DNA of 64,000 nucleotides from a virus: positions 29,822 to 93,821 of the IMG/VR virus record IMGVR_UViG_3300009509_000031. One strand, given 5' to 3'. The notes under the pieces are model-generated. The model did no database searches. It was not told the DNA's origin and worked only from the letters and a program-made list of their open reading frames with translations. Both the position numbers and the translations under genes were made by a program. The number at the start of each line of letters is the position of its first letter. Positions within the stretch are counted from its first letter, which is position 1. Below, piece by piece: positions 1 through 64,000 of this stretch.

Positions 1-278
1 TCGTGGTGTTCAAGTGTAACCTTGCTAGTTTGCACACCACGTCTAACACCCGGATCCGTTGCTTCAGCTTTTGGAACAGCAACACGATTTGCAACGTTGA
101 TCTTTTCAATCAATCGTTGGGCAGCTCTAAACCGAATCAGCCTAGCACGATCCATCATACTAGACTCATCCATAACATAATCAACGAATCGGTTAGACTG
201 TTCCGGTTCCAACAGACCAGCATTGGCCATATTGGCGGTAGTGATTGCGGCTTTTGCCAAAAGTTCTTGGTTGGTCAT
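1..278 (-). CDS. Major capsid protein, 5' part (runs off window start)
   Basis: Not in the ORF track; hand translation from ATG at 278 gives MTNQELLAKAAITTANMANAGLLEPEQSNRFVDYVMDESSMMDRARLIRF...IEKINVANRV; AGGAG RBS upstream; follows the scaffold gene; G-L-x-P-E-Q-x-x-x-F N-terminus is typical of XkdG/HK97-fold capsids. Confidence 0.85.
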   Translation of the reverse strand, partial: MTNQELLAKAAITTANMANAGLLEPEQSNRFVDYVMDESSMMDRARLIRFRAAQRLIEKINVANRVAVPKAEATDPGVRRGVQTSKVTLEHH

Positions 279-327
279 TTTAATATCTCCTTATTTATGG
301 TCTTTAATAGTGGCGGCCAGAAATGAC

Positions 328-1764
328 CTATCCAAGAAAACGACCGCCCCAAAATGATTTTTTCGTTTCTTCAACCTCTTCAGGATCCCCATCAGCACTA
401 CTGCCCGGGTTTTCAACGTCAAGATCATCAACACGCTTTGTCAACGTAGCAACTTCTTCTTTAACAGCCTTAACCATCTCTTCCATCTTCGATCCAAACT
501 CTGCAAGTTTGGTAGTGATCAATTCAGACATTTGCTTTGACACATCTTCCAGACTATCAGAAATGGACTTCGCATCTGAATCCTGTGCTTGATCCTCAGT
601 CTTAGTCACATCATCTGCCTTAGTCTTATCAATGCTGTCTTCTTTTTGATCCGTTTTGTTGCCCATCTCATTAATCTCCTGTTTTTTAACATCCTTATTG
701 TTAAGGGCTGCTTCACCTTTAATTTCTTCAAGCAAAGCAACAAGTGTCTTTACAGCTGTTTCAAAACTAGAAAGCCTAGATCGTTTCATCTTTGCACCAG
801 CTTTCTGAATAAGAATTTCAGGATCCTTATCCCCACTGGCAACAAAGATTTTTACATCCCCGTCAAACAAATCGATCGTTTCATCTGTTTCAGCATCACC
901 ACCCTTATCAACAGTAACCGGTGCCATCTCTTTACCGATATCAACAAATTCTTTATCGTGATCAATATCAAGCGTTTTAACAAACATCACTTGACCGGCT
1001 GCTTTTGCAATCCGTTCATACGCATCAATAGGTGATAGCTGTTTTACGATAGCCGTATCAACTTTTTTAGCCGTTAGACTTTCTGCAATACTGCAAAACT
1101 CATTACAAGCTTCATCGGAAATGGTTTCTGCTGTTTCAACTTTAACGACTGTTGCAAGTGCCATCAGTCGATCCATAAGGGCCGTTTCATCCATCTTTTT
1201 AGTCTCCTTACTATTCCTTAACTGATCCTTAATTTGTTTCGACAACAGTTTATCAAGCGGATCATTCTCATCAAAAGAGGGTTTGATTTTATGCCGCAAC
1301 TCAGCTCTTACAATCCTCTCGTGAACAACAGCCTTACTTTTTTGTTGTGTATACGTATTCGCGAATTGCTTAAACCTAACCCGTGCATTTCGCGATCTTT
1401 CTGGAGTATCAAAAAAGAACTTTAGGTTTACCGGATCTCCATACTGATTAAGGTCCGTTGGCCCATCACTAGGAAACGACAACCGTTCACCCTTGTTTTC
1501 CAAGGCTTCAATACCGAACCTGCTAGCTCTCTCTTTTTGTGCTTTTCGCTTTTCATCAATAGATGCTGAAGCAGCCGGTACAGCCTGTTTACTGATAGCA
1601 TCCTGTTCTGCTTCAAAGTCTCTAACAACAGACAACCCGCCATCTTCATTTTTAACAATCAAAAATGTTCTGCGAATGGCCGGCTTATCAACAACGGATA
1701 CTTCCCTAACATCAACATCTTCAAGTTCTGTCGTTGCTCGCCTTTGTTTTGCATTACGTGCCAT
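328..1764 (-). CDS. Scaffold-like protein with N-terminal prohead-protease fragment and DUF6582-like domain
   Basis: N-terminal EVSVVDKPA protease strand; YGDPVNLKFFFDTPERSRNA (DUF6582-like); acidic coiled-coil C-terminus ending KKSFWGGRFLG; directly upstream of capsid gene. Confidence 0.7.
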   Translation of the reverse strand: MARNAKQRRATTELEDVDVREVSVVDKPAIRRTFLIVKNEDGGLSVVRDFEAEQDAISKQAVPAASASIDEKRKAQKERASRFGIEALENKGERLSFPSDGPTDLNQYGDPVNLKFFFDTPERSRNARVRFKQFANTYTQQKSKAVVHERIVRAELRHKIKPSFDENDPLDKLLSKQIKDQLRNSKETKKMDETALMDRLMALATVVKVETAETISDEACNEFCSIAESLTAKKVDTAIVKQLSPIDAYERIAKAAGQVMFVKTLDIDHDKEFVDIGKEMAPVTVDKGGDAETDETIDLFDGDVKIFVASGDKDPEILIQKAGAKMKRSRLSSFETAVKTLVALLEEIKGEAALNNKDVKKQEINEMGNKTDQKEDSIDKTKADDVTKTEDQAQDSDAKSISDSLEDVSKQMSELITTKLAEFGSKMEEMVKAVKEEVATLTKRVDDLDVENPGSSADGDPEEVEETKKSFWGGRFLG

Positions 1765-1795
1765 AACACACCTTACAAGTCAATTCTAATTATAA

Positions 1796-2800
1796 TCAAA
1801 CCTTCCTACGTCTTGCAAAGCCGCCTATAGAAAAACCGGTATACTTACCCGCTTTGATGTCTTTCCATAGTTGATCATCAAGAATGTGATACATAAGCAA
1901 CCACGATCCCTGTTTCACCTTTTGCCCGTTTAGTGTCCAATTAACAGGCGATATATAGCTCTCATAAATTTCCATTTTTGAGTTAGCTATTTGCTTATGC
2001 TGCACACCACGATCTTGAAACCTTGCCAACCATCTATGTGCGGCATTGGCAATAGTCGGTTTTTTACGAATTGTATCACCCTGTGCGTCAACTTCATTTG
2101 GCTCAAGAGCAATACCAAATACAATTCGTTGTTCCGTATCCGCTTTTTCTACCGGCAACAACTTAACGATAATATCATCAAGCTCTTTATCACTGGACTC
2201 AGCAATAGCTCTGCACACTGCACAGTTGCTACAGGTATCAGGCGAACACACCTTTTTTGTTTTACTAGACACCTTCAATACGCCAACAACAGCCTTTACA
2301 CCCTCAGTACCCTCAAAAGTAATCGTTCTAAACGAACCAGGTTTAAACGTTTCTGGATCCCGTTGACGAAATCTAAAACTCGTTTCTGTTTCATCCGGCT
2401 CTTTACCTTCAAACGTAACTTTAAAGCCGTGCTCTTTAATCCACTGTTTTGCAGCTGCTAGCGTTTTAAATTTCTCTTTATCTAGGATCAACGTTTGTAG
2501 GGTTGTTGTTGTCTGTTTAGTGAGCTGTATCTCATCAAGCTCTTCAATAGACAGCTGCAGCGTATCAACAGCAAAAATGGCGGAAATATCGTCAAGATAG
2601 TCTTTTACAACGTGATTAATGTCGCGGTTAGTCATCTCTTGAACAATTAAAAGATGGGCTGCAATAACCGCATCTTTTAATTGTTCAACAGAACTATGCA
2701 ACCGGTTGTGTTTATCCACCAGTTCAGAATCTGAAGCGTTAACTAGCCAATCAGACTCAATAGTCGTTTCAACAGCGGTAACACTCATTTGTGCTTCCAT
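1796..2800 (-). CDS. XkdF-like prohead serine protease (core domain)
   Basis: EQRIVFGIALEPNEVDAQGD...QH...ESY...GSWLL...LWKDIKAGKYTGFSIGG. Confidence 0.85.
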   Translation of the reverse strand: MEAQMSVTAVETTIESDWLVNASDSELVDKHNRLHSSVEQLKDAVIAAHLLIVQEMTNRDINHVVKDYLDDISAIFAVDTLQLSIEELDEIQLTKQTTTTLQTLILDKEKFKTLAAAKQWIKEHGFKVTFEGKEPDETETSFRFRQRDPETFKPGSFRTITFEGTEGVKAVVGVLKVSSKTKKVCSPDTCSNCAVCRAIAESSDKELDDIIVKLLPVEKADTEQRIVFGIALEPNEVDAQGDTIRKKPTIANAAHRWLARFQDRGVQHKQIANSKMEIYESYISPVNWTLNGQKVKQGSWLLMYHILDDQLWKDIKAGKYTGFSIGGFARRRKV

Positions 2801-2858
2801 ATGTAACTGTTATAACGAAATAGACTACCAAATACTGTGAACCTATATCAACATACTG

Positions 2859-3881
2859 CTAGTCTACAACAACCATCTCTGTCCTACATTCCCCATGAAA
2901 AGGCGGTATCAACGTTGCATCACCCCTACTAGCTGCTTCTTCAAGTCTAGCAGTTGCTAACCTGCTTCCTGTTTTTGCACCACCTATGATCGTTTCAGCT
3001 GCCTTACCGCTTAACCATGGTGCGATAGACTTTACATCTTTTGGGGTTTTAGCTGCTAGAATCCTGTTCATTTGAGAAACACCGGCAGCAACCGTTATAA
3101 CTTGTCCTGACATCTGCTGGCAAATCTTACCTGTTCTATCATCCATAGGATTTGTTAGCCTGAATCTAACAACCTCACCTTGCTGATAAGCCGTTAACCG
3201 GCCAAAAGTTCTTGCTTGGTGTGATGCAGTTGAAGCAACTTGTTTTAGATACAACTGACTGTTACCCGCGTACCTAGCAGGCACTTTAGGTGCAAACTTT
3301 GTTTTACCGCCGGTAACAAGTCCAAACTCTCTTTTCAACGCATCATTAAGCACAGTGGCCGCTTCATCATGCCCTAATCCCTGCTGCAGCAACACATCGT
3401 TACTTACAGCTCGAATCCTTGTACTTAACTTATCAGAATAAAAATCCCCGATCCAAAATACCTGTTGTTGATTAATCGCCTTCACAGCTCTTCTATCTAC
3501 AAGATCAAACACCGGTTTAAACTTAGCCTCTTTTGCCCCGATCTTTTTTGCGATCTTGTAAATTTCATTTACTTGTTTTTCAACAAACGCAATCTGTTCT
3601 TTTGTAAGCGGATCCCTAAGCTTCAAACCAAACTTTGCAAGAAAGGTATTTATCCGTTTTTGGGTATACGGACCTTTTTTCAGGGATTGTAACGACGCTG
3701 TAAGCGTCGTTTGTGCAGCTGTTTGCCAAGCAAGCGTGATAGCCTTTCTCATCCTCTCTTCCACTTTTGCGCTTTCTTTAACGGTACTGATCTTTGCTAT
3801 AGCAAACAATACACCGTCAATGGCACCAGCAAGCTCAAAAAGCTCTGTTGTGGTTATAGATGAAATAGGCTCTTTTAACAT
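2859..3881 (-). CDS. Head morphogenesis / minor capsid protein (Mu gpF, SPP1 gp7 family)
   Basis: MDDRTGKICQQMSG and C-terminal IPPFHGECRT motifs; between portal and protease. Confidence 0.85.
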   Translation of the reverse strand: MLKEPISSITTTELFELAGAIDGVLFAIAKISTVKESAKVEERMRKAITLAWQTAAQTTLTASLQSLKKGPYTQKRINTFLAKFGLKLRDPLTKEQIAFVEKQVNEIYKIAKKIGAKEAKFKPVFDLVDRRAVKAINQQQVFWIGDFYSDKLSTRIRAVSNDVLLQQGLGHDEAATVLNDALKREFGLVTGGKTKFAPKVPARYAGNSQLYLKQVASTASHQARTFGRLTAYQQGEVVRFRLTNPMDDRTGKICQQMSGQVITVAAGVSQMNRILAAKTPKDVKSIAPWLSGKAAETIIGGAKTGSRLATARLEEAASRGDATLIPPFHGECRTEMVVVD

Positions 3882-3889
3882 ATTACAGC

Positions 3890-4276
3890 TTACTTCAAAG
3901 AAAACTTACCGCCCCAAAAGTCTGCTTTTTCAATTTCCAAATCAACCAAATACTCTGGTTCACAATCCTCAGATCCGCCTTCATCCTTTTTCAGATTTTT
4001 AATAGGGACAAATACAGCCTTAACTTCTTCCGGTTCACCAAGCTGAATATTCCCGTTTTCATCCCTTGACAGAGAAAGCCTAAATTTCTTTCGCGTTTCA
4101 CAATCAAGAGTAATAACATGATCCTTATAAATATGAGTAAGGATCAAACTCCTACTGAGTTTAGTCTTGAACCTGCCCAATGCTTGGATAATCTTACCTG
4201 GCAACTCGCCAAGCTCTTCACCATCCTTCAAGTCTATCTTGTACACTTCAACGATCTGTTGTTGCTTAACACGCAT
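3890..4276 (-). CDS. Hypothetical head-module protein with scaffold-like C-terminal motif
   Basis: 128 aa ORF between portal and gpF-like gene; ends EKADFWGGKFSLK. Confidence 0.65.
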   Translation of the reverse strand: MRVKQQQIVEVYKIDLKDGEELGELPGKIIQALGRFKTKLSRSLILTHIYKDHVITLDCETRKKFRLSLSRDENGNIQLGEPEEVKAVFVPIKNLKKDEGGSEDCEPEYLVDLEIEKADFWGGKFSLK

Positions 4277-4286
4277 AACACACCCC

Positions 4287-5972
4287 TTACTCGTCTAGGT
4301 TTAATACACGGCTTTCAAGTTCATCTTCGATCCGCTTTCTCAAACTCAACAACCCAGATATTAATTTACCAGTTTGTTGATCAGCTGGAAGCGTTGGTGA
4401 CTGTGATCCACTTCGTGAACTACCCTGCATCCCCTGTTGTGCTTGTGCAAAAGAGATAGAAAACGGGATATCAAGATCAATACCTTTTGGCAACGGCCCG
4501 ATATCATCACCGTATACATCCCTAACAATACGATCAGCCCGTCTAGGTGTCATACCGCCGGCACGTTCAGCAAAAGCCAGCAATCTGATCAACTCAATGT
4601 CATCAGTAATATTTGGCGTGTTTGATCTAAACGTATGAAAACGAGCGTTCCACCTAGAAAGTATAAACCTGTTAATCAAAAAATCATCACGAGATCGTTC
4701 CGGTGCAAACACCTGTTCATCCGCGATATCTCGTGAAGTATCAGCAGTGGCCCTAGTATAGTCATCACTCCTACCAACAAATATAGGCGGTAGCCTAAAC
4801 GCTTGTCTTAGTTTATCCCGATTATTAGCATCATATTTTTGAAACAACTGATCGTCTTTTTGCATCTGTGCAAGCGGGATCACCTTAATTTTAAAATTAG
4901 GCGGTGCCGGTGCACCCTCATCAAGTGTCTCACCTTCAAGGATTAGAAACTTTGATCGGTTTAAACTTGCTGCAACTTGCTGTTCAGTCCATTCCCTCAA
5001 ACGTGTAATAGACGCTTGTGTCAACATTCCGTTTTCAACAATAACAAACATTGACGGAATCATGTTATTCGTCAAGCTAGTGTAATTAAGCTCTTCAGAT
5101 TTACGCGATCCATAAATAGAAAAAAGATTACCTATCCAGTCTGGAATACCATACGCTGTAAGCGTGCTATGAACTTTAAAATGAACAAGGCTAGTCGCTC
5201 TAATACTTGGTGGCGTATTTTCATCATACTCACCAGTTTGTTTATTTAATGATCTTGGATCCCCTGCTTCTTTAAACCAAATTGGCTTACCGTGTCTGAG
5301 CAACACAAACTTTCTAAACCGGTGACTCATCGGTTTTAATTCATATGTAAAGTTTCTTGCAGGATTTACCCATGGAACAAAAACCTTTGTTGGTTTTTTA
5401 TCCTGTTCAGTAAGCCTTACTTCATATGACCTAATATAGTTGACACCAACAAGTTCACCGTTTCTCGGATTATCAATCAGCTCAAGATACCCATTACCGT
5501 TTGAATGCTGATCATCTTTTGCACTTTCACGAAGCATTGTTAACGACTGTGTTGGATGCACAGTTTCTAACATAGCCGTTAGTCGCAATCGCTCTATCTC
5601 AATTTCCTCTTTAAACTTATCTCTAACACCGTCGGGCATTCTTCTTTCCCGAAGCTGATAACCAAACCCAACAGTGTTTGTAATCATCGATCTAATACAC
5701 TGTGTTAACTCTGTGCTCTGCTCTTTAAGGGCTGTTAACTGCCCTAACGGATAACGCGGTGTAAGTATTTTATGCTTACCAAATCGTTTATCAGAAAACG
5801 GATCTGGTTCATCCGCGTTAGATGATGGTGGTAGGTTTGAATCGGGGGAATCAATGAAAGTGGCTTTTAGGATCGCTGTTCGTTTATTTCCTTCGGAATC
5901 CCTGCCATGCAACTTGATAATAGACTGGTTCGGATTAGCTGACGATGTTACAGCTTTCCTTGTTCTTGCCAT
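4287..5972 (-). CDS. Portal protein (PBSX/P2-like)
   Basis: GNGYLEL, YGIPDW, AFRLPPIFVG, YTRATA motifs; 561 aa; downstream of terminase. Confidence 0.9.
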   Translation of the reverse strand: MARTRKAVTSSANPNQSIIKLHGRDSEGNKRTAILKATFIDSPDSNLPPSSNADEPDPFSDKRFGKHKILTPRYPLGQLTALKEQSTELTQCIRSMITNTVGFGYQLRERRMPDGVRDKFKEEIEIERLRLTAMLETVHPTQSLTMLRESAKDDQHSNGNGYLELIDNPRNGELVGVNYIRSYEVRLTEQDKKPTKVFVPWVNPARNFTYELKPMSHRFRKFVLLRHGKPIWFKEAGDPRSLNKQTGEYDENTPPSIRATSLVHFKVHSTLTAYGIPDWIGNLFSIYGSRKSEELNYTSLTNNMIPSMFVIVENGMLTQASITRLREWTEQQVAASLNRSKFLILEGETLDEGAPAPPNFKIKVIPLAQMQKDDQLFQKYDANNRDKLRQAFRLPPIFVGRSDDYTRATADTSRDIADEQVFAPERSRDDFLINRFILSRWNARFHTFRSNTPNITDDIELIRLLAFAERAGGMTPRRADRIVRDVYGDDIGPLPKGIDLDIPFSISFAQAQQGMQGSSRSGSQSPTLPADQQTGKLISGLLSLRKRIEDELESRVLNLDE

Positions 5973-5994
5973 GATGATCCATTACAGTAATTGA

Positions 5995-6035
5995 AACCGG
6001 GCTGATAGGTAATAACAAACCGTATCAGCCCGGTT
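5995..6035 (-). terminator. Intergenic hairpin (possible terminator or processing site)
   Basis: AACCGGGCTGATA ... TATCAGCCCGGTT inverted repeat. Confidence 0.5.
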
Positions 6036-6043
6036 AACAGTGG

Positions 6044-6550
6044 TTAGCTTACTGCGGATGTTTTTACGTACTGAAACGATTCAAGGTGAAACACAAACGT
6101 CACATTTGTAACGTCATCAGTTTCAATCTTGATGTTTCCTTCATCATCCGTGATCAGTACAACACCCTTGATATAATCAGAACCGATCGCGCCAGTCATT
6201 GCAAAGGTTCTTACAGTATCATCGTTATCAGGGGTATCACCATGGGCATACTTGACGTTATTAACCGCTGCTTCAGCGTTAACTAGTTCAAGAGTACCCA
6301 TCAACTTAACAGCTTCACCAGTACGGATCGGATTAGTCAAAACAGCATTCAAAGCAGTGATGATATCGTAATCTTCCCAAGTATCGTTTACTGCAGCCGT
6401 AAATGCTGCCGTTTCAACATTACTAGGTACCCTATGTTCCTGTAGCATCGCCATTAGTGCGGCAAGATGCACATTACCAGCCTTCACCACACCCTTACCA
6501 ATATTTGCTTGCCCATCAAAATACTCAGTGGGAATAGCACCAACCTTCAT
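6044..6550 (-). CDS. Hypothetical protein, possibly virion-associated
   Basis: ATG at 6550 with AGGAG RBS; Ala/Thr/Asp-rich. Confidence 0.7.
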   Translation of the reverse strand: MKVGAIPTEYFDGQANIGKGVVKAGNVHLAALMAMLQEHRVPSNVETAAFTAAVNDTWEDYDIITALNAVLTNPIRTGEAVKLMGTLELVNAEAAVNNVKYAHGDTPDNDDTVRTFAMTGAIGSDYIKGVVLITDDEGNIKIETDDVTNVTFVFHLESFQYVKTSAVS

Positions 6551-6585
6551 AATTAAACTCCTATGTTCGATTAAGCCAAATAACA

Positions 6586-6614
6586 AAATGGTGGGGCGTT
6601 ACACCCCACCATTT
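6586..6614 (-). terminator. Intrinsic terminator-like hairpin
   Basis: AAATGGTGGGG...CCCCACCATTT followed by T-rich run on minus strand. Confidence 0.55.
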
Positions 6615-6631
6615 AATAACACTGTAACTGA

Positions 6632-6961
6632 CTACTCCCAAACCTGCCAAGAAAGCTCTTCACCATCTGCATCATTGATATCAGCCAAACCAGCTGGAAT
6701 CCGGAACCCCGGGTTGCCGTTGCTATCCGGATCAAGCGGTGCAATACCACCACTAGCAACAACCGATCGGGTTCCGTCCGACGCGGTTTTGACCATACGG
6801 CCACTTGCCAAGCTATCGTTCCATTCAACTTGAATGTTGTTCGTCAGGTTGTTAACCACAACCCTACGGGGCTTAAACTGCAGGATCCTAACATCCAAGT
6901 TCTCAGAAAGATCAGATGTCAAGGTTCCAGCTTCATACCGCGATCCAACAGTGCTAGACAT
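6632..6961 (-). CDS. Hypothetical protein, possibly virion-associated
   Basis: 109 aa; AAGGAG RBS. Confidence 0.7.
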   Translation of the reverse strand: MSSTVGSRYEAGTLTSDLSENLDVRILQFKPRRVVVNNLTNNIQVEWNDSLASGRMVKTASDGTRSVVASGGIAPLDPDSNGNPGFRIPAGLADINDADGEELSWQVWE

Positions 6962-7047
6962 TTTCTAATTCTCCTTACGTTGAAGTTATAGGGCTTATGT
7001 TGTAATCCCTTTTATCATAGAAATGTAGTCTATCAATAAATAAGAAG

Positions 7048-8517
7048 TCAAATCAAGCCAACCTCTGATTTTCTCTTCTTTTTAACACCCCTTAATCCCA
7101 TAGTTACCGCCAAATCAAACGCATCAAACAAATCTTTTGGTCCGTTCGGAAACGCACACATTCGCCTGATAAACCTGCCGTGTTGCCTTAACACATATAT
7201 TGGCTTATCAGGCCCAAAAATTGTTGTCAGTTGGTTTGCTCTAACAACCTTATCCTTATTTGTCCAAACCCCAACTGTTGGAATGTGCGGCGATAAATAC
7301 TGCATCATCTGCACCATCACTTGTTGATAGGCGTTGCTTTCAATACCTACTCTAACAGTATCAGGATGGGAATCAAACCGCTCATTAATTAGATTTATCT
7401 GTTTTGGAAACGTTATCCGCGTTTCCCTATACGCGATTAAAAAACAATCCTTACTTGATTTAGTTACGCATAATGTTACGTGTGCAAAAAATGCGTTTAT
7501 ATCTTTCTGACTTGCTGCAAGATCAACACCCTGCCATTTGATCACATCTTGGGGCAACTGATCATAATACTTGAAATGTTCTTGTGTGAATATACCGCCA
7601 AGAGAAACACCAGCCCGACACATCCACTGAAGCTCAAAAGCTGCTAAATTGCCCCGTCTGATCCTGTGCATTCGTTCGGTAGGAAACTGCTCTTCCCAAA
7701 CAGATTGATCCGTTTCTTCATCAAGAACACCAAACACAAAAGAACTTTCAACGTAATCACCTCCCCTTTTCGTATCAGATAACCAGCCATACAAATCTTC
7801 TTCGTGCCACCTTGTGCCGATTAGCCACAACCTACCACCCGGCTCTAAACACGGTAACAACGTTTTATAGAACCAGTCTTTAAGTTTATTCCTTTGCCCT
7901 TCAGTTGTCGTATTATCTGCCGTACACAAATCATCACCAAGAATTAAATCATAGTGTCTAGATGGTAGAGCTGTTTCTGTTCCAATTGCGTGAACAGTTG
8001 GTTCTTTTAATCCAATAGCCGTTCTTTTACCAACGATGATTTCATCATCTGCCCATTTTTCAGCACCGGCAACAAAATTACCAAATATGGCGATCAGTTC
8101 TTCATTCTTTTCAAGATGAGACTTAACACCGCGAAGTAAGGTCTTTGACTGGCCGGCAGCATCAGAAGCTAGCAAGATCCGAATATTCGGGTTTCTAACA
8201 ATCTCAAACAGAATTCTTACTTCTGTACAGTAATGACTTTTTCTCGCACCTCTAAACGATAAAATTAAACCCTCAGAATACTGTTCTTGATGTTCCATCA
8301 TTTCATGGTGGAACCACATAGGAGAATCACCACCAGGTGGGTTTTCGTGGCAACGATCAACAACAAACTCGGCAAAGATATCTATCCTGCCATACTTCAA
8401 CACAAGCTCTCTAATCTTTGCTCGCCTTGCTGCTTTTGCATTGTCGTATTGTTTGCTGTATACATGCCTTTCTTTTAAGCGTTGTTTATCCCGTTTAGTA
8501 TAAATCGGCGTTCCCAT
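7048..8517 (-). CDS. terL: Terminase large subunit
   Basis: Walker A-like FRGARKS, Walker B LILGDD, motif C IGTRWH, nuclease GVDLA and DLFDA. Confidence 0.93.
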   Translation of the reverse strand: MGTPIYTKRDKQRLKERHVYSKQYDNAKAARRAKIRELVLKYGRIDIFAEFVVDRCHENPPGGDSPMWFHHEMMEHQEQYSEGLILSFRGARKSHYCTEVRILFEIVRNPNIRILLASDAAGQSKTLLRGVKSHLEKNEELIAIFGNFVAGAEKWADDEIIVGKRTAIGLKEPTVHAIGTETALPSRHYDLILGDDLCTADNTTTEGQRNKLKDWFYKTLLPCLEPGGRLWLIGTRWHEEDLYGWLSDTKRGGDYVESSFVFGVLDEETDQSVWEEQFPTERMHRIRRGNLAAFELQWMCRAGVSLGGIFTQEHFKYYDQLPQDVIKWQGVDLAASQKDINAFFAHVTLCVTKSSKDCFLIAYRETRITFPKQINLINERFDSHPDTVRVGIESNAYQQVMVQMMQYLSPHIPTVGVWTNKDKVVRANQLTTIFGPDKPIYVLRQHGRFIRRMCAFPNGPKDLFDAFDLAVTMGLRGVKKKRKSEVGLI

Positions 8518-8846
8518 TATTTAAGCCGTTTTTGTTTTTCTTTCTCAATATAAATAGACAGCCGATCAGTATGTGACTTACTTGTCAAATCAGCAATCAC
8601 ACCAGCAAGCACAGATGTTAAAATATCGGATTGAACACCGGCAGCAATAAGCCTAGCAATTAACTTCCTAACTCTAATACCAACTTCCTTTACTCTATTT
8701 ACGTGTGAAGCTGGTAATGCTTCATCAAGCTCTTGCTGCACAAGTTGCCACGCAAACTCTCTAATCTTTATCGGATCAAGCCCGTTTGCGGCTAATACAT
8801 CGTTCACTTCCCTAATAGACAGGTATTCTTCTTCGTTATCACTCAT
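8517..8846 (-). CDS. Hypothetical protein
   Basis: ATG at 8846 overlaps upstream stop (ATGA); its stop overlaps terL start. Confidence 0.65.
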   Translation of the reverse strand: MSDNEEEYLSIREVNDVLAANGLDPIKIREFAWQLVQQELDEALPASHVNRVKEVGIRVRKLIARLIAAGVQSDILTSVLAGVIADLTSKSHTDRLSIYIEKEKQKRLK

Positions 8847-9529
8847 TCCGGCCCTTGCTGCAGCTTTGATAATTCTAGGGCAAACCATCCCCTTACTATT
8901 TTTTTGAAAGGCCAGCACCAACCGTAATTCGGACCAGTGAATTGACTGACTAACCACGATAAAGCCTCATCACTTTCAGCCCATGTTCGATCTGTTTCAA
9001 ACCAGCCACGCAATGTTTGAATATAGCCGGCTCTTTCAAATCTAGCCCTAAAGTACGCAAACACTATCGGAAACGGAAACAACAAATACAGTACAAACAT
9101 CCCAAACACGGAATACCGCAAGAACTGCCTTAAATGCTCTCTTTCATGCTTCAAACAAACATAAACACGATTTTCCCAATTCTGTGATCTGTTTTTTATA
9201 CGTTCAGAATGCTGCCCACTAAACCCGATCATCCTGCCTAATGTTGTTGTGAACCCTGGTAAAAATCGCCTATTACCGCCGAACGTAAAGATTACAATAA
9301 TCCAATGTAGTAACTTCCAATACCAATGATCTTCTTTATACTGCAATACGAGCAACGGAAACTCATTCCGCAATTCCATACATAACCGGTCTAGCAGTCC
9401 GTTTCGGCTTACTGTAAGGCTTACTTCTCCGAACCGGTGTGTTACAAACACTGGCTGTTCGTTTATTCCGTTTTGTTGGTTTAACGATTTGTTTTCTGTT
9501 CGGCTGTTGTTGTTTGTCAAATCTGTCAA
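8843..9529 (-). CDS. Membrane protein with HExxH motif (putative metallopeptidase)
   Basis: HEREH motif followed by hydrophobic segment and RARFERAGY. Confidence 0.6.
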   Translation of the reverse strand: MTDLTNNNSRTENKSLNQQNGINEQPVFVTHRFGEVSLTVSRNGLLDRLCMELRNEFPLLVLQYKEDHWYWKLLHWIIVIFTFGGNRRFLPGFTTTLGRMIGFSGQHSERIKNRSQNWENRVYVCLKHEREHLRQFLRYSVFGMFVLYLLFPFPIVFAYFRARFERAGYIQTLRGWFETDRTWAESDEALSWLVSQFTGPNYGWCWPFKKIVRGWFALELSKLQQGPE

Positions 9530-9722
9530 GTGTCACCTTTGCGTGGTGCTCTATAGCACCGTTACTAGATACCGGTTGGCAAATAGTTGTGTTCTGTTCT
9601 GCAGTAACAGCAACCATAAATCGTAAAGATCCAGGTGCTTCTTTTTTTAGCTTAACCAGCATACTGCAAAACCCAATAACATCAGCTAGCGTGTTCAACA
9701 CAAGTATCTTTGTTGTTTTCAT
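9363..9722 (-). CDS. Hypothetical protein
   Basis: ATG at 9722 just downstream of an AT-rich promoter-like gap; 3' part overlaps next gene. Confidence 0.5.
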   Translation of the reverse strand: MKTTKILVLNTLADVIGFCSMLVKLKKEAPGSLRFMVAVTAEQNTTICQPVSSNGAIEHHAKVTLDRFDKQQQPNRKQIVKPTKRNKRTASVCNTPVRRSKPYSKPKRTARPVMYGIAE

Positions 9723-9833
9723 GTTGATTGATTATCACAATAAAAACAACAAAGCAAAGAAAAAGTGCATTCTAAATTGACTGCATAACATCAATATGTT
9801 ATTGGCTAGTTAGAAAGCTTATTGGATAAACGT

Positions 9834-10151
9834 ATGGCTATACCTAAGATACCTATCCAGGTACGAATCGGATCAGCACTATTAGAAAAATTTGATGATG
9901 CGGTGCTATCAAGCAAGTTTGAATCCCGCAATCAGTGGATGGTTGCGGCCATTACTTACATGCTTGAAACAGAAGAATCGTTACCGTGTCCAGTCACCAT
10001 TATTGATGTACTGCACAGAAAGGTAACTATAATGATCCGCGTTGAAGAGCTACTTTTAGAACTTGTTGATGAACAATGCGATCAATACAGGATGGAACGG
10101 GCTTTGTGGGTACTCAATGCCGCGATAAGTTACTATGCTGTTACACACTAA
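9834..10151 (+). CDS. Tandem ribbon-helix-helix transcription regulator
   Basis: Two RHH-like repeats (IPIQVRIGSALLEKFD..SRNQWMVAAI; VTIMIRVEELLLELVD..ERALWVLNAA); fills a gap between minus-strand genes. Confidence 0.7.
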   Translation: MAIPKIPIQVRIGSALLEKFDDAVLSSKFESRNQWMVAAITYMLETEESLPCPVTIIDVLHRKVTIMIRVEELLLELVDEQCDQYRMERALWVLNAAISYYAVTH

Positions 10152-10326
10152 CAAACAATGTGATCGTTAAACAGTGAAACTCCCGATCACTGCTCTGTGT
10201 AACTGTCCTGTCAATAATCTTTGCTGTTGGGTGCTTTCTTAGCCATTCTGTAATACGTTCTCCCATTTCAGCCCGTTCCCTGTGCTTCGTTGCAGAAAAC
10301 ACTTTTACAACATTAACACTTTCCAT
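10141..10326 (-). CDS. Small conserved protein resembling a myxobacterial family
   Basis: VKVFSATK..R..GE.IT.WL...VTQSSD.EFHCLTITLF signature (recalled family resemblance). Confidence 0.7.
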   Translation of the reverse strand: MESVNVVKVFSATKHRERAEMGERITEWLRKHPTAKIIDRTVTQSSDREFHCLTITLFVSV

Positions 10327-10328
10327 CG

Positions 10329-10988
10329 TTATCCCCCAATCTCTGGATCCAACGTATCAAGCAACGGCCCGATCTCTTCCATCAACGCCGCCAACTTATT
10401 CTTGTACTTATCAACTTTGTTTGAAGCTTCCCTAGCCTTTCTTCTAAGCCTATGCCTAACCGCATTAAGGTTCTTTTCTGCAGCCTTCAGATCGGCATGT
10501 GCACCATTACTATTACTCGCGTTTAAAATTTTTACTGCGGTAGCTTCAAACCCTCTTGCGTTATGCCGCATATCTGCAGCAAGCCTAATCTGTTCCCTAG
10601 CTTCTTTCTGCAGTCTTTCAGCTTCTAGACAGTACTTTTCAGCTGCAACCTCTGCAGCATCAGCACAGTTAGACAAGTGTGTTGCCATCTTCCTAGAAAC
10701 ACCGGCTTGCATTTCCACCCAATCAGCGGCATCTTTTGCTTCATCAAACAAATCAACCGCACCATGTATTTCAAGCTCATTCTCAGCATCAAGCACCTGT
10801 TGCTTATAAACTTCAATCTGCTCTAGCAGTCGTTTAGCCCTGGTGATACGCACGTCTGTTTTCTTCAACACTGGCTTAACTGGCTCTTTAACAGTAACCT
10901 GCGGATTGTGCCGGTGTGTTATCAGATACCTAGAGACTGTCTTTTGCTGCTTTTCAACTTTAGCTTGCGATACTTCTTTTTTGTCCAT
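10329..10988 (-). CDS. Coiled-coil hypothetical protein
   Basis: 219 aa, heptad-rich; GAAAGGA RBS. Confidence 0.75.
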   Translation of the reverse strand: MDKKEVSQAKVEKQQKTVSRYLITHRHNPQVTVKEPVKPVLKKTDVRITRAKRLLEQIEVYKQQVLDAENELEIHGAVDLFDEAKDAADWVEMQAGVSRKMATHLSNCADAAEVAAEKYCLEAERLQKEAREQIRLAADMRHNARGFEATAVKILNASNSNGAHADLKAAEKNLNAVRHRLRRKAREASNKVDKYKNKLAALMEEIGPLLDTLDPEIGG

Positions 10989-11232
10989 ATCTATCTATCC
11001 TTTCAATTACCGCCACCAGAGAAACGATCGTAAAATTCGCTTAACCCTTAGTTTAGCTAACCGTGTATAACACAAAATCCGTTCAGCCGTTTTTGCACCT
11101 AATACAAACTGACATCCGTATCGCTCAATACATACTGGACACAAAAACTGATCCATCACAGTTTTTGCTGTAATGCTCCCACACATTGAACATCTACCAA
11201 TCTTTGTTGTTCCCCAATAAGAATGGCGCATA

Positions 11233-11487
11233 CTAATCATCCATAGGAAGGGATGAAAGCATATCCAGCACATCTTTAGCAAATTGTCTAATTGCGGGAT
11301 CAGCATGTGTAGAATACCGAATTGCAGCCCGTGCACACCTTTCACCGAGTTTAATACCTTCCATGTATGCAATAGCTGCTTTACCAGTTACAGCAACATC
11401 TGTTTTCTCTTCCCGTTTAACCTCATCCAAATTATCAATGATACGGTTACTGATCGCTACCGAAATTGGACTAATTTTCTTTTTCAT
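11233..11487 (-). CDS. Hypothetical protein
   Basis: 84 aa ORF with GGAAGGG RBS. Confidence 0.6.
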   Translation of the reverse strand: MKKKISPISVAISNRIIDNLDEVKREEKTDVAVTGKAAIAYMEGIKLGERCARAAIRYSTHADPAIRQFAKDVLDMLSSLPMDD

Positions 11488-11637
11488 AATTCCCTTCCTA
11501 CCCGTTTCAAGTATCGAGCCCTAAGCCTATCAGCCTCTTTTTGCCTTTGACACGAATCCGCATCACACACTGTGTTTGTTTTACGTTTAGACCTAAACGT
11601 CAAACCGCAATATCTGCAAACGGATTCGTTATTAGCC

Positions 11638-12159
11638 TTATACTGCTTTTGCCGTTCCGTCATTGTTCAAAAACCTGCCTTTATAAAAACATTTCAATAA
11701 GGCGTTAGCTTGCAACAACTTGGATCTAAGCTTAGTTAGAATTACCGCCCTATCTTCAAGCCGCGTACTACAGTTAATATTTTCTGGTTCAAGTTTGTTT
11801 TCTTGCTCAATCACGGCTAGAAATTCTGCTTCAACAGTATCAATAAGTACGCTCAACGGTTCGTGTAACTTATCCAACGCAAGCAACCCAAAAACGTATT
11901 CAAGATTATCACCAGTAACTTCTAAGATCTCAAACAGCGTTGATTCACCTTTAGAATTAAGATGAAAACTATCAGCAGAACATAATGCGTAATCTATTAC
12001 GTTATTCAACTTAGAATAGAATTCCTCACCCGGCTTATCAAACGGCTTGTTACTACAAATACGGATCTTCAACATTCGATCAACAACCCGTTCATACTGT
12101 GCTTCAAATGATTTAATCTTTTTACCGCGTACCTCAGTTTTCTTTACTTTAGCTGTCAT
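11638..12159 (-). CDS. Hypothetical protein
   Basis: 173 aa in tightly packed minus-strand operon. Confidence 0.65.
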   Translation of the reverse strand: MTAKVKKTEVRGKKIKSFEAQYERVVDRMLKIRICSNKPFDKPGEEFYSKLNNVIDYALCSADSFHLNSKGESTLFEILEVTGDNLEYVFGLLALDKLHEPLSVLIDTVEAEFLAVIEQENKLEPENINCSTRLEDRAVILTKLRSKLLQANALLKCFYKGRFLNNDGTAKAV

Positions 12160-12631
12160 GGTTCACCACAACTGTTTGAAGATTCGCTATTGCCGCTTCA
12201 GCCCTTGTTAATCTCTCACGCATTTCACCAAACCCACGAATAAGTGCAAATTCTGTATTACTGATTTGACCGTCAAGTCTAAGAACCTTTTTTGTTAAAT
12301 CACGGATCACACCATCCAACACATCAGAAACTAGAACACGCAAGGTTTCATGAATCACAGAAACTAGCTTAGTAAATGCAACACCTGCAGGACCCTCCAG
12401 AACAACATCTGTTGATTTAAGCAACGCCTTACACCTGTGTTCGTACAAAGCCCACAAATCCCCTGCAAACAACGGCCGATCTGAAATAGTAAGAACACGA
12501 GTATCGATCCATTCAATCAATACGTGCAACAACCGTCTTGTGTGCTGTTCTGGAAGAATCAGCAAATCATCCGGCCATTTTTCATCTAACATACCCTCTA
12601 ATCGTGCTTTCAAGCTTCCTGGAACTGTCAC
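12149..12631 (-). CDS. Hypothetical protein
   Basis: GTGA start/stop overlap with upstream gene. Confidence 0.65.
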   Translation of the reverse strand: MTVPGSLKARLEGMLDEKWPDDLLILPEQHTRRLLHVLIEWIDTRVLTISDRPLFAGDLWALYEHRCKALLKSTDVVLEGPAGVAFTKLVSVIHETLRVLVSDVLDGVIRDLTKKVLRLDGQISNTEFALIRGFGEMRERLTRAEAAIANLQTVVVNHDS

Positions 12632-13137
12632 ACCGATCCCCCTTTCTGCTGTTTCTTCACCATGTCAGCTTTCCAATACAGCTTTGAACACGCAAGGCAT
12701 ACGTTAGCGTATTCCCCTTTTTCGTTGTTTAAGATCGCATCAACTTGTTTCCTTGAAAAGACCTTATCCCCTTTTGCGATACCGCAAAACGATTCACCCT
12801 TACCGCGATCAATATGAATAGTTCCAACAAAGCTAACTTCCTGTTCATCATCTTCTTCTGTATCCGCTTGATTACTTACGGGATGGCTGATCACCCACTG
12901 TTCAAGATTAGCGATCCGCTCTTCCAGTTCCCCCAACCTAATCTGTTTGCCGTTCTGCAATGCTTCTAACCGTCGCACCAATTCAGCTTTCAACATGAAC
13001 GGGCCACACACCAAACCATCCCCTATCACACAATCCTGTTTAGTCCTAAGTGTTGTTTCAAACACATCAACCAACACATCCCCCGGCACTGCTTCCAGCG
13101 TTTCAAACCGGCTCAACAACCGTATTCTCTTAGCCAT
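12628..13137 (-). CDS. Hypothetical protein with C-terminal Cys/His cluster
   Basis: GGAGG RBS; H...C...CxxC. Confidence 0.65.
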   Translation of the reverse strand: MAKRIRLLSRFETLEAVPGDVLVDVFETTLRTKQDCVIGDGLVCGPFMLKAELVRRLEALQNGKQIRLGELEERIANLEQWVISHPVSNQADTEEDDEQEVSFVGTIHIDRGKGESFCGIAKGDKVFSRKQVDAILNNEKGEYANVCLACSKLYWKADMVKKQQKGGSV

Positions 13138-13450
13138 TACTTACAACCTCCAACATCAGATCAACAGTATCCAATACCCGATCCTCATCTTCACTGCAGG
13201 TACACGCATACCCCGGATTACCACAATCACAGATCGGATCAGACATATCCCCTAAACAATCACAATGACCAATACCGCCACAATCCATACATACCCAATC
13301 ACCCTCATCTATATCCCAAATAATCCGCATAGCCCAATTCTCCGATTGTTGTGGAAAGAGGGTTTGGGTGATAGGTGCCCCAAATCCGTTATAAGAACCA
13401 TACCCGTACATACCTACCATAACATTGTGTTCACTATCCTGCACCATCAA
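13130..13450 (-). CDS. Cys-rich hypothetical protein
   Basis: CxxC, CxC, CxC, CxC clusters. Confidence 0.55.
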   Translation of the reverse strand: MMVQDSEHNVMVGMYGYGSYNGFGAPITQTLFPQQSENWAMRIIWDIDEGDWVCMDCGGIGHCDCLGDMSDPICDCGNPGYACTCSEDEDRVLDTVDLMLEVVSNG

Positions 13451-13552
13451 TCAATCAAATCTTGTGGTTCACACTCAAAAAAAGTTTGGCTAACAATCCA
13501 CATAGCGTTTTCCATTTGCCTATCCACCATAGCTATCCCTTTCATGTGAATA

Positions 13553-14146
13553 CTACTTGTTTCCAAGTTTCAACGTAATTGCCCCTGTTACCGGATCATC
13601 ACTCCGAAGTAAGTAACACGCTTCATTTGTCATCATATCCCTAACCTCATTTCTTTCAACAGACACAACAGGGATATTATGCTTTTTCATGATTAACCTG
13701 ATCATGATCATAGCGCCTTCAAGTTCACATTGAAGGCTATTAGATCTTGAATAATCCGTTAACGATACCCTTCGTTGCTCAATATCTTTAACACGGTTCT
13801 GCAACTGTAAAACCTTATCCGTGATCAACTCTTGAAAGGCTATCAGCTCATCAATCCGACTATCCTGCTTCATCTGTGCAGCAATCAAACCCCGTTCATA
13901 CCCTTCGTCATATGCCCTAGAAATCATCCGATTGACAGCAACATGATCCGTTTCTTCTTTAGCAGTAATCTTTGAAAGTAGATTTTCAAGAGCCAGCACC
14001 AATTCATGACAAGTACCGTGATCTGGATCCCTGCAAGCTGCATCCCCATACGTTGCCAGATAATCAGCAATCAGTTCTTGTGCTTCTTCTAGCGGATCCG
14101 GGTGTTTCCTATCCAGCTGAGTCTGATCAATTTGATCTTGTTCCAT
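13553..14146 (-). CDS. Hypothetical protein
   Basis: 197 aa; GAAAGGGGG RBS. Confidence 0.7.
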   Translation of the reverse strand: MEQDQIDQTQLDRKHPDPLEEAQELIADYLATYGDAACRDPDHGTCHELVLALENLLSKITAKEETDHVAVNRMISRAYDEGYERGLIAAQMKQDSRIDELIAFQELITDKVLQLQNRVKDIEQRRVSLTDYSRSNSLQCELEGAMIMIRLIMKKHNIPVVSVERNEVRDMMTNEACYLLRSDDPVTGAITLKLGNK

Positions 14147-14537
14147 CCGTTCCCCCTTTCGTATGTCGAATCCTGCCTAGTTCTTGCTGGTGCCTATGCA
14201 GGGCAATTCGCCTAGACAAAACAGCCCTAACACGATCTGCCTGTTCATATGTCAACCGGTACCGCTTACCGTTACCATTACCTATAGATCTACGTTCAGA
14301 CCAAAGCAACGCTTCAGCAACCTTACCGGCAGTAACAGCAGAACACCCACATTCTTTTGCAATCTGATTAAGCCCAATAAACCCACCACGCCAAGTGATC
14401 CCAAGATACTTAGCTTTAGACTTTACCGCAAAAAGGGTTCTTCCGAGTTTTTTAGCAGCAACAGGTTGCTGATACCGTTCTGCATACCGCAACAATAGGT
14501 GAACTTCTTTTGCAGACCATAGTTTACCGCCAGCCAT
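14127..14537 (-). CDS. Myb/SANT-like HTH DNA-binding protein
   Basis: WSAKEVHLL...AAKKLGRTLFAVKSKAKYLGI, followed by a second HTH-like segment. Confidence 0.65.
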   Translation of the reverse strand: MAGGKLWSAKEVHLLLRYAERYQQPVAAKKLGRTLFAVKSKAKYLGITWRGGFIGLNQIAKECGCSAVTAGKVAEALLWSERRSIGNGNGKRYRLTYEQADRVRAVLSRRIALHRHQQELGRIRHTKGGTDGTRSN

Positions 14538-14542
14538 TGATC

Positions 14543-14806
14543 CTAATCCTTTGTCCAACCTTCCAGTGAACCGAATACGTGCCATCCGCACCATGGGCAC
14601 CCGATAGACGGGGATACCCGTCCTGTAGATTCGATTACATGATTCTTATCTAGTGAAACAAGCCCACCACAATCAAAACATCTGATTACAGGAATCCAAT
14701 CTTCAGATCCGTGTTTGTTTGCTTTATGCCAACTGCCAGGTACCAACGCCGTTTCACTATACTTAAAAACAAAGTTCTTTGACGATATAGGTTTATACAC
14801 AACCAT
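14543..14806 (-). CDS. Zn-binding hypothetical protein
   Basis: CFDC...VSPSIGCPWCGWH. Confidence 0.6.
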   Translation of the reverse strand: MVVYKPISSKNFVFKYSETALVPGSWHKANKHGSEDWIPVIRCFDCGGLVSLDKNHVIESTGRVSPSIGCPWCGWHVFGSLEGWTKD

Positions 14807-14871
14807 GATTACCCCTTAAATTTTTTGAAACTACTTGACGACCTAATAGCTTTCAAAAGTTTGGTAAGCTA

Positions 14872-15150
14872 TCAATCACGTTTCTTCCACTTGGGTGTAT
14901 ACCCTAACCGCTTGCATACTTTGATCACGTATTTCATTTCCCGTTTTGATACAAAGTACCGGCATGGATTAAACTTCACAACAGTGTTTCCAGGTTCCCA
15001 TAACACCATCATTTGAATGATTCGATCTAGTGGCGGCATATGACTAACGGGCTTAGGACACCTGCCAAACCTGTGATCCTTCACAGCTGCAATAAACGTC
15101 CTAGCCCTTAATTGTGTGCTTTCTTCTGTTGTCATTGGCAACGATCGCAT
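14872..15150 (-). CDS. Hypothetical protein
   Basis: Start overlaps upstream stop. Confidence 0.55.
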   Translation of the reverse strand: MRSLPMTTEESTQLRARTFIAAVKDHRFGRCPKPVSHMPPLDRIIQMMVLWEPGNTVVKFNPCRYFVSKREMKYVIKVCKRLGYTPKWKKRD

Positions 15151-15497
15151 TACAACAACCCTTTTTTCTTAGCCCGTCTGAACACCTTTGTTAGCGCCAG
15201 TTCAACAACAGCCGTCTTACTCTGCTTCGTTGCATCAGCATACAATGCCAGGGTATCAATCACCGATGGTGGAAGCTTAAAGCTAACCAGCTTACGTGGA
15301 ATGATCACCTTTCTGATTTTAAAGCCTGCCGTACCATCAGCCTTTTTGACTAGAACCAACTTATGCTCATCAAAGCCACGTTTCTCAGCTGTCTTCTTTA
15401 TCCTCGCTTTCAAATTTGGTTTGATAGCCAAATCATGTTTTTTAGCTCGTTTCAGTAACCGCCTAATCTCTTCATTCAACTTTTTCAACTTAACCAT
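15150..15497 (-). CDS. Basic protein with C-terminal RHH domain
   Basis: VSFKLPPSVIDTLALYADATKQSKTAVVELAL. Confidence 0.65.
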   Translation of the reverse strand: MVKLKKLNEEIRRLLKRAKKHDLAIKPNLKARIKKTAEKRGFDEHKLVLVKKADGTAGFKIRKVIIPRKLVSFKLPPSVIDTLALYADATKQSKTAVVELALTKVFRRAKKKGLL

Positions 15498-15533
15498 AAT
15501 GCACCTTTTCAAAAGAAGACATAATCCTCCAGA

Positions 15534-15833
15534 CTATCGAACCAACAACATCATTTTTCGGTAACAGATCCTGCCATACACTTCAAACAAATAATGTTTG
15601 ACAAGAACAGCTCTTGTGTACTTAGAGTGTGTTTTGTGTGTTGTTGTCAGCTTGTCAATATACGATCGCATAGATGTTGAATGGCCAGCAACATCTGCAA
15701 CCAAATGTAACAGAACTTCACACTGAATACCGTCTAAATACGCTGCAGCACAACTTAGGATCGCGCTGTCAATTTCTTGTCTACTCCAACGGGTTCGTTT
15801 TTTCCTTTTCTTCAACTTTTTCAACTTAACCAT
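15534..15833 (-). CDS. Hypothetical protein
   Basis: AAAAGGTG RBS; N-terminus identical to downstream gene. Confidence 0.6.
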   Translation of the reverse strand: MVKLKKLKKRKKRTRWSRQEIDSAILSCAAAYLDGIQCEVLLHLVADVAGHSTSMRSYIDKLTTTHKTHSKYTRAVLVKHYLFEVYGRICYRKMMLLVR

Positions 15834-15847
15834 GAATCACCTTTTAA

Positions 15848-16138
15848 CTAATACGGTTCAATACGAATTCCAAACCCACAACACCCACCCGTTCTAACAT
15901 GCTGCAACTGAACGTAAGCAAACACGGCAAGAAACCGTTTAACAATATTCCACGCCAAAGCAGGGCTAACTGTTGTACAGGCTGCTAATTCTGTTGCTAG
16001 CTGCATCCCTGCAACAATCGCCTTTTTACTCAAGTGGGTCGTTTCTAGTAGCTCAACTATCTCTTGTTCCCGTTTCTTTTGTGCACGAAACAAGGCGGTA
16101 AACATACACCTAAACGGATCCCCTATCATCAGTTTCAC
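15848..16138 (-). CDS. Hypothetical protein
   Basis: Packed minus-strand ORF. Confidence 0.5.
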   Translation of the reverse strand: MKLMIGDPFRCMFTALFRAQKKREQEIVELLETTHLSKKAIVAGMQLATELAACTTVSPALAWNIVKRFLAVFAYVQLQHVRTGGCCGFGIRIEPY

Positions 16139-16149
16139 CTTTCATCAAT

Positions 16150-16554
16150 TCAACCTATCCGGCAACGGTCTTTTTTAAGCACACCCATCCCATACAACAA
16201 TACAGCAAACACGATCAATACCTTCACCTTTCGTGTGAAGTATTTGAATTGCGCTACGGTGGGTTTGTTCCTATGAGGTATTGCAGCATTACTACAGTTG
16301 CACAACGTTAAATCCTTACTTGTTTTAGTTCTAGATCTGTACGCGGAATAATTTAACAACGCACCCTTATACGTGGATTCATCTGGTAACACCACTTCAG
16401 GTAACCCTACATCCCAATACCGTTCTTGTGTAATAGACTGCTTAAACCACGTTGCAACGGTATGTAACACGAACCCCTGTGATCGTTTATACCGGCTATT
16501 GCTACGGATGATTTTATCCTCTATACGCTTAACCGTGACATCACACGTTTTCAA
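16150..16554 (-). CDS. Hypothetical protein
   Basis: GAGAGGG RBS, TTG start. Confidence 0.5.
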   Translation of the reverse strand: MKTCDVTVKRIEDKIIRSNSRYKRSQGFVLHTVATWFKQSITQERYWDVGLPEVVLPDESTYKGALLNYSAYRSRTKTSKDLTLCNCSNAAIPHRNKPTVAQFKYFTRKVKVLIVFAVLLYGMGVLKKDRCRIG

Positions 16555-16564
16555 TACCCTCTCT

Positions 16565-16960
16565 TCAACACGGCTTATCTTCCGGATGTTCGTGAAATGG
16601 GAACGCGAACCCCTTACTACCTAACCAGATATAAACAACATCAAATAGCCGGCCATACGCTTTTTCAACCCAACAGTTAATGCACAGATCAAAAAACGTT
16701 AACACCAATTCATCAACGGACATTGGTGATCGACCTTTTGGCCACATTTTATACCACTGTTCCAACGCATCGTTACAAGCAGCTAATGACCACAACCCAT
16801 CTAGTGTTACAAAGCATGAAAGCTCATCCACCATCCCTGCAAACAACTTCTTTCTGTGCTCTGTTTGCAGATGTGCCCACCACGTTAATTCTTTAGCAAA
16901 CCCCTTTTCAATATATGCTTGCTGTGCTTTTTCTGCAGCTGTCCTGTATAGAGATGACAT
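16565..16960 (-). CDS. Hypothetical protein
   Basis: 131 aa ORF. Confidence 0.65.
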   Translation of the reverse strand: MSSLYRTAAEKAQQAYIEKGFAKELTWWAHLQTEHRKKLFAGMVDELSCFVTLDGLWSLAACNDALEQWYKMWPKGRSPMSVDELVLTFFDLCINCWVEKAYGRLFDVVYIWLGSKGFAFPFHEHPEDKPC

Positions 16961-17395
16961 AATTACCCGCTTTCTTTCTCATCTTCTTTTTTCAATGTCG
17001 GTATTACTGCATGGCATTTCAAACACACCGTTACACCTAACGGAACAAAGATCTGTGTTGCCGTATCGTATCCATGGGTAACGATGTGTTCTGATCCGCA
17101 TACATCACAGGTTGGCCGCTTTGGTTTCGTCATCAGTCTGAATAATCCTATTCTTCAAGATACGGAACACATTCACATAAAACACGATCCATCTGTCTAT
17201 CCCCTTTCTTGTTGAAGTACATACCTCTATCTCTGACGGTACTGTACCACTTAGTATATACTATGTCACGAATTACTACCCGTGTCATATTCAGTACATA
17301 CGCAGTATATACGATTGTATTAAGAAGTGAGGTTACTTTTTGTGGTGTGGTTCTGATAGGTGATTCTGTAGAACCCCTAGAATCCCTATGACCCG

Positions 17396-17653
17396 TTATT
17401 CTGATTCGTGTAATTCTAACCGGGCTAATCGTTGCCGTGCATTAATCTGTTCTCTGTTGACTTGTCTATACGTTTTTCTTTGTTTCAAAATATGCTGTCT
17501 ATGCTTTCTGTAGTATTGACTCATCTTCTTACAGTTTGCGTATGTACGGCACCTATCACAATACTTTTGAACGTTGCTTGTTCTCTCAACCATTTCTTCA
17601 CAGACTTCACACACCAGATACCTTTTACGCTTATGTGCTGGTTCCTTTGTCAT
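17396..17653 (-). CDS. Zn-finger basic protein
   Basis: CEVC...YCDRC then basic helix; AAGGA RBS. Confidence 0.6.
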   Translation of the reverse strand: MTKEPAHKRKRYLVCEVCEEMVERTSNVQKYCDRCRTYANCKKMSQYYRKHRQHILKQRKTYRQVNREQINARQRLARLELHESE

Positions 17654-17900
17654 TATCTTTTATCCTTATCTATAAACGTACATACTTTGGATTATGGTTT
17701 TTGTATGCGCTATCCGTGTTGGGGTACCCACTACCGCTGTTGACACAAGGTGTCGGTTTTTCACTTCCCCCCACCCCTATTGTCCTACATAACAGGGTAG
17801 ATGTGTTCTTTCTACAGTACGTAAGAATTATTCTGTAGTGCTTAGTCGCTTCATTCATTATTTAATCCTGGATTCCTCTACATCGCTTAATGGTTACTTA

Positions 17901-18015
17901 ACTGTTTAAGGGATACGGGTTAATTAGTTGTTAAAGATTAATTAACTATTTAATCACTGTTTAAGGAATGCGAGTTAATAGTTAATTAAATGGTTAAGTG
18001 GGATGAGTTAACTAG
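17901..18015. repeat. AT-rich imperfect direct repeats (candidate pac/ori region)
   Basis: ACTGTTTAAGGGATACGGGTTAATTAGTT, ACTGTTTAAGGAATGCGAGTTAATAGTT and a third degenerate copy in a non-coding gap. Confidence 0.55.
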
Positions 18016-18191
18016 ATACCACTTGTTTAACTATGGCGTACATACCGTAGGTTATTTGTTGTATTAAAACAAAACCATTCTCTTCTTTCTTTGATTCTCT
18101 TCTATGGTGGGTAGGGTGTAGGGGTTTTGGTTTTAGAAATTACAGGGAACCATTCAAGGGGATAGGGCGGGATGTGCACCAAAAGGGTAAT

Positions 18192-19217
18192 TTAAGATTT
18201 GGGTGATGATGGTTTAACTAACCAAGATCCTGTAGATGGGGATTTAGATGATGTATCCGATGCAACAGGTTCTAACGTATCTTTTGGGGGTAGTGGTGGC
18301 GTTACTTTATCGACCACAAAAGAATCACCATCCGTTGTTTCAATAAGAGCTTTATTCTGTTCTGCAAGCAATGCTTTGTGTAATGCTTTATCCGGATCAT
18401 AGTCAGGTAACATTCCATATTCATGGGGTGCTAAATGAGTTTTTTGAGATTCAGCGTATACACCATCATCACGTTTTCTATAAATAGTATGTCGATACTT
18501 CCAATCGGGTACAGCTCTAACAATACCGAATTCATTTCTCAACGGCTTTTTTATGATGCGGGTATACGTGATGTTGGAATGAATAGCAGATCGGGATCCG
18601 AGTAAGGCGTGTCCTTGTGTTGCATCATCGATTGTTTCAACCAATTTCTGCAATTGAATGATCTCAGTAACCAGTTCACCCCGAATATCTTCCGCCTTAC
18701 CATCAATGGATTTACGATCGGCTTTCTTTTGTTCAATCACACCAAAGGTATGCCCCTTGTCCATAATCTTATCGTATATATCCGACATACCACGCAAGGC
18801 TTGAATAGCTGCATTGTACTGCTTCACATCGGGATCATTGATGTAACGTTCATACGTTTTCTGTAGCTTCTTTACAATACCCATCTGAAAGGCAGCATAT
18901 CGAATAAAGGTTTGTTGGGGTGTGGATTGGGCATAATGCCGAATCATATGATCGATAGCGGAATTGAGATTACGAGTTACCGCGTTTTGTGGAATCTGCA
19001 AATCTTCAGCAATCGCTGCAATCGTTTTACCCTCTGAATACATGGATAGGATTGCGTGTTGCCGCTTTCTAACGTAGGTTCGTTTTAACTGCTTATCTTC
19101 TTTAGATACGTTTTGAGTATTCCGAGTATTCTGTTTATGGACTTTGGCCGGCTTACGGGTTGAGACAACCTCTTTGACTTTTCGATTGGCTTTGAATCGG
19201 GGTTTCTTTTTAGCCAT
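18192..19217 (-). CDS. HTH protein, probable terminase small subunit
   Basis: Basic N-terminus, HTH (ILSMYSEGKTIAAIAEDLQIPQNAVTRNL) then helical oligomerisation-like region; no TerS-like gene is obvious next to terL. Confidence 0.5.
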   Translation of the reverse strand: MAKKKPRFKANRKVKEVVSTRKPAKVHKQNTRNTQNVSKEDKQLKRTYVRKRQHAILSMYSEGKTIAAIAEDLQIPQNAVTRNLNSAIDHMIRHYAQSTPQQTFIRYAAFQMGIVKKLQKTYERYINDPDVKQYNAAIQALRGMSDIYDKIMDKGHTFGVIEQKKADRKSIDGKAEDIRGELVTEIIQLQKLVETIDDATQGHALLGSRSAIHSNITYTRIIKKPLRNEFGIVRAVPDWKYRHTIYRKRDDGVYAESQKTHLAPHEYGMLPDYDPDKALHKALLAEQNKALIETTDGDSFVVDKVTPPLPPKDTLEPVASDTSSKSPSTGSWLVKPSSPKS

Positions 19218-19228
19218 GGATACACACG

Positions 19229-19654
19229 TTATACCGTTTTTATCTTAGACAAATCGTTTAAGTCAGGAGTGTTGTTGTTGGTAGTATCCAGATATTTTTG
19301 ATCAGGATCCAGCACTGGATCCAATGTAACAGTATTTGCCCTATCCCGTAACTCGATCGTGTATCGGTGCTGTTGCCCCTTATAACGATCCTCTTGTTTA
19401 TCCTTCGGTAGAGGAATAGCCGTTACAACAACCAACTTTTCACCAAAATATTTGGAGTCATTGAGCCGGCACCATATCCCAATCTTTTCAAAGTCTCTTA
19501 CATCATCTGGAGCAAGATGCTTTCCTAGTGCGTTTTCAGCCTGTAACAGTTCCCCTTTCAATACCCTTAAACGACGTTCCTTGTCTTCATACTCTGCTTG
19601 AAGGTTATACCAGATCTTTACAAGCTCATCTGTTGCTCTATTCGCGGTTGTCAT
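19229..19654 (-). CDS. Hypothetical protein
   Basis: 141 aa; coupled start. Confidence 0.65.
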   Translation of the reverse strand: MTTANRATDELVKIWYNLQAEYEDKERRLRVLKGELLQAENALGKHLAPDDVRDFEKIGIWCRLNDSKYFGEKLVVVTAIPLPKDKQEDRYKGQQHRYTIELRDRANTVTLDPVLDPDQKYLDTTNNNTPDLNDLSKIKTV

Positions 19655-19860
19655 AGGTTACCCTTTTCACTGTTTAGCGGTACAGAATGTAAATGGTGTT
19701 GCTTTTCTGCATACACAACGATCGTTGTCTCTCCTACAACCTTTACTGGCCGCTTACACTTATCACACGTTACAACGTGTTCCGTAAAGTCACCTTCATT
19801 AAAAAGCTGTTCCATATACGCATCACACCAGGGGCAATCCGGTAAAGCGATCGTAATCAT
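19651..19860 (-). CDS. Zn-ribbon protein
   Basis: CPWC...CDKC; ATGA overlaps at both ends. Confidence 0.65.
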   Translation of the reverse strand: MITIALPDCPWCDAYMEQLFNEGDFTEHVVTCDKCKRPVKVVGETTIVVYAEKQHHLHSVPLNSEKGNL

Positions 19861-20231
19861 GGCTTGCTTGTATTCTTATAGGTGTCTTTTTCTTTTAAGT
19901 AGCGTGCTTTGATAGCCCGGAACATATCAAAGTTACGTGCAATCGTTTGTCCAATGCGGTCTTTTATACCATCAGACTTTGTTACCAACGTTTCATCGAT
20001 GATCGTTTCTGGAACATCTAGGATCACTGAAAACTCATATATCTGATACGCTAGTTCAACAGATCGGGTATACAGATTATATGCTGTTTTTGGTTTTGAG
20101 ATCTCAACATGAATCCCATAAAAAGACAACAGCTCGGATAGGGCTTGTGTTGTTATCCATTCAACCCGGCTAACTAGCTTCTTAGAGTCAAAAACCGTGT
20201 CAAAAACTGCATCCGCCATACCTACACACAT
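19857..20231 (-). CDS. Hypothetical protein
   Basis: 124 aa ORF. Confidence 0.55.
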   Translation of the reverse strand: MCVGMADAVFDTVFDSKKLVSRVEWITTQALSELLSFYGIHVEISKPKTAYNLYTRSVELAYQIYEFSVILDVPETIIDETLVTKSDGIKDRIGQTIARNFDMFRAIKARYLKEKDTYKNTSKP

Positions 20232-20240
20232 CCAATCTGG

Positions 20241-20340
20241 CCTATCTCAGCCGGTGAATTTCGGGGTTTTACCCCTTGGATCGTGCCTGGAACAGTCTAG
20301 GGACCAAAAAACGCCTTAAAAAGCCTCTCAGAAGCTCACA
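20241..20340 (+). repeat. ~100 bp element, inverted homologue of 49079-49174
   Basis: Shared CCTATCTCAGCC arm and GCCTTA.AAAGCCTCTCAGA arm about 80 bp apart. Confidence 0.7.
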
Positions 20341-20374
20341 AGAAACCCGCATTATTACACACCGGGTATGTACG

Positions 20375-20563
20375 CTAGTCCCTATCATACGGAATAAATG
20401 AATCAAGGAGTAAAACAGATAACACAATCATCAGCACCATCACACCAAAACCGGGTGATGAGTACAAGAAAAAGCGTAGATCGTAGTAATACGCAACAGT
20501 GCCAATAATGCCGGCCAACATCAACCAGAACACGAGTAACAACAATCGATAGTAACGCATCAT
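20375..20563 (-). CDS. Small two-TM membrane protein
   Basis: Two hydrophobic helices; GAGGA RBS. Confidence 0.6.
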   Translation of the reverse strand: MMRYYRLLLLVFWLMLAGIIGTVAYYYDLRFFLYSSPGFGVMVLMIVLSVLLLDSFIPYDRD

Positions 20564-23013
20564 TTAATCCTCACCGTACACAAGCGGCTTAAGTTTATCT
20601 TCCTGGATACTATGCTCAACGATAACTAACCCAACCTCGATCAAGGCGATCAGATCAAGTGCCATATCGGATTCAAGAGGTTTATCTTCATTTTCTTGTT
20701 CAGAGTATCTACAACACCAGGCTTTTAGCTCTTCAAACGTATGTGCTTTATGGGTACTTGTGGCGTGATTGATATACGTTTTGCACCCCTGCCATACTTC
20801 AGACCAATCTGGATAATGCAGTTTACGGGCTGTTTTAACCCGTGGGTTCCTTCTAAACTTAAATCGCACCATCGATCAACACTCCCATTTATTAGAATCA
20901 CGAATCACAGTAATCGGAACAGTGCTTTCAATACTGGTCACAACATACACCCCGTTATCCCGCTTGTAGGCTGTTACCTTTCTGTAAACGTGATATAGAA
21001 GATGGTTCAGTATACGCGGCTTTGTGATCCATGTAACAATGGCGGCTAGTAACCGTTCATACCATGGGCCACCTTCCGTAATAACGATCCAGTTACCCGC
21101 ATCACCCTTTGAAAACCGTGTTGTCATTTACTGTTCACTTTCTCTTGATTACGAATCACGGATAACCGATCCATCTCTGCTAATACTTCACTTAGTGACC
21201 ACCAACTAGGGTGTCCTGATACAAACTGCAACCGTTTATTTTCAATGAAGGAATGAATAGCTTCCCAATGTTTATTAATCTGTTTAATAGACGGTGATAC
21301 TGTCTTGATCTGTTCAGGATGAGCCAACTGATCGATCAGTGTTTGTAACTGCAAGGATAGTTCCTGCATCCGTGCAACTAAACTTGCTTCCACGCTTGTC
21401 AATGGCCGCTTTAGTTCTGCTGTTTGATTGTCGGCTTTATACCACGTATCGCAATCGTGATAACCTGCTTCATACGCGGCTTTAAGTTCTTCGATCAGCC
21501 GTACTTTGAAATTAATAGCAGCGGGAGATCCAGCGGGATGAACCCGTGTTGTTAATGTTCTTGTTACTGCATAATCATGTAAGACGGATTCAACGGTTGT
21601 TATCCATCTTTTTATACCTGGTGGGATTGGGACTTTCTTTGGGTGCATAATCGCTTTCCTCTCGTTTCAGTTCCGCTTTAAGAAGTTCCGCATAAATCCA
21701 ATCAACAGTATCCGGTTCACTCAAGATCTTTTCTGCTTCACTTTTTAATACAGAAATTGAACCATCCGTGTTTGTTATAATACGCTGTTTTGGTTCATCA
21801 TGGGTGCTTGATGGCCTAGCTAACCACGCCTTTACGAATTCATATACCTTGATTCGTGATAGGGACAACAGATCGCCTGTTGTTGGTCGTTTTCTTCTAA
21901 TCATGATTAGTGCTGTTTATAGTTTTAACTTCTTCCGTATCCATCCAAGCTGTTATGTAGACTGGGCCGTTAGTGTGCGCCCAAACTGATCGGATGTGCC
22001 AACCTCGTGATCGAATACACTTGATCGTATCATCAACATCCTTGCAAGTGTTCCCTAGTAGACTTGACCTAACACGAAATGTTTTGTATTCAATCATCGA
22101 TAATCTCTACACCTGCAGAACTAAGAGCAACCGCGACACAAGACAGAATATCTTCAACCCTGGTAAACGAATGATAGCCGTGATCCTTTGCCACAATAAG
22201 CTGATCCGGTATACTTTTCAGTGTGCTTGCTTTGATCCGTTGCTTCATCCGTTCCTGTGCTAGCTGTTTCCTTAGTCGCTCGTTATCAACCTTTACTTCC
22301 ATCAGCTCTTGTAACTGATCCATGGTTAGCCCTACCATGCTTGCCTCAAAATGTGGGTGTGTTCTTTTTATGTTTCTTGATCACTGCAAGTAACCGATCT
22401 GCACACTGCCTATCAGACTGTTTTTCATTTTCTGATAGCTCTGAATAAGCTGTGTTCATTTGTCTCAACCAACGATTAGTGAGGGTTCTAGGTATTGCAG
22501 TTATATACCGGGTTATTGGTTCAAACGTTTCGTTATCCTGTATCACGATCGTTTCTTGCCGGCATTGGCTTAATAGGTACCTCATCCAATCCGCCCATAT
22601 GTCATGGCTGGCTTGTGCAAGCTGTTCCCTTAGTTCAATCACTTTCATTGATCATCCGTTTCATTTTCATGATCGGCGCAATGCGTGATTACGTGATAGT
22701 AAATTTTCAACGTAATCAATACGAATCTCTAACGCTTTAATACGATCCGTCAATTCTCTAATTTTCACATCCCGTTTTTCAATTTCATCAATCAACACAG
22801 AAACAGTTGCTGCTACATCCGTTTTAAACCCTAATGCCAATTCCCGCTTATACGTTTTAGCTTCAATTGAATCAAGGATCCGCCTTGTAATGGTATCCAT
22901 TTTTGCACCCATGTTCGTATTGGTCCAGTACAGCCGGATTCAAATTCAGAACACCAGACATTGCCGGCTGTATCTTCCTGTGAAAACACATACGTTGTTT
23001 TCTTTGCCGGCAT
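20564..23013 (-). other. Run of small overlapping hypothetical CDSs (20564-20872, 20876-21127, 21124-21648, 21590-21904, 21897-22097, 22090-22338, 22346-22648, 22667-22912)
   Basis: Contiguous minus-strand ORFs with start/stop overlaps; no recognisable motifs. Confidence 0.6.
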
Positions 23014-23555
23014 TAAAAACCTTTTACCCCTTTAAATGGGTGCTTTGGCAACGGCATTACTTTTTGTTGTTGCTGCCTTTGTGGAGCCGGAACGGGTAAA
23101 GGTGCCATAGGGGGTATAAATTGGGATGGTTGTTGCTGTTGAGTGTTGATCTGTGCTGAAGAACTGGTTACTTGCGGGGATCGTCTTCTAACAGGTGTTC
23201 TAGGTCTGCTCTGATAGCTAGCTTGCAACATTTCAAGTTTTGTTGTCACAACAATCAAACGATCAGACAGATCAGAAATTCGCTTCATTTGAGTGTTAAT
23301 CACAGTTGCTTGTTCATCTACCTTATTCTTTAACGTATCCCATACCGCAATCGTGCTTTGTTTCGCCGTTTCAGCCTTCACAGCAACGTTGTTTGTTTTT
23401 TCTTCCTGATTAACACCCATAACAGCATTTACAATACCTAGAATCAATAGAGCGGATGCACCAAGCCCAGTCCCAACATTTTTAACCGTTTCACCAAATG
23501 TTGCCCCCGATTTGCCTTTCTCATCCGGTGTTTCTTTATCATCAGACATGATCAC
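23013..23555 (-). CDS. Membrane-anchored coiled-coil protein with Gln/Pro-rich tail
   Basis: One TM (GLGASALLILGIVNAVMGV), coiled coil, QP-rich C-terminus; GGAG RBS. Confidence 0.65.
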   Translation of the reverse strand: MIMSDDKETPDEKGKSGATFGETVKNVGTGLGASALLILGIVNAVMGVNQEEKTNNVAVKAETAKQSTIAVWDTLKNKVDEQATVINTQMKRISDLSDRLIVVTTKLEMLQASYQSRPRTPVRRRSPQVTSSSAQINTQQQQPSQFIPPMAPLPVPAPQRQQQQKVMPLPKHPFKGVKGF

Positions 23556-23563
23556 TCCATAAG

Positions 23564-23743
23564 CTAGTTAATATGAGGTTTGGGTGTTCCCTTAATTGCA
23601 ATATGAATAGGAAAACAAGGAATAAAACAAACCCAGATATGAAGATCATCAGCTGTCTTACAACCTGCAACTAATACCCGCCTAACTTTCCAATACACGC
23701 CGATCCACAAATCTTGTGGTTTAAACTCAACAGCAATTCGCAT
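23564..23743 (-). CDS. Small hypothetical protein (59 aa, below the ORF track cutoff)
   Basis: Hand translation MRIAVEFKPQDLWIGVYWKVRRVLVAGCKTADDLHIWVCFIPCFPIHIAIKGTPKPHIN; AGGGA RBS; fills the gap exactly. Confidence 0.6.
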   Translation of the reverse strand: MRIAVEFKPQDLWIGVYWKVRRVLVAGCKTADDLHIWVCFIPCFPIHIAIKGTPKPHIN

Positions 23744-23748
23744 GATCC

Positions 23749-24926
23749 CTACATACCCCTTTTTTTCGGATCAGATATCGGTTTAACTTCATCTTGTGTC
23801 CACTGAACCCATTGCATGTTAACAGTAACGGGCTTTCCAGCAATCCACGATCGCCATTGCGGAAAGGATACCCAACAATTACGTTTGATGATCTTAAACC
23901 GCTCTGTTTGTGTCACAACGGATATATAAGCTGTTACACCCATAACAAATTACGATCGCTTAAACAGCCGGCTAAACGTACACTGAATCCGATGTAACAA
24001 CCTGTGAAACCATGTATAACGAATCCAGGCACCGCAAACATTACAAGTGATCCCTGTAATCCTGCAACAAGCCGGATCAGGTTTCTTTGTAAAGGCTAGC
24101 GAATAGTGTAACGACTGATTGCGGTTTGCTAGCTGAAGTTGTTGTGACTGTTCTAAGTTCCGCTGTTTTCGTTGTGAACACGCATCTTCAAACATAGGGT
24201 TGTAACGCGGTTGTGTATCTTCAGACATCAGTAACCCCGATCAGAATCACAGAATTGTTGTTCAGCTCTAACTGCAGTTCACTTGACAGATCCGAATCCA
24301 GACAATCAACCTTTTTCAACACGGTATGCAGTAACCTGGAATAGCTGCTAGCAATCGCTTCTGTCTTTGCCCAAACTCTTACTTCACAACCGGCCGTTTG
24401 CATTGCGTGGCACATTGCACGAATCAGCTCTTTTCTGATATCCCCATCAACACACTTATCAAAAATATCACCCTGTGAAGCAAGCACAGAATCCAGGTGT
24501 TGGTTGTACTGTGCAATTCGTGCATCTCTAGCCGCAGTAACCGCTTTCAAAAAATCAATACCAGACCGCATCAAATGGAACGGCAAGGCTTTATCTTGAT
24601 CCATCATCACTATCACCCCAATTTTTTACGTTAACTATCCTAGCAAACGATCCGTTTGCACCACGTAATTCAATCGTTCCTTTTGGAAGTGTCGGATCGG
24701 GTTCAATCTTAAAATCCATTACTGGATTAGTAGCAAACAGTGCTGTTCTTGGAAACGGATCGGATCGGTTAGGCGGCTTTATTTTAGTGTCAAGCGTATC
24801 CCTGAACGGAGAAAGATACATTGATTTAATCAGCCAACTAACGCTAACGTGCAGATCTTTTGATTCCATTATCCGCTTTAATGCTTCTTCAGCCTTTACC
24901 ACTAACAGCGGTTTCTTCGGGTTCAT
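23749..24926 (-). other. Four small hypothetical CDSs (23749-23943, 23950-24228, 24221-24616, 24591-24926)
   Basis: Packed minus-strand ORFs. Confidence 0.55.
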
Positions 24927-25108
24927 CTGTTCACCTGTTTATATTGTGACCAGTCAAGATGAAGCTGAATCGGGATCCCGTTCTCTCTACTCTGTAACCC
25001 TTCCTCGATATACCGCTGTAACTCTTTACTGCGATCTGAAAACTTCGGTAACCTCTCATTCAACTTAGCTGCAACACGTTTTGATATGGGAATCATAACA
25101 ACAGGCAT
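24923..25108 (-). CDS. Putative RHH protein
   Basis: VVMIPISKRVAAKLNE...DRSKELQRYIEEGL; GGAGA RBS. Confidence 0.5.
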   Translation of the reverse strand: MPVVMIPISKRVAAKLNERLPKFSDRSKELQRYIEEGLQSRENGIPIQLHLDWSQYKQVNR

Positions 25109-25215
25109 AACGTGTTATCTCCGATCTAATGTACGTTTCACAGACACAATTACACATAACGCACCACTAACAAACCCAAATATAAAACAAAAAAACAAAG
25201 CCGCTATCAGCACAA

Positions 25216-25518
25216 TCATAGTCCTGTAACAACCCTCTTTTTAAGTTTAAAAGCTTTTGAATTAGATCGAATACCGGCTGTTGCTTCTAACAGCCCTAAT
25301 GATTCAAGCTCATATAGTTCCAACAACCGTGCTTTAATTTGTTTACTAGTAAACCAACCGACTGGGAACTGTTGTTTAATCGTTTTCAGCAACAAAAGTT
25401 GTTTCTTAGTTAGCATCGGAGTAACTAACTCTGGCCGCACACCTTCACCACCACATAACGGGCAATCAATACGACAACTGCCGGTTAATGATATACAAGA
25501 ACACTCTCTGTATTGCAC
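25216..25518 (-). CDS. Zn-finger plus winged-helix-like protein
   Basis: CPLCGGEG then LTKKQ..LL..I helix pattern. Confidence 0.55.
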   Translation of the reverse strand: MQYRECSCISLTGSCRIDCPLCGGEGVRPELVTPMLTKKQLLLLKTIKQQFPVGWFTSKQIKARLLELYELESLGLLEATAGIRSNSKAFKLKKRVVTGL

Positions 25519-25530
25519 AACATCCCTCTC

Positions 25531-25830
25531 TTACAATTGCGATCTGTTAGCGTAACTCCCATTAATAACGGCTACCATATTTGCAACAACAGCTTTACCC
25601 TGTTCAGTCAATGAATACACAGATCGGCTTGTTGTTTGAAACCTATTTACACGAATTCGTTTATTTGCGCTTTGAACTAAACCACAAGTTCTCAACTCGA
25701 TAAGTGAAAGCCTTACTTGCTTATCTGATAACGGTGTTCGCTTTAAAATCTCAAATACAACACACGGGGATTCTACGTAATGAATAGCAAGTAACACAGC
25801 TTTATGATCATCACTCAACTTCATCTTCAA
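25531..25830 (-). CDS. Winged helix-turn-helix protein
   Basis: EILKRTPLSDKQVRLSLIELRTCGLV...VYSLTEQGK. Confidence 0.7.
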   Translation of the reverse strand: MKMKLSDDHKAVLLAIHYVESPCVVFEILKRTPLSDKQVRLSLIELRTCGLVQSANKRIRVNRFQTTSRSVYSLTEQGKAVVANMVAVINGSYANRSQL

Positions 25831-26317
25831 TATTCGTTTCCCGTTTCTTAATCATCTCTTCCCTGAAACGTTTCAAGGCTTCTGTTGCTGCTTTTTCTTC
25901 TTCTTCACGCAATTTTGTAGCATCAATTCCCTTTTCAGCCGGGATATCTTCTTCAAATAACGTACCTGCAGCCATTTCTTTATGGGCTGCTTCAACTTCT
26001 TCCCGCAACTTGTCTAGTGCGGCTTTTCTTGCTGCAGCGTCATCAAGCTTATTAATCACTTGTTCTGTCTTAATTCGTTCCTTAATTGTTGTTGCCCAAA
26101 TCAGTTTTACAAGTCTGCTAGGAAGAATGAATTGATATGATCCATCTCTGTTGATAATAGCTTGTGAATTCCGATTTATTATCGTACATAGTTCCGCTTT
26201 CCATTCCCGGAATTCTCGCATCATCTTTTTTTGTTGCTTTTTCAAATACTGTTTCGCTTCTTCACCCTGTAATATACGCATCACTTGCGGTTTAATAGAG
26301 CTTTGATCATTACTCAT
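25811..26317 (-). CDS. Hypothetical protein
   Basis: 168 aa; AGGAG RBS. Confidence 0.65.
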   Translation of the reverse strand: MSNDQSSIKPQVMRILQGEEAKQYLKKQQKKMMREFREWKAELCTIINRNSQAIINRDGSYQFILPSRLVKLIWATTIKERIKTEQVINKLDDAAARKAALDKLREEVEAAHKEMAAGTLFEEDIPAEKGIDATKLREEEEKAATEALKRFREEMIKKRETNIEDEVE

Positions 26318-26621
26318 CTAAAACACTCCTAATCACTTTAACTGCAGATAACGCTGAAGCTGTATTACTGTAAATAGCACAAGCCCTGCAACTAAAATTA
26401 ATCCAGTACCCGATACAAGCTACAAGCAAACAATCCGCGTATCTTGGACACTGCATATAACGATAAGACTCAGCTACATCTTCTGTTAGAAATACGGCAT
26501 CTAATTCAACTGGATTTGGCCGGATACCACAAACACACTCTAACCGTTGTTTTCTACGTTCAGCCTTAATACCTGCAGCATAGTATCTACGTTTAACCGT
26601 TCTATAGTAGCGTGAATCCAT
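26310..26621 (-). CDS. Cys-motif protein resembling a deltaproteobacterial family
   Basis: C-x2-Y-x2-CL-x6-W-x2-FSC-x2-C. Confidence 0.6.
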   Translation of the reverse strand: MDSRYYRTVKRRYYAAGIKAERRKQRLECVCGIRPNPVELDAVFLTEDVAESYRYMQCPRYADCLLVACIGYWINFSCRACAIYSNTASALSAVKVIRSVLDE

Positions 26622-27082
26622 CCCCTGGATCCCATCATCTTGTGAACGGTGGTTGTTGCATCCAATATGCCACGATAAAACCCATTCCTGTTATTGCGCC
26701 GAGTAACAACACGGTATCGATAACCCAAAGGGCATTGTTTGGATACCTGTTTTTCTGTCTTAGCATTCTCGCAAAAACCGTAAGGCCCGCGATCAAGTAC
26801 AACACAAATGCCGAGATCATACTTATTTGACCTAATCCTAACGACGGTACCAAAGGGCAATGTTCTATGAGCACATACGAGATCAAAAACTGTTGGTTTT
26901 GTTCGCCACTTACCAGCATATCTAGCATAAGGAACCGTCTTTGATCGCTTCCATGGCCGGTACCCCGATACAATCCCGGTTTCAATACGTGATCCTTCAA
27001 CAGTTTTCCAATCAAACGATAAGTGGGATATCGGAATCACCGGTGTTAGAAATAGTAAGCTTAGTTTTAGGATAAACGTCAT
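26540..27082 (-). CDS. RlpA-like double-psi beta-barrel lytic transglycosylase
   Basis: CAHRTLPFGTVVRI, VVLDRGPY, GILDAT; hydrophobic N-terminus from ATG 27082. Confidence 0.85.
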   Translation of the reverse strand: MTFILKLSLLFLTPVIPISHLSFDWKTVEGSRIETGIVSGYRPWKRSKTVPYARYAGKWRTKPTVFDLVCAHRTLPFGTVVRIRSNKYDLGICVVLDRGPYGFCENAKTEKQVSKQCPLGYRYRVVTRRNNRNGFYRGILDATTTVHKMMGSRGWIHATIERLNVDTMLQVLRLNVENNG

Positions 27083-27452
27083 AATGAACAACCGTTTCAA
27101 CACACAAATCTGCAATTGTATGTATGTAAAGACTTGCCGTAGAAAACGGCTTACAAGAAACAACATCCAACATAAATCGACGCCTATTAGGCCAGCCATG
27201 CAAGGCAATATGGCTTGTTGAAATTAGTGCTAATACACTAATACCGCCTTCATCTTCAAACGCTGTTCTGTTCAACTTTGACAGATCCTCTTTTACGTTA
27301 CTAACAATCAAATTAAGGATAGTCATACCTGATAGGCTAGCAATCCGATCCACGATAGAACTAAGGCGGCTAGAACTAGCCAAAACCCCCTTTTCTTCTC
27401 TTTTTACAATTCCATCAAGTTCAAAACGATAACGGATCGGATCGTTGTTCAT
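27012..27452 (-). CDS. speD: S-adenosylmethionine decarboxylase-like pyruvoyl proenzyme
   Basis: GGISVLALISTSHIALHGWP...LDVVSCKPF. Confidence 0.8.
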   Translation of the reverse strand: MNNDPIRYRFELDGIVKREEKGVLASSSRLSSIVDRIASLSGMTILNLIVSNVKEDLSKLNRTAFEDEGGISVLALISTSHIALHGWPNRRRFMLDVVSCKPFSTASLYIHTIADLCVETVVHYDVYPKTKLTISNTGDSDIPLIV

Positions 27453-27474
27453 AATTTAACCTCTTTTCGCTAAG

Positions 27475-28404
27475 CTAAGTTGGAACCAAAGTATCCCCTG
27501 TTGTGTTGCTTTCTGGCATAGGATAATCCCGCAACAGTACCAATTCCGTAAACGGATCCGTAATGCCGGTAACATACAACTTCTTTTCTTGTTGAAACTT
27601 AATTAACGCTCGTTTGCTTTCGTAACCAAATACACCATCTGCACCATACTTAGGCAGACAGTCAGGCTTCCACCTAAGCAAAGCCTGTTGCCAATCAAGA
27701 TCTGTTTTCAAATCTTGTTTAGCTGATTCCCGCCAAGAATCAATCCGAGTCATTAAAACATATCCGGGGCAACCTGCTTTACCAAAATGAGCATGATAAA
27801 AGTTACCCTCTGCACCGTAGTTAAACAACTCTGCTAACCACTGGCAGACCTTTGTGTGACCTTCAAGCTGTTTTACAGTTGGTCCTGTAGCGTAACCTTT
27901 ATAACCAGGTGCACTAAAGCCGCCCATTACTAACACGGCTACTAGGTGCAAGTTTTCATCACCGTCTGCTAAACCACCATAGGCTTGTGCGTATGTTCGA
28001 TCCAGAATGTTACCTGTAAGCAAAACAATCCCGTCTTTTGGAATACAGATCGGATATACCATTGTTGGCAACGGTTTACCTGGTGTGATGTGATTATTCA
28101 CACCTGTATGATAATTTGCGGTTGCAACCGGATCGTTATCGTTGCGTGATGCGTTATGATGCGTGCACTGGCCTAGAACTTCTGAAATTAGTCGTTTAGG
28201 CCATCTAAACCTATCCACCTTATATCTACTGTTAGCGGTAGGTATATCAGACCTAACATCCTTCATCCATCCTTCACTAACAGCGATCGTTATCGCGTTT
28301 TCAACAATATTCAAATCCTTGGTATACTGTTTTGCCCTATCTAACATTGCTTGATCCACCAGTCTTTCAAAATCCTTCCATGCAGTATTTACATACCTAG
28401 CCAT
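27475..28404 (-). CDS. Endolysin: N-acetylmuramoyl-L-alanine amidase with C-terminal peptidoglycan-binding domain
   Basis: THHNA and YHAHFGKAGCPG Zn ligands; ADGVFGYES...FQQEKKLYVTGI PG-binding motif. Confidence 0.85.
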   Translation of the reverse strand: MARYVNTAWKDFERLVDQAMLDRAKQYTKDLNIVENAITIAVSEGWMKDVRSDIPTANSRYKVDRFRWPKRLISEVLGQCTHHNASRNDNDPVATANYHTGVNNHITPGKPLPTMVYPICIPKDGIVLLTGNILDRTYAQAYGGLADGDENLHLVAVLVMGGFSAPGYKGYATGPTVKQLEGHTKVCQWLAELFNYGAEGNFYHAHFGKAGCPGYVLMTRIDSWRESAKQDLKTDLDWQQALLRWKPDCLPKYGADGVFGYESKRALIKFQQEKKLYVTGITDPFTELVLLRDYPMPESNTTGDTLVPT

Positions 28405-28416
28405 TAAGCACCAATG

Positions 28417-28764
28417 TTAGTCATCTGCAACAGTTTGCCCGTTCCTTGTTCGCTTAAACCGTCTGTTACCGTTATCTGTTTCACCTTTTGTTGAATCAGC
28501 AATTTCTAGCATCACTCGTGTTTTGTATTTTGCGCTCATAGCTTCCAGCAATACACGCAAGGCTTTTGCGATCCTGCCAGCCTTACCGATTACCTTTCCA
28601 GCATCACCGGTACCTGTTTTAACGGTTAAAATTACAGTACCACCGCCTTCACTTACTGTTTGCGATACAGAAACAGCATCCGGAGTATCAACCAATTCCA
28701 TCACAACATCTTTCAACAGCTCTCTCAACTTAAAGTCTTTAGACAACATGATAATTAACTCCAA
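28417..28764 (-). CDS. khpA: KH-domain RNA-binding protein (KhpA/YlqC/UPF0109 family)
   Basis: LVDTPDAVSV...DAGKVIGKAGRIAKALRVLL...RVMLEI with intact GxxG loop. Confidence 0.9.
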   Translation of the reverse strand: MELIIMLSKDFKLRELLKDVVMELVDTPDAVSVSQTVSEGGGTVILTVKTGTGDAGKVIGKAGRIAKALRVLLEAMSAKYKTRVMLEIADSTKGETDNGNRRFKRTRNGQTVADD

Positions 28765-28825
28765 TAGCTGATAACAGTATGTAATAAAGCAGCTGATTAT
28801 ACCATTTTAGAGCAAAAAACTAAAA

Positions 28826-29671
28826 TCAACGCGAATTAAAAAACGAATCTGTTAAAACAAAATCAACAAACCGCTTTGACAAATGAGGTAACCATACCGG
28901 TCTACTTGCTTCACCAAAAAACAGATCAACCGTTACTTCTTTTGTACAAGCAAACGGTCTGCTTATTGGTGCCAAAGGTTCATTGTTAGTTGTCCGTAAC
29001 AGTACCGATCGTAAATCCGGATTTAGCTGATCCAATTTAACAACACCATCCCTAACAGCCATTTCTGAATACAAGAGAGAGGCAAGTAACAACGCATCAG
29101 CAAGGTTACCACCAGGATCATTTTCAGCACTAAGCTTGATCCCGTACTTACTAAAGCACGCTTGCTGCATATCCACCTTTTCTGCCTTACCGTAACCAGT
29201 AACAGCAAGCTTTACAGACAACGGATCGTAAATCCTAAACGGGATCTCTTTATCCCAAAGCCCTTGTTTAATTGCTTCAACCAATCCGTGTATTTCATGC
29301 AAGCCCCTACTTCGTTTAGAAAAAGCGTATCCCTCAATTGCAACCGCAATCCTACATCCTGGAACCTTAAATGCGTAATCACAGATCACACTTAGTGTCC
29401 AATCGATCAACACCTTCATTCTGTATTGACTGTTAGACTCTGATCTGCCTGATGGTACTTTCATATAACTAAGCCACTGTGATTGACGCTTCTGAAGCTG
29501 CTTCTTATTTGTCCACCCATGTAAAAAATCAGGGTAGCCATCACGCAATACAGCGATTGCATGGCCGTTCAGTGATGGATCAATACCAACACAGATCTTA
29601 TTTGCTGCTTTAGTAACAGATATGGCCGGCTCAACAACAACAGATCTCAACCGCTTTGCATACTGCATCAA
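28826..29671 (-). CDS. RuvC-like Holliday junction resolvase
   Basis: VGIDPSL, AIEGYAF, P.SVKLAVTG.GKA.K, NLADALLLA. Confidence 0.85.
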   Translation of the reverse strand: MMQYAKRLRSVVVEPAISVTKAANKICVGIDPSLNGHAIAVLRDGYPDFLHGWTNKKQLQKRQSQWLSYMKVPSGRSESNSQYRMKVLIDWTLSVICDYAFKVPGCRIAVAIEGYAFSKRSRGLHEIHGLVEAIKQGLWDKEIPFRIYDPLSVKLAVTGYGKAEKVDMQQACFSKYGIKLSAENDPGGNLADALLLASLLYSEMAVRDGVVKLDQLNPDLRSVLLRTTNNEPLAPISRPFACTKEVTVDLFFGEASRPVWLPHLSKRFVDFVLTDSFFNSR

Positions 29672-29676
29672 GACAC

Positions 29677-31056
29677 CTATAGGGCTTTCAATCGCAAGCT
29701 TGCTTTTTTCACAAACTTCTTTGACTGTTCAATGCCAATGCTTCGCCTACCTAGCCGCTTACAAGCAACCTGTGTTGTTCCAACACCCATAAACGGATCA
29801 ACCACTAGATCCTTTTTCTGGCTATGTCGCTTCAACAACCTTTCAACCAACCACAACGGTTTCTGTGTTGGGTGATCCAGACGTTCGTTACCTTGACAGA
29901 TCGGACCTTCAAAGCAGTTATGAACGTATCTAGCACCCTTATTCTTAAACGGCTTAAAATACGGTTTACCCTTCGTTGCAAACACGATAGCTTCACAACT
30001 TGGAAGGTAAACACCATCCCTATTCACAACACCCGGATTCGTTTTATGCCAAATCATAAAACCCTTATAGGTTAGCTTTGCTGCTTCAATCATTGCTTCA
30101 TACACGCCGATCGCTTCACCAGGGCAGAATATTTGCAAAGAACTGTTTTTAGCCATCAATGGTGCCCAATCCAAAACCCACGAAGCATCAAGGTTATCCC
30201 AGTCAAACTCCCCACTATTAACATCTTGCCTTTCGCCGGCGTACCTAATCGTTGAATGTTCCCTATCATAAGGTGGGTCTGTAAACAGTAGATCAATCTT
30301 CCCAGTACAGTGCTCTTTAATCATATTAAAGTGCTCTTGCCACGTACCGTGAAGGATGCTGATTGTCTTTTGAAGTGCCTTCCCTGCTTTCTTTGCATCC
30401 GCTTTACGCTGTTCGTGTTTTTCTTTAGCCTCTTGCTTTAGTTTTTCTTCTTTCTCTTTCCTGCGGATCTCAGATAGCGCCTTCCTTGCTGCAACATTAC
30501 GTTCCCTAGTTGTGGCCGCTTCCTGTTCAATCTTACGTTTCTTATTTTCTGGTAGTTCTGCTATCTTCAACAAGTCCCTAACACTTTGTTCGCTGACACT
30601 AAGCACCTTTGCCGCTTCAGCTGTGAACCTTTCAACACTAGCATCAGCTTTTGGCCTACCCCTACCCGCACCACCAACTTTTGTTTCAGGATGGGCAGCT
30701 TCATACTTTTCCCGGTAACGTTTCAACCCATCAGCAACTTCAAGCTTATCAAACCCCTTTCGTTTAATGTTCTCTGCAAGTTGCATTGTTAGGTTATGCA
30801 ACTCATCCTTTGGTTTGATAACAACTGCCTTGACTGGAATACCAAGTTGCTTACAAGCCTTTGTTCTTCTAAGGCCAGCAATAATCACATAAGCACCTTT
30901 TTGCTTTTTACTTGGCTTAACAACAATCGGCTGTAGCTGCCCAATTGTTTTAATACTATCTGCGAGTTCTGCAATATCACCGTAATCTTGGCGTGCACGC
31001 CAGCCTTTTTTGATATCTTTCGGGTTCAGGTTCAATACGATCGTCTTTTCACTCAT
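29677..31056 (-). CDS. ParB/Srx N-terminal domain fused to N6/N4 DNA methyltransferase (beta class)
   Basis: ELADSIKTIGQLQPIVV, IAGLRR, ENIKR, HTH; then TDPPY, HPTQKP, VVDPFMGVGTT. Confidence 0.9.
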   Translation of the reverse strand: MSEKTIVLNLNPKDIKKGWRARQDYGDIAELADSIKTIGQLQPIVVKPSKKQKGAYVIIAGLRRTKACKQLGIPVKAVVIKPKDELHNLTMQLAENIKRKGFDKLEVADGLKRYREKYEAAHPETKVGGAGRGRPKADASVERFTAEAAKVLSVSEQSVRDLLKIAELPENKKRKIEQEAATTRERNVAARKALSEIRRKEKEEKLKQEAKEKHEQRKADAKKAGKALQKTISILHGTWQEHFNMIKEHCTGKIDLLFTDPPYDREHSTIRYAGERQDVNSGEFDWDNLDASWVLDWAPLMAKNSSLQIFCPGEAIGVYEAMIEAAKLTYKGFMIWHKTNPGVVNRDGVYLPSCEAIVFATKGKPYFKPFKNKGARYVHNCFEGPICQGNERLDHPTQKPLWLVERLLKRHSQKKDLVVDPFMGVGTTQVACKRLGRRSIGIEQSKKFVKKASLRLKAL

Positions 31057-31070
31057 AACACCCTCTCTTG

Positions 31071-32876
31071 TTACATCCATCTTACAGTTGAACAACCGTT
31101 TACTTTCTCAACTAACAACATCTCATCAACAGCCATTAAAACATCTTCGTGGTGTGACACTACCAACTGTTGCTTTAAGCCAAACTCAGATCCTAGTTTA
31201 TCGATAACAAGTCCAATAAGTTTTTGCCGGTTATTAGCATCAAGCATCGCAAACACTTCATCTAGCATAATGCTCTGAATACTGATCCCCAACATTGACG
31301 CCACAAAAAACGCACCGGCTAACCTAACAGCAAAGCTCTGCAACACTTGGCCGCCACCAGATTCCAAAGCAAACGGCCGTTCCTGTGTTCCATCGTATAC
31401 AGTAACCATCGGTTCATTTTTCTGCTTTCGTGGTCTAGCAGATCCACAGGAAGAACACAGATCCGTTGACGTAGCTTTTAACCATATTTCAGAACCACAT
31501 ACCGGACATACTTTTTCAAAGCTTGCAAGTTCTCTATATGCCGCAAACCTGATCCGTTTTGGATAGTCAAGCCGGCTCAATATCCAGTTACACCGCGTTT
31601 CAACCTTTTCAAGTTCTGATTCCAAAATCTGCGAAGGAATACCTTTGTTGCTACACATCCAATACAGAAACCGCGTTTTCTTCATTCGGCTTTCAAGCTG
31701 CTTTATTTTTTTATTACAGGTTCGGACGGCTTCCTTTGCTTTAGAGATTTGATCAAGCTCTGTTTCAGCTCTTGTTACAATCGCTCTAAGATGTTGCTCT
31801 TCACCTGCAAGCTGAGAAATTGATCGCCGCACACCAGCAATCTTTTCTTTCAATGTGTTTCGCTTGTCAGTATTTGCCGGCTGCTTCTTTGTTTGCTTGG
31901 CTGCCTTTCTTAGCTCTTGTTGCTTCTTAACGTTAGCCTTTATCTCTTCCTTCAACCCGGTTACTGTAACAACAAACGCTTTCCGTTTCTTTTCATACGA
32001 TGCAGCTAACTGTTTACAGGATACAGACAACAAAGGACACATCCCCTTTTTGATCTGTTCCAGTTCTTGCAAAGCTTTTAACAACTTTTTGTTAAGCCGA
32101 TCATGTTCATCCTTTAGATCATCAATCCGATCGTTAACATCCTCAGTATGCTTTTCACCTGCTTTTATAACCTGCAACTGGCCGGATAATTCAAGCTCTG
32201 CTTCCCTCGCTTGCTCCAACTGATCAGATACAGCCATAAGTTTCTTTTTTGCTGCTAACAGTCGTTTTGAAATAACCGGCTTGTCTTTCAACATTTCCGC
32301 TTGCACGGCTTTTGTAGCCTGTACTGTTTCACGTTGTGATAATAGTTTTGACGTATCAGCTCGAAACTGATCCGCAAGTGCTTGCCACATAGCCAATGGT
32401 TGAGTCCATCGCCTGAAATACGCTGATTTATCCCCTAACATGAATTGACTGATATCACCCTGCACAAAGTAAGACAGCGCAATAAAATCATCATACGTCA
32501 ATCGGATTGCTTCATTGATCAGTGCTTGGCCATCAGCAAGCTTAACCGGCTTTCCATCAAGAGAAATAAAGCCGGTGTTGTCTACTGTCCTACCGCGTTG
32601 AATTGTAATCTGGCCGGCACCTGGTACAGTCAACCCAACCTCCACAACCATATCTTTATCGGCACCATCCGTGATCAGCTGCACATCACGAACCTTGTGC
32701 ACGTCTTGCTTTAGTGGAACCTTTCCGTATAAGGCATAACAAATTGCCCTTAACAGTGTGCTCTTACCTGATTCGTTAGCGCCAACAATCCCGACAACTT
32801 TTTTTCCTGATAGGTCAAGTGATACCTCTTTTTTGTAGGCACCAAAATTTCTAAGCATCAAACTATCAACGATCAT
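31071..32876 (-). CDS. sbcC: SbcC/Rad50-like ATPase
   Basis: GANESGKST, YFVQG Q-loop, coiled coil with CPL..C hook, ESGGG signature, MLDEVFAMLD, VVSH. Confidence 0.88.
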   Translation of the reverse strand: MIVDSLMLRNFGAYKKEVSLDLSGKKVVGIVGANESGKSTLLRAICYALYGKVPLKQDVHKVRDVQLITDGADKDMVVEVGLTVPGAGQITIQRGRTVDNTGFISLDGKPVKLADGQALINEAIRLTYDDFIALSYFVQGDISQFMLGDKSAYFRRWTQPLAMWQALADQFRADTSKLLSQRETVQATKAVQAEMLKDKPVISKRLLAAKKKLMAVSDQLEQAREAELELSGQLQVIKAGEKHTEDVNDRIDDLKDEHDRLNKKLLKALQELEQIKKGMCPLLSVSCKQLAASYEKKRKAFVVTVTGLKEEIKANVKKQQELRKAAKQTKKQPANTDKRNTLKEKIAGVRRSISQLAGEEQHLRAIVTRAETELDQISKAKEAVRTCNKKIKQLESRMKKTRFLYWMCSNKGIPSQILESELEKVETRCNWILSRLDYPKRIRFAAYRELASFEKVCPVCGSEIWLKATSTDLCSSCGSARPRKQKNEPMVTVYDGTQERPFALESGGGQVLQSFAVRLAGAFFVASMLGISIQSIMLDEVFAMLDANNRQKLIGLVIDKLGSEFGLKQQLVVSHHEDVLMAVDEMLLVEKVNGCSTVRWM

Positions 32877-34035
32877 TGTCTAGCTGCCTTAGTGCTTTTC
32901 CAAACAAGTTGAACAGCGCAACACGTTCTGACTTGGATGAAACTTTTGATCGCAGAAACATCAAAGCGGCTTGTTCTGGATCCGTTGCAGATATCACTTT
33001 TCTCTTTCGTCGCATTCTAACTTTCTTTTCATGTTCAACCAGAATAGGTGGCGCAATCTGCACAAACCGTGCACCATCAGAGTACAACCAATTTCTTACT
33101 TCCGACCAATCAACAACAGAATATCGATCAACGTAAGAAACAACCTTCACAACAGACCATTGAAAGCAACACCGGCTTTCATGATTAGCAAGCTCTTCAA
33201 TCACTTCATCCGTTGTTTTTGCTCGATTCAAACGGTTACTACCAGAAGCATCAACAACCAGTTCCAGCAAGTTCAGTGCCGTTGTTCTCACATACCGAGT
33301 AACATGAACAGCACCTTTAGTTGTCGTTACCAGCCCAAAATATCGTGGTTGTCCTGCTTCATCAAAACGCAACCGATCAGCTGCACCAATAACCTCTATT
33401 CGATTACCGATTGTTTGCGGTGTGTGGATATGGCCGGCAATTGTTGTGCAGGTAATACAATCAGGCAACACATAATCTGCACCACGATACACAAATTCTT
33501 GGTTGCCTAGTGATGCACCTGTCACGTTCAAATGAGAGAAACACACACTGGTGTAACTACCATCTAGCCGCCTTAATGCGTGTTCAACATCTTCGTTATA
33601 CTCTGTTGCAGAATCGTAAATCCCGGATGATGGAAACGGCAACAGGATTAGATTGACATCTAACTTACAATCATCTGCAGGTTGAAACACTAACGGCCGA
33701 TCAACAATCCAGGGATTGGATTTCTGTGATCCTGCTTTTAGATACTGCAAAGCAAACGGTGTTGATTCCCTAGCCATAGCTTCATGATTCCCGCCCAAAA
33801 TAAACAACGGGATCTTTGCCCGATCAAACTCATTACACCACTGTGCAACCAGTTTTCTATCTGCTTCAGTTGGTATTGGCCTGTCAAACACATCCCCTAA
33901 CTGAATAGCCGTATCAACAGAATACCGTTTACAAAACGAAACAAACTCCCACATACTGTTTCGTATAGAGTCCGATAGGCTGTAACCGTATAGTGATCGG
34001 CCTAAATGCAGATCGCCTATTACACCAATGTTCAT
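32866..34035 (-). CDS. sbcD: SbcD/Mre11-like metallophosphoesterase nuclease
   Basis: GDLHLG, GDVFD, GNHE, GHIH. Confidence 0.88.
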   Translation of the reverse strand: MNIGVIGDLHLGRSLYGYSLSDSIRNSMWEFVSFCKRYSVDTAIQLGDVFDRPIPTEADRKLVAQWCNEFDRAKIPLFILGGNHEAMARESTPFALQYLKAGSQKSNPWIVDRPLVFQPADDCKLDVNLILLPFPSSGIYDSATEYNEDVEHALRRLDGSYTSVCFSHLNVTGASLGNQEFVYRGADYVLPDCITCTTIAGHIHTPQTIGNRIEVIGAADRLRFDEAGQPRYFGLVTTTKGAVHVTRYVRTTALNLLELVVDASGSNRLNRAKTTDEVIEELANHESRCCFQWSVVKVVSYVDRYSVVDWSEVRNWLYSDGARFVQIAPPILVEHEKKVRMRRKRKVISATDPEQAALMFLRSKVSSKSERVALFNLFGKALRQLDNDR

Positions 34036-34262
34036 TACCCTAACTCGTTTTCTGCGAACCAATCGAACACAACAAGCGTTCCTGATGTACCAATCTCATA
34101 AACTTCACTGTCATCATGAATAGCGCGTTTTGGGATCCAGAACTGGCCGGTGTCTTTTAGGTGTGGTTGTTTCTCATTACCAACCAGTTCAGGGATGATC
34201 ACCAAACACGCAAGCCCGGTATCATGAACACATTCACAATCATCAAACCGCGTAACAGGCAT
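34035..34262 (-). CDS. Small phage hypothetical protein
   Basis: WIPK..IHDDSEV...GTLVV..W; coupled to both neighbours. Confidence 0.65.
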   Translation of the reverse strand: MPVTRFDDCECVHDTGLACLVIIPELVGNEKQPHLKDTGQFWIPKRAIHDDSEVYEIGTSGTLVVFDWFAENELG

Positions 34263-34852
34263 TACCCACCATTTTTTTCAAAGTCTGCACGTTCCTTTAA
34301 TACAACCCGCCCAAACTCATCATCACGAGGTAATTCGGCCGGATCAACTTCAACGAGTTTTGCAGTTCCCCATTTACCCTTACCAGTCAATTCCAACATA
34401 CCGCCATAAGGATCCTTACCATCAAGAATCAACCCCTTTTCTGCATCAACAAGCGGTTTAACTTCTTCTGGTGAAAGCTTCCTGATGTTTTTTGTTGCAT
34501 GTCTAGCACCGTTAGGACTAATAACAACAAAGTCATATCGATCAGTAACATTCACTTGATCTTGTGGTATCCAAAAACTAACGGATCCTTGCTTTTCATA
34601 AATCAGCAAAATACGGCCGTACCGTTCACAACCCGTGCTCTTTACGATCTTCACAACAAAGTCTTTAGACGCCATAAGCTTCTTTGCAATATCTGCATCA
34701 TCAAACCGTTGTGAACTACCCGGAACCCACCTTAAATGCTTCGTTGAATACGATCGAGATGTACCAAGATATATCGCTTCAAACACAACACCGGTTTGTT
34801 CTACGGGTTTCCAGTCCAAAATCTCAACCGGATCGCCAATAAGCAGTTTCAT
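34262..34852 (-). CDS. Hypothetical protein
   Basis: Between recA and sbcD. Confidence 0.65.
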   Translation of the reverse strand: MKLLIGDPVEILDWKPVEQTGVVFEAIYLGTSRSYSTKHLRWVPGSSQRFDDADIAKKLMASKDFVVKIVKSTGCERYGRILLIYEKQGSVSFWIPQDQVNVTDRYDFVVISPNGARHATKNIRKLSPEEVKPLVDAEKGLILDGKDPYGGMLELTGKGKWGTAKLVEVDPAELPRDDEFGRVVLKERADFEKNGG

Positions 34853-34853
34853 G

Positions 34854-35756
34854 TTACCTAATACCTTTCTTCTTCTTAGGCATTGGCAACAATCCCTTAT
34901 CATAATCAAGCAAAACGTATGCTTGTTGATACGGTCTAGCAAGCCGGTTCTTTTCTGCAGTTATACATAGTTTAATACCGGCAACGTACTTTTTCCCATT
35001 TCGCACCCTGGTATACTTGCCAAGCATTTCTAACTTTAGCCTAACTGACGCGTGAAACCGTAAAGCAAACCCACCTGGTGGTTTATGTGCCGTACCGAAT
35101 TGGCTATCCGCTGTTCTAATTTGATTAACACAAAACAGGATAGTGTTTGTTCGAGGAATACGGCCAGCAACCTTTCTGATGGCACTGCTAAGCATCAACG
35201 CTCTAATCTGTGCTGAACGATCCCGTTTTATCTCGCCTGTTTCAGCAAGCTCTTCAAGTTCTGCTTTAGTGTTCATTCCGGCAATAGAGTCAATCATCCC
35301 AACCATCAACCCAGTACGGCCAATTGCAGTAATAGATTTTGAAAAAGATCCAAAAACACCTTCAACGGTTTCATCATCCCCTAATATAAGACGGGATAGA
35401 TCAACACCATATTTACTAGCCAACCATTCATCATACTCACCTTCACACGGCCACAATACACCATCCCCGCCAAGCTTTTGAGCTTGTGCAATTAAGCTAT
35501 ACCCAAGTGCAGTCTTACACGTTGCCTCAGCACCAAACACTTCAACAATCCTACCAACAGGCCAGCCCCTACCTTTTCTATCAAGTACTAAATCAAGTTC
35601 TGGAACACCTGACGGTATAAACATCCGTGGAACACCGCGATCACTTGTATTCGCCATATGCACTGCTTCTGTACCAAGTACAGAAGCAATAGCATCAGCA
35701 ACCTTGCCAATACGTGAAACTAGTTCAACCTCCCTAATAATCTTTTTCTTACTCAT
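34854..35756 (-). CDS. recA: RecA/UvsX-like recombinase
   Basis: GWPVGRIVEVFGAEATCKT, IDSIA, VNQIR, PGGFALRFHASVRL, KNR. Confidence 0.88.
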   Translation of the reverse strand: MSKKKIIREVELVSRIGKVADAIASVLGTEAVHMANTSDRGVPRMFIPSGVPELDLVLDRKGRGWPVGRIVEVFGAEATCKTALGYSLIAQAQKLGGDGVLWPCEGEYDEWLASKYGVDLSRLILGDDETVEGVFGSFSKSITAIGRTGLMVGMIDSIAGMNTKAELEELAETGEIKRDRSAQIRALMLSSAIRKVAGRIPRTNTILFCVNQIRTADSQFGTAHKPPGGFALRFHASVRLKLEMLGKYTRVRNGKKYVAGIKLCITAEKNRLARPYQQAYVLLDYDKGLLPMPKKKKGIR

Positions 35757-35778
35757 TAGATTCACAACCCCTAGTAAC

Positions 35779-37233
35779 CTAATCAAGCCACACTGGCGGC
35801 TCATCACAGTATTCGTTGTAGATACTTTCTAGCTTTTTAAGTTGTGATTTTGAAATTAGGGTTGTTTCTTCTTTCTCAACAGCCTCAATTAACTTTGACA
35901 CAAACTTTAAACAGTTTGTTGGTTGTTCCTTTAACCATTGCCATCCGTCTTTTGCTGATAGTACGGACAAAATGAACAGGGCATGTGCTTTTCTTGCTGT
36001 TCTTGATTCCCGTACATTATCGTATGTAGCCGTTCCCTTATCAGCAAACTCAATTCTGCAATTCCGGCGGCCCACTGTTCCCTTCGTGGCCCTTGGTTTA
36101 TCTGTTCGTACAACTGTTTTAGAGTGTCTGGATCGGCTAGCCGCAGTAACGCCATTAGCTTCAACCTTTCGTATACGGCTAGCGTAGATCCGTTTGACGC
36201 TGTTGGAAGTTCTTTCTGTTCGTTTTTGAGTTCTGCAACAACCTCTTTTCTTGTTTCTCTCACCTTCATCACCGGCTGTAACCACAACCCGCAATCGTTT
36301 TGTCCAAGAACCCTTTTTATCTTTTTTGACCATTGAATTTTTCGCAACCTTTTTGTGTACACCCGTACCTCTACACAGTGTTCTAAAGGATCCACAAAAC
36401 CCGGAAAATTTCCTAATCAGTGAACTCAACCCGAATTCAACACATCGATCATGCAGTGCTTGTTTATCAAGCACCGTCTTTAACCGGCCAAACTTGTACT
36501 GATTCAACAGATCGCGCTTTTCTTCTTCTGTAATATGCGGCTTTTTCAGATCCCATAATGAAGTGTTGCGTGTAATCACACTAACAACATCTTTATGGGA
36601 TACGGATCCCAGCCCACCTTGCTTTTTAGAATGTTGCAGTATCCGATCTAGTGTCTTAAACCTATCAAGTAACTTCCTAGCCGTTTTATCCCCAACCATA
36701 TGAACACCAGGAACATTATCCTTATTACCTACTAGTAATCGGTAGGCCAAGAACTGTTCAGGCTGCATTTCTAATTTAACTTTTGCATGTGACTTGGGAT
36801 CAATGATGTAGTGGTTTTTAGGTACACAAAGCTGGAAGAGATCAGAATCGCTAGTCACGATACCAACCTCTTCCAGCTTTAGAAATACGGTTAATACGGC
36901 TATAACGTCATCTGCTTCAACACCATTTTCATAGCATTGAATAACCGGCAATGTGTCAAAGAATCGTTTAAGAATTGCAAGTTGCCTAATTAAGTCTTCA
37001 ATAAACTCCGGATCCTTATTTCTGTTTGCTTTGTAATCCGGAAAAATCGCCTTCCTTTTATTACTACCACCATCCCAACAGATAATAAGTTCATCCGGAT
37101 CCAAATCTGCAGCAAGGCTAGCCAAGCTTTTTAACACACCGTACACAATATTAGTATTCTGGCCCTTATAAGACAGACTCAGTTTATATGCTGCCCTATA
37201 CGCCAGATTAGATAAATCAACAAGTAGTCTCAC
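35779..37233 (-). CDS. 5'-3' exonuclease / flap endonuclease with long C-terminal extension
   Basis: LLVDLSNLAYRA, WDGG, YKANR, EADDVIA, SDSDLFQ, DNVPGV..VGDKTA. Confidence 0.9.
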   Translation of the reverse strand: MRLLVDLSNLAYRAAYKLSLSYKGQNTNIVYGVLKSLASLAADLDPDELIICWDGGSNKRKAIFPDYKANRNKDPEFIEDLIRQLAILKRFFDTLPVIQCYENGVEADDVIAVLTVFLKLEEVGIVTSDSDLFQLCVPKNHYIIDPKSHAKVKLEMQPEQFLAYRLLVGNKDNVPGVHMVGDKTARKLLDRFKTLDRILQHSKKQGGLGSVSHKDVVSVITRNTSLWDLKKPHITEEEKRDLLNQYKFGRLKTVLDKQALHDRCVEFGLSSLIRKFSGFCGSFRTLCRGTGVHKKVAKNSMVKKDKKGSWTKRLRVVVTAGDEGERNKKRGCCRTQKRTERTSNSVKRIYASRIRKVEANGVTAASRSRHSKTVVRTDKPRATKGTVGRRNCRIEFADKGTATYDNVRESRTARKAHALFILSVLSAKDGWQWLKEQPTNCLKFVSKLIEAVEKEETTLISKSQLKKLESIYNEYCDEPPVWLD

Positions 37234-37517
37234 ATTACCCTCTTTTTTGCTGACGGTGTGTTACCTTGCTTCCAAGGATTTGCCCCGTATTCTCTACACC
37301 AAGCAAAATGACATTTCCAACCACAAAACCCGCGTCTAACTTTGTTATCTGTTCTTGCGTATACAACATTAGTTAGACGTTCCCCACATTCAGAACAATA
37401 AACCAGGTATTCACCGGCGTTTTCTTTTTCCCTTGGAAGAGCCTTTCTTAGCCTTTTTGCGATCACTACTTTTGGCTTTTCGCTTCTTTTTTGGTTTTTC
37501 TTCTTCATCGTCATCAT
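37230..37517 (-). CDS. Zn-finger hypothetical protein
   Basis: CSEC...FCGWKC; stop overlaps exonuclease start; exact start uncertain. Confidence 0.5.
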   Translation of the reverse strand: MMTMKKKNQKRSEKPKVVIAKRLRKALPREKENAGEYLVYCSECGERLTNVVYARTDNKVRRGFCGWKCHFAWCREYGANPWKQGNTPSAKKRVM

Positions 37518-38469
37518 CAGCTAGATCATCGTCTTCATCAGTATCATCTTCATCATCCGATGAATCCCCGTCATCATCGTCATCATCAGAATCATCTTCA
37601 TCATCGGTACTATCATCGTCATCATCATCTAGATCATCACTATCTTCATCATCCTCATCAGACGTATCAGGATCATCAAACAACTCATCTTCATCAGAAT
37701 CGTTTTCAAAACCATCACCCTCATCATCAAACCCATCATCACCAGACAGATCCTCATCATCATCAAAATCATCTTCATCCGCATCACCTTTGATGAACTT
37801 TCGGATCGCGGTTCTTTGGGCTTTTTCACTGGCCGGCTGCACTGCTTTAATCGTATCTAGATCATTCAACGCTTCATACACATCATCAGTGATGTATTTA
37901 GCGATATTAATTGGATCTGAAAATTTAACAGACGGGTATCTAGTGGCCTTACCCTTGCCTTTTCTTTTGATTGCTACAATAACGGCAGCTTCTGGATCGC
38001 TAATATCGATCTTCTCATCAGTAACGTGATCAACAATCTGTTCAAAAACGTTACTACTAACCCCCAACAACTTTACAGGACCGCGAGACTTAATATCTTC
38101 TTTTCTGATTGCGTTCATAAAACCACGGCTTGACAACCTAAAGTTATCCGCGAAGTCTGAATCCCCCTTTTTCAGTGCTTTCTTCCGTTCCTTACAAATC
38201 AAACACGGTTTATCGTATCCAGAATTAGGTGGGCATACCAACCCCAATCCGTGTTGTTGAACTTCACGCCACAATACCCTGATCTCATCTGCCCATGGTG
38301 GACATATATAAAAATAATTCCAGCCAACTTTCAATTCATGGAACTCACCACCAGATCGATCCGCAAGTTCCTTTTGTTTCTTTGCTGCTTCATCAAAGTC
38401 AATACCGCGTCGTTTTCTCTTACTGCTACCCTTACTTTTTGATCCTGACTTATCCTTTTTCTTTGCCAT
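37411..38469 (-). CDS. Single-stranded DNA-binding protein (gp32-like) with long acidic tract and basic tail
   Basis: H..LVCP...CLIC Zn site; DISDPE...I.RKGKGK.TRY; Asp/Glu tract then Lys/Arg tail. Confidence 0.75.
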   Translation of the reverse strand: MAKKKDKSGSKSKGSSKRKRRGIDFDEAAKKQKELADRSGGEFHELKVGWNYFYICPPWADEIRVLWREVQQHGLGLVCPPNSGYDKPCLICKERKKALKKGDSDFADNFRLSSRGFMNAIRKEDIKSRGPVKLLGVSSNVFEQIVDHVTDEKIDISDPEAAVIVAIKRKGKGKATRYPSVKFSDPINIAKYITDDVYEALNDLDTIKAVQPASEKAQRTAIRKFIKGDADEDDFDDDEDLSGDDGFDDEGDGFENDSDEDELFDDPDTSDEDDEDSDDLDDDDDDSTDDEDDSDDDDDDGDSSDDEDDTDEDDDLADDDDEEEKPKKKRKAKSSDRKKAKKGSSKGKRKRR

Positions 38470-38471
38470 AA

Positions 38472-38993
38472 CTACCGATCCTTTCGTTTTCTTTTTACAG
38501 ATCTCTTTACAACCCGCTGTTCCAAAACCCTGTTAGCTCGTTTTATTTTCTTTCTTAGTGATAAATCAGTTGAATCCTTTTCTGTTCTGTTATCTGCACC
38601 AAGTTGAATCAGCATATCCTTACGTTGTTTAAATGCTTCAACAGCAACTTTTAGAATATCCCTGTTAAACTTTGCTTTGTGCCACGCTTCAACAGCTTCC
38701 CTATGCCGACTATGTTTTGTTATGTGTTCTTTGATCTCAGCTTCTTTACTGTTTCGTTTTTCAGATCTGTATTTCAATCCCAGCTTAGCCCCAATTACAT
38801 CCTTTGCTTCTTCCGATCGCCTTGCTTCATCTTCCGCCCTAGCGTGTAAAAATCCCCAATGTGCGAAGTAACTAGCTTGTCTTGAAAATTCTTGTTTCAG
38901 ATCTGCCCCAATACCAAGCTCTTCAAGGATACCCAACATCGTTTTTTCTGGATCAATAAGATCATCGTTTTCATCTTCACGCCGCTTTGGCAT
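38472..38993 (-). CDS. UvsY-like recombination mediator
   Basis: Helical; EF..Q...F..W...VEAFKQRKDMLIQLG; GGAGG RBS; between polA and SSB. Confidence 0.55.
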   Translation of the reverse strand: MPKRREDENDDLIDPEKTMLGILEELGIGADLKQEFSRQASYFAHWGFLHARAEDEARRSEEAKDVIGAKLGLKYRSEKRNSKEAEIKEHITKHSRHREAVEAWHKAKFNRDILKVAVEAFKQRKDMLIQLGADNRTEKDSTDLSLRKKIKRANRVLEQRVVKRSVKRKRKDR

Positions 38994-41700
38994 ACCCCTT
39001 AACCTCCAAATAGCTTTGATATTCTTCTTTCTCTTCCTTACTCTGGTATTCTTCACCAAAACATTGTTGCTTCAAACATTCCACCTTCAACGGCATTTCA
39101 TACTTATGCCGGCTATCTTTTGGTAATGTATCGGCCATCCATACCACGATCTTTTCACTTGCGTCATCTGCACAACATTTGTGACAACTAAACACCAACT
39201 GATCGTGAAGTGTAAGAATGATTCTCAATCCTGGAAAGTTTGATCGTCTAATACCGTCATACACCCGTTTGGTTGCTCTTGTCATCACATCACCGGCAAT
39301 AGCTTGCACTTCAAAGTTGTAAGCTTCCCTATGCAAATGTGATAAATCAAAATCCCGCTTATCGGTTCTCAATCCGTATTTAGACAAGAACCACTGAATA
39401 CCCGGCAACCGGCGTTTTCTACCGTATACAGCACTAGTAAGCCGCCCATTCTTTTCAACAAGTGCAACCTGTTTACGTCTAAAGGCTGCTATCCTCTGAT
39501 ACTTTTCAAAATACGCATCAATGACACGTTGAACTTTTAATTGCCGTTCCTTCATCGGCATGTTCAACGGAAAACTATCAGGATTAGCTTCAGCAATTGC
39601 ATAGGCACCTCTACCGTATGGAATACCGAAGTTTGCACCCTTGGCAACAGATCGTTCATCCTTGGTAATCAGCGGTGCAATCTGTTTCCATTCTTCATCG
39701 GTGGGTTCTCGCATCAACCTAGCAACAACTGCCATTCTCGTATGCAGATCAACACCAGTTAGAAGCTCTTTAATCATGATCCTTTCATTAGCAAGCCACG
39801 CTAATACGCATAGTTCAACTTTTTCATAATCAGCAGAAAGGATCACATGATCTGGAGTATCGGGAACAAGGATTGAACGAATACAGCCGGTTCTTGGAAG
39901 TGTCTGAACCGGCGGATCATCAGCTGAAAGCCGGCCAGTTCTCGCGATGTGTATATTAAAATTTGGGTGGAATCGGTTCTTAGATTCAAGATAACGCAAA
40001 AACGCACCATCCGAATCCGTACCATCCAAATTTTTTGTTATGTAACCTTCAAACTTTCTTAATTCAATGATCGCCCTAGCGATCCTACCTGCTTTTGTCT
40101 TCTGAATAGACAGAGCTTCTAAAACAAACTTATCTGTTGATCGGTTACCGCCCCTTGTTCGTTTACGTAAATCAGCACCGGCTGCTTCTAGTAAGTTGGC
40201 AAGCTGAATAGGTGAATTAGGATTAAAGATAACAATATTACCTTTTGTATCACGAACAGTCCCAAGCAACTTGTTTGCCTGGTTCTTTATCCGTGTAAGT
40301 ATTCTTTCAGACTTCTTACGGTAATGTTTACTCAGATACAGTAACCGTTCCTTATCACACTGCAGCCCACGATATTCTGCATCAGCAAGCGGGTTGATTA
40401 GTCCCATATGCCCCTTAAACGGGCCAACCGTTTTTTCTTGCTTTAATAACTTAACTAACTTCTTTTTTATTAGCCACGTTGCATTACAGTCATAACCGCA
40501 ATAAGACCATAACAGCCGGTTTGGAACTTCCCACGTTTTGAAGATCGTTTTTTTACCGGCCGTAACCTTATACTCATCCATAACCGCATCATATTTTTTC
40601 CAACGCAAGTACCATTGACTTTGAAAGGTAAGATTATGCGGTTTGTTTTCGTCAATATTTGCATGTGCAATCAACGTATCAAACACAACGTTGAAATCAA
40701 CAATACCTGTCAATTTCCTAATATGCTTGATATCAAATTTTAAATTTTGCCCGATCAGTTTTGCTTTTAAAAAAACTTGAGTTAACCTATCAACTAAAAT
40801 CCTTCGTTGCTGTGGTGTCCAAAAATACGTCTTACCCTGTACCATCCACGGCAAGATATGACTTTCATCATCCTCAAAACAAAACCCCACACACATAATT
40901 TCTGAAGTGTGTGGGGATAGCCCCGTCGTTTCTAAATCAAACACAAAACCCGTATCAATCCGTTCTAACCGGCTCAACAGGGCTAGTGCTTTTTCAAACG
41001 TATCAGCAACCGTTATTTTTGTTGTAGGACTTTTTAACGGTTCCTTACCAGCTGCAAGCCGTTTTGCAACTAGTAGATCAAACACCACCAAATCATCGAA
41101 TTCCCAATTATGCAAACACGCATTAGGGTTATGTGTAGGAACAACCCAAAACGTGTGGGAATACGTCTTACCCTTTTTAGTTACCCATTCAATCGTATGT
41201 TTACTATAAAAACCGCGCCAACTTTTTACAGTTCTAGTGTTCTTCTTAACTGTCTGATGGCCGTTTTTCTGCGTAACAATCTCACCAAGAATCGTTTGAT
41301 ACGCAACAGAACCTAAGCATACAACCACCTTCGGTTTGTTTTTAAGTATCGATCTTAGGAGATAGCCGTAACAAGATGAGATATGATTTACGGAAGGTTT
41401 TTTTGTTCCCGGTACCCTACACCTAACAGCCGTTTCAATGCGTAGGGCTTTCCTATCAAGTCCAGATCGTTTTAAACAGTAATTTAACTTCCAACCGGAA
41501 TCACCAACAAACGGTCTAGATCTTTCTTCGTCTATCGGCCCTAGCGATTCCCCCAACAACATAATATCCGCTGTTGACGGTCCTGATCCATCGCAACAAA
41601 CGGTTTTTGATGTTTTGCAAAGATCGCATCGATTACAGGTAACACTTTGACGAAGTAATTTGATCCGGTTGATCTGTTTCGCTGTTGCTTTCGCTGGCAA
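38977..41700 (-). CDS. polA: Family A DNA polymerase with N-terminal family-4 UDG-like domain and 3'-5' exonuclease
   Basis: CNRCDL..GESLG..PFVGDSG (UDG4); FDLETTGL, QNLKFD, YCGYD (exo); TGRLS, ADY..VEL, RSVAKGANFGIPYG, LHDQ (pol). Confidence 0.93.
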   Translation of the reverse strand: MPAKATAKQINRIKLLRQSVTCNRCDLCKTSKTVCCDGSGPSTADIMLLGESLGPIDEERSRPFVGDSGWKLNYCLKRSGLDRKALRIETAVRCRVPGTKKPSVNHISSCYGYLLRSILKNKPKVVVCLGSVAYQTILGEIVTQKNGHQTVKKNTRTVKSWRGFYSKHTIEWVTKKGKTYSHTFWVVPTHNPNACLHNWEFDDLVVFDLLVAKRLAAGKEPLKSPTTKITVADTFEKALALLSRLERIDTGFVFDLETTGLSPHTSEIMCVGFCFEDDESHILPWMVQGKTYFWTPQQRRILVDRLTQVFLKAKLIGQNLKFDIKHIRKLTGIVDFNVVFDTLIAHANIDENKPHNLTFQSQWYLRWKKYDAVMDEYKVTAGKKTIFKTWEVPNRLLWSYCGYDCNATWLIKKKLVKLLKQEKTVGPFKGHMGLINPLADAEYRGLQCDKERLLYLSKHYRKKSERILTRIKNQANKLLGTVRDTKGNIVIFNPNSPIQLANLLEAAGADLRKRTRGGNRSTDKFVLEALSIQKTKAGRIARAIIELRKFEGYITKNLDGTDSDGAFLRYLESKNRFHPNFNIHIARTGRLSADDPPVQTLPRTGCIRSILVPDTPDHVILSADYEKVELCVLAWLANERIMIKELLTGVDLHTRMAVVARLMREPTDEEWKQIAPLITKDERSVAKGANFGIPYGRGAYAIAEANPDSFPLNMPMKERQLKVQRVIDAYFEKYQRIAAFRRKQVALVEKNGRLTSAVYGRKRRLPGIQWFLSKYGLRTDKRDFDLSHLHREAYNFEVQAIAGDVMTRATKRVYDGIRRSNFPGLRIILTLHDQLVFSCHKCCADDASEKIVVWMADTLPKDSRHKYEMPLKVECLKQQCFGEEYQSKEEKEEYQSYLEVKGYAKAA

Positions 41701-41730
41701 TGTAACAACCCGTCAAGTTTTCGCTAGAAA

Positions 41731-41871
41731 AATTGACACCAGATCGCCCGATTGGTGTTGGTTGCTTGCCAAATAGGAAAAGGGGGGAAAGGTGGATTGT
41801 CTCAAGCATGTGTAACGCTGTTGTTCTGGCCAATGGCCGATCATTTACAATCGGGCGATCCAGTGTCAATT
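41731..41871 (-). ncRNA. Structured RNA / polA leader: 24-bp closing stem with C/U-rich anti-SD-like loop
   Basis: Inverted repeat 41731-41754 / 41848-41871, whose two mismatches are G-U pairs only on the minus strand; inner stem UGCUUG/CAAGCA encloses UCCACCUUUCCCCCCUUUUCCU. Confidence 0.6.
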
Positions 41872-41955
41872 CAAATTTTGTAACGAATACTGCAACAACC
41901 AACGGCAACAGTCTTACCACGAACAACAACACGGATGCAAGAATTTTTTACAGGC

Positions 41956-41991
41956 AAAAAAAAAGCCCGGTATCGCAAGGATACCGGGCTT
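41956..41991 (-). terminator. Rho-independent terminator ending the early unit
   Basis: AAGCCCGGTATC-loop-GATACCGGGCTT followed by a T run on the minus strand. Confidence 0.9.
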
Positions 41992-42011
41992 GTTGGTGCA
42001 CAGAAGCAACA

Positions 42012-42470
42012 TCAATTAGGCTTATCCTCGCTTGCTTCCAAATCATCAGTACAACCGCTAAACGCACGATCTCGGAACAAGCTAACAGCGTTCAAAACAT
42101 CCTGCAACTCTTTACTATCCGTTTCAATCGCCTTCAAATGATCAAAGTATGCAGCAACCAACGGGGTTAGCATTTGAATTATCACAGGTGCTGTTGCCCA
42201 ACCTTTTACAATCACCTGGTGAATAGCTGCCCCTTCATAATCATTGGCTGGATCATCAGCTAACACCTGTGCTTTTAATTCCCACACCACTTGACTATCA
42301 ACACGAATACCTGGATTACTCGCAAGCTCTTTACAAAAGTTTACCAACTTCATCGCGGTATCCGCACACAAGATCACCCGATCCAGCAACTTACAAGTTT
42401 CGATTAACTTCCCAGCAAACTTTTTGACCCATCCCATATCCATTGCATCAACTCGCATTTCTTTTTTCAC
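42012..42470 (-). CDS. Hypothetical protein (last early gene)
   Basis: 152 aa ORF ahead of terminator. Confidence 0.7.
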   Translation of the reverse strand: MKKEMRVDAMDMGWVKKFAGKLIETCKLLDRVILCADTAMKLVNFCKELASNPGIRVDSQVVWELKAQVLADDPANDYEGAAIHQVIVKGWATAPVIIQMLTPLVAAYFDHLKAIETDSKELQDVLNAVSLFRDRAFSGCTDDLEASEDKPN

Positions 42471-42496
42471 TTACCACCATCCTTTACTTTTTGTGT

Positions 42497-42526
42497 CTTA
42501 CCACTTACCACTTACCACTTACCACT
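42497..42526. repeat. Tandem heptamer (CTTACCA)x4 next to AT-rich tract
   Basis: cttaccacttaccacttaccacttaccact seen directly. Confidence 0.85.
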
Positions 42527-42780
42527 AGATCTTGTACTTATAAGGTCTGTTACACCTTTCAAATAAGAGATAATAAGAAGATCTACTTATACTATTATAG
42601 ATATATCCAGGATCCTGTTGCTATATGCAAGTTACACGTCTTACTTCCTACTTACATAATGTACTGTATATATAGCAACACCGGTAGGTTCACAATCTTT
42701 AGAAAGCTAAATGGTGGCCCACTATTAGTTGACAACTAAACGTAATAGTGGGCCACCAGAAGTATTAGGAAAGGCGAGAA

Positions 42781-42867
42781 ACCTAATACTCCATTGAGCA
42801 CACTTGACAGAAAACAGATTGACCACGTTATTTAAAACCCGTCAAGTGTGCTCTAGCAGTGCTAGGT
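42781..42867 (-). promoter_or_regulatory. Conserved stem-loop H1 (RNase III-like processing site)
   Basis: ACCUAGCACU-GCUA-GAGCACACUUGAC...GUCAAGUGUGCUC-AAUGG-AGUAUUAGGU. Confidence 0.7.
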
Positions 42868-42868
42868 G

Positions 42869-43138
42869 TTAAAAAAAAGCTGACGGCAGTATATACCCAC
42901 AACTAGGGCACCAATCCTCAATTCTGGAAGCCACGTCTAACCATGTATCAAAACTTGCCGCTTGTAATTGTGGCCTAGACTTTCCAGCTACTTTTCCGTT
43001 GATGGGGTTGAACACAAAGATTGTTTCCATATCCTGATCACAGTTTGGGCACGTAATACTTGCATCTGTGATGATTGTCCAGACTGTAATACTATATGGG
43101 GTAACAACGTTAATAAATGTGTTTTTCCAATTAGCCAT
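42869..43138 (-). CDS. Zn-ribbon hypothetical early protein
   Basis: CPNC...CPSCG; AAGGAG RBS. Confidence 0.65.
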   Translation of the reverse strand: MANWKNTFINVVTPYSITVWTIITDASITCPNCDQDMETIFVFNPINGKVAGKSRPQLQAASFDTWLDVASRIEDWCPSCGYILPSAFF

Positions 43139-43373
43139 TAATCGGAAACTCCTTAAACAGCACGGTTTCCAGCTGTTCTTTTAGCCGGGTAATATCTGCC
43201 AAGAAAGCAGCCGTTTCAGCTGGATCGTGGGGATTAACTTGCGTTGTTCTTTGTTGTCTTCTTTTGAAGTTCCGCCTTTCTTTCTTGTAGTATTCATCCA
43301 AGCCAAGAATGATATAGGCCAGTTGTCGCTTTGTCACGTCAATTTTTCGTGTCTTATTCACTTTACCTCTCAA
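43131..43373 (-). CDS. Hypothetical early protein
   Basis: 80 aa ORF; GAGAGGT RBS candidate. Confidence 0.6.
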   Translation of the reverse strand: MRGKVNKTRKIDVTKRQLAYIILGLDEYYKKERRNFKRRQQRTTQVNPHDPAETAAFLADITRLKEQLETVLFKEFPING

Positions 43374-43514
43374 TCAAACAACAATACCGCTTGATACAGT
43401 CTAGCAGTGTTGGAGCTAAGGAACATCCCCACGATCCAGATATGTACCATAAGCCGTGCGGACGTTCCCATGGTGGACTGATCGTGATTAACTCGTGACT
43501 CCCCCTTACCGTGT

Positions 43515-43739
43515 TCATGTTAGAGCCGTTCCGCATTTAGTGCAGAGGTAGAAACCATCCCCCCTGTTAGTTATATACACCCATTTTGGGGCAGCAAAAA
43601 AATTGAAATCACACCATGACATTTCCCATTGTGGTGATCGGTTGTCACCATAGAAATCATGGGCTAGAAACGTGTTGTACTTGGCATAACACACCGGACA
43701 CGTTTTTCTATACCGCTTTTTCGTTCGTTTCTTCTTCAT
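43515..43739 (-). CDS. Zn-binding hypothetical early protein
   Basis: CPVC...CTKC; GAAAGGCG RBS. Confidence 0.65.
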   Translation of the reverse strand: MKKKRTKKRYRKTCPVCYAKYNTFLAHDFYGDNRSPQWEMSWCDFNFFAAPKWVYITNRGDGFYLCTKCGTALT

Positions 43740-43764
43740 CGTATCCCGCCTTTCCTGTTGTGGT

Positions 43765-43821
43765 TGATTGCTCCATTGAACCAACCTGGTAACCTCACCA
43801 GGTTGGCTCTAGCAGCTATCA
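43765..43821 (-). promoter_or_regulatory. Conserved stem-loop H2
   Basis: UGAUAGCU-GCUA-GAGCCAACCUGGU...ACCAGGUUGGUUC-AAUGG-AGCAAUCA. Confidence 0.7.
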
Positions 43822-45249
43822 AACACCGTAAATCTTATCCTGCACCGTTCCTTGCATCAGTTGCCCAATTTCCCAAACTTGATCAGACCACTTGTTGATC
43901 GTGCTCTTGTAGCTTGAATTCGTAAGTACAGTATAAACCGTAAATCCCAGCTCTGTTTTAGCCGCCTTAAATGCTTCATCCCAGCTTGGATCCGTGTTGC
44001 AGTAACCGTCCGTTACAAGCACAACATCAGCTTGCTTAAACTCACCATCCCGCTTGATGATAGCAACCGCATCATCCAAAGCCGCTTGAAAATTTGTCCC
44101 GCCTGCAGTCCAGTGATCCAGCATATCCATTACCCGGTTAGTATCAACCTCTTTACCAGCCGGCAAATAATCAACCCGACTAACAGTGCTGTCAAAGAAC
44201 ACAACGCCAAAGCTACGCTTCTGAATTCTGGCAACTTCCAGCATTGCAAGCACCGTAGCTTTAGTCATAATCTCGTAAGGGTTCTGTGAACCGCTTGTGT
44301 CAACACAAAACACAATTGGCCCTTGCTGCTTTTCTTCTTTACCACTAAGTTTCAACTGCAGACAGTTCTTATCCGCGTATCTCTGATAGAACATCAGTTG
44401 TTCATCTTCGTTATCACTAACCAACAACATCAGTTCCGAACCCAATAGCCGGCTAATTTCATTCCCCGTTTCAATCGAGTCAACCTCAACCCGTGCATCT
44501 TCAGACTTGTCTTTTTGCTTCTGACAAGCCAAAGCCCGTTGCCTACCGGCTTCTTTAGCAATTTGCTGAAGCTTCTTATTCTGCTTCAACCGATTAGCGT
44601 GATCCCGGTATCCAAGTTGCTTCTGAACCGGTTCACCAGGTTCTGATCCCCATGATACGGATCGGATAGCTTCGCGTTCATTTTCGATCTGTTCCATGGA
44701 TTCCTTGGCCGCATTTCTAACAGCTACCCGGATCCCAACAGGATCGATCCCGGCTGCAAGCTCTTCCTGTTCTTTCAATGCAGCCTGAAAGCTTTCCCTT
44801 GCTTCGTTCAGCTCTTTTTCAACCGGTACACCTTGTTCTTTCAGCTCTTCCAGTGTTTCAACTTCTTCTTTCAGCTTATCAACATCACGATTACTTTCCC
44901 TATGAACCAACTTATCAGCAATAGCGTTTGACAAAGCGGTTACTGCGTTACCAGCTGCAACCTCATCACCTTCAGTGTACTGTTGCAGGGATTTAAATTC
45001 CTGCAGTGCTGTCATTTCATTCAAAGCGGTTTGTTCAACTTCATATCCGGGCTTAGGTGGTTCTTCAAGCTTTTTTGTTTGTGGATCCAGCAAGCAAGAA
45101 AAGCCTTCCTGCATCACCTTAGACCAACGGGTTGACTTATTAAAGCCCTTGTTTTCTGCCTTACGAATTCCAGCATTCTGCTTTTTTTCCAGCTTATACA
45201 TCAAAGCCGGCCACCTTTTAACGTCATAAAGAATGTTTTCATCTGCCAT
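43819..45249 (-). CDS. VWA (MIDAS) domain protein, ViaA-like
   Basis: GPIVFCVDTSGS, GGTNF, VLVTDG; helical N-terminal half. Confidence 0.88.
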   Translation of the reverse strand: MADENILYDVKRWPALMYKLEKKQNAGIRKAENKGFNKSTRWSKVMQEGFSCLLDPQTKKLEEPPKPGYEVEQTALNEMTALQEFKSLQQYTEGDEVAAGNAVTALSNAIADKLVHRESNRDVDKLKEEVETLEELKEQGVPVEKELNEARESFQAALKEQEELAAGIDPVGIRVAVRNAAKESMEQIENEREAIRSVSWGSEPGEPVQKQLGYRDHANRLKQNKKLQQIAKEAGRQRALACQKQKDKSEDARVEVDSIETGNEISRLLGSELMLLVSDNEDEQLMFYQRYADKNCLQLKLSGKEEKQQGPIVFCVDTSGSQNPYEIMTKATVLAMLEVARIQKRSFGVVFFDSTVSRVDYLPAGKEVDTNRVMDMLDHWTAGGTNFQAALDDAVAIIKRDGEFKQADVVLVTDGYCNTDPSWDEAFKAAKTELGFTVYTVLTNSSYKSTINKWSDQVWEIGQLMQGTVQDKIYGV

Positions 45250-45277
45250 GGTTTCGCCTTTCGTTTTTGTTTATAGG

Positions 45278-45330
45278 TAATTGCTCTATTGAACCAACCT
45301 ATTGTGGTAGGTTGGCTCTAACAGCAATTA
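45278..45330 (-). promoter_or_regulatory. Conserved stem-loop H3
   Basis: UAAUUGCU-GUUA-GAGCCAACCUA...UAGGUUGGUUC-AAUAG-AGCAAUUA. Confidence 0.7.
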
Positions 45331-46440
45331 CTTTCGTTTCTTACTGCTTTTCTTTTTACTGCTAGCATTTCGAGCAATTTGAACAATAGTTGACTGTGGC
45401 TTAACAGGTTCTTCAACTTCAACAACAACCTTTTCAACTTCAACATCTTCAACAGTAGCCGGTTCTTCAACTTCAACAACAACCTTTTCTTTAGCTGCTT
45501 TTTGTTCTTCTGAACCCTTGTAATACCCTTCCGTAATCATCGCAGTAACAGCCTTTTTACACGTTTCCAGCCCTTTCAAGATCTGATCTGCGTTGAACCC
45601 CAACATTTCGGCGTACATCTTGCCACGTTCCTGCAGATCCTTGAATTCTTCAATCCGATTTTCCAACCGATCCTTACGTGGTGCTTTGGTTTTGAATTCT
45701 TCAATCTCTGCTTTCAGTGCTGCTAGTTCGCCCTGTAGTGCTGATTTACAATCTTTAGCCAGATCCGGTTGCTCCCCCCAAACATCCGGCAAACTCAAGT
45801 GGCTATCACCAGGGATTGCATCAAGAACCGCTTGCAGCTTGTTCAAAATGGTTCTGTACTGTTCCGGCACAAAGTACACTGCACCGGTTGGCCGGATATT
45901 CACAGCTTTCATACGCTTTAGATTACGGGTTAAGAGCCGGCTAAAATCTTGCACTGTTAGGTGGCAGTACATTGTATCAAACAAATCCCTAACCTTAGCG
46001 GCTACCTGGTACCCGTCTGTACCGTTATCTTTGCTACATACAACTGAACACGTTTCTTTGTCCAGTCTAACCTTTGCTTCACATTGGTGGGCCAGATCCT
46101 CTTGTACCTTCAACCGATCTTCACGAACAACCCCATACACCAAGTGATGATCCGTTTCATTGATTGGTCGAATTAGATAGCCGGTGTTTTCGCCTTTTTT
46201 GTTCAAGTTGCGGGATACTTCTTTAATTGTCTTACGAAAAGCAACCGTTGATCGCTGTTCTGGTGGCCCCCAATTTTCCCAGCTAAGATCCTGTTGCGCG
46301 AACAGCTCTTTAAGATCATCCCTGTGAATCATTGCACCAGTAAGCCACCAATAAGCTAAGCATCCTTTCCGTGTCCAACCCAACTTTGCCAGTTTCTTGT
46401 GTTCTGCGTTCAAGTCCCGAACAAACTTTGTTTCCGCCAT
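45328..46440 (-). CDS. DUF6744-like protein
   Basis: G.L.YW..., AFRK, IRPTGAVYFVP motif, C-terminal coiled coil; family name from recall. Confidence 0.6.
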   Translation of the reverse strand: MAETKFVRDLNAEHKKLAKLGWTRKGCLAYWWLTGAMIHRDDLKELFAQQDLSWENWGPPEQRSTVAFRKTIKEVSRNLNKKGENTGYLIRPINETDHHLVYGVVREDRLKVQEDLAHQCEAKVRLDKETCSVVCSKDNGTDGYQVAAKVRDLFDTMYCHLTVQDFSRLLTRNLKRMKAVNIRPTGAVYFVPEQYRTILNKLQAVLDAIPGDSHLSLPDVWGEQPDLAKDCKSALQGELAALKAEIEEFKTKAPRKDRLENRIEEFKDLQERGKMYAEMLGFNADQILKGLETCKKAVTAMITEGYYKGSEEQKAAKEKVVVEVEEPATVEDVEVEKVVVEVEEPVKPQSTIVQIARNASSKKKSSKKRK

Positions 46441-46468
46441 TGTTTCCGCCTTTCTTTTGTGGTTAGTA

Positions 46469-46514
46469 GCTGTTCTGTCAAGCCAACTGATTACAGCTAG
46501 CTTGACAGAACAGC
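46469..46514 (-). promoter_or_regulatory. 21-bp intergenic hairpin H5
   Basis: GCUGUUCUGUCAAGCUAGCUG-UAAU-CAGUUGGCUUGACAGAACAGC; G-U pairs on the minus strand. Confidence 0.65.
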
Positions 46515-46538
46515 CCGGTTAACGGGCTGTTCATACTG

Positions 46539-47741
46539 TTAACCAATAATCTTGTTCATCAAATTGGCTACATCCATCCGAAGATGGTTGATCTTTTCGA
46601 TCGTGTCTTTGGCTACATGATTAGGCTTACCGTTTGCCAAAGTCTCAATTTTAGAAGTAGCTTTTCTCAACCGTGTCATCACTTCTTTAATCTGAACCAG
46701 TACCTTAGCACCGTCTGCATCAACAACATTCTGGTTCAAGGGAAGTGCCCTAACTGCTTCCACGCAAGCATCAAGTGATTCTTGGCAAAGTGCTGCAAGC
46801 GGGTTTGCAATTTCTCCGACAACCTTTGAAATAGCTGCAAGCTGTTCTGGCTTGTTCCAAAGGCAATGCGGAAGAAACAACAAATCGTCTTCAGTAACTT
46901 CATTCCGCCCATGTACAAAAGCGTGTGCTTGAAGAATGTACAGAATTTTTTCCCACTTACGATCCGATACTTCAAGCCGCAGATTAGGATCGTTATACAG
47001 AGCTTTCTTGATACTAATTAAAACATCAATAATTTCTTCCGGAACATCAACAGAATCCGCGTTAGCCTGCAATGTATGCAACTCATCAAGCGTTATCGTA
47101 CAACCGGCGGTTTTGATTTTGCTAAAGCCGGCTCTTTCTGACATCAGAAACCGCTTAAAATTGTCATCAGATTTGATGTATCCAGACCATTTACGAATTG
47201 GAAAGCGATCATAAAAGGCAGCTAATGCCTTTTCATCTTCAGGAAGCTCATTAGAACACCCAACAACAAGCTCTGTTGGGGTATCAACCATCCCATCCGT
47301 TCCGTTTTGAAACTGATGTTCATTAATCAACGTTAGCATTGCGTTATTGATTGAGCTGTTACCCTTAAAAATCTCGTCCAAAAACAAGATGTGTGCTTCT
47401 GGTGCCATTCCTTTAGTGATTCGTACAAATTCACCATCACGAAATTTTGCCGGATTAACCGGGCCGAAAATTTCATTAGGCTCCGTTGTTTTCGATAGCA
47501 GGTAGTAAAACCAATCTGCATCAGTAACAGCCTTACAAAACAACTTGCTAAGCATTGTTTTTGCTGCACCCGGCTTGCCAAGAATTAGTAGGTTTTCCCG
47601 TGCAATCAGTGCAACAGCCAAACACAGAACCTCTTGTTCCTTTTCAACAGCAATGGTAGACAGCAGATCCAACAGTCTGTTAAACCTAGATCGTGCAGAT
47701 TCGTTTGTACCGGGCTGCTTCACCTTTTTCTTGTTTGCCAT
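46539..47741 (-). CDS. MoxR/RavA-family AAA+ ATPase
   Basis: GKPGAAKT, LFLDEIFKG, SNELP, AFYDRF, SDRKW. Confidence 0.92.
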   Translation of the reverse strand: MANKKKVKQPGTNESARSRFNRLLDLLSTIAVEKEQEVLCLAVALIARENLLILGKPGAAKTMLSKLFCKAVTDADWFYYLLSKTTEPNEIFGPVNPAKFRDGEFVRITKGMAPEAHILFLDEIFKGNSSINNAMLTLINEHQFQNGTDGMVDTPTELVVGCSNELPEDEKALAAFYDRFPIRKWSGYIKSDDNFKRFLMSERAGFSKIKTAGCTITLDELHTLQANADSVDVPEEIIDVLISIKKALYNDPNLRLEVSDRKWEKILYILQAHAFVHGRNEVTEDDLLFLPHCLWNKPEQLAAISKVVGEIANPLAALCQESLDACVEAVRALPLNQNVVDADGAKVLVQIKEVMTRLRKATSKIETLANGKPNHVAKDTIEKINHLRMDVANLMNKIIG

Positions 47742-47764
47742 TGGTTCGCCTTTCTTGTATTTAA

Positions 47765-47974
47765 TTAGAGAATTCCAGCACACTCCAAAACGCCCCGAAT
47801 CAGCTCTTTTGCATTACGCTTTGTAAGTTCAATCCTAGCTTCTGTCCCTTGGTTACTGCACACATGCAACATAAAAAAGCTACTACCATCACCCAACCAA
47901 GTTTGTGTGATCCAAGCCTTGCCCCTTTTCTTCTTATCCTTGTGCAGCTTTCGCATGTTCTCGCCTTTTAGCAT
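47765..47974 (-). CDS. Hypothetical early protein with duplicated RBS/start
   Basis: AAAGGCGAGAACATGC occurs twice in tandem, in frame. Confidence 0.65.
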   Translation of the reverse strand: MLKGENMRKLHKDKKKRGKAWITQTWLGDGSSFFMLHVCSNQGTEARIELTKRNAKELIRGVLECAGIL

Positions 47975-47994
47975 GTTCTCGCCTTTCGTTGTGG

Positions 47995-48252
47995 TTAGTC
48001 GTTAACAATGATTCCCTTGATCTCAAGTGCAGTTTTCAGCTCATAAAGCAATGCAGACCAAGTATCTGCTAATTGGCATTGCATATCGTTCGGATCTTCA
48101 TGCCGTGCAATCCATGCCCCAAAAGCTTCACTTAGATATTCGGTTAAACCGTCAATGTCACAATGACCGTTAACAACGTATCTACGAATAAACGCTGACA
48201 CATGCCGCTTACTTGCCGCGTTTGGTCTGTTACTACGTTTACCAAGTGCCAT
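47995..48252 (-). CDS. Hypothetical early protein
   Basis: GAAAGGCGG RBS. Confidence 0.65.
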   Translation of the reverse strand: MALGKRSNRPNAASKRHVSAFIRRYVVNGHCDIDGLTEYLSEAFGAWIARHEDPNDMQCQLADTWSALLYELKTALEIKGIIVND

Positions 48253-48274
48253 TGTTTCCGCCTTTCGTGTTTGG

Positions 48275-48332
48275 TTTGAATGCTCCATTGAACCAACCCG
48301 GCATTGCCGGGTTAGCTCTAGCAGGATTCAAA
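48275..48332 (-). promoter_or_regulatory. Conserved stem-loop H4
   Basis: UUUGAAUCCU-GCUA-GAGCUAACCCGGC...GCCGGGUUGGUUC-AAUGG-AGCAUUCAAA. Confidence 0.7.
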
Positions 48333-48510
48333 CTCGTTTACAGCCGGCTTTCTTGAAAGCCTTTTTAGCTGCAGCAAGAAACGCTTCAGCGTTTGAACAC
48401 GGTTGAATGTGCCGATCGTGGCACTGTGCAACACACTGTTCAACAATCACACCGTTAATGATTCTCTTCTTAGGTGCTTCAACCGGGTTACCACAGATGA
48501 AACAATTCAT
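48328..48510 (-). CDS. First early gene, small Cys/His protein
   Basis: CFIC...CVAQCH; GAAAGGTG RBS. Confidence 0.6.
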   Translation of the reverse strand: MNCFICGNPVEAPKKRIINGVIVEQCVAQCHDRHIQPCSNAEAFLAAAKKAFKKAGCKRV

Positions 48511-48785
48511 GGTGTTCACCTTTCTGTTAGTTGTTTCTTTCAGCGTTCACAGATTGTAAACACTGAAAGAAGCAACTAAGTTGCTTCTGTGTATTGGGGC
48601 CATCTACCGGTTGTTTTGGTTCCAAGTTGGTCTTTGTGTGGTAGCGTTCAGCCGGTGTTACAAGTCTTTGCTAGCCCTTACCAGGTGACAAGGAAAGCAT
48701 TTCAGCTAACCCCTGGGGATGCGTCCAAATCCCTCTCTCAGCCCTACCATCGTACCTGTTGCCCTTGGTTGCCCCGTTAACCGTC

Positions 48786-48842
48786 TATTCAGTTTTCAAT
48801 GTTCAACATACTCAGAATAGTATGTACCACTATACCGGTCAA
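48786..48842 (-). promoter_or_regulatory. Sigma70-type early promoter followed by boxA-like antitermination motif
   Basis: TTGACC-17nt-TATTCT (48842-48814), AT-rich upstream; GAACATTGAAAACTGAATA at 48804-48786. Confidence 0.7.
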
Positions 48843-49078
48843 CACTTTATTTTTAGCTCTAAAATACGAGTCATTTTTTACATTTAGAAATCATGTTGAA
48901 AAGTGTAGTAAAGATTACAAATGCAGTCTTTTTCAACTGCATGTTTTATAATCGTTTTTAGCTCTAATTTTTATTACAACTAACAGAAACAGCTTAAAAC
49001 CAGCCTAGCGAAAAGAATATATTTTTGTAACATTCCTTACAAAAATGTCGTTTTTTTAAGGTTCTCAGCTGATCAATC

Positions 49079-49174
49079 TGTAGCTCTGAGAGGCTTTCTA
49101 AGGCAGTTTTGCCGGGTAAGGTAACTCTGGGCTATTTCAGATAGAAAAAGCCCGGATTCCAGGGCTGAGATAGG
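49079..49174 (-). repeat. ~96 bp element, inverted homologue of 20241-20340
   Basis: Reverse complement reads CCTATCTCAGCC...GCCTTAGAAAGCCTCTCAGAGCTACA. Confidence 0.7.
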
Positions 49175-49198
49175 TCAAAATGAAAGGAACGGCTACGG

Positions 49199-50947
49199 TT
49201 AGTAGGTCCGATCCATGGGCCGATTAGCCCAATCTAGAAATCTTCCGGTTGCACCATCAAACCACAACAAGCATTCCCCGCCAGATCGAAACCTAGCAGC
49301 GTCAAACCGGATCAAAGTTTTAGGCTCTAACACTTCATTTTCTGCCGTTGAGTCCAGATCACCTTCAAGACTTGCGGGTATTGGCTTACGGTGCAATAAG
49401 GCGATCCAGTCTGCATCAGCTGGAATAGAAGAGCTGTCTTTGATGTCATCATAGGTAATGATTCGGCCACTACCTACTTTTTTTGGTTGAGCTATCAAAC
49501 ACGTTACCATCCCCATTTCTTCAGATAGCATTTTGAACGATCGGGTTACTTGACCGATTTCTGTTGTTACATACTTTAGCGATCGACAAAGAAAATGAAG
49601 ATGATCAAAAAGTAGAAACTTGATCCCGTATCGTCTAACAGCTTCCCGGATCTTATCAAACACACTTTCAACAGATTGTGTTCCAGACCAATCCGGTTCA
49701 ATAAAGTACAAGGGGATACTTCGGATCATGTAACGAGCAACAGCAAAGTCTGCATTTGTCAGATCATCAACCGGTTTGTTACGAAGGATAGAAGTAAGCT
49801 TATCACCTAGCCTCTCAACACTCATTTCAAGGCAATGGATACAACTAGGGATACCATGTTGAGCAAGATATAACGCTTCATTCAAACCTAGCGTTGTTTT
49901 ACCAACCTTAATCTTTGCTGATAGAACCCACAAATCACCCGGTTGAAACCCCTTCCCGATAAGTGCATTTACCCTATCCCATGGTGTTAGTAACCCGTGA
50001 TCACCAACTTCATCCCGTTGCCTACAACGAAGCAACACATCGGCAGCTGTTACAATCCCGCCAACTTCAAATTTCTCAGCATTCGTTTCAAACGCGGTTA
50101 CTAACGTTTCTTCCCCATAAGCAACTAAACATTCGTTTGCATCATGGGCGGGTAACATCACATTGTAACAACGATCAAACCCTAGCCGCCTTGCTGCAGC
50201 TCTTGCACCCTGTTGACCAACAGGATCGGCATCAAGGGCTATTAGGATTTTTTCTTTATCACATAGCAATTCAAACCATTCATCAAGTAACGTATCTGCA
50301 CCACACGTTAAGGCAATGACGTTTTTGATTCCAGCTTGCCAACATGAAATAGCATCAAGTTCTGCTTCAACAATCACAACATCATCAAAATCAGCTAGAG
50401 CATCCGCGTTGAACAAAACGGATGCTGCCCCTTTTATACGTCTAAACGCCTTATCATGTGGCGGTAGCGATCTAAACTTTACGTTATGACAGATATCGTC
50501 ATTAATATGGGGAATTGCTAACCAGGTTATTCCATACTTTTTTTGCAACCCAAGTTTAAAGTGTTTGATTGTGTCAACGGTAAAGCCACGTTTCTTACAA
50601 TACGCTAAACCGCGTTTATTCCCCAACAGCTGCTTATGCCATTTTTCAACGAAGGATAACGAAACAGTCTTTACTTGTTTTACTTCACTATCAAATCCAG
50701 TAGCTGAAGCTGCACTTTTAACATGCTTTAAATCTCCGAGTTCTCGCTTCAGTCTGTATAGGTTACCTCGCGCCTTACAATGCCAACAGTGATACAGGGT
50801 TCGTTTTGCATCAATCCAAAACTTGTATTTGCTTCTTCCACAAAACGGACACGTTTTAACAGCAATATCTTTCGGAGATCCTTGTGCCGGTTTCCATTGC
50901 CATTTTTTTAATGTTAGATACTGCCGAAGTTCAGCTTTAACTTCCAT
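49199..50947 (-). CDS. Primase-helicase (T7 gp4/Twinkle-like)
   Basis: CPFC..CWHC Zn finger; TOPRIM VEAELD and DAD; SF4 helicase VGKTT, LEMS, FDHLH, IAQP, DIKDSSSI..DAD. Confidence 0.93.
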   Translation of the reverse strand: MEVKAELRQYLTLKKWQWKPAQGSPKDIAVKTCPFCGRSKYKFWIDAKRTLYHCWHCKARGNLYRLKRELGDLKHVKSAASATGFDSEVKQVKTVSLSFVEKWHKQLLGNKRGLAYCKKRGFTVDTIKHFKLGLQKKYGITWLAIPHINDDICHNVKFRSLPPHDKAFRRIKGAASVLFNADALADFDDVVIVEAELDAISCWQAGIKNVIALTCGADTLLDEWFELLCDKEKILIALDADPVGQQGARAAARRLGFDRCYNVMLPAHDANECLVAYGEETLVTAFETNAEKFEVGGIVTAADVLLRCRQRDEVGDHGLLTPWDRVNALIGKGFQPGDLWVLSAKIKVGKTTLGLNEALYLAQHGIPSCIHCLEMSVERLGDKLTSILRNKPVDDLTNADFAVARYMIRSIPLYFIEPDWSGTQSVESVFDKIREAVRRYGIKFLLFDHLHFLCRSLKYVTTEIGQVTRSFKMLSEEMGMVTCLIAQPKKVGSGRIITYDDIKDSSSIPADADWIALLHRKPIPASLEGDLDSTAENEVLEPKTLIRFDAARFRSGGECLLWFDGATGRFLDWANRPMDRTY

Positions 50948-50983
50948 AGTGTGATCCGCTTAACTGGAATCTGGAAATGAAAC

Positions 50984-51025
50984 GGGGATCGGGAATTGTT
51001 GTTACCTGCTACAATTCCCGATCCC
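50984..51025 (-). terminator. Terminator-like hairpin
   Basis: GGGGATCGGGAATTGT...ACAATTCCCGATCCCC then GTTTCATTT on the minus strand. Confidence 0.65.
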
Positions 51026-51035
51026 CAATTATACG

Positions 51036-53405
51036 TTACTTAGATTTTCTCTTTTTGCTTTTCTCTTTCTTCTTACCCTTGCTTGTAGTCTTTGTTTTCT
51101 TCTTATCAGCTTTATCTTTCGTACCCTTTTTCTTATCTTTCGTTCCAGCTGTACCAAACTTCTTATTCTGCACCTTCGTAATTGCCTTGATCAAATCATC
51201 AGAGGTTCCGATACGAACAGGATCCTTGATACCAAGTACACCGGCGACCATAACCAACACGGTTCTCTTCATCGCCTTCAACTGCTTACCGGTATACGGC
51301 AACTCAGAAGCGATCTGTTTTCGCTTTGCTTCCTTTTCTTCCTCTTTCGAGTTTTTTACATCCTTTGCCTTTTTCTTCCCTGTCTTTGTTTCAGGCTTCT
51401 TCTTACCCTTGCTTGTAGTCTTTGTTTTCTTCTTTGGTTTTTCTTCCTCTACTTCCTCATCATCATCCTCACCATCATCCTCAGCATCATCTTCATCATC
51501 ATCTTCATCATCATCCTCATCATCATCACCATCTAGTTCTTCATCATCATCTTCATCATCCCCATCCCCATCATCATCTTCATCATCTTCATCATCTTCA
51601 TCATCCCCATCATCATCTTCTTCATCTTCATCATCCCCATCCCCATCATCATCCTCATCTTCTTCATCTTCATCACCATCTAGCTCTTCATCATCCCCAT
51701 CCCCATCCTCATCTTCTTCTTCATCCTCAAACTCATCATCATCCCCATCATCATCCTCATCAGTTTCTGCAGCTGCAGCAATGGGCTTGAACTTTGCCGA
51801 ACAATAGGGACAAACCTTTAGCCCATCAATAATATCAGAAAAACAAGCACCACAAGTATAGCTTTCAAACGTCTTATCTTTTGCTAGTTCCCGCTTAATC
51901 AATTTCTTCAGCTTCTTTACAGTTGCCCCTTTTGGGACCTTGATCCCAAGCTGTTTACACCCGGCTTTAAGCGTATCAATCGTAATTGCTACTTGTTCAA
52001 CTGGCATTGTTCCAATCTCCCTGTGTTTATACGGCAACACCATTTCTTTAACAGGATACAGCTGCCGTATGTTGTACTTTTTCGCTTTTAGTTTGTTAAC
52101 TGAATTATCAAACAAGTAATACAGTGTTGCAGATTCTTTTCCATCATATGGCCTAACGATCCTACCTCGCATTTGTTTAAACCGGTACATCTTACGGCCA
52201 GCAGATGCACAAGTCATAATACCAACATCAAGTGGCGGAATATCGATCGCCTTTTCTGCAACAGTTGTTCCGATTCCAATTTCAATTGATCCGTCGTTTA
52301 ACCCTGCTTCAGTACCATCAGCCTCTCTTTTGTATTGTTTTGTCCCTATTAGCAATCCAGCGTTGTACCCGTTTGCTATAAGGGCACGTTTTAGGCGTTT
52401 ACAATGATCAACACGATCACTCCAGATTAATACTCGCTTTCCGTTGTCCACCTCTCTTTTAGCTAGTGTCAAAATGAGCTTATTACGTTGTCTATCTTCA
52501 ACTAGCTCATCAAGTACCCCGTTCCATTCTCGTAACAAAGACTTAATCGATCCTTGACTATATACAAAACCTGTTGGCACTAATACAATAGATACCGGAA
52601 CCTCCAGAGCATTTGTTGCCAACCTCCAACCCCTTGGTCCAAATGTGTCGTAAAGAAGAAACTCCCGCTCATCTCTTCTGCGTTCATCATCACTGGCACC
52701 AAGCCGAACAGCTGCAGGCATGTTATTAACAACTTCTGACAATGTTGGTGCAGCAAATCGATCAACCTCATCACAGATAACGCACCCATAACGATATTTT
52801 AGTTCTGCAAGCCTGTTTCTTACGGAACCAACCATCCCGACAACAATCGGACGATCCAAAACAGGCTTAGTATACGCACCACCAACACCACCGGGCCAAA
52901 AATCAAAATATTTAGCGATCCGTTTGACCCAAGTTTTTTGTTGCCTCTCTTGCCAAACTAATACGAGTGTTGGTTGACTAAAGTGTGCAGCTGTTACTAG
53001 CAGCATTTCAGTTTTACCAGATCCACAAGGTGCACGAATCACCGTTTGCTGCCGGCGAATCATCCTATCAACACCAGGTTTCTGATAGTCTCTTAAAGTA
53101 ATTTGACAGTTCAAATCAATTTTTGGTAGCCACAACCGTTGATCAACAATTTCATAATCAAGATTCAACAACCGAAATAGACGAACAACCGGACCTAGTG
53201 AACCGCGCCAAAGAATTAAATGGCTGTCCGTTTCTTGCCACGTTCTAATCTTTGGGGTTAACCCGTCTGTTGGTAGGCATTGCCGTTTTAGTTGACGATA
53301 CTTCGGATCGGCATAAGTACACGTTGCCTTGATCCTATCTATTACAGGATCAGGTAAATCCGCCTTACAGATCCTAAGCTTACTTTCAACGTGTATTCGG
53401 ATCAT
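51036..53405 (-). CDS. SF2 (UvsW/Rad25-like) helicase fused to Zn-ribbon, acidic tract and Lys-rich C-terminal region
   Basis: LRDYQ, APCGSGKT, DEVD, QMRGRIVR; CGAC..CPYC; long D/E tract. Confidence 0.88.
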   Translation of the reverse strand: MIRIHVESKLRICKADLPDPVIDRIKATCTYADPKYRQLKRQCLPTDGLTPKIRTWQETDSHLILWRGSLGPVVRLFRLLNLDYEIVDQRLWLPKIDLNCQITLRDYQKPGVDRMIRRQQTVIRAPCGSGKTEMLLVTAAHFSQPTLVLVWQERQQKTWVKRIAKYFDFWPGGVGGAYTKPVLDRPIVVGMVGSVRNRLAELKYRYGCVICDEVDRFAAPTLSEVVNNMPAAVRLGASDDERRRDEREFLLYDTFGPRGWRLATNALEVPVSIVLVPTGFVYSQGSIKSLLREWNGVLDELVEDRQRNKLILTLAKREVDNGKRVLIWSDRVDHCKRLKRALIANGYNAGLLIGTKQYKREADGTEAGLNDGSIEIGIGTTVAEKAIDIPPLDVGIMTCASAGRKMYRFKQMRGRIVRPYDGKESATLYYLFDNSVNKLKAKKYNIRQLYPVKEMVLPYKHREIGTMPVEQVAITIDTLKAGCKQLGIKVPKGATVKKLKKLIKRELAKDKTFESYTCGACFSDIIDGLKVCPYCSAKFKPIAAAAETDEDDDGDDDEFEDEEEDEDGDGDDEELDGDEDEEDEDDDGDGDDEDEEDDDGDDEDDEDDEDDDGDGDDEDDDEELDGDDDEDDDEDDDEDDAEDDGEDDDEEVEEEKPKKKTKTTSKGKKKPETKTGKKKAKDVKNSKEEEKEAKRKQIASELPYTGKQLKAMKRTVLVMVAGVLGIKDPVRIGTSDDLIKAITKVQNKKFGTAGTKDKKKGTKDKADKKKTKTTSKGKKKEKSKKRKSK

Positions 53406-53532
53406 GGGCTGCAGTCAAAACCAACTGCAGCACCTAACCATAAGCCTAGACTGATTGCAAGGAATTTGTTTTAAGGTAAGAGTTAAAACCAAAAGGTAAG
53501 GTATGGTTTTCAGTATAAGAGATCAAAATAGT

Positions 53533-54108
53533 TTAATTAGGGTTGTTACGAATAACAGCCCGTCTTGTTTGCTTCACTTCATCCATCAACTTTTTAAACT
53601 CTGATCGCTGTTCTCGCTTTAGCTCTGCGGCCATCTTTTTTACACACTTCTTAATTTCTTCATCCTGTCTAACAGCGATCACCCTATGCGTGTATTCAAC
53701 CTCTCTTTTTACCTCTCTAACCAAATTCTTTCTGTGCTGTTGTGCTTCAGCTTTCGTTTCAAGCCGTGCTCTTTCACCGGACTGTAAATGAATTGTTTGG
53801 TTGTCCATATGCGAAACAACCGAATAATGGTGTTGCCAATAAAAAGCAAGCACTGCAGAGATCCCAACCAAAAGAGTTCCGCTAATTGTCAACGCAAACT
53901 TTAGTAATGTACCTCTGGCTAAAACAACGGGCAAGGGTACAAGGGGGCCGCCACCATCCGATCCGGATCCGCTAGACGATCCACCAGGTGATCCACCACC
54001 CGGATCACCTTTTAAACTATATCCATCAGTAGGGTTCTTTTTTCTAGGTGATAGTTTATTGCCAGTTGCTTCTGTTTGCGGAGACATCAGGATATACCCT
54101 CTCATCAT
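53533..54108 (-). CDS. Single-TM coiled-coil protein (lysis-cluster candidate)
   Basis: Gly/Ser linker, TM LLKFALTISGTLLVGISAVLAFYW, coiled coil. Confidence 0.6.
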   Translation of the reverse strand: MMRGYILMSPQTEATGNKLSPRKKNPTDGYSLKGDPGGGSPGGSSSGSGSDGGGPLVPLPVVLARGTLLKFALTISGTLLVGISAVLAFYWQHHYSVVSHMDNQTIHLQSGERARLETKAEAQQHRKNLVREVKREVEYTHRVIAVRQDEEIKKCVKKMAAELKREQRSEFKKLMDEVKQTRRAVIRNNPN

Positions 54109-54578
54109 TGCAAACCCCGGTCTGCAGCAACACAGATCCCCCCTGCAACAACGGCTCCCCCAACGAATGAAATGTAATGCCAGATAGGGTTAGGACATTT
54201 TTTTGATTCAATGGCCTTTGTATAAATTTCCCGTTGCCTCTCTCTATCACGATTACAAGCATCCGCTTTTGATTGTTCTGCCTGAATTCGTGCCGTACAC
54301 ACTGCATCAGCTGCCTTAGACTCAACGGCATTTTTTCGTGTTAGTCTTTCAACCTCTAAGTTAAGTAATTTGATCTCTTTTTCGTGGTCTGTTTTTATTT
54401 TTGCCAACAAACCATCTGTAATCAAAACACCGTTAAACGGTGCTTTATCCCCCTTCACCATCCTGTGGTTTTTCATTTCCGGATTCGTCGGCTGTTGTTG
54501 AGCTATCGCTGCCCTTGAAACCATCAAGCCAAGCGTCAATATTAGCAGGGTTACCAGCCATCGCTGTAAACGCATCAC
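54105..54578 (-). CDS. Exported coiled-coil protein with C-terminal hydrophobic segment (spanin-like candidate)
   Basis: Signal peptide ending AAIA; coiled coil; C-terminal FVGGAVVAGGICVAA. Confidence 0.55.
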   Translation of the reverse strand: MMRLQRWLVTLLILTLGLMVSRAAIAQQQPTNPEMKNHRMVKGDKAPFNGVLITDGLLAKIKTDHEKEIKLLNLEVERLTRKNAVESKAADAVCTARIQAEQSKADACNRDRERQREIYTKAIESKKCPNPIWHYISFVGGAVVAGGICVAADRGLQ

Positions 54579-54846
54579 TTGCCTCTTTCTCGATCCGATT
54601 CACATTATCATTATACCATATACCAAGGGCTTTAAGCTTTGATGCTAATGTGTCTTGTTGTTCTTTTAACGTAGCAGTCAACACTTTTTCTGCAGCTAGT
54701 TCTTCTTCCAATCGTTTTGAAGCTGAAGTGTCTAGTTCTGCGTTATAGGATTTTCCACTGTTCCGCGTTACAAGCCAAAACAAAAACAAGAACAGCCCTT
54801 GACACGCCACAACAATTAGCAGTATCCAATACCACGCCATTATCAA
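54445..54846 (-). CDS. N-terminal TM plus coiled coil (i-spanin-like candidate)
   Basis: WYWILLIVVACQGLFLFLFWLV then helical; overlaps next gene by 134 nt. Confidence 0.55.
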   Translation of the reverse strand: MIMAWYWILLIVVACQGLFLFLFWLVTRNSGKSYNAELDTSASKRLEEELAAEKVLTATLKEQQDTLASKLKALGIWYNDNVNRIEKEASDAFTAMAGNPANIDAWLDGFKGSDSSTTADESGNEKPQDGEGG

Positions 54847-55358
54847 CCCCCATTAACCTTTTCTGAGTATTCCTTACCTAGCAACCCGCGTTTAATAAAG
54901 TCATTAACAAAGGCAGCTGCAGGACCACTAAACAACACAGCAACAGCTGCATTCCACGATAGATCAGCTTGCAACTTACTAAGCACCATAGCCGCAACAG
55001 ACAATACAGGAACGATGATCCAAAGTGCGCGCTTTGGAATCTTTTTCATAAAATCAAGCCGCTTTCTACCAAACTTAATTAGGAACATTACGAACCAAAT
55101 TACACCAGCAGAAAAAGCAAACCACTGTTTTGCTTTTGCTTGTTCAACAAGCTTTTTTCCAGAATCAATCGCTTCACCAACATCTTTAGGAACTTGATCA
55201 GGTACGACCGGTTCATCTGTTGCAGCTGTAGCCGGCTGGCTTGATGGCGCGGTTACAGCTGCATCTTTTTTTAGTCCTGCATCAACAGCCAAAGCAGGGG
55301 TTACATAGGCACATCCGATAACAACAACAGTAATGAACAACGTTCTAAGTTTCAACAT
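54843..55358 (-). CDS. Multi-TM membrane protein (holin candidate)
   Basis: Signal-like N-terminus plus three hydrophobic helices; GGAGG RBS. Confidence 0.6.
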   Translation of the reverse strand: MLKLRTLFITVVVIGCAYVTPALAVDAGLKKDAAVTAPSSQPATAATDEPVVPDQVPKDVGEAIDSGKKLVEQAKAKQWFAFSAGVIWFVMFLIKFGRKRLDFMKKIPKRALWIIVPVLSVAAMVLSKLQADLSWNAAVAVLFSGPAAAFVNDFIKRGLLGKEYSEKVNGG

Positions 55359-55402
55359 GCTACCTCCAATTACGTTAGAGTCACAAAGATTAGTAACCTG
55401 TT

Positions 55403-57907
55403 CTAATAAACCTCTCTTCCAAGAGTAACCGCCACAACTTCGTTATCAGAAACTTCCCACAAGTCTAGCCACATTTGAATTGCTGTTGGATCATCCAAAT
55501 TATCTTGATAAGCTTGTGGTCTAAGCAACCCATTAGCGCCGTTAAATGTAATAGTGCTTAGCGTTTTTGTTGCCGGTGCAGACATATCAGATGTGTAATA
55601 CCGGATTGTCTGATGGCCAGTAATAGCAAAGTAAAAGTTAGTATAAAGCGGATTACCGCTTGAAAACTGTGGACCAAAACCGGTATCAACCTTTTCAGTT
55701 GGGTTCGTACCGTCATCAACAACAAGCCAATAGTTTTGGTTACCGTGTACGTTGTTATCAAGTTCAAACTTGATACGGTAGTTACCAGCAACATCATCAA
55801 AACCGATCCAATTTGTGCGATCAGATAGCAATACATTATCAATTGCCATACGTGCCTTAAACACAAGATACAACTTTGATGTATCAAGCCAAAAAATAGA
55901 AGGGCCTTCAAGCTGCACAGATTCCGTTGCAGCCGTGTTAGCAAACCTAGCTGCACCACCATGGGCCATTTGAGCAACACCAACTAATGATCCCTGTTGT
56001 GTTACAGTAGCCGATCCTGTTGCGGTAACCTTGTACTGTTTAGGGCACGTTGTGTTACTAGTCCAACCTGTTGGTGATGATTGGTTATAATGAAAATCAT
56101 CTTTAAAATGATGGGGCGTTGCTCTAATACCATACGGCTCTAGGATTCCAACAATTTGCCCGGTTGGATCATTAATCTCTTCAAGCAAATCACCGGAACC
56201 TGTAAACCAATCAAGTGCAGTTGTCCCATTTATACCGCTAGCAACTAAACCAAGTCCAACAGCACCGCTAGCTTGTACCTGCATATCTCGTGTAGGGGCA
56301 ATAATCAGCTGTTGAAATGTTTTAAGCGCACCCTCTTTATTAATCCATGTTGCCACTTTTGGTGCAGCTTCATAAGACTCATAAAATTTGATGTGATCAG
56401 CTGCATCACCATAAAAGATTGCTGCAGCGTAACTATCATCACCACCATTACCAGATGGTGGGCCTAGTGACTCATTAGGACCATGAAAAGCCGTTCCACC
56501 AGCACCATGAATTATCGCATTAGATGCACTTCCCCAAAATTTTGGATTAGTGATCTGTTGGACTCTTAGAATAGTTACGTTGCCAGTATCCCCGGCACCA
56601 AAAGCAGGAGTTCCGCCATCAAGCTCTCTTAGCTGTAACGTTGTTGCGGCTACTACTAGAATCGTATACAACCCATTAGGCACTGTTGAAAACCCTTGCA
56701 ACCAAGCAAGGTCCATTCTGATATTAACGTTAGATGCAGCCCAATCAACGGATCCAGTTCTTGTTACAATATCCGGTGATGTTGTTGAACACGGGTTATC
56801 GATAATTAGATTACCTGTACTATGGGTTAATGGTACAACATGCAATTGCCCTGCTTCGGAACCATCCCGTTCATCAGATATCGTTAGAACACCAACACCA
56901 CCGTTTTCTGTTCCGCCTTTTCGATCAACCCGGAGTGTTGTAAACATATCATCTCCGGATCCGGTTCTGCTTTTCAGTTCAACCGCGCCACTATCAACAT
57001 TAACGATCCGCCCACTACCGCTGCCCGTTGCCCCGTCATATGCTCGATCAAGCGTATTGATAAACACAGGTACTTGACCGCTTGTATCAAACACAGTTGG
57101 CGTTGCACTTGGACCGTTACCGGTAATCTCACCAATAAACGCATAATCTGAATCAGTGCTTAGATCCTTATTTGCCTTATTACGCCAAGTAACACCTTCA
57201 ACAAACACCCTATATTCAGTTGCGATCTGCGATGGTGGCCCACCACTTGTATCTTGGCCTAGTGGCCCTAACGCACCACTATAAGGAATATCCACATAGT
57301 TATTAGGGGAAGCATACGCGATCGTACCTTCATAGTAAGCAGCTGTTGCAGCCGGACCTTCAATGGGAGAAACAGGATCAACCAACCAAACACGGCAAGT
57401 TCTACCACTATGATCTTCGTTCGCACCTGTTACAGAATTTACCCGAACCCTGATATATGTTGTCTGATCATCAACATCATCGGGATAATCAACTTCCCCA
57501 TACGTTTGTTTCAAACTAGGATATTCTGGATCACCAGTTCTAGGGTTCAGCTCAATCCCATCAGGAACTTCAGCATACTTGATCCCAACACTGTACGTTG
57601 TTCCTGTATTGTTCTCAAATGGGATCGCTGAAGTGATACCGGCACCATTCAACAAACTCATATCAATGATCTGCCCACCACCTACCACTACCCGCCATGC
57701 TTGTGATATATCAAGTTCAAAAGTGTCATTAGCAACAGAGTTAATCAAAATAGGATCCGAATCCAATACGCCACTGATCCCAATAAAGATACCGGCTGTT
57801 ACTTCTTCAATCGTCCTAAGCAAGAAATCAAGAAAGTTATCCTTAATGCCCGTCAAGCTTAGAAGTCTCTTAGGGTAGATATTGATTTTACGATCTGCGG
57901 TAGGCAT
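55403..57907 (-). CDS. Tail fibre / receptor-binding-like protein
   Basis: 834 aa, G/T/S/D-rich, last structural gene after baseplate. Confidence 0.65.
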   Translation of the reverse strand: MPTADRKINIYPKRLLSLTGIKDNFLDFLLRTIEEVTAGIFIGISGVLDSDPILINSVANDTFELDISQAWRVVVGGGQIIDMSLLNGAGITSAIPFENNTGTTYSVGIKYAEVPDGIELNPRTGDPEYPSLKQTYGEVDYPDDVDDQTTYIRVRVNSVTGANEDHSGRTCRVWLVDPVSPIEGPAATAAYYEGTIAYASPNNYVDIPYSGALGPLGQDTSGGPPSQIATEYRVFVEGVTWRNKANKDLSTDSDYAFIGEITGNGPSATPTVFDTSGQVPVFINTLDRAYDGATGSGSGRIVNVDSGAVELKSRTGSGDDMFTTLRVDRKGGTENGGVGVLTISDERDGSEAGQLHVVPLTHSTGNLIIDNPCSTTSPDIVTRTGSVDWAASNVNIRMDLAWLQGFSTVPNGLYTILVVAATTLQLRELDGGTPAFGAGDTGNVTILRVQQITNPKFWGSASNAIIHGAGGTAFHGPNESLGPPSGNGGDDSYAAAIFYGDAADHIKFYESYEAAPKVATWINKEGALKTFQQLIIAPTRDMQVQASGAVGLGLVASGINGTTALDWFTGSGDLLEEINDPTGQIVGILEPYGIRATPHHFKDDFHYNQSSPTGWTSNTTCPKQYKVTATGSATVTQQGSLVGVAQMAHGGAARFANTAATESVQLEGPSIFWLDTSKLYLVFKARMAIDNVLLSDRTNWIGFDDVAGNYRIKFELDNNVHGNQNYWLVVDDGTNPTEKVDTGFGPQFSSGNPLYTNFYFAITGHQTIRYYTSDMSAPATKTLSTITFNGANGLLRPQAYQDNLDDPTAIQMWLDLWEVSDNEVVAVTLGREVY

Positions 57908-58116
57908 TACTTATCCCTCCAGATAACTTCCGTTTTACCACCATGGCTGTGAATCGTTTCCATATCTGTAAACGATCCATATACAACAATAGACGGATGA
58001 GCACTAAGCCACCTTAAAACAGTTGTACCATCCGTGAACACAATACCCTCTGCAATGACACCAACACCACTTGTACCTGTTTCATCTTCAATACGGTTTA
58101 GGTTAAAGCGTTTCAT
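57907..58116 (-). CDS. Small phage hypothetical protein
   Basis: D.TGTSG.G.IAEG..F.DG...LRW...IH.HGG.T motif. Confidence 0.75.
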   Translation of the reverse strand: MKRFNLNRIEDETGTSGVGVIAEGIVFTDGTTVLRWLSAHPSIVVYGSFTDMETIHSHGGKTEVIWRDK

Positions 58117-59645
58117 GGGTTCGGCCCAATTCTTTCAATCTCTGTAGGCAATACGTTAACTTCAACAAGTTGAAGATCGCTATCACCTGTTAATGCGTAT
58201 ACACCAACTCTACCGGCAGAAAACGAACCTGCAGAATCTAGCTCATCAAGTTCTGTTTCCCCATTTACCTTAACGCGGATCCGTGTACCGCTACCCTCTG
58301 TAAGTGCATCAACACGGATCACGTCTTGTACACCTTGTTTTAGATAAGACAAACTAACGGTACTGCCGATCTGTGTTGGCGTTCCTGTTACAACTTTCCA
58401 CAGTTCAATTTCTTTTGCATCGTAATCAACCAATACATAATAGTGGTTATTAGCATCAGTTCCCATAAAAGTTAGATGCAACGCACTATCCGCATCAAGC
58501 GGTGTTATCTTCCAGGCAGTAACCTGATCAGCCCAATATATTTGATTTTGGTTGTTACTCTGAATCCTGGCACCCTCTAACAAATTACATGGGCCACCAG
58601 GTTTAGGAACACTAACAAGCGATGCAGTATTTACATCCCACTGATCTAGATCACCAGGTGTTTCAAATCGATCCAAAAAATTGATGTACACAATATCGAT
58701 CCGTTCACCTAGTGGCCGTACAGTGTCGCCGCCCATTAAAAACGAAAGTAGCGATCGATTAAGCACACCTGTTAAACTAATTACGGTTGCCGATCCACTA
58801 CCAGTATCAATCACAGTTTCATTTGGGATAAATCTTCCGTATATTGATCGCAACGTTAACGATCCTGCAGCAACAGAAGTAATCACACCATAGGCACCTG
58901 AAACGGATCCGATTGCTGTTTGCCCTACAGTAAACGAGCTTGTTTCGTTTTTAATAAGCAGGGTACCAACACCTTCATCAACTAATCTTACTTCGGTCAA
59001 GTATTCTTCCATATGACCAAACAAAATATATTCAACGTACCCCGTATGCGGTGCAAGACGCGTTGTTACGTACCCAATTTTTGTTTCAGGAACAACACGA
59101 TCAATTTCAAACAACTTTTCATTTGGTGGCCTAGTTGGATCACTAGTGATCAACAACCAACGAAAATCGTGGGCATTAGCAAAGTCAATCGGCAGATCCG
59201 TTAAACGAAACGAAAACTGATCAATCTCTGTAACCCTTCCAAGCGTTCCAGAGTACTTCTCACTAATAAACCCAATCGCATACGGATCAAGATCTTCAAG
59301 CTCTTCTGTTATACACGTTTGATCTTCCTGCATACGAAAATCAAACCAATTTGCAATCCGGAATCTATTACCGGTTACCATCCGAATTGCGTTATCAATT
59401 GACCCTAGCTCTGTTGGTTTTTCATTCCAATATGGAACAGCAAGCGACAAAATACGCCGAAGTTCTTCTGTTGTTGCATCAAATGACAGATCAGCTGTAA
59501 ACCCTAACAACGGTTTTTGGTACGGCAACCATCTAGCATCAATATTATCAATGTCCATAAGCGTTGGAAGCTCAGAACACCGATCATAGATCAAGTCTTC
59601 CCAAGCATAATCAATTTGCCTGGTGAGTATTTCTAGCTTTCCCAT
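58113..59645 (-). CDS. Baseplate wedge protein (P2 gpI-like N-terminus) with C-terminal beta-sandwich domain
   Basis: DIDNIDARWLPY...LGF...EELRRILSLAVPYW..K.T...I..AI pattern. Confidence 0.65.
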   Translation of the reverse strand: MGKLEILTRQIDYAWEDLIYDRCSELPTLMDIDNIDARWLPYQKPLLGFTADLSFDATTEELRRILSLAVPYWNEKPTELGSIDNAIRMVTGNRFRIANWFDFRMQEDQTCITEELEDLDPYAIGFISEKYSGTLGRVTEIDQFSFRLTDLPIDFANAHDFRWLLITSDPTRPPNEKLFEIDRVVPETKIGYVTTRLAPHTGYVEYILFGHMEEYLTEVRLVDEGVGTLLIKNETSSFTVGQTAIGSVSGAYGVITSVAAGSLTLRSIYGRFIPNETVIDTGSGSATVISLTGVLNRSLLSFLMGGDTVRPLGERIDIVYINFLDRFETPGDLDQWDVNTASLVSVPKPGGPCNLLEGARIQSNNQNQIYWADQVTAWKITPLDADSALHLTFMGTDANNHYYVLVDYDAKEIELWKVVTGTPTQIGSTVSLSYLKQGVQDVIRVDALTEGSGTRIRVKVNGETELDELDSAGSFSAGRVGVYALTGDSDLQLVEVNVLPTEIERIGPNP

Positions 59646-60751
59646 TAGCTCTCTTCATCCTTTTTTCTAATGCTAGCCAGAATCATAGGATAGATCTTAA
59701 ACCCAATATTAGGACTTGATCCAAACGTCCAAACAGCTCTAGCAGACGAAGCACTTATGTTTTCAACGTATGCACTAACAGAAACTTCGTCCCTATAATA
59801 CACGGATCGTGTTAACGGTGTTAGCTCAAACCTATAACCTATTTCGGCACCAGTTAACGCTGATACAGCAACAGCCCAAACTGAAGTAACAGCAGAACTG
59901 TTCTGATACACAATTGATCCGTCTATCCATATAATCGTTGCGGCTAAATTAATGCCACTTAGATCAATAGCCTTGAAAATAATAGGCGAATTTTTCGGAA
60001 TCCCGCTATCATCATCAACAGGATAAATCGGGATAATTTGTGGCGGGGAACTTCCTGTTTCAAATGAATACTCTGTACAGCTAATAAACGTATTTGTGTA
60101 ATCAAACACGGTTACTTCAACTGTAATCAGCGTATCTGCTGGAAGAAGTGCCGGCGGAATTAGCGTGTAATCAAAACCGTAAGCTGCATTTGCAGGTTTA
60201 CTAACAACCCATCCGTTTTGTGCAGAGCCATTTTTATACACAACAACAAAACCGCTACCTGAATCAACCCGTATTACACTGTAGCTATCACGCAACCCTG
60301 TAGTGTCTGCAATACCACTATCATTTGCGATATTCGCTCTAATTTCTGTAAGAGGTTCTCTGTCACAAGCCGGGATAAGGATTGTTGTAGCTTGATCAAC
60401 ACCCGTTTCACTCGGTTGCGGATCAAGCCTAGCAGAATCAAGATAAGGATCCGTATTAACCGGCACTGCAAGTAACGGACTTAAAATGTCCGATTGTGTA
60501 ACTAAAGCATCATCGCGCCAAGAATCATCAATACTAGTCCTGTCTAGTAAATCGTATTCAACGTGATCAACGATATCAGTATATAAAAGCTCTTCACGCC
60601 AAGAATCGTCAATACTGGTTCGATCCATTACCTCAATGCCATCACACGGATTAAAACCAGCATCATACACATTGTTATGCCAGTCATCATCAAGACTGGT
60701 TCGATCAATAGCTTCAGTAGAAACAAACGGCGCTTTTGGTGTCCAAGTCAT
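59645..60751 (-). CDS. Structural protein with N-terminal DRTS(L/I)DD.W repeats and Ig-like domains
   Basis: Three DRTSxDDxW repeats; P...TGV....I and P......IP....I Ig-like patterns. Confidence 0.6.
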   Translation of the reverse strand: MTWTPKAPFVSTEAIDRTSLDDDWHNNVYDAGFNPCDGIEVMDRTSIDDSWREELLYTDIVDHVEYDLLDRTSIDDSWRDDALVTQSDILSPLLAVPVNTDPYLDSARLDPQPSETGVDQATTILIPACDREPLTEIRANIANDSGIADTTGLRDSYSVIRVDSGSGFVVVYKNGSAQNGWVVSKPANAAYGFDYTLIPPALLPADTLITVEVTVFDYTNTFISCTEYSFETGSSPPQIIPIYPVDDDSGIPKNSPIIFKAIDLSGINLAATIIWIDGSIVYQNSSAVTSVWAVAVSALTGAEIGYRFELTPLTRSVYYRDEVSVSAYVENISASSARAVWTFGSSPNIGFKIYPMILASIRKKDEES

Positions 60752-60760
60752 TTTAGATCA

Positions 60761-62707
60761 CTAAAACTGTGGAGTAACACCGGGCCATTCAAACGCGATA
60801 CCGCTAACCATATGAAAGAAATCTTTTGCCCCGTTAGCACTTTCATCAAATGCCGCCCTAAGTGACAAGTTGCTTCTTACGTAATAATGCCCAACAAGCC
60901 TACCAAGTAGCGCATAAAGGTTACTTGTATTTTCTGGATCAGCATATAACCATGTTCCAGCTATTAGATCTTGTCTGGAAAACACTTGGCTCTTTCTTGC
61001 GTTTTGTTCTCTGCTTACCCATGCAGTTAAAGACTCGCTTGCATTTTTATACGAATAATCCGCCATTCTAGTTTCAACTTGACCACCAGACGTTTCACAC
61101 CATACGTATCCCCTGCCAACAACAGTTGCAAGATCAGTTCTCCTAGACATCTCGGATGAACTACAAACAGACGTACCATTACCCATTAAAGCAATTTTTT
61201 CAGTTGTCACCATACTTGAATCGGCGGGTTCAATGTGGCCAACCATCACCCCGTTATCAAGGATTCCAGTGGTGTTACGAAAAGCAAGTGTTACATACTC
61301 ACCAGCATCATCACCAAAAGCGTAATACGTGCCATCTCCCAAGTAATTTGTTCCGATCCTAACTGGTCCAAGTATTTTACCAGAACCGAAAGACCAATCG
61401 GCGTTTACTGATACCCTGATCTCAAAACTCTTATCTCCGGCATATGGGAAATTACAACCGAGGTATTCGCCATTAACCATAAGAACTTCAATTTCCCATC
61501 CGTTTGTATGCGGTGTTCTACATCGAAAAAGACTATCAGATATAACCGCCATTGTTCCGCCAGCCATACCTGTAAACGAAAATCCAACAGATTCAATTGC
61601 CTTATTTCCGTGTTCACCACCTAATGTATTAGAAACATTTACGGTAGGTGTTGAAGAACTGGCATCTAACAAAACCGCTGAATCAACTTGACCAGCGATC
61701 CAAGCGGCCACTTCAGTTGCATCATCGATATCGGGATCAGCTACGTTATCAAATACGCCGTGTGACTGTGTTAGATTTGGTGCTGTAAGATTTGAAGTAC
61801 CTTCTAAACCTAATTCTGTCCAAGCAGTTGAACCTGAATACGTCAACTGCATTTCATTGCGATCCGCAGATGGCGGATCTTGTGGTCTACCCCATACACC
61901 GTAATTTTGTACACGCCAAGTAAGCCGCTTTCCATACGATGAAGCATATCCCCTACCACCAGATTGATAACAACACGTTTCCCCTGCAGCCGTATTAATT
62001 TGAGACACAATAGACGAAATACTAAGCGGGTTTGATCCTGTAAACGTACAAGACTTACTAACACCACCAACAGAAAAATTTAACGTTTTACCGACTAATG
62101 TATTATTTGGATCAACATCAGCAGTTGCTGTAACACCACCACGCCATTGATTAGGGGTATATCCGCCGGGTGATATGGTAGAAAAAATTAAAACCTTTGC
62201 GTCATCGATATGGCTACCGCCATCTACTCTAATCCAATCACCATCGGTGATTGATGTAGCCGCCTTACCTGTAATCGTTCCTGTTGCTGCCGTTGCTGCA
62301 GCATCAATAACCCACCAATCAACACCTGTTGTTTGAACCGGGTACTCTGTAGCGCCGGATCTAAAGTCAACAGTAACCGTCGTTGAGCTGATAAACGCCG
62401 TTATTTTGTATATACCGGCATTAGCACGATTACTATCAGCAATAACGATCCAATCACCTACCATTCCCGAAGTAAACGATCCGGCTACCGTATCACGAAA
62501 ATTCTTATCAGATCCGGAAATATTAAATTCACCGTTTGTACCGGCTACTGTACTTGATAGCGTACCTGCGCCTTCAGTCCCATCAACAAAATTTGTAAAT
62601 CCACAAATCTTTGTTAGAAAAAAAGCAAGGCACTTAAAGTAAAACTCAATACCGGTTCCATATGCTGGAACTGGGTTATTGATCTCTCTTAGCCAACAAG
62701 TAGACAT
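60761..62707 (-). CDS. Virion structural protein, paralogue of 62707-63978
   Basis: Shared NAGIY.I, DF...E(Y/F)P...TG..WW and ADP.N..NLY..LGRL.GHY motifs. Confidence 0.7.
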   Translation of the reverse strand: MSTCWLREINNPVPAYGTGIEFYFKCLAFFLTKICGFTNFVDGTEGAGTLSSTVAGTNGEFNISGSDKNFRDTVAGSFTSGMVGDWIVIADSNRANAGIYKITAFISSTTVTVDFRSGATEYPVQTTGVDWWVIDAAATAATGTITGKAATSITDGDWIRVDGGSHIDDAKVLIFSTISPGGYTPNQWRGGVTATADVDPNNTLVGKTLNFSVGGVSKSCTFTGSNPLSISSIVSQINTAAGETCCYQSGGRGYASSYGKRLTWRVQNYGVWGRPQDPPSADRNEMQLTYSGSTAWTELGLEGTSNLTAPNLTQSHGVFDNVADPDIDDATEVAAWIAGQVDSAVLLDASSSTPTVNVSNTLGGEHGNKAIESVGFSFTGMAGGTMAVISDSLFRCRTPHTNGWEIEVLMVNGEYLGCNFPYAGDKSFEIRVSVNADWSFGSGKILGPVRIGTNYLGDGTYYAFGDDAGEYVTLAFRNTTGILDNGVMVGHIEPADSSMVTTEKIALMGNGTSVCSSSEMSRRTDLATVVGRGYVWCETSGGQVETRMADYSYKNASESLTAWVSREQNARKSQVFSRQDLIAGTWLYADPENTSNLYALLGRLVGHYYVRSNLSLRAAFDESANGAKDFFHMVSGIAFEWPGVTPQF

Positions 62708-63978
62708 TAGTAACCACCGTTTGTGTAACCGTTCCAGTTAATAACGAAACCGTCAGCAACAATCAACGTATCCCGTGTTCCATTAAGATTCAGTGGTGTC
62801 ATGTACCGATAAGGTGGCCCCGAAGCTGATAGTTGCGTTGGATCATTCGGGAATCTAGTCGTTCGATAATGACCTTTTAACCTTCCAAGAAAATGGTACA
62901 GGTTATCATTGTTATGAGGGTCAGCTAAAACATACGTACCATCATATAGCGGCATTTTAGCTATTTCCGGTGTTCCTATCCGTCTATTAAACTCCGGTGT
63001 AGCCTCTGAGTACCACGGTAGATTATCAATAACGTAGCACTGGGCAGATCCAAAATAGGACAATGTTATCATGTAGCCAATCTTTTGTTGCGAGGTATCT
63101 TCGTGCCAGTACCTGCAATATCCAAGATCGTCACTAGCATAACTAGACTGCCACCAACGATAATTGATACCACCTGCAGTATTGCCCCCTGCTAAAACAA
63201 TTTTTTCGTGATCCGTTTTCCCCGCTTCAATAACATTATCCAATCTAGCGATAAGTACACCGCACGGTCTAGCAAGTAAATGTGACGAACCATCTGCTAT
63301 CGTGTGATCGATCAAATGCAACCATTCACCATCATAGTCACCTTCAACTATGATTACACAATCATCACCAAACCCTGTACTTACATCCAAGCCTGGCCCT
63401 TCATCACCAGCACCTGCATCAGTCCCCAAAATCCTACCTGATGTCTCCCACGTACCGTCTACAGACACATTGATTATCAATGAACCAGTGTGCGCGGAAA
63501 GTCCGGTAAGCTCTATAGCCCACTGTGTTGAGTGGCGAGATTTCAGTCTACAGTAGTCTGTAGGATCAGACGGTAGCTGATAGTCCTTACCGACAATCCA
63601 CCAGCTAAGTCCTGTTGATGAAGCCGGGAATTCATCGGGTGCAGTAAAGAAGTCGATCTCAATGCTGGTTGTGCTATTAAACTTCCTTATGTAATATATC
63701 CCTGCATTTGCAGGATTCGTATTATCCTTAACTATTAGATACTTTCCATAATCGCTTTTAGTAAACGGGGCAGACGAATCTGTAAAGTTCCAATCGCTAC
63801 CACTAAAAGCGCCAGTAGATCCGTTTTTCTCAGTAGAAACCCAGCTACCGCCAGTAGCAACATCAGCCTGTACAGTAAAATCCATACATTTTGCTAAAAA
63901 CAACGCCACTATCTTTTTATAACAGTACTGCGTTGTAACGCTTCCCCTATGCAAAAATCTTAACCAACGACTAGCCAT
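62707..63978 (-). CDS. Virion structural protein, paralogue of 60761-62707
   Basis: Same shared motifs; stop overlaps next start. Confidence 0.7.
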   Translation of the reverse strand: MASRWLRFLHRGSVTTQYCYKKIVALFLAKCMDFTVQADVATGGSWVSTEKNGSTGAFSGSDWNFTDSSAPFTKSDYGKYLIVKDNTNPANAGIYYIRKFNSTTSIEIDFFTAPDEFPASSTGLSWWIVGKDYQLPSDPTDYCRLKSRHSTQWAIELTGLSAHTGSLIINVSVDGTWETSGRILGTDAGAGDEGPGLDVSTGFGDDCVIIVEGDYDGEWLHLIDHTIADGSSHLLARPCGVLIARLDNVIEAGKTDHEKIVLAGGNTAGGINYRWWQSSYASDDLGYCRYWHEDTSQQKIGYMITLSYFGSAQCYVIDNLPWYSEATPEFNRRIGTPEIAKMPLYDGTYVLADPHNNDNLYHFLGRLKGHYRTTRFPNDPTQLSASGPPYRYMTPLNLNGTRDTLIVADGFVINWNGYTNGGY

Positions 63979-64000
63979 TTGTCATACACCGTAAGGAGTT

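Follow-up and report, generated by a model that had tools for sequence, protein, structure and literature searches.

The window analysed here, a 64,000-nt stretch of viral DNA, corresponds to bases 29822–93821 of a 93,821-bp IMG/VR virus record, which has direct terminal repeats (DTR) and is rated 100% complete by CheckV. All genes in the window lie on the minus strand, and the G+C content is approximately 42%. A gene encoding a KhpA-like KH protein, hereafter KH, is flanked upstream by a gene for a RuvC-like Holliday-junction resolvase (28826–29671, minus strand; phrog_159, E = 1.8e-22; PF02075, E = 7.8e-5) and downstream by a gene for a peptidoglycan hydrolase (27475–28404, minus strand). 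KH is present in the list of open reading frames as 28417–28764 (minus strand). Because the TTG codon at 28764 overlaps the Shine-Dalgarno sequence, an ATG at 28749 is preceded by GGAG and 9 nt, and a relative that is 82% identical (P0002) likewise begins with MLSKDF, the product of the gene most likely consists of 110 residues (28417–28749, minus strand, stop codon included), and the TTG start is less likely.

The KH protein matches the Pfam family PF13083 (KH_KhpA-B) over the entire length of the model (positions 1–73 of 73; E = 3.6e-17; 62.5 bits against a cut-off of 32.1), and the same family was retrieved, with 62.8 bits, when the whole record was scanned. The AlphaFold2 model, obtained from a 28-sequence alignment, has a mean pLDDT of 81.7, with values of 87–96 over most of the KH domain. 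This domain, which spans residues 1–85 (28495–28749, minus strand), features a helix (residues 2–19), two strands (27–32 and 38–45), two further helices (50–54 and 56–73) and a final strand (78–85), which is the order of a type II KH domain. The top PDB matches of the model in Foldseek are the KH domains of KhpB (2pt7_G and 9lri_A), uS3 and Era, and only uncharacterised proteins match it in the viral structure library. A profile built from the clade of KH relatives matches the solved KhpA structure 7xqc (E = 1.3e-9) and, weakly, the KH domain of ribosomal protein uS3. KH is a true, full-length member of the KhpA family and is made up of a type II KH domain plus a short basic tail that is disordered; the earlier note, made from the letters of this DNA, had correctly recognized a full-length KhpA/YlqC-type protein in a phage, and the HMM search that it proposed bears this out.

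Two other features reported in that note were found as described. An extended GxxIGxxG motif, the predicted nucleic-acid-binding loop, is intact as GKVIGKAG at residues 51–58 (28576–28599, minus strand). Mutagenesis has revealed that RNA binding by KhpA needs this extended motif and, in particular, a basic first residue in the second GxxG (PMC13015501). The corresponding residue is either K or R in 14 of 14 clade members. The extra basic C-terminal tail comprises residues 86–110 (28420–28494, minus strand), carries a net charge of +2 and is predicted to be disordered (pLDDT of approximately 50–55, no secondary structure). Tails with a net charge of at least +2 are found in 13 of 14 clade members, as opposed to 1 of 25 cellular KhpA proteins and 7 of 54 other viral KH proteins. 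The KH protein is stand-alone and contains a single KH domain; it owes its length of 110 residues to the 25-residue tail, and lengths range from 86 to 131 residues within the clade. Residue L67 aligns with I61 of Streptococcus pneumoniae KhpA, a residue in helix alpha-3 that is required for the formation of both homodimers and heterodimers (10.1101/435529), and either L or I is found at this position in every clade member aligned.

The origin of KH was investigated by searching 5.8 billion proteins for relatives. The search retrieved a tight group of proteins (56–82% identity, 89–131 residues), followed by a gap in score, from 90 to 58 bits, that separates them from cellular KhpA proteins of 76–80 residues. 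In a tree of 93 KH proteins (84 columns), including 14 clade members and 25 cellular sequences, the 14 members form one branch (SH-aLRT 95) that is separate from the 25 cellular sequences, although the deeper forks of the tree are not settled. The nearest cellular proteins exhibit approximately 45–55% identity over approximately 70% of the KH protein. Three features mark the clade: two residues are inserted in the first beta hairpin (SEGGxT), the tail is basic, and helix alpha-3 contains LLEA in place of the VVKA or LLKV of cellular proteins. A pattern scan of 185,579 prokaryote species, each represented by one genome, found zero clade members. Separation from cellular KhpA and absence from these genomes indicate that KH is an old phage resident belonging to a phage-specific clade, and not a fresh host capture. 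The comparison with cellular KhpA that had been suggested thus resolved a monophyletic phage clade, and recent acquisition from a host as an auxiliary gene was rejected, as the clade is monophyletic, absent from the 185,579 species genomes and syntenic across phages with proteins that are just 35–65% identical.

KH is also well preserved within the clade. Its identity to four relatives ranges from 51 to 64%, and in the same comparison only the RecA-like protein is more conserved. Lower values were obtained for the RuvC-like protein (34–47%), the hydrolase (44–48%), the methylase (44–52%) and SbcC (38–42%), and SbcD is also less conserved than KH. Synonymous sites are saturated in most pairs; in the three pairs with unsaturated dS, dN/dS values are 0.10, 0.22 and 0.32. 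These values indicate that KH is under purifying selection. Relaxed selection, which would have spoken against a role for the protein, was not seen in the three measurable pairs, and the possibility that KH is a pseudogene or a gene under relaxed selection was rejected on the basis of both the identity comparison and the dN/dS values.

A 76-nt gap (28750–28825, minus strand) separates the ATG of KH from the stop codon of the RuvC-like gene (28826). It contains the Shine-Dalgarno sequence (GGAG) and the motif TGGTATAAT, and may host an internal promoter. The motif, reported earlier as an extended -10 element, does exist, and it maps to 28796–28804 (minus strand), one base off the coordinates first given. 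Its significance did not hold up. Chance predicts 3.06 copies of TGNTATAAT in the window, which contains 4, a number that 35 of 100 shuffled sequences also reach; a consensus promoter scan of the window listed nothing at 28796–28804; and the motif is absent from the RuvC-KH gaps of relatives, which measure approximately 6–67 nt. The extended -10 was consequently rejected as evidence of a separate KH promoter, being found at chance frequency, not conserved and not listed in the promoter scan. In this phage the sequence may still act as an internal promoter.

The genomic context of KH was compared across six loci, namely the window and five IMG/VR contigs that carry clade members: two contigs with DTR, G001 (95,166 bp) and G004 (103,083 bp), and three fragments of 47.6 kb (G002), 20.6 kb and 15.1 kb. 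The order RuvC-like gene, KH, peptidoglycan hydrolase gene is conserved in all six. An ortholog of the RuvC-like gene is found directly upstream of KH in each locus, and genes encoding RecA-like, SbcD, SbcC and ParB/methylase proteins lie further upstream where the contig reaches that far. KH closes a recombination module (RecA-like, SbcCD, RuvC-like), a position that argues against an RNA-binding role.

This position raises the possibility that KH is a single-stranded DNA (ssDNA)-binding accessory of the RuvC-like nuclease, or else of SbcCD or the RecA-like protein, acting, ahead of packaging, on phage DNA that is branched or single-stranded. The constant presence of the RuvC-like gene upstream of KH (6/6 loci), at distances as short as approximately 6 nt, is consistent with such a role, as is the arrangement of a second viral KH clade found in small phage contigs (L066, L067, L076, L079, L080 and L099), in which KH is followed by an optional HNH gene, a ParB-N/DNA-methylase gene and TerS. 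The site just upstream of packaging genes is a frequent place of late regulators. KH domains can bind ssDNA as well as RNA (PMC11261784), and an SSB of the PF00436 type was not found in the three complete genomes. The phage nevertheless possesses a dedicated SSB gene adjoining PolA (37411–38469; phrog_1192, E = 5.8e-19), so KH is not needed as a replication SSB, and the idea that KH is itself the phage SSB is weakened. Moreover, the KhpA/KhpB family has been characterised so far as RNA-binding, and KH is coupled to the downstream hydrolase gene at least as tightly as to the RuvC-like gene. On balance, we consider a role as an ssDNA-binding accessory quite unlikely.

The earlier note was right in placing KH directly before the endolysin gene, since the hydrolase gene at 27475–28404 begins 12 nt after the KH stop codon. 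The hydrolase, an Amidase_2-like protein with a PG_binding_1 domain, features the latter at the C-terminus according to Pfam and matches endolysin families in PHROGs. Its catalytic domain gets no score in Pfam; the ESM Atlas groups the protein with Amidase_2 and PG_binding_1 clusters, and its neighbours in the Atlas come from Bacteroidota, Actinomycetota, Chloroflexota and Bacillota. Orthologs of this hydrolase follow KH in five of the six loci. The exception is L005, in the 103-kb relative, where a non-orthologous Extensin-like_C (peptidase-like) protein (L005:10274–10906, plus strand) replaces the Amidase_2-type hydrolase in the same place. The adjacency of KH and a hydrolase gene has thus outlived a gene replacement. 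The two genes are very closely spaced: in L004 and L027 the hydrolase start codon overlaps the stop codon of KH (ATGA), in L005 it follows immediately (TAAATG), and in the window 12 nt lie between them. Two genes follow the hydrolase gene in the window (26540–27452, minus strand): one is AdoMet-decarboxylase-like (PF02675, E = 8e-13) and the other RlpA/DPBB-like, with a weak Pfam match (E = 0.066). Both the AdoMet-decarboxylase-like (SpeD) and the RlpA-like gene are found in L002, only SpeD is found in L003, and neither is present in L004 or L005.

In phage lambda, the resolvase gene is followed by a regulator gene, Q, and then by the lysis genes. By positional analogy, KH could be regarded as a late-gene antiterminator; this interpretation was not adopted, as the 12 nt between KH and the hydrolase gene leave no room for a promoter or a terminator.

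In bacteria, the KhpA/KhpB regulon includes cell elongation, cell division and the control of peptidoglycan hydrolases. The constant association with a hydrolase gene, which follows KH in 6/6 loci and is non-orthologous in L005, may also be read in a different way: KH would heterodimerise with the KhpB (Jag/EloR) of the host via helix alpha-3, displace host KhpA, re-aim or disable the KhpA/KhpB regulon and thereby prepare the cell wall for lysis. Several observations fit this scheme. AdoMet-decarboxylase-like and RlpA-like genes come next in the window and in L002, an aliphatic residue is retained at the position equivalent to I61, and the phages have no R3H partner of their own, as an R3H (KhpB-type) domain is encoded in none of the three complete phage genomes. 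Across species, heterodimerisation of KhpA with KhpB is more robust than homodimerisation (PMC13015501), and loss of the EloR/KhpA complex alters the requirement for the elongasome (10.1101/435529). Other data point the opposite way. The clade is old and, at approximately 45–55% identity over approximately 70% of the protein, too divergent from cellular KhpA to be a recent mimic; a Glu residue in alpha-3 is invariant in the clade at a position where the aligned cellular proteins mostly have Lys; and SpeD and RlpA have been lost in several relatives that kept KH. Adjacency of phage genes, in addition, often mirrors timing and not function. We regard takeover of host KhpB as unlikely.

The window also contains stable hairpins located in intergenic regions at 42781–42867, 43765–43821, 45278–45330 and 48275–48332 (minus strand), with fold z-scores of -5.6 to -7.5 relative to shuffled sequences. 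The four hairpins share conserved single-stranded internal loops (CUGCUAGAGC ... UCAAUGGAGC), and no known RNA family was identified in the window by Rfam. According to the earlier note, KH may be a protein partner of phage structured RNAs (the hairpins, an anti-SD RNA and boxA), with which it would form a post-transcriptional control system. In favour of this proposal, the hairpins are a genuine, stable family, its internal loops are conserved, and a covariance model found, besides the four copies in the window, two hairpins in G001 (L019 and L021; G001:16402–16453 and 18896–18948), the closest complete relative, at a distance upstream of KH similar to that observed in the window. The model, built from four near-identical copies in the window, may miss diverged hairpins. 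It found none in the complete genome G004 or in the 47.6-kb G002, both of which carry KH and cover the region 14–20 kb upstream of it, and the small fragment G003 likewise yielded no hairpin. Hairpins and KH therefore co-occur in two of the four KH-bearing genomes that cover the region. This distribution, recorded with a four-copy model, is close to the patchy one that had been named as evidence against the partnership. KH sits 14–20 kb from the hairpins, in a separate module, and is tied to them by no sequence or structural evidence. KH is thus kept where hairpins were not detected, which weakens the partnership, although the model may be too narrow to recognise all copies. We hold the dedicated RNA-partner role to be very unlikely. 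Thus, the identification of the gene stands, and the phage RNA control system built upon it, with hairpins in half of the KH-bearing genomes covering the region (2/4), does not.

The phage that carries KH has no close relative among cultured phages. Its DNA had zero matches among 50,697 GenBank phage records, and its terminase (TerL) is at most 26% identical to that of any cultured phage, with no cultured relative found. The lack of a DNA match and the low similarity of the terminase indicate that the phage is a member of a new family with genomes of approximately 95–100 kb. The record encodes terminase, portal, PolA, helicase and primase-helicase proteins, as well as SbcCD-like proteins, a ParB-N/DNA-methylase fusion, a RuvC-like resolvase, a 5'-3' exonuclease and an SSB. 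An RNA polymerase was not recognised within the window. Three genes in a row in the early region (43819–47783, minus strand), with hairpins between them, encode a MoxR-type AAA ATPase (bpMoxR, E = 1.7e-51), a DUF6744 protein and a VWA-domain protein; the MoxR-VWA set is similar to bacterial conflict systems, yet is phage-borne. The promoter-proximal end of the window (55403–63978, minus strand) is occupied by five successive large open reading frames of 834, 510, 368, 648 and 423 residues. The five have zero matches in Pfam, and a comparison of the 834-, 510-, 648- and 423-residue products with PHROGs yielded a single weak match, of the 510-residue product to phrog_358.

KhpA-like genes are not limited to this phage family. 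One strict pattern identified them in at least 96 contigs that IMG/VR lists as viral. The earlier statement that khpA is normally a chromosomal gene hence needs to be qualified, since KhpA-like genes recur in viruses on this scale. Contamination by host flanking DNA is an unlikely source of the matches, as the frequent neighbours in the 96-contig set are phage-like or auxiliary genes, and among the frequent neighbour clusters that were annotated, none is ribosomal or similar to rpsP, rimM or trmD. A tblastn search of GenBank phages retrieved 8 records, all less than 45% identical, including the Tunturiibacter jumbo phage Tunturi_5, whose gp147 is annotated as hypothetical. In PHROGs, no matching family was found with 28 phage and cellular KhpA sequences, none of which scored better than E = 0.003, and among the papers searched we found none describing a phage KhpA.

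In addition to the clade associated with ParB-N/DNA-methylase genes, a separate marine clade was found in contigs of 35–316 kb (L033–L035, L038, L041, L046, L048, L051, L054, L068, L072, L073, L082 and L090), in which KH is flanked by Hsp20, HU, ThyX, GroEL and M16-peptidase genes; the 316-kb contig is 94% complete according to CheckV. When the clade profile was compared with 1.84 billion representative proteins, 7,665 matches were obtained, many of which are 90–120 residues long and carry tails. Some high-scoring matches are tandem KH-KH proteins of approximately 190–210 residues (P0129, P0130, P0133, P0138, P0141, P0143 and others). In P0125, a clade member is fused to a C-terminal zinc-ribbon-like tail (CxxC...CxxC).

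Taken together, we lean, by a modest measure, towards KH being a phage-adapted, probably dimeric single-stranded RNA-binding protein of the KhpA family that is co-expressed with the endolysin. By analogy with cellular KhpA, the protein would bind approximately 4 nt of single-stranded RNA in the cleft beside the GxxG loop. The conserved aliphatic residue suggests that two KH molecules could pair in an antiparallel fashion via helix alpha-3, so that the dimer would read two short motifs, and the basic tail may add non-specific affinity for nucleic acids, as in other RNA chaperones. Gene order suggests that KH would be made at middle to late times together with the endolysin. KH would then act without a phage-encoded KhpB on either phage or host transcripts; structured RNAs from the early region are conceivable but unsupported targets. 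In Campylobacter jejuni, RNA targeting by KhpA depends mostly on KhpB (10.64898/2026.10.12.757534); given this dependence, a stand-alone phage KhpA may need a host partner. Another proposal, that KH is a long-kept KhpA core gene, translationally coupled to the endolysin gene, which either times late and lysis expression or seizes the KhpB wall network of the host, seems rather improbable. If it were true, in the form of coupled late timing or of KhpB takeover, the phage would encode a global RNA-binding protein of an undescribed kind.

Conservation across the six loci, together with the signs of selection, places KH among the core genes of the new family of phages with genomes of approximately 95–100 kb. 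Along with the at least 96 viral contigs carrying similar genes, it suggests that phages carry a neglected group of RNA-binding (or ssDNA-binding) factors, the functions of which are inferred, and the fixed pairing with an endolysin gene offers a handle on late expression, lysis timing or control of the host cell-wall regulon. Other virus-encoded KhpA-like genes, such as Tunturi_5 gp147 and those of the 96 or more contigs, similarly encode small, stand-alone and uncharacterised proteins of the KH_KhpA type; they are, in contrast, less than 46% identical to KH, belong to other clades, are found in other contexts and mostly lack the basic tail.

In many bacteria without Hfq and ProQ, KhpA and KhpB are now regarded as the principal global RNA-binding proteins. 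[quoted passage not shown] KhpB, however, also contains Jag-N and R3H domains, and neither was found in KH or elsewhere in the phage. Bacterial KhpA (YlqC, UPF0109, PF13083), known from S. pneumoniae, Clostridioides difficile, C. jejuni and Fusobacterium nucleatum and solved as 7xqc, is the closest known counterpart. Cellular KhpA is a small stand-alone protein of approximately 75–80 residues, the gene of which lies near rpsP, rimM and trmD, in the order rpsP-khpA-rimM-trmD. The phage proteins, by contrast, form a clade of their own with approximately 45–55% identity to the cellular ones, and their genes have RuvC-like and hydrolase genes as neighbours. They feature the two-residue SEGGxT insertion, have LLEA where alpha-3 of cellular KhpA has VVKA, and end in a disordered, basic tail, 6–25 residues long, that is missing from cellular KhpA; no KhpB partner is encoded by the phage. 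Despite these differences, KH and bacterial KhpA have in common a single type II KH domain that matches PF13083 over its full length, a GxxIGxxG loop whose first variable residue is basic and, in alpha-3, an aliphatic side chain at the dimer position.

Follow-up and report, generated by a model that had tools for sequence, protein, structure and literature searches.

Organization of the polA locus

The window, a stretch of 64,000 nucleotides from the 93,821-bp genome of an uncultured phage (IMG/VR record IMGVR_UViG_3300009509_000031), encodes a family-A DNA polymerase on its minus strand. Pfam domains identified the gene (polA) as a fusion of UDG4, a 3'-5' exonuclease and the polymerase. The upstream region contained the following features, listed in the direction of transcription:

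41953-41994, minus strand: intrinsic terminator, 12-bp G+C-rich stem (41991-41963) followed by a U-run; ends the upstream transcription unit
41911-41941, minus strand: sigma70-like promoter, C+TTGCAT (-35, 41940-41935), 18-nt spacer, TG (41919-41918), TAAGAC (-10, 41916-41911)
41896-41903, minus strand: segment a, 8 nt at the predicted transcript 5' end, starting 8 nt after the -10 and complementary to segment a'
41848-41871, minus strand: 5' arm of the main stem P1, 24 nt (25 with a closing G.U)
41755-41847, minus strand: loop of 93 nt, rich in C (32%) and poor in G (15%)
41808-41818, minus strand: 11-nt loop word, an exact match to the loop of relative L004
41763-41808, minus strand: inner hairpin, 6-bp stem (41763-41768/41803-41808), apical loop holding a 22-nt pyrimidine tract (41775-41796)
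41757-41764, minus strand: segment a', 8 nt, separated by 2 nt from the P1 3' arm that follows; complementary to segment a (pseudoknot, duplex -9.6 kcal/mol)
41731-41754, minus strand: 3' arm of P1
41701-41730, minus strand: 30 nt between P1 and the start codon, single-stranded, with a weak Shine-Dalgarno (SD)-like GACGGG (41709-41714)
38977-41700, minus strand: polA, TTG start codon at 41700-41698

The TTG was the sole in-frame start after a UGA stop. The public gene call begins polA 124 codons too late, which the start at 41700 corrects. Homologues of the polymerase had the same Ala/Lys-rich N-terminus, mostly with a GTG start. Identity to the homologues P0002-P0006 was 63-83%. Single-protein scans of IMG/VR with the window polA and P0006 as queries found nothing. 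A polA search of genome contigs yielded only cellular PolA with 24-28% identity, and thus no clue to the host.

Both the strong terminator and the promoter with its TG before the -10, reported by a first-pass annotation made from the sequence alone, were present. A terminator preceded the polA promoter in relatives too, and the layout CTTG(C/A)NN-17/18-TAnnnn was located 26-50 nt upstream of the stem in nine of 11 phages. The -10 hexamer is weak: TAAGAC failed a strict consensus promoter scan, which demands T at position 6 of the -10. The TTGCAT-type motif was not repeated at other gene starts of the genome. A second promoter-like site, TTGACA-18-AATGAT inside the P1 5' arm, was discarded as it was not conserved in relatives. 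Neither a phage RNA polymerase nor a phage RNase III was detected in this phage, so host enzymes are expected to act on the locus.

Genes for a helicase and a primase-helicase were located upstream of the element, and polA, SSB, FEN, RecA and SbcCD downstream. With replication genes on both sides, the element lies within the replication module, which speaks against its proposed role as an early-to-replication switch.

A long RNA hairpin upstream of polA

The inverted repeat described in the first-pass annotation was confirmed, with 24-nt arms that were 92% complementary and 93 nt apart. By a strand-neutral score it was the top-ranking hairpin of all 93,821 bp. The RNA fold of 41681-41940 had a free energy of -82.5 kcal/mol on the minus strand (z = -3.3, 0 of 200 shuffles as good), and z was -1.5 on the plus strand. 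Both arm mismatches become G.U pairs on the minus strand, as had been noted, and stem mismatches read on the sense strand were G.U 18 times and A.C three times. The element was therefore considered to be RNA of the gene-sense strand rather than DNA. The inner stem and pyrimidine tract also matched their earlier description. The outer flanking pairs near the TTG start did appear in the minimum free energy fold, although they rely on bases of the promoter spacer. The ribosome-binding site (RBS) region (-14 to +3) was largely accessible in the window, with a mean probability unpaired of 0.65, and ranged from 0.27 to 0.82 in the members examined.

The hairpin did not belong to a known RNA family. 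Rfam 15 gave no match over the hairpin, the loop or the 3' segment at E up to 10; the matches in the window were weak, far below threshold and centred on the upstream terminator. At the loci of nine relatives (E up to 0.1), only a sub-threshold match to NsiR1 was found, which lay elsewhere. A literature search found no description of this leader motif.

One sense frame is open through the hairpin, encoding a 99-aa ORF (41633-41932). Its product had no Pfam match and no homologues among 5.8 billion proteins, and no tblastn match was obtained in the leaders of the relatives. The DNA of the element was single-copy, matching only itself in the genome and nothing in 50,697 phage records. The reading of the region as a protein-coding gene or a mobile repeat (MITE) is thereby effectively refuted, and we give it next to no credence.

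The hairpin also differed from an intrinsic terminator or attenuator, in that the loops were 28-93 nt long across phages and a U-tract followed P1 only in the window and L009. As for an SD-sequestering, riboswitch-like leader, neither the pairing of the loop with the SD nor that of the 5' lead with the 3' segment was significant, the latter in the window and eight relatives. Pairing of the loop with polA's own SD did not reach significance in any member; RNAduplex permits long interior loops, which made this test uninformative, as it did for the 5' lead against the loop. SD-like sequestration was seen only in the distant L089 and in a local hairpin inside the loop of L006. A switch in which segment a would alternately pair with the RBS region was rejected on the same result for the 5' lead and 3' segment.

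Conservation in related phages

Ten related uncultured phages, with polA 45-67% identical, had an equivalent stem of 15-38 bp. In each of the 11 phages, 14-30 nt separated the end of its 3' arm from the start codon, which was mostly GTG or TTG (for L015, the second GTG was taken as the start). The stem was the top hairpin of the locus in nine of nine relatives, and the second in L006. Although the P1 arms were only approximately 29% identical between phages, they were 98% paired, and each column showed 3-6 pair types. Alignment of sister pairs revealed seven compensatory double changes, of which the pair L005/L097 had five and the pair L007/L008 two. The conservation and covariation that the first-pass annotation had suggested looking for were thus present. 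The more distant relatives L012, L090, L095, L016 and L017 were without the element. The structure on the RNA strand, its fixed place before the start codon and its conservation with covariation are thus established across a clade of uncultured phages of approximately 95 kb.

The loops were C-rich and G-poor in 10 of the 11 members, against a G-rich sense strand, in agreement with the prediction of a conserved C-rich loop. Pyrimidine-rich tracts also occurred in the loops of L007, L008, L015 and L006. The chance of the 11-nt match between the loops of the window and L004 was approximately 1e-3 by our own estimate. A covariance model built from L005 and L097 recovered L084, L004 and L009 at the right place, with only 5-10 bits since the family has too little primary-sequence conservation. 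For the same reason, the conservation evidence consists of sister-pair alignments and custom scripts in place of a formal family-wide alignment.

Predicted pairing of the transcript 5' end with the loop

The first-pass annotation had overlooked that the 5' end of the predicted transcript can pair with the loop. This a:a' pairing, 8-10 nt long, was found in seven of the 11 phages (window, L084, L004, L005, L097, L009 and L092), with differing sequences and with segment a beginning 5-13 nt after the -10. Shuffle p values per phage were 0.004-0.1, and combined to approximately 6e-6 by Fisher's method (calculated by hand, not a tool output). The pairing was not significant in L007, L008 and L015; the test covered all members but L006. 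Taken on its own, the window pairing is weak evidence, as it comprises only 8 bp and GT-rich words are common in the genome. An antisense action of the loop on the 5' leaders of other transcripts was also considered and rejected, as the GT-rich sense strand contains 144 words that are complementary to a'.

A long perfect inverted repeat beside a promoter, between the primase-helicase and the polymerase of a T7-like set of replisome genes, might also be a DNA element: a replication origin (transcription-primed, in the style of T7 or ColE1), a cruciform or a single-strand initiation signal. We regard this as improbable, because the mismatch pattern is strand-specific (the G.U excess given above), the pairing includes the predicted RNA 5' end and the element keeps its place with respect to the start codon. 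Neither a skew inflection nor iterons were found. GATC is dense locally (nine sites in approximately 400 bp), but it is enriched 2.3-fold genome-wide and the local density is below the maximum, and the cluster was therefore rejected as an origin signal.

Complementarity of the loop to ribosome-binding sites

The pyrimidine tract had been proposed to act as an anti-SD small RNA, and the cited complementary RBSs (before 48510, 15497, 15833, 14146 and 12631) do exist. Specific complementarity was not borne out: shuffled tracts bound RBS windows with -8.1 ± 0.4 kcal/mol compared to -8.5 kcal/mol for the real tract, and 13% of shuffles did at least as well. Sites of at least 8 nt were not enriched over shuffled tracts, and most of them (30 of 40) were inside genes. 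The complementarity to RBSs thus arises from base composition and does not count as evidence of targeting. Neither was there a sign of a free-standing RNA, as no terminator marks its 3' end, no conserved U-run follows P1, the base of the stem is A/U-rich and the RNA runs on into polA. The anti-SD RNA and the switch built upon it are consequently not specifically supported.

A broader form of this idea, likened to the C-rich loops of staphylococcal RNAIII and RsaE, is that processing of P1 would free a stable pseudoknotted RNA of approximately 100-190 nt, whose C/U loop would pair with purine-rich RBSs of phage or host. The strand-discordant composition of the loops would fit, as would the placement of the 22-nt tract in an apical loop in the window; a buried 5' end would stabilise the released fragment, and 18 of 116 RBS windows bound the tract at -12 kcal/mol or better, compared to 6.5% of intragenic controls. 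We nevertheless think such a trans regulator unlikely, given the performance of the shuffled tracts, the location of the sites within genes and the missing terminator. Moreover, its best predicted targets were scattered late genes rather than early ones, and in most members the C-rich stretch is already engaged in cis by a:a'. Slightly less likely still is an RNA of dual function, in which an RNase III-cut fragment with a pseudoknot-protected 5' end would persist and its C/U loop would titrate RBSs or a KhpA-like KH protein. If true, a global change in translation would be tied to the time at which polymerase synthesis begins.

Proposed function as a cis-acting leader

The position and structure of the element led us to hypothesize, with moderate confidence, that 41701-41910 (minus strand) is a structured 5' leader of the polA mRNA which acts in cis on polA expression, both as a processing site for RNase III and as a stabiliser. 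It probably controls the processing, stability or translation of the polymerase message. We infer the following course of events. A host-type promoter directly after the terminator would start a new transcript, which would form the long perfect helix P1 (24 bp) around the C-rich loop, with 30 nt left between the helix and the weak TTG. The 5'-terminal 8 nt could form a pseudoknot with the 3' portion of the loop, stacked on P1. By the most likely route, host RNase III would cut the duplex and create a mature 5' end beside the RBS, thereby setting the stability and translation of the message. Until P1 is cut, or if it is not cut at all, the helix and the buried 5' end would protect the message against 5'-end-dependent decay. 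None of this would sequester the RBS.

From established knowledge, a duplex of 24 bp is a plausible substrate of RNase III. The helix of the window (24-25 bp, perfect) had the length of an RNase III site, that is, about two turns (at least approximately 20 bp) or a T7-type layout, and those of the relatives had 15-38 bp. The stems of four members were at most 16 bp unless coaxial stacking is counted, and stems of 15-16 bp are short for sequence-independent cleavage. The two halves of the model are in tension, since the 5'-protecting pseudoknot can serve the polA message only as long as P1 is uncut.

A translational operator would be compatible with the cis-acting leader rather than exclusive of it. 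P1 and the pseudoknot might nucleate the binding of a phage protein, which would then extend across the unstructured RBS next to them or block it, as in the operators of T4 genes 32 and 43. Candidates are PolA, the SSB encoded two genes downstream and, via the C-rich loop, a KhpA-like KH-domain protein. The phage encodes such a KH protein (28417-28764; PF13083, E 4e-17), which was conserved in the two complete relatives that were searched. The RNA bound by KH domains is single-stranded and often C-rich. The structure stands at a short, fixed distance ahead of an accessible RBS, behind which lies an A-rich start coding for Ala/Lys, and the pseudoknot was seen in seven of the 11 members. In an operator of the gene 32 type, the regulated protein would bind the unstructured RBS region behind the pseudoknot. 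Beyond the C-richness and the 11-mer shared by two members there was no conserved motif that a protein might recognize, and we rate an operator as a minor possibility.

We thus read the element as a cis-acting leader RNA of polA that has not been described before, probably a substrate of RNase III and a stabiliser protecting the 5' end. Comparative evidence clearly supports it as a structured RNA motif new to the catalogues, from a phage clade without cultured relatives. The motif combines a promoter-proximal long helix, a C-rich loop and a transcript 5' end paired to that loop, and is placed exactly where the replicative polymerase gene begins, at a weak non-AUG codon. Such an arrangement suggests that phages which use the RNA polymerase and RNases of their host control the dosage of their polymerase post-transcriptionally.

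Comparison with known leader RNAs

Operators in T4 and RB69 likewise place a 5' structure next to an unstructured RBS on the message of a replication protein (gene 32, pseudoknot; gene 43, hairpin), and gene 43 is a DNA polymerase gene under translational control. P1 is much longer than these small T4 operators. In gene 43, the hairpin lies directly against the SD, and the encoded polymerase belongs to family B. The activator pseudoknot of repZ (IncI-alpha/IncB) similarly joins a loop to a distant segment in the leader of a replication gene. The repZ loop has its partner beside the RBS, and an antisense RNA acts against it; the polA leader loop has its partner in the 5' end, and its pairing with the RBS was not significant.

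As in the 5' stabilisers of ompA (5' UTR), Bacillus subtilis and SP82, a paired 5' terminus and a stable helix precede the RBS, an expected block to 5'-end-dependent decay. In contrast to a simple terminal hairpin, a long-range pseudoknot into a hairpin loop would sequester the 5' end here. C-rich apical loops that could pair with G-rich SDs, giving duplexes that are RNase III substrates, are shared with the Firmicutes RNAs RNAIII and RsaE/RoxS. Those have free-standing genes, their own terminators and conserved seed motifs, whereas the RNA described here continues into polA, its C-rich stretch pairs mostly in cis and its RBS complementarity is merely compositional.

The leaders of Escherichia coli pnp and rnc also have a long hairpin between promoter and RBS, and in pnp a 5' fragment that stays annealed after cleavage affects stability. 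In contrast to these, the polA leader does not involve an autoregulating ribonuclease, and it is unrelated to them in sequence and family (no Rfam match). The RNase III sites of T7 and T3 (R0.3, R1.1 and others) and of the lambda N leader are likewise long intergenic hairpins just upstream of the next RBS, where cleavage sets the mature 5' end and can raise translation. The polA leader differs in having a perfect duplex of 15-38 bp, a C-rich loop of 28-93 nt, a promoter-proximal place instead of one inside a polycistron, and a pseudoknot of 5' end and loop; its cleavage is a prediction. This phage also carries four hairpins whose internal-loop layout is T7-like, and is therefore well suited to the study of RNase III-type message processing outside model phages. 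These four were among the many other long intergenic hairpins of its genome.

polA gene and its surroundings

The window spans positions 29822–93821 of an IMG/VR virus record of 93,821 bp, which carries direct terminal repeats. Long ORFs are all on the minus strand. The ORF at 38977–41700 encodes a fusion of a family-4 uracil-DNA glycosylase (UDG), a 3'-5' exonuclease and a family-A DNA polymerase (polA). The TTG at 41700 is the sole in-frame polA start downstream of a UGA stop; polA homologues share this start position and an Ala/Lys-rich N-terminus, with GTG in most. The public protein entry for this region (P0001, 783 aa) begins too late, at an internal Met, omitting the TTG and most of the UDG domain. 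Genes for a helicase, a T7 gp4-like primase-helicase, MoxR, DUF6744 and vWA proteins and several small ORFs lie upstream of the polA leader element; a PHROG of unknown function, SSB, a 5'-3' exonuclease, RecA/UvsX and SbcCD are encoded downstream. Since replication genes flank it on both sides, the element is inside the replication module, and not at an early-to-replication boundary as proposed in the first-pass annotation.

Hairpin upstream of polA

41731–41754 / 41848–41871 (−), arms of the 24-bp helix P1
41775–41796, 22-nt pyrimidine tract in the P1 loop
41896–41903, segment a, at the predicted transcript 5' end
41757–41764, segment a', in the P1 loop

The arms of P1 form an inverted repeat of 24 nt with 92% complementarity, and both mismatches become G·U pairs on the minus strand. 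With a strand-neutral score, which penalises G·T and A·C equally, it was the top hairpin of the entire genome. The inverted repeat is thus real and far above chance. RNA folding of both strands gave z = −3.3 for the minus strand versus −1.5 for the plus strand. The inner 6-bp stem, the pyrimidine tract and its matches to ribosome-binding sites (RBSs), the upstream terminator and a promoter-like TTGCAT-18-TAAGAC with TG were all present as first annotated. A consensus-like TTGACA-18-AATGAT at 41840–41869 (−), within the P1 5' arm and loop, was not conserved in relatives and is therefore probably fortuitous.

Several identities were rejected. Neither the window nor its relatives matched a known RNA family in Rfam. 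For the 99-aa ORF at 41633–41932, Pfam gave no match, a set of 5.8 billion proteins contained no homologue, and relatives lacked a counterpart. A mobile repeat (MITE) was dismissed with the leader DNA being single-copy in the genome, and a terminator with the U-tract behind P1 not being conserved. GATC is locally dense, but as an origin signal it was discarded given denser windows elsewhere and a 2.3-fold excess genome-wide. Across the whole genome CCGG was likewise over-represented (2.25-fold), and GCGC and TCGA were at one third of expectation, which suggests selection tied to methylation or restriction. In the related phage locus L084, positions 4196–4253, approximately 430 nt upstream of the polA hairpin, scored below threshold against the Rfam model of the cyanobacterial sRNA NsiR1 (32 bits, gathering score 39) and are probably a terminator-like hairpin.

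Conservation in related phages

The closest cultured phages had a polA identity of <30%, and the leader DNA had no match in phage records. A protein search yielded uncultured polA relatives with 39–83% identity. Scanning IMG/VR and JGI/NCBI metagenome contigs with an alignment of 27 polA homologues recovered the region upstream of polA in readable form from ten distinct relatives (polA identity 45–67%; L084, L004, L005, L097, L007, L008, L009, L015, L092 and L006). The top hairpin of the locus (2.5–12.7 kb) was directly upstream of polA in nine of them and ranked second in L006. Stems comprised 15–38 bp and loops 28–93 nt. In all 11 phages the 3' arm ended 14–30 nt ahead of the start codon, taken in L015 as the second GTG, which has a GAGAGG Shine-Dalgarno (SD) sequence.

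Between non-sister phages, arm identity was about 29%, near random, with 98% of positions paired and 3–6 pair types per stem column. The aligned leaders of L005 and L097 showed five compensatory double changes and 98% pairing, and those of L007 and L008 two; slid controls of these sister alignments showed none. On the gene-sense strand, the stems contained 18 G·U versus 3 A·C (17 versus 3 with one member per sister pair; two-sided binomial p ~0.003, hand calculation). The retained pairing at such low arm identity, the compensatory changes and the G·U excess are characteristic of an RNA fold, or at minimum a strand-specific one, rather than of a duplex-DNA palindrome. Selection at the RNA level, initially proposed from the two wobble pairs in the window, was borne out by the wobble excess and covarying stems in relatives.

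Promoter and predicted pseudoknot

A CTTG(C/A)NN-17/18-TAnnnn motif was found in 9 of 11 phages, 26–50 nt upstream of P1 and mostly right behind a terminator. No T7-type RNA polymerase was detected in the phage, a weak negative as polymerase-family control genomes also gave no match. In seven phages (the window, L084, L004, L005, L097, L009 and L092), a segment beginning 5–13 nt past the −10, the predicted transcript 5' end, had perfect 8–10 nt complementarity to the 3' part or apex of the loop. The a:a' words varied among phages, with duplexes of −9.6 to −20.1 kcal/mol. Shuffle p values were 0.004–0.1 per phage, with a Fisher combination of ~6e-6 (hand calculation) covering all ten sequences tested, namely these seven plus L007, L008 and L015, in which no significant a:a' pairing was found. 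Read from the sequences, the paired words of the window and L084 overlap and differ at one position, apparently compensated.

The order a, P1 5' arm, a', P1 3' arm corresponds to a predicted pseudoknot topology, in which a:a' could stack on top of P1. The window pseudoknot is the weakest of the seven because its 8-mer a is a word type frequent in this GT-rich genome. The repeat is unlikely to be an origin acting at the DNA level, because its wobble pairs are strand-specific and it is linked to the 5' end of the RNA.

Complementarity of the loop to ribosome-binding sites

The phage uses AGGAG/GGAGG RBSs, with GAAAGG variants also enriched. The pyrimidine tract bound RBS windows at −8.5 kcal/mol versus −5.8 kcal/mol for intragenic windows. 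One hundred shuffled tracts bound RBS windows at a mean of −8.1 ± 0.4 kcal/mol, and 13% equalled or beat the real tract. There were 40 complementary sites of at least 8 nt on the sense strand (shuffled tracts: mean 21, maximum 79), 30 of them intragenic, and the best RBS matches were scattered over late and middle genes. A trans-acting C-rich RNA is possible though improbable, its RBS complementarity being matched by shuffled tracts. The initially suggested anti-SD sRNA switch is not supported.

The conserved property of the loops is their composition, C-rich and G-poor (C 32–47%, G 10–27% in ten members) on an otherwise G-rich strand. In most members, a' lies within this C-rich sequence and is complementary to the G-rich 5' end. 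The loop did not pair significantly with polA's own SD region in any member, nor did the 5' lead pair with the RBS region, which was predicted to be largely open. In two more distant relatives (L006:1960–2000, L089:4900–4955), a stretch rich in C and U forms local pairs with an SD-like, G-rich sequence immediately before polA; the window has no such simple SD-sequestering hairpin.

Possible function of the leader

The comparisons show that an RNA-strand fold is conserved at the head of a separately promoted polA operon, a fixed distance before an initiation site that is accessible but weak (non-AUG in 8 of 11 members). On this comparative support, we interpret the element as a new RNA motif in the leader of a phage polymerase gene, which would act in cis on polA expression. 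We favour processing of the long P1 duplex by RNase III, since the only invariants of this duplex are its length, perfection and position, and since the same phage has four T7-style hairpins as well as perfect 16–24 bp hairpins before genes.

T7-style stem-loops, intergenic (z −5.6 to −7.5)
42781–42867 (−)
43765–43821 (−)
45278–45330 (−)
48275–48332 (−)

Perfect or near-perfect 16–24 bp hairpins with short loops, intergenic
48527–48579 (−)
46469–46514 (−)
50984–51026 (−)
42712–42758 (−)

The four stem-loops share a lower stem and a conserved asymmetric internal loop, with variable upper stems, a layout matching T7-type RNase III processing sites. The 16–24 bp hairpins could represent additional sites of processing or stabilisation; several end 16–30 nt before gene starts, two of them 16 and 29 nt before an ATG (48510 and 46440). 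No RNase III gene was detected in the phage genome, which also favours this model and points to the host RNase III as the enzyme that would act. Either the uncut message or the fragment released by cleavage would be protected by the buried 5' end, an ambiguity that weakens the model.

As a live alternative to RNase III processing, the leader may be a protein-binding operator like those of T4 gene 32 or gene 43, with PolA, SSB or a KhpA-like KH protein as candidate partners. A KhpA/KhpB-type KH-domain RNA-binding protein is encoded at 28417–28764 (−) (PF13083, E 4e-17) and also by both complete relatives (L163 and L164; 51–61% identity).

The 5'-3' exonuclease (FEN) gene contains a long intragenic hairpin at 36828–36880 with 13–23 bp of pairing. 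Hairpins of 18–24 bp were also found in the FEN genes of L004 (9626–9705) and L084 (10115–10265), at positions not identical to that in the window. The length of these hairpins is beyond chance.
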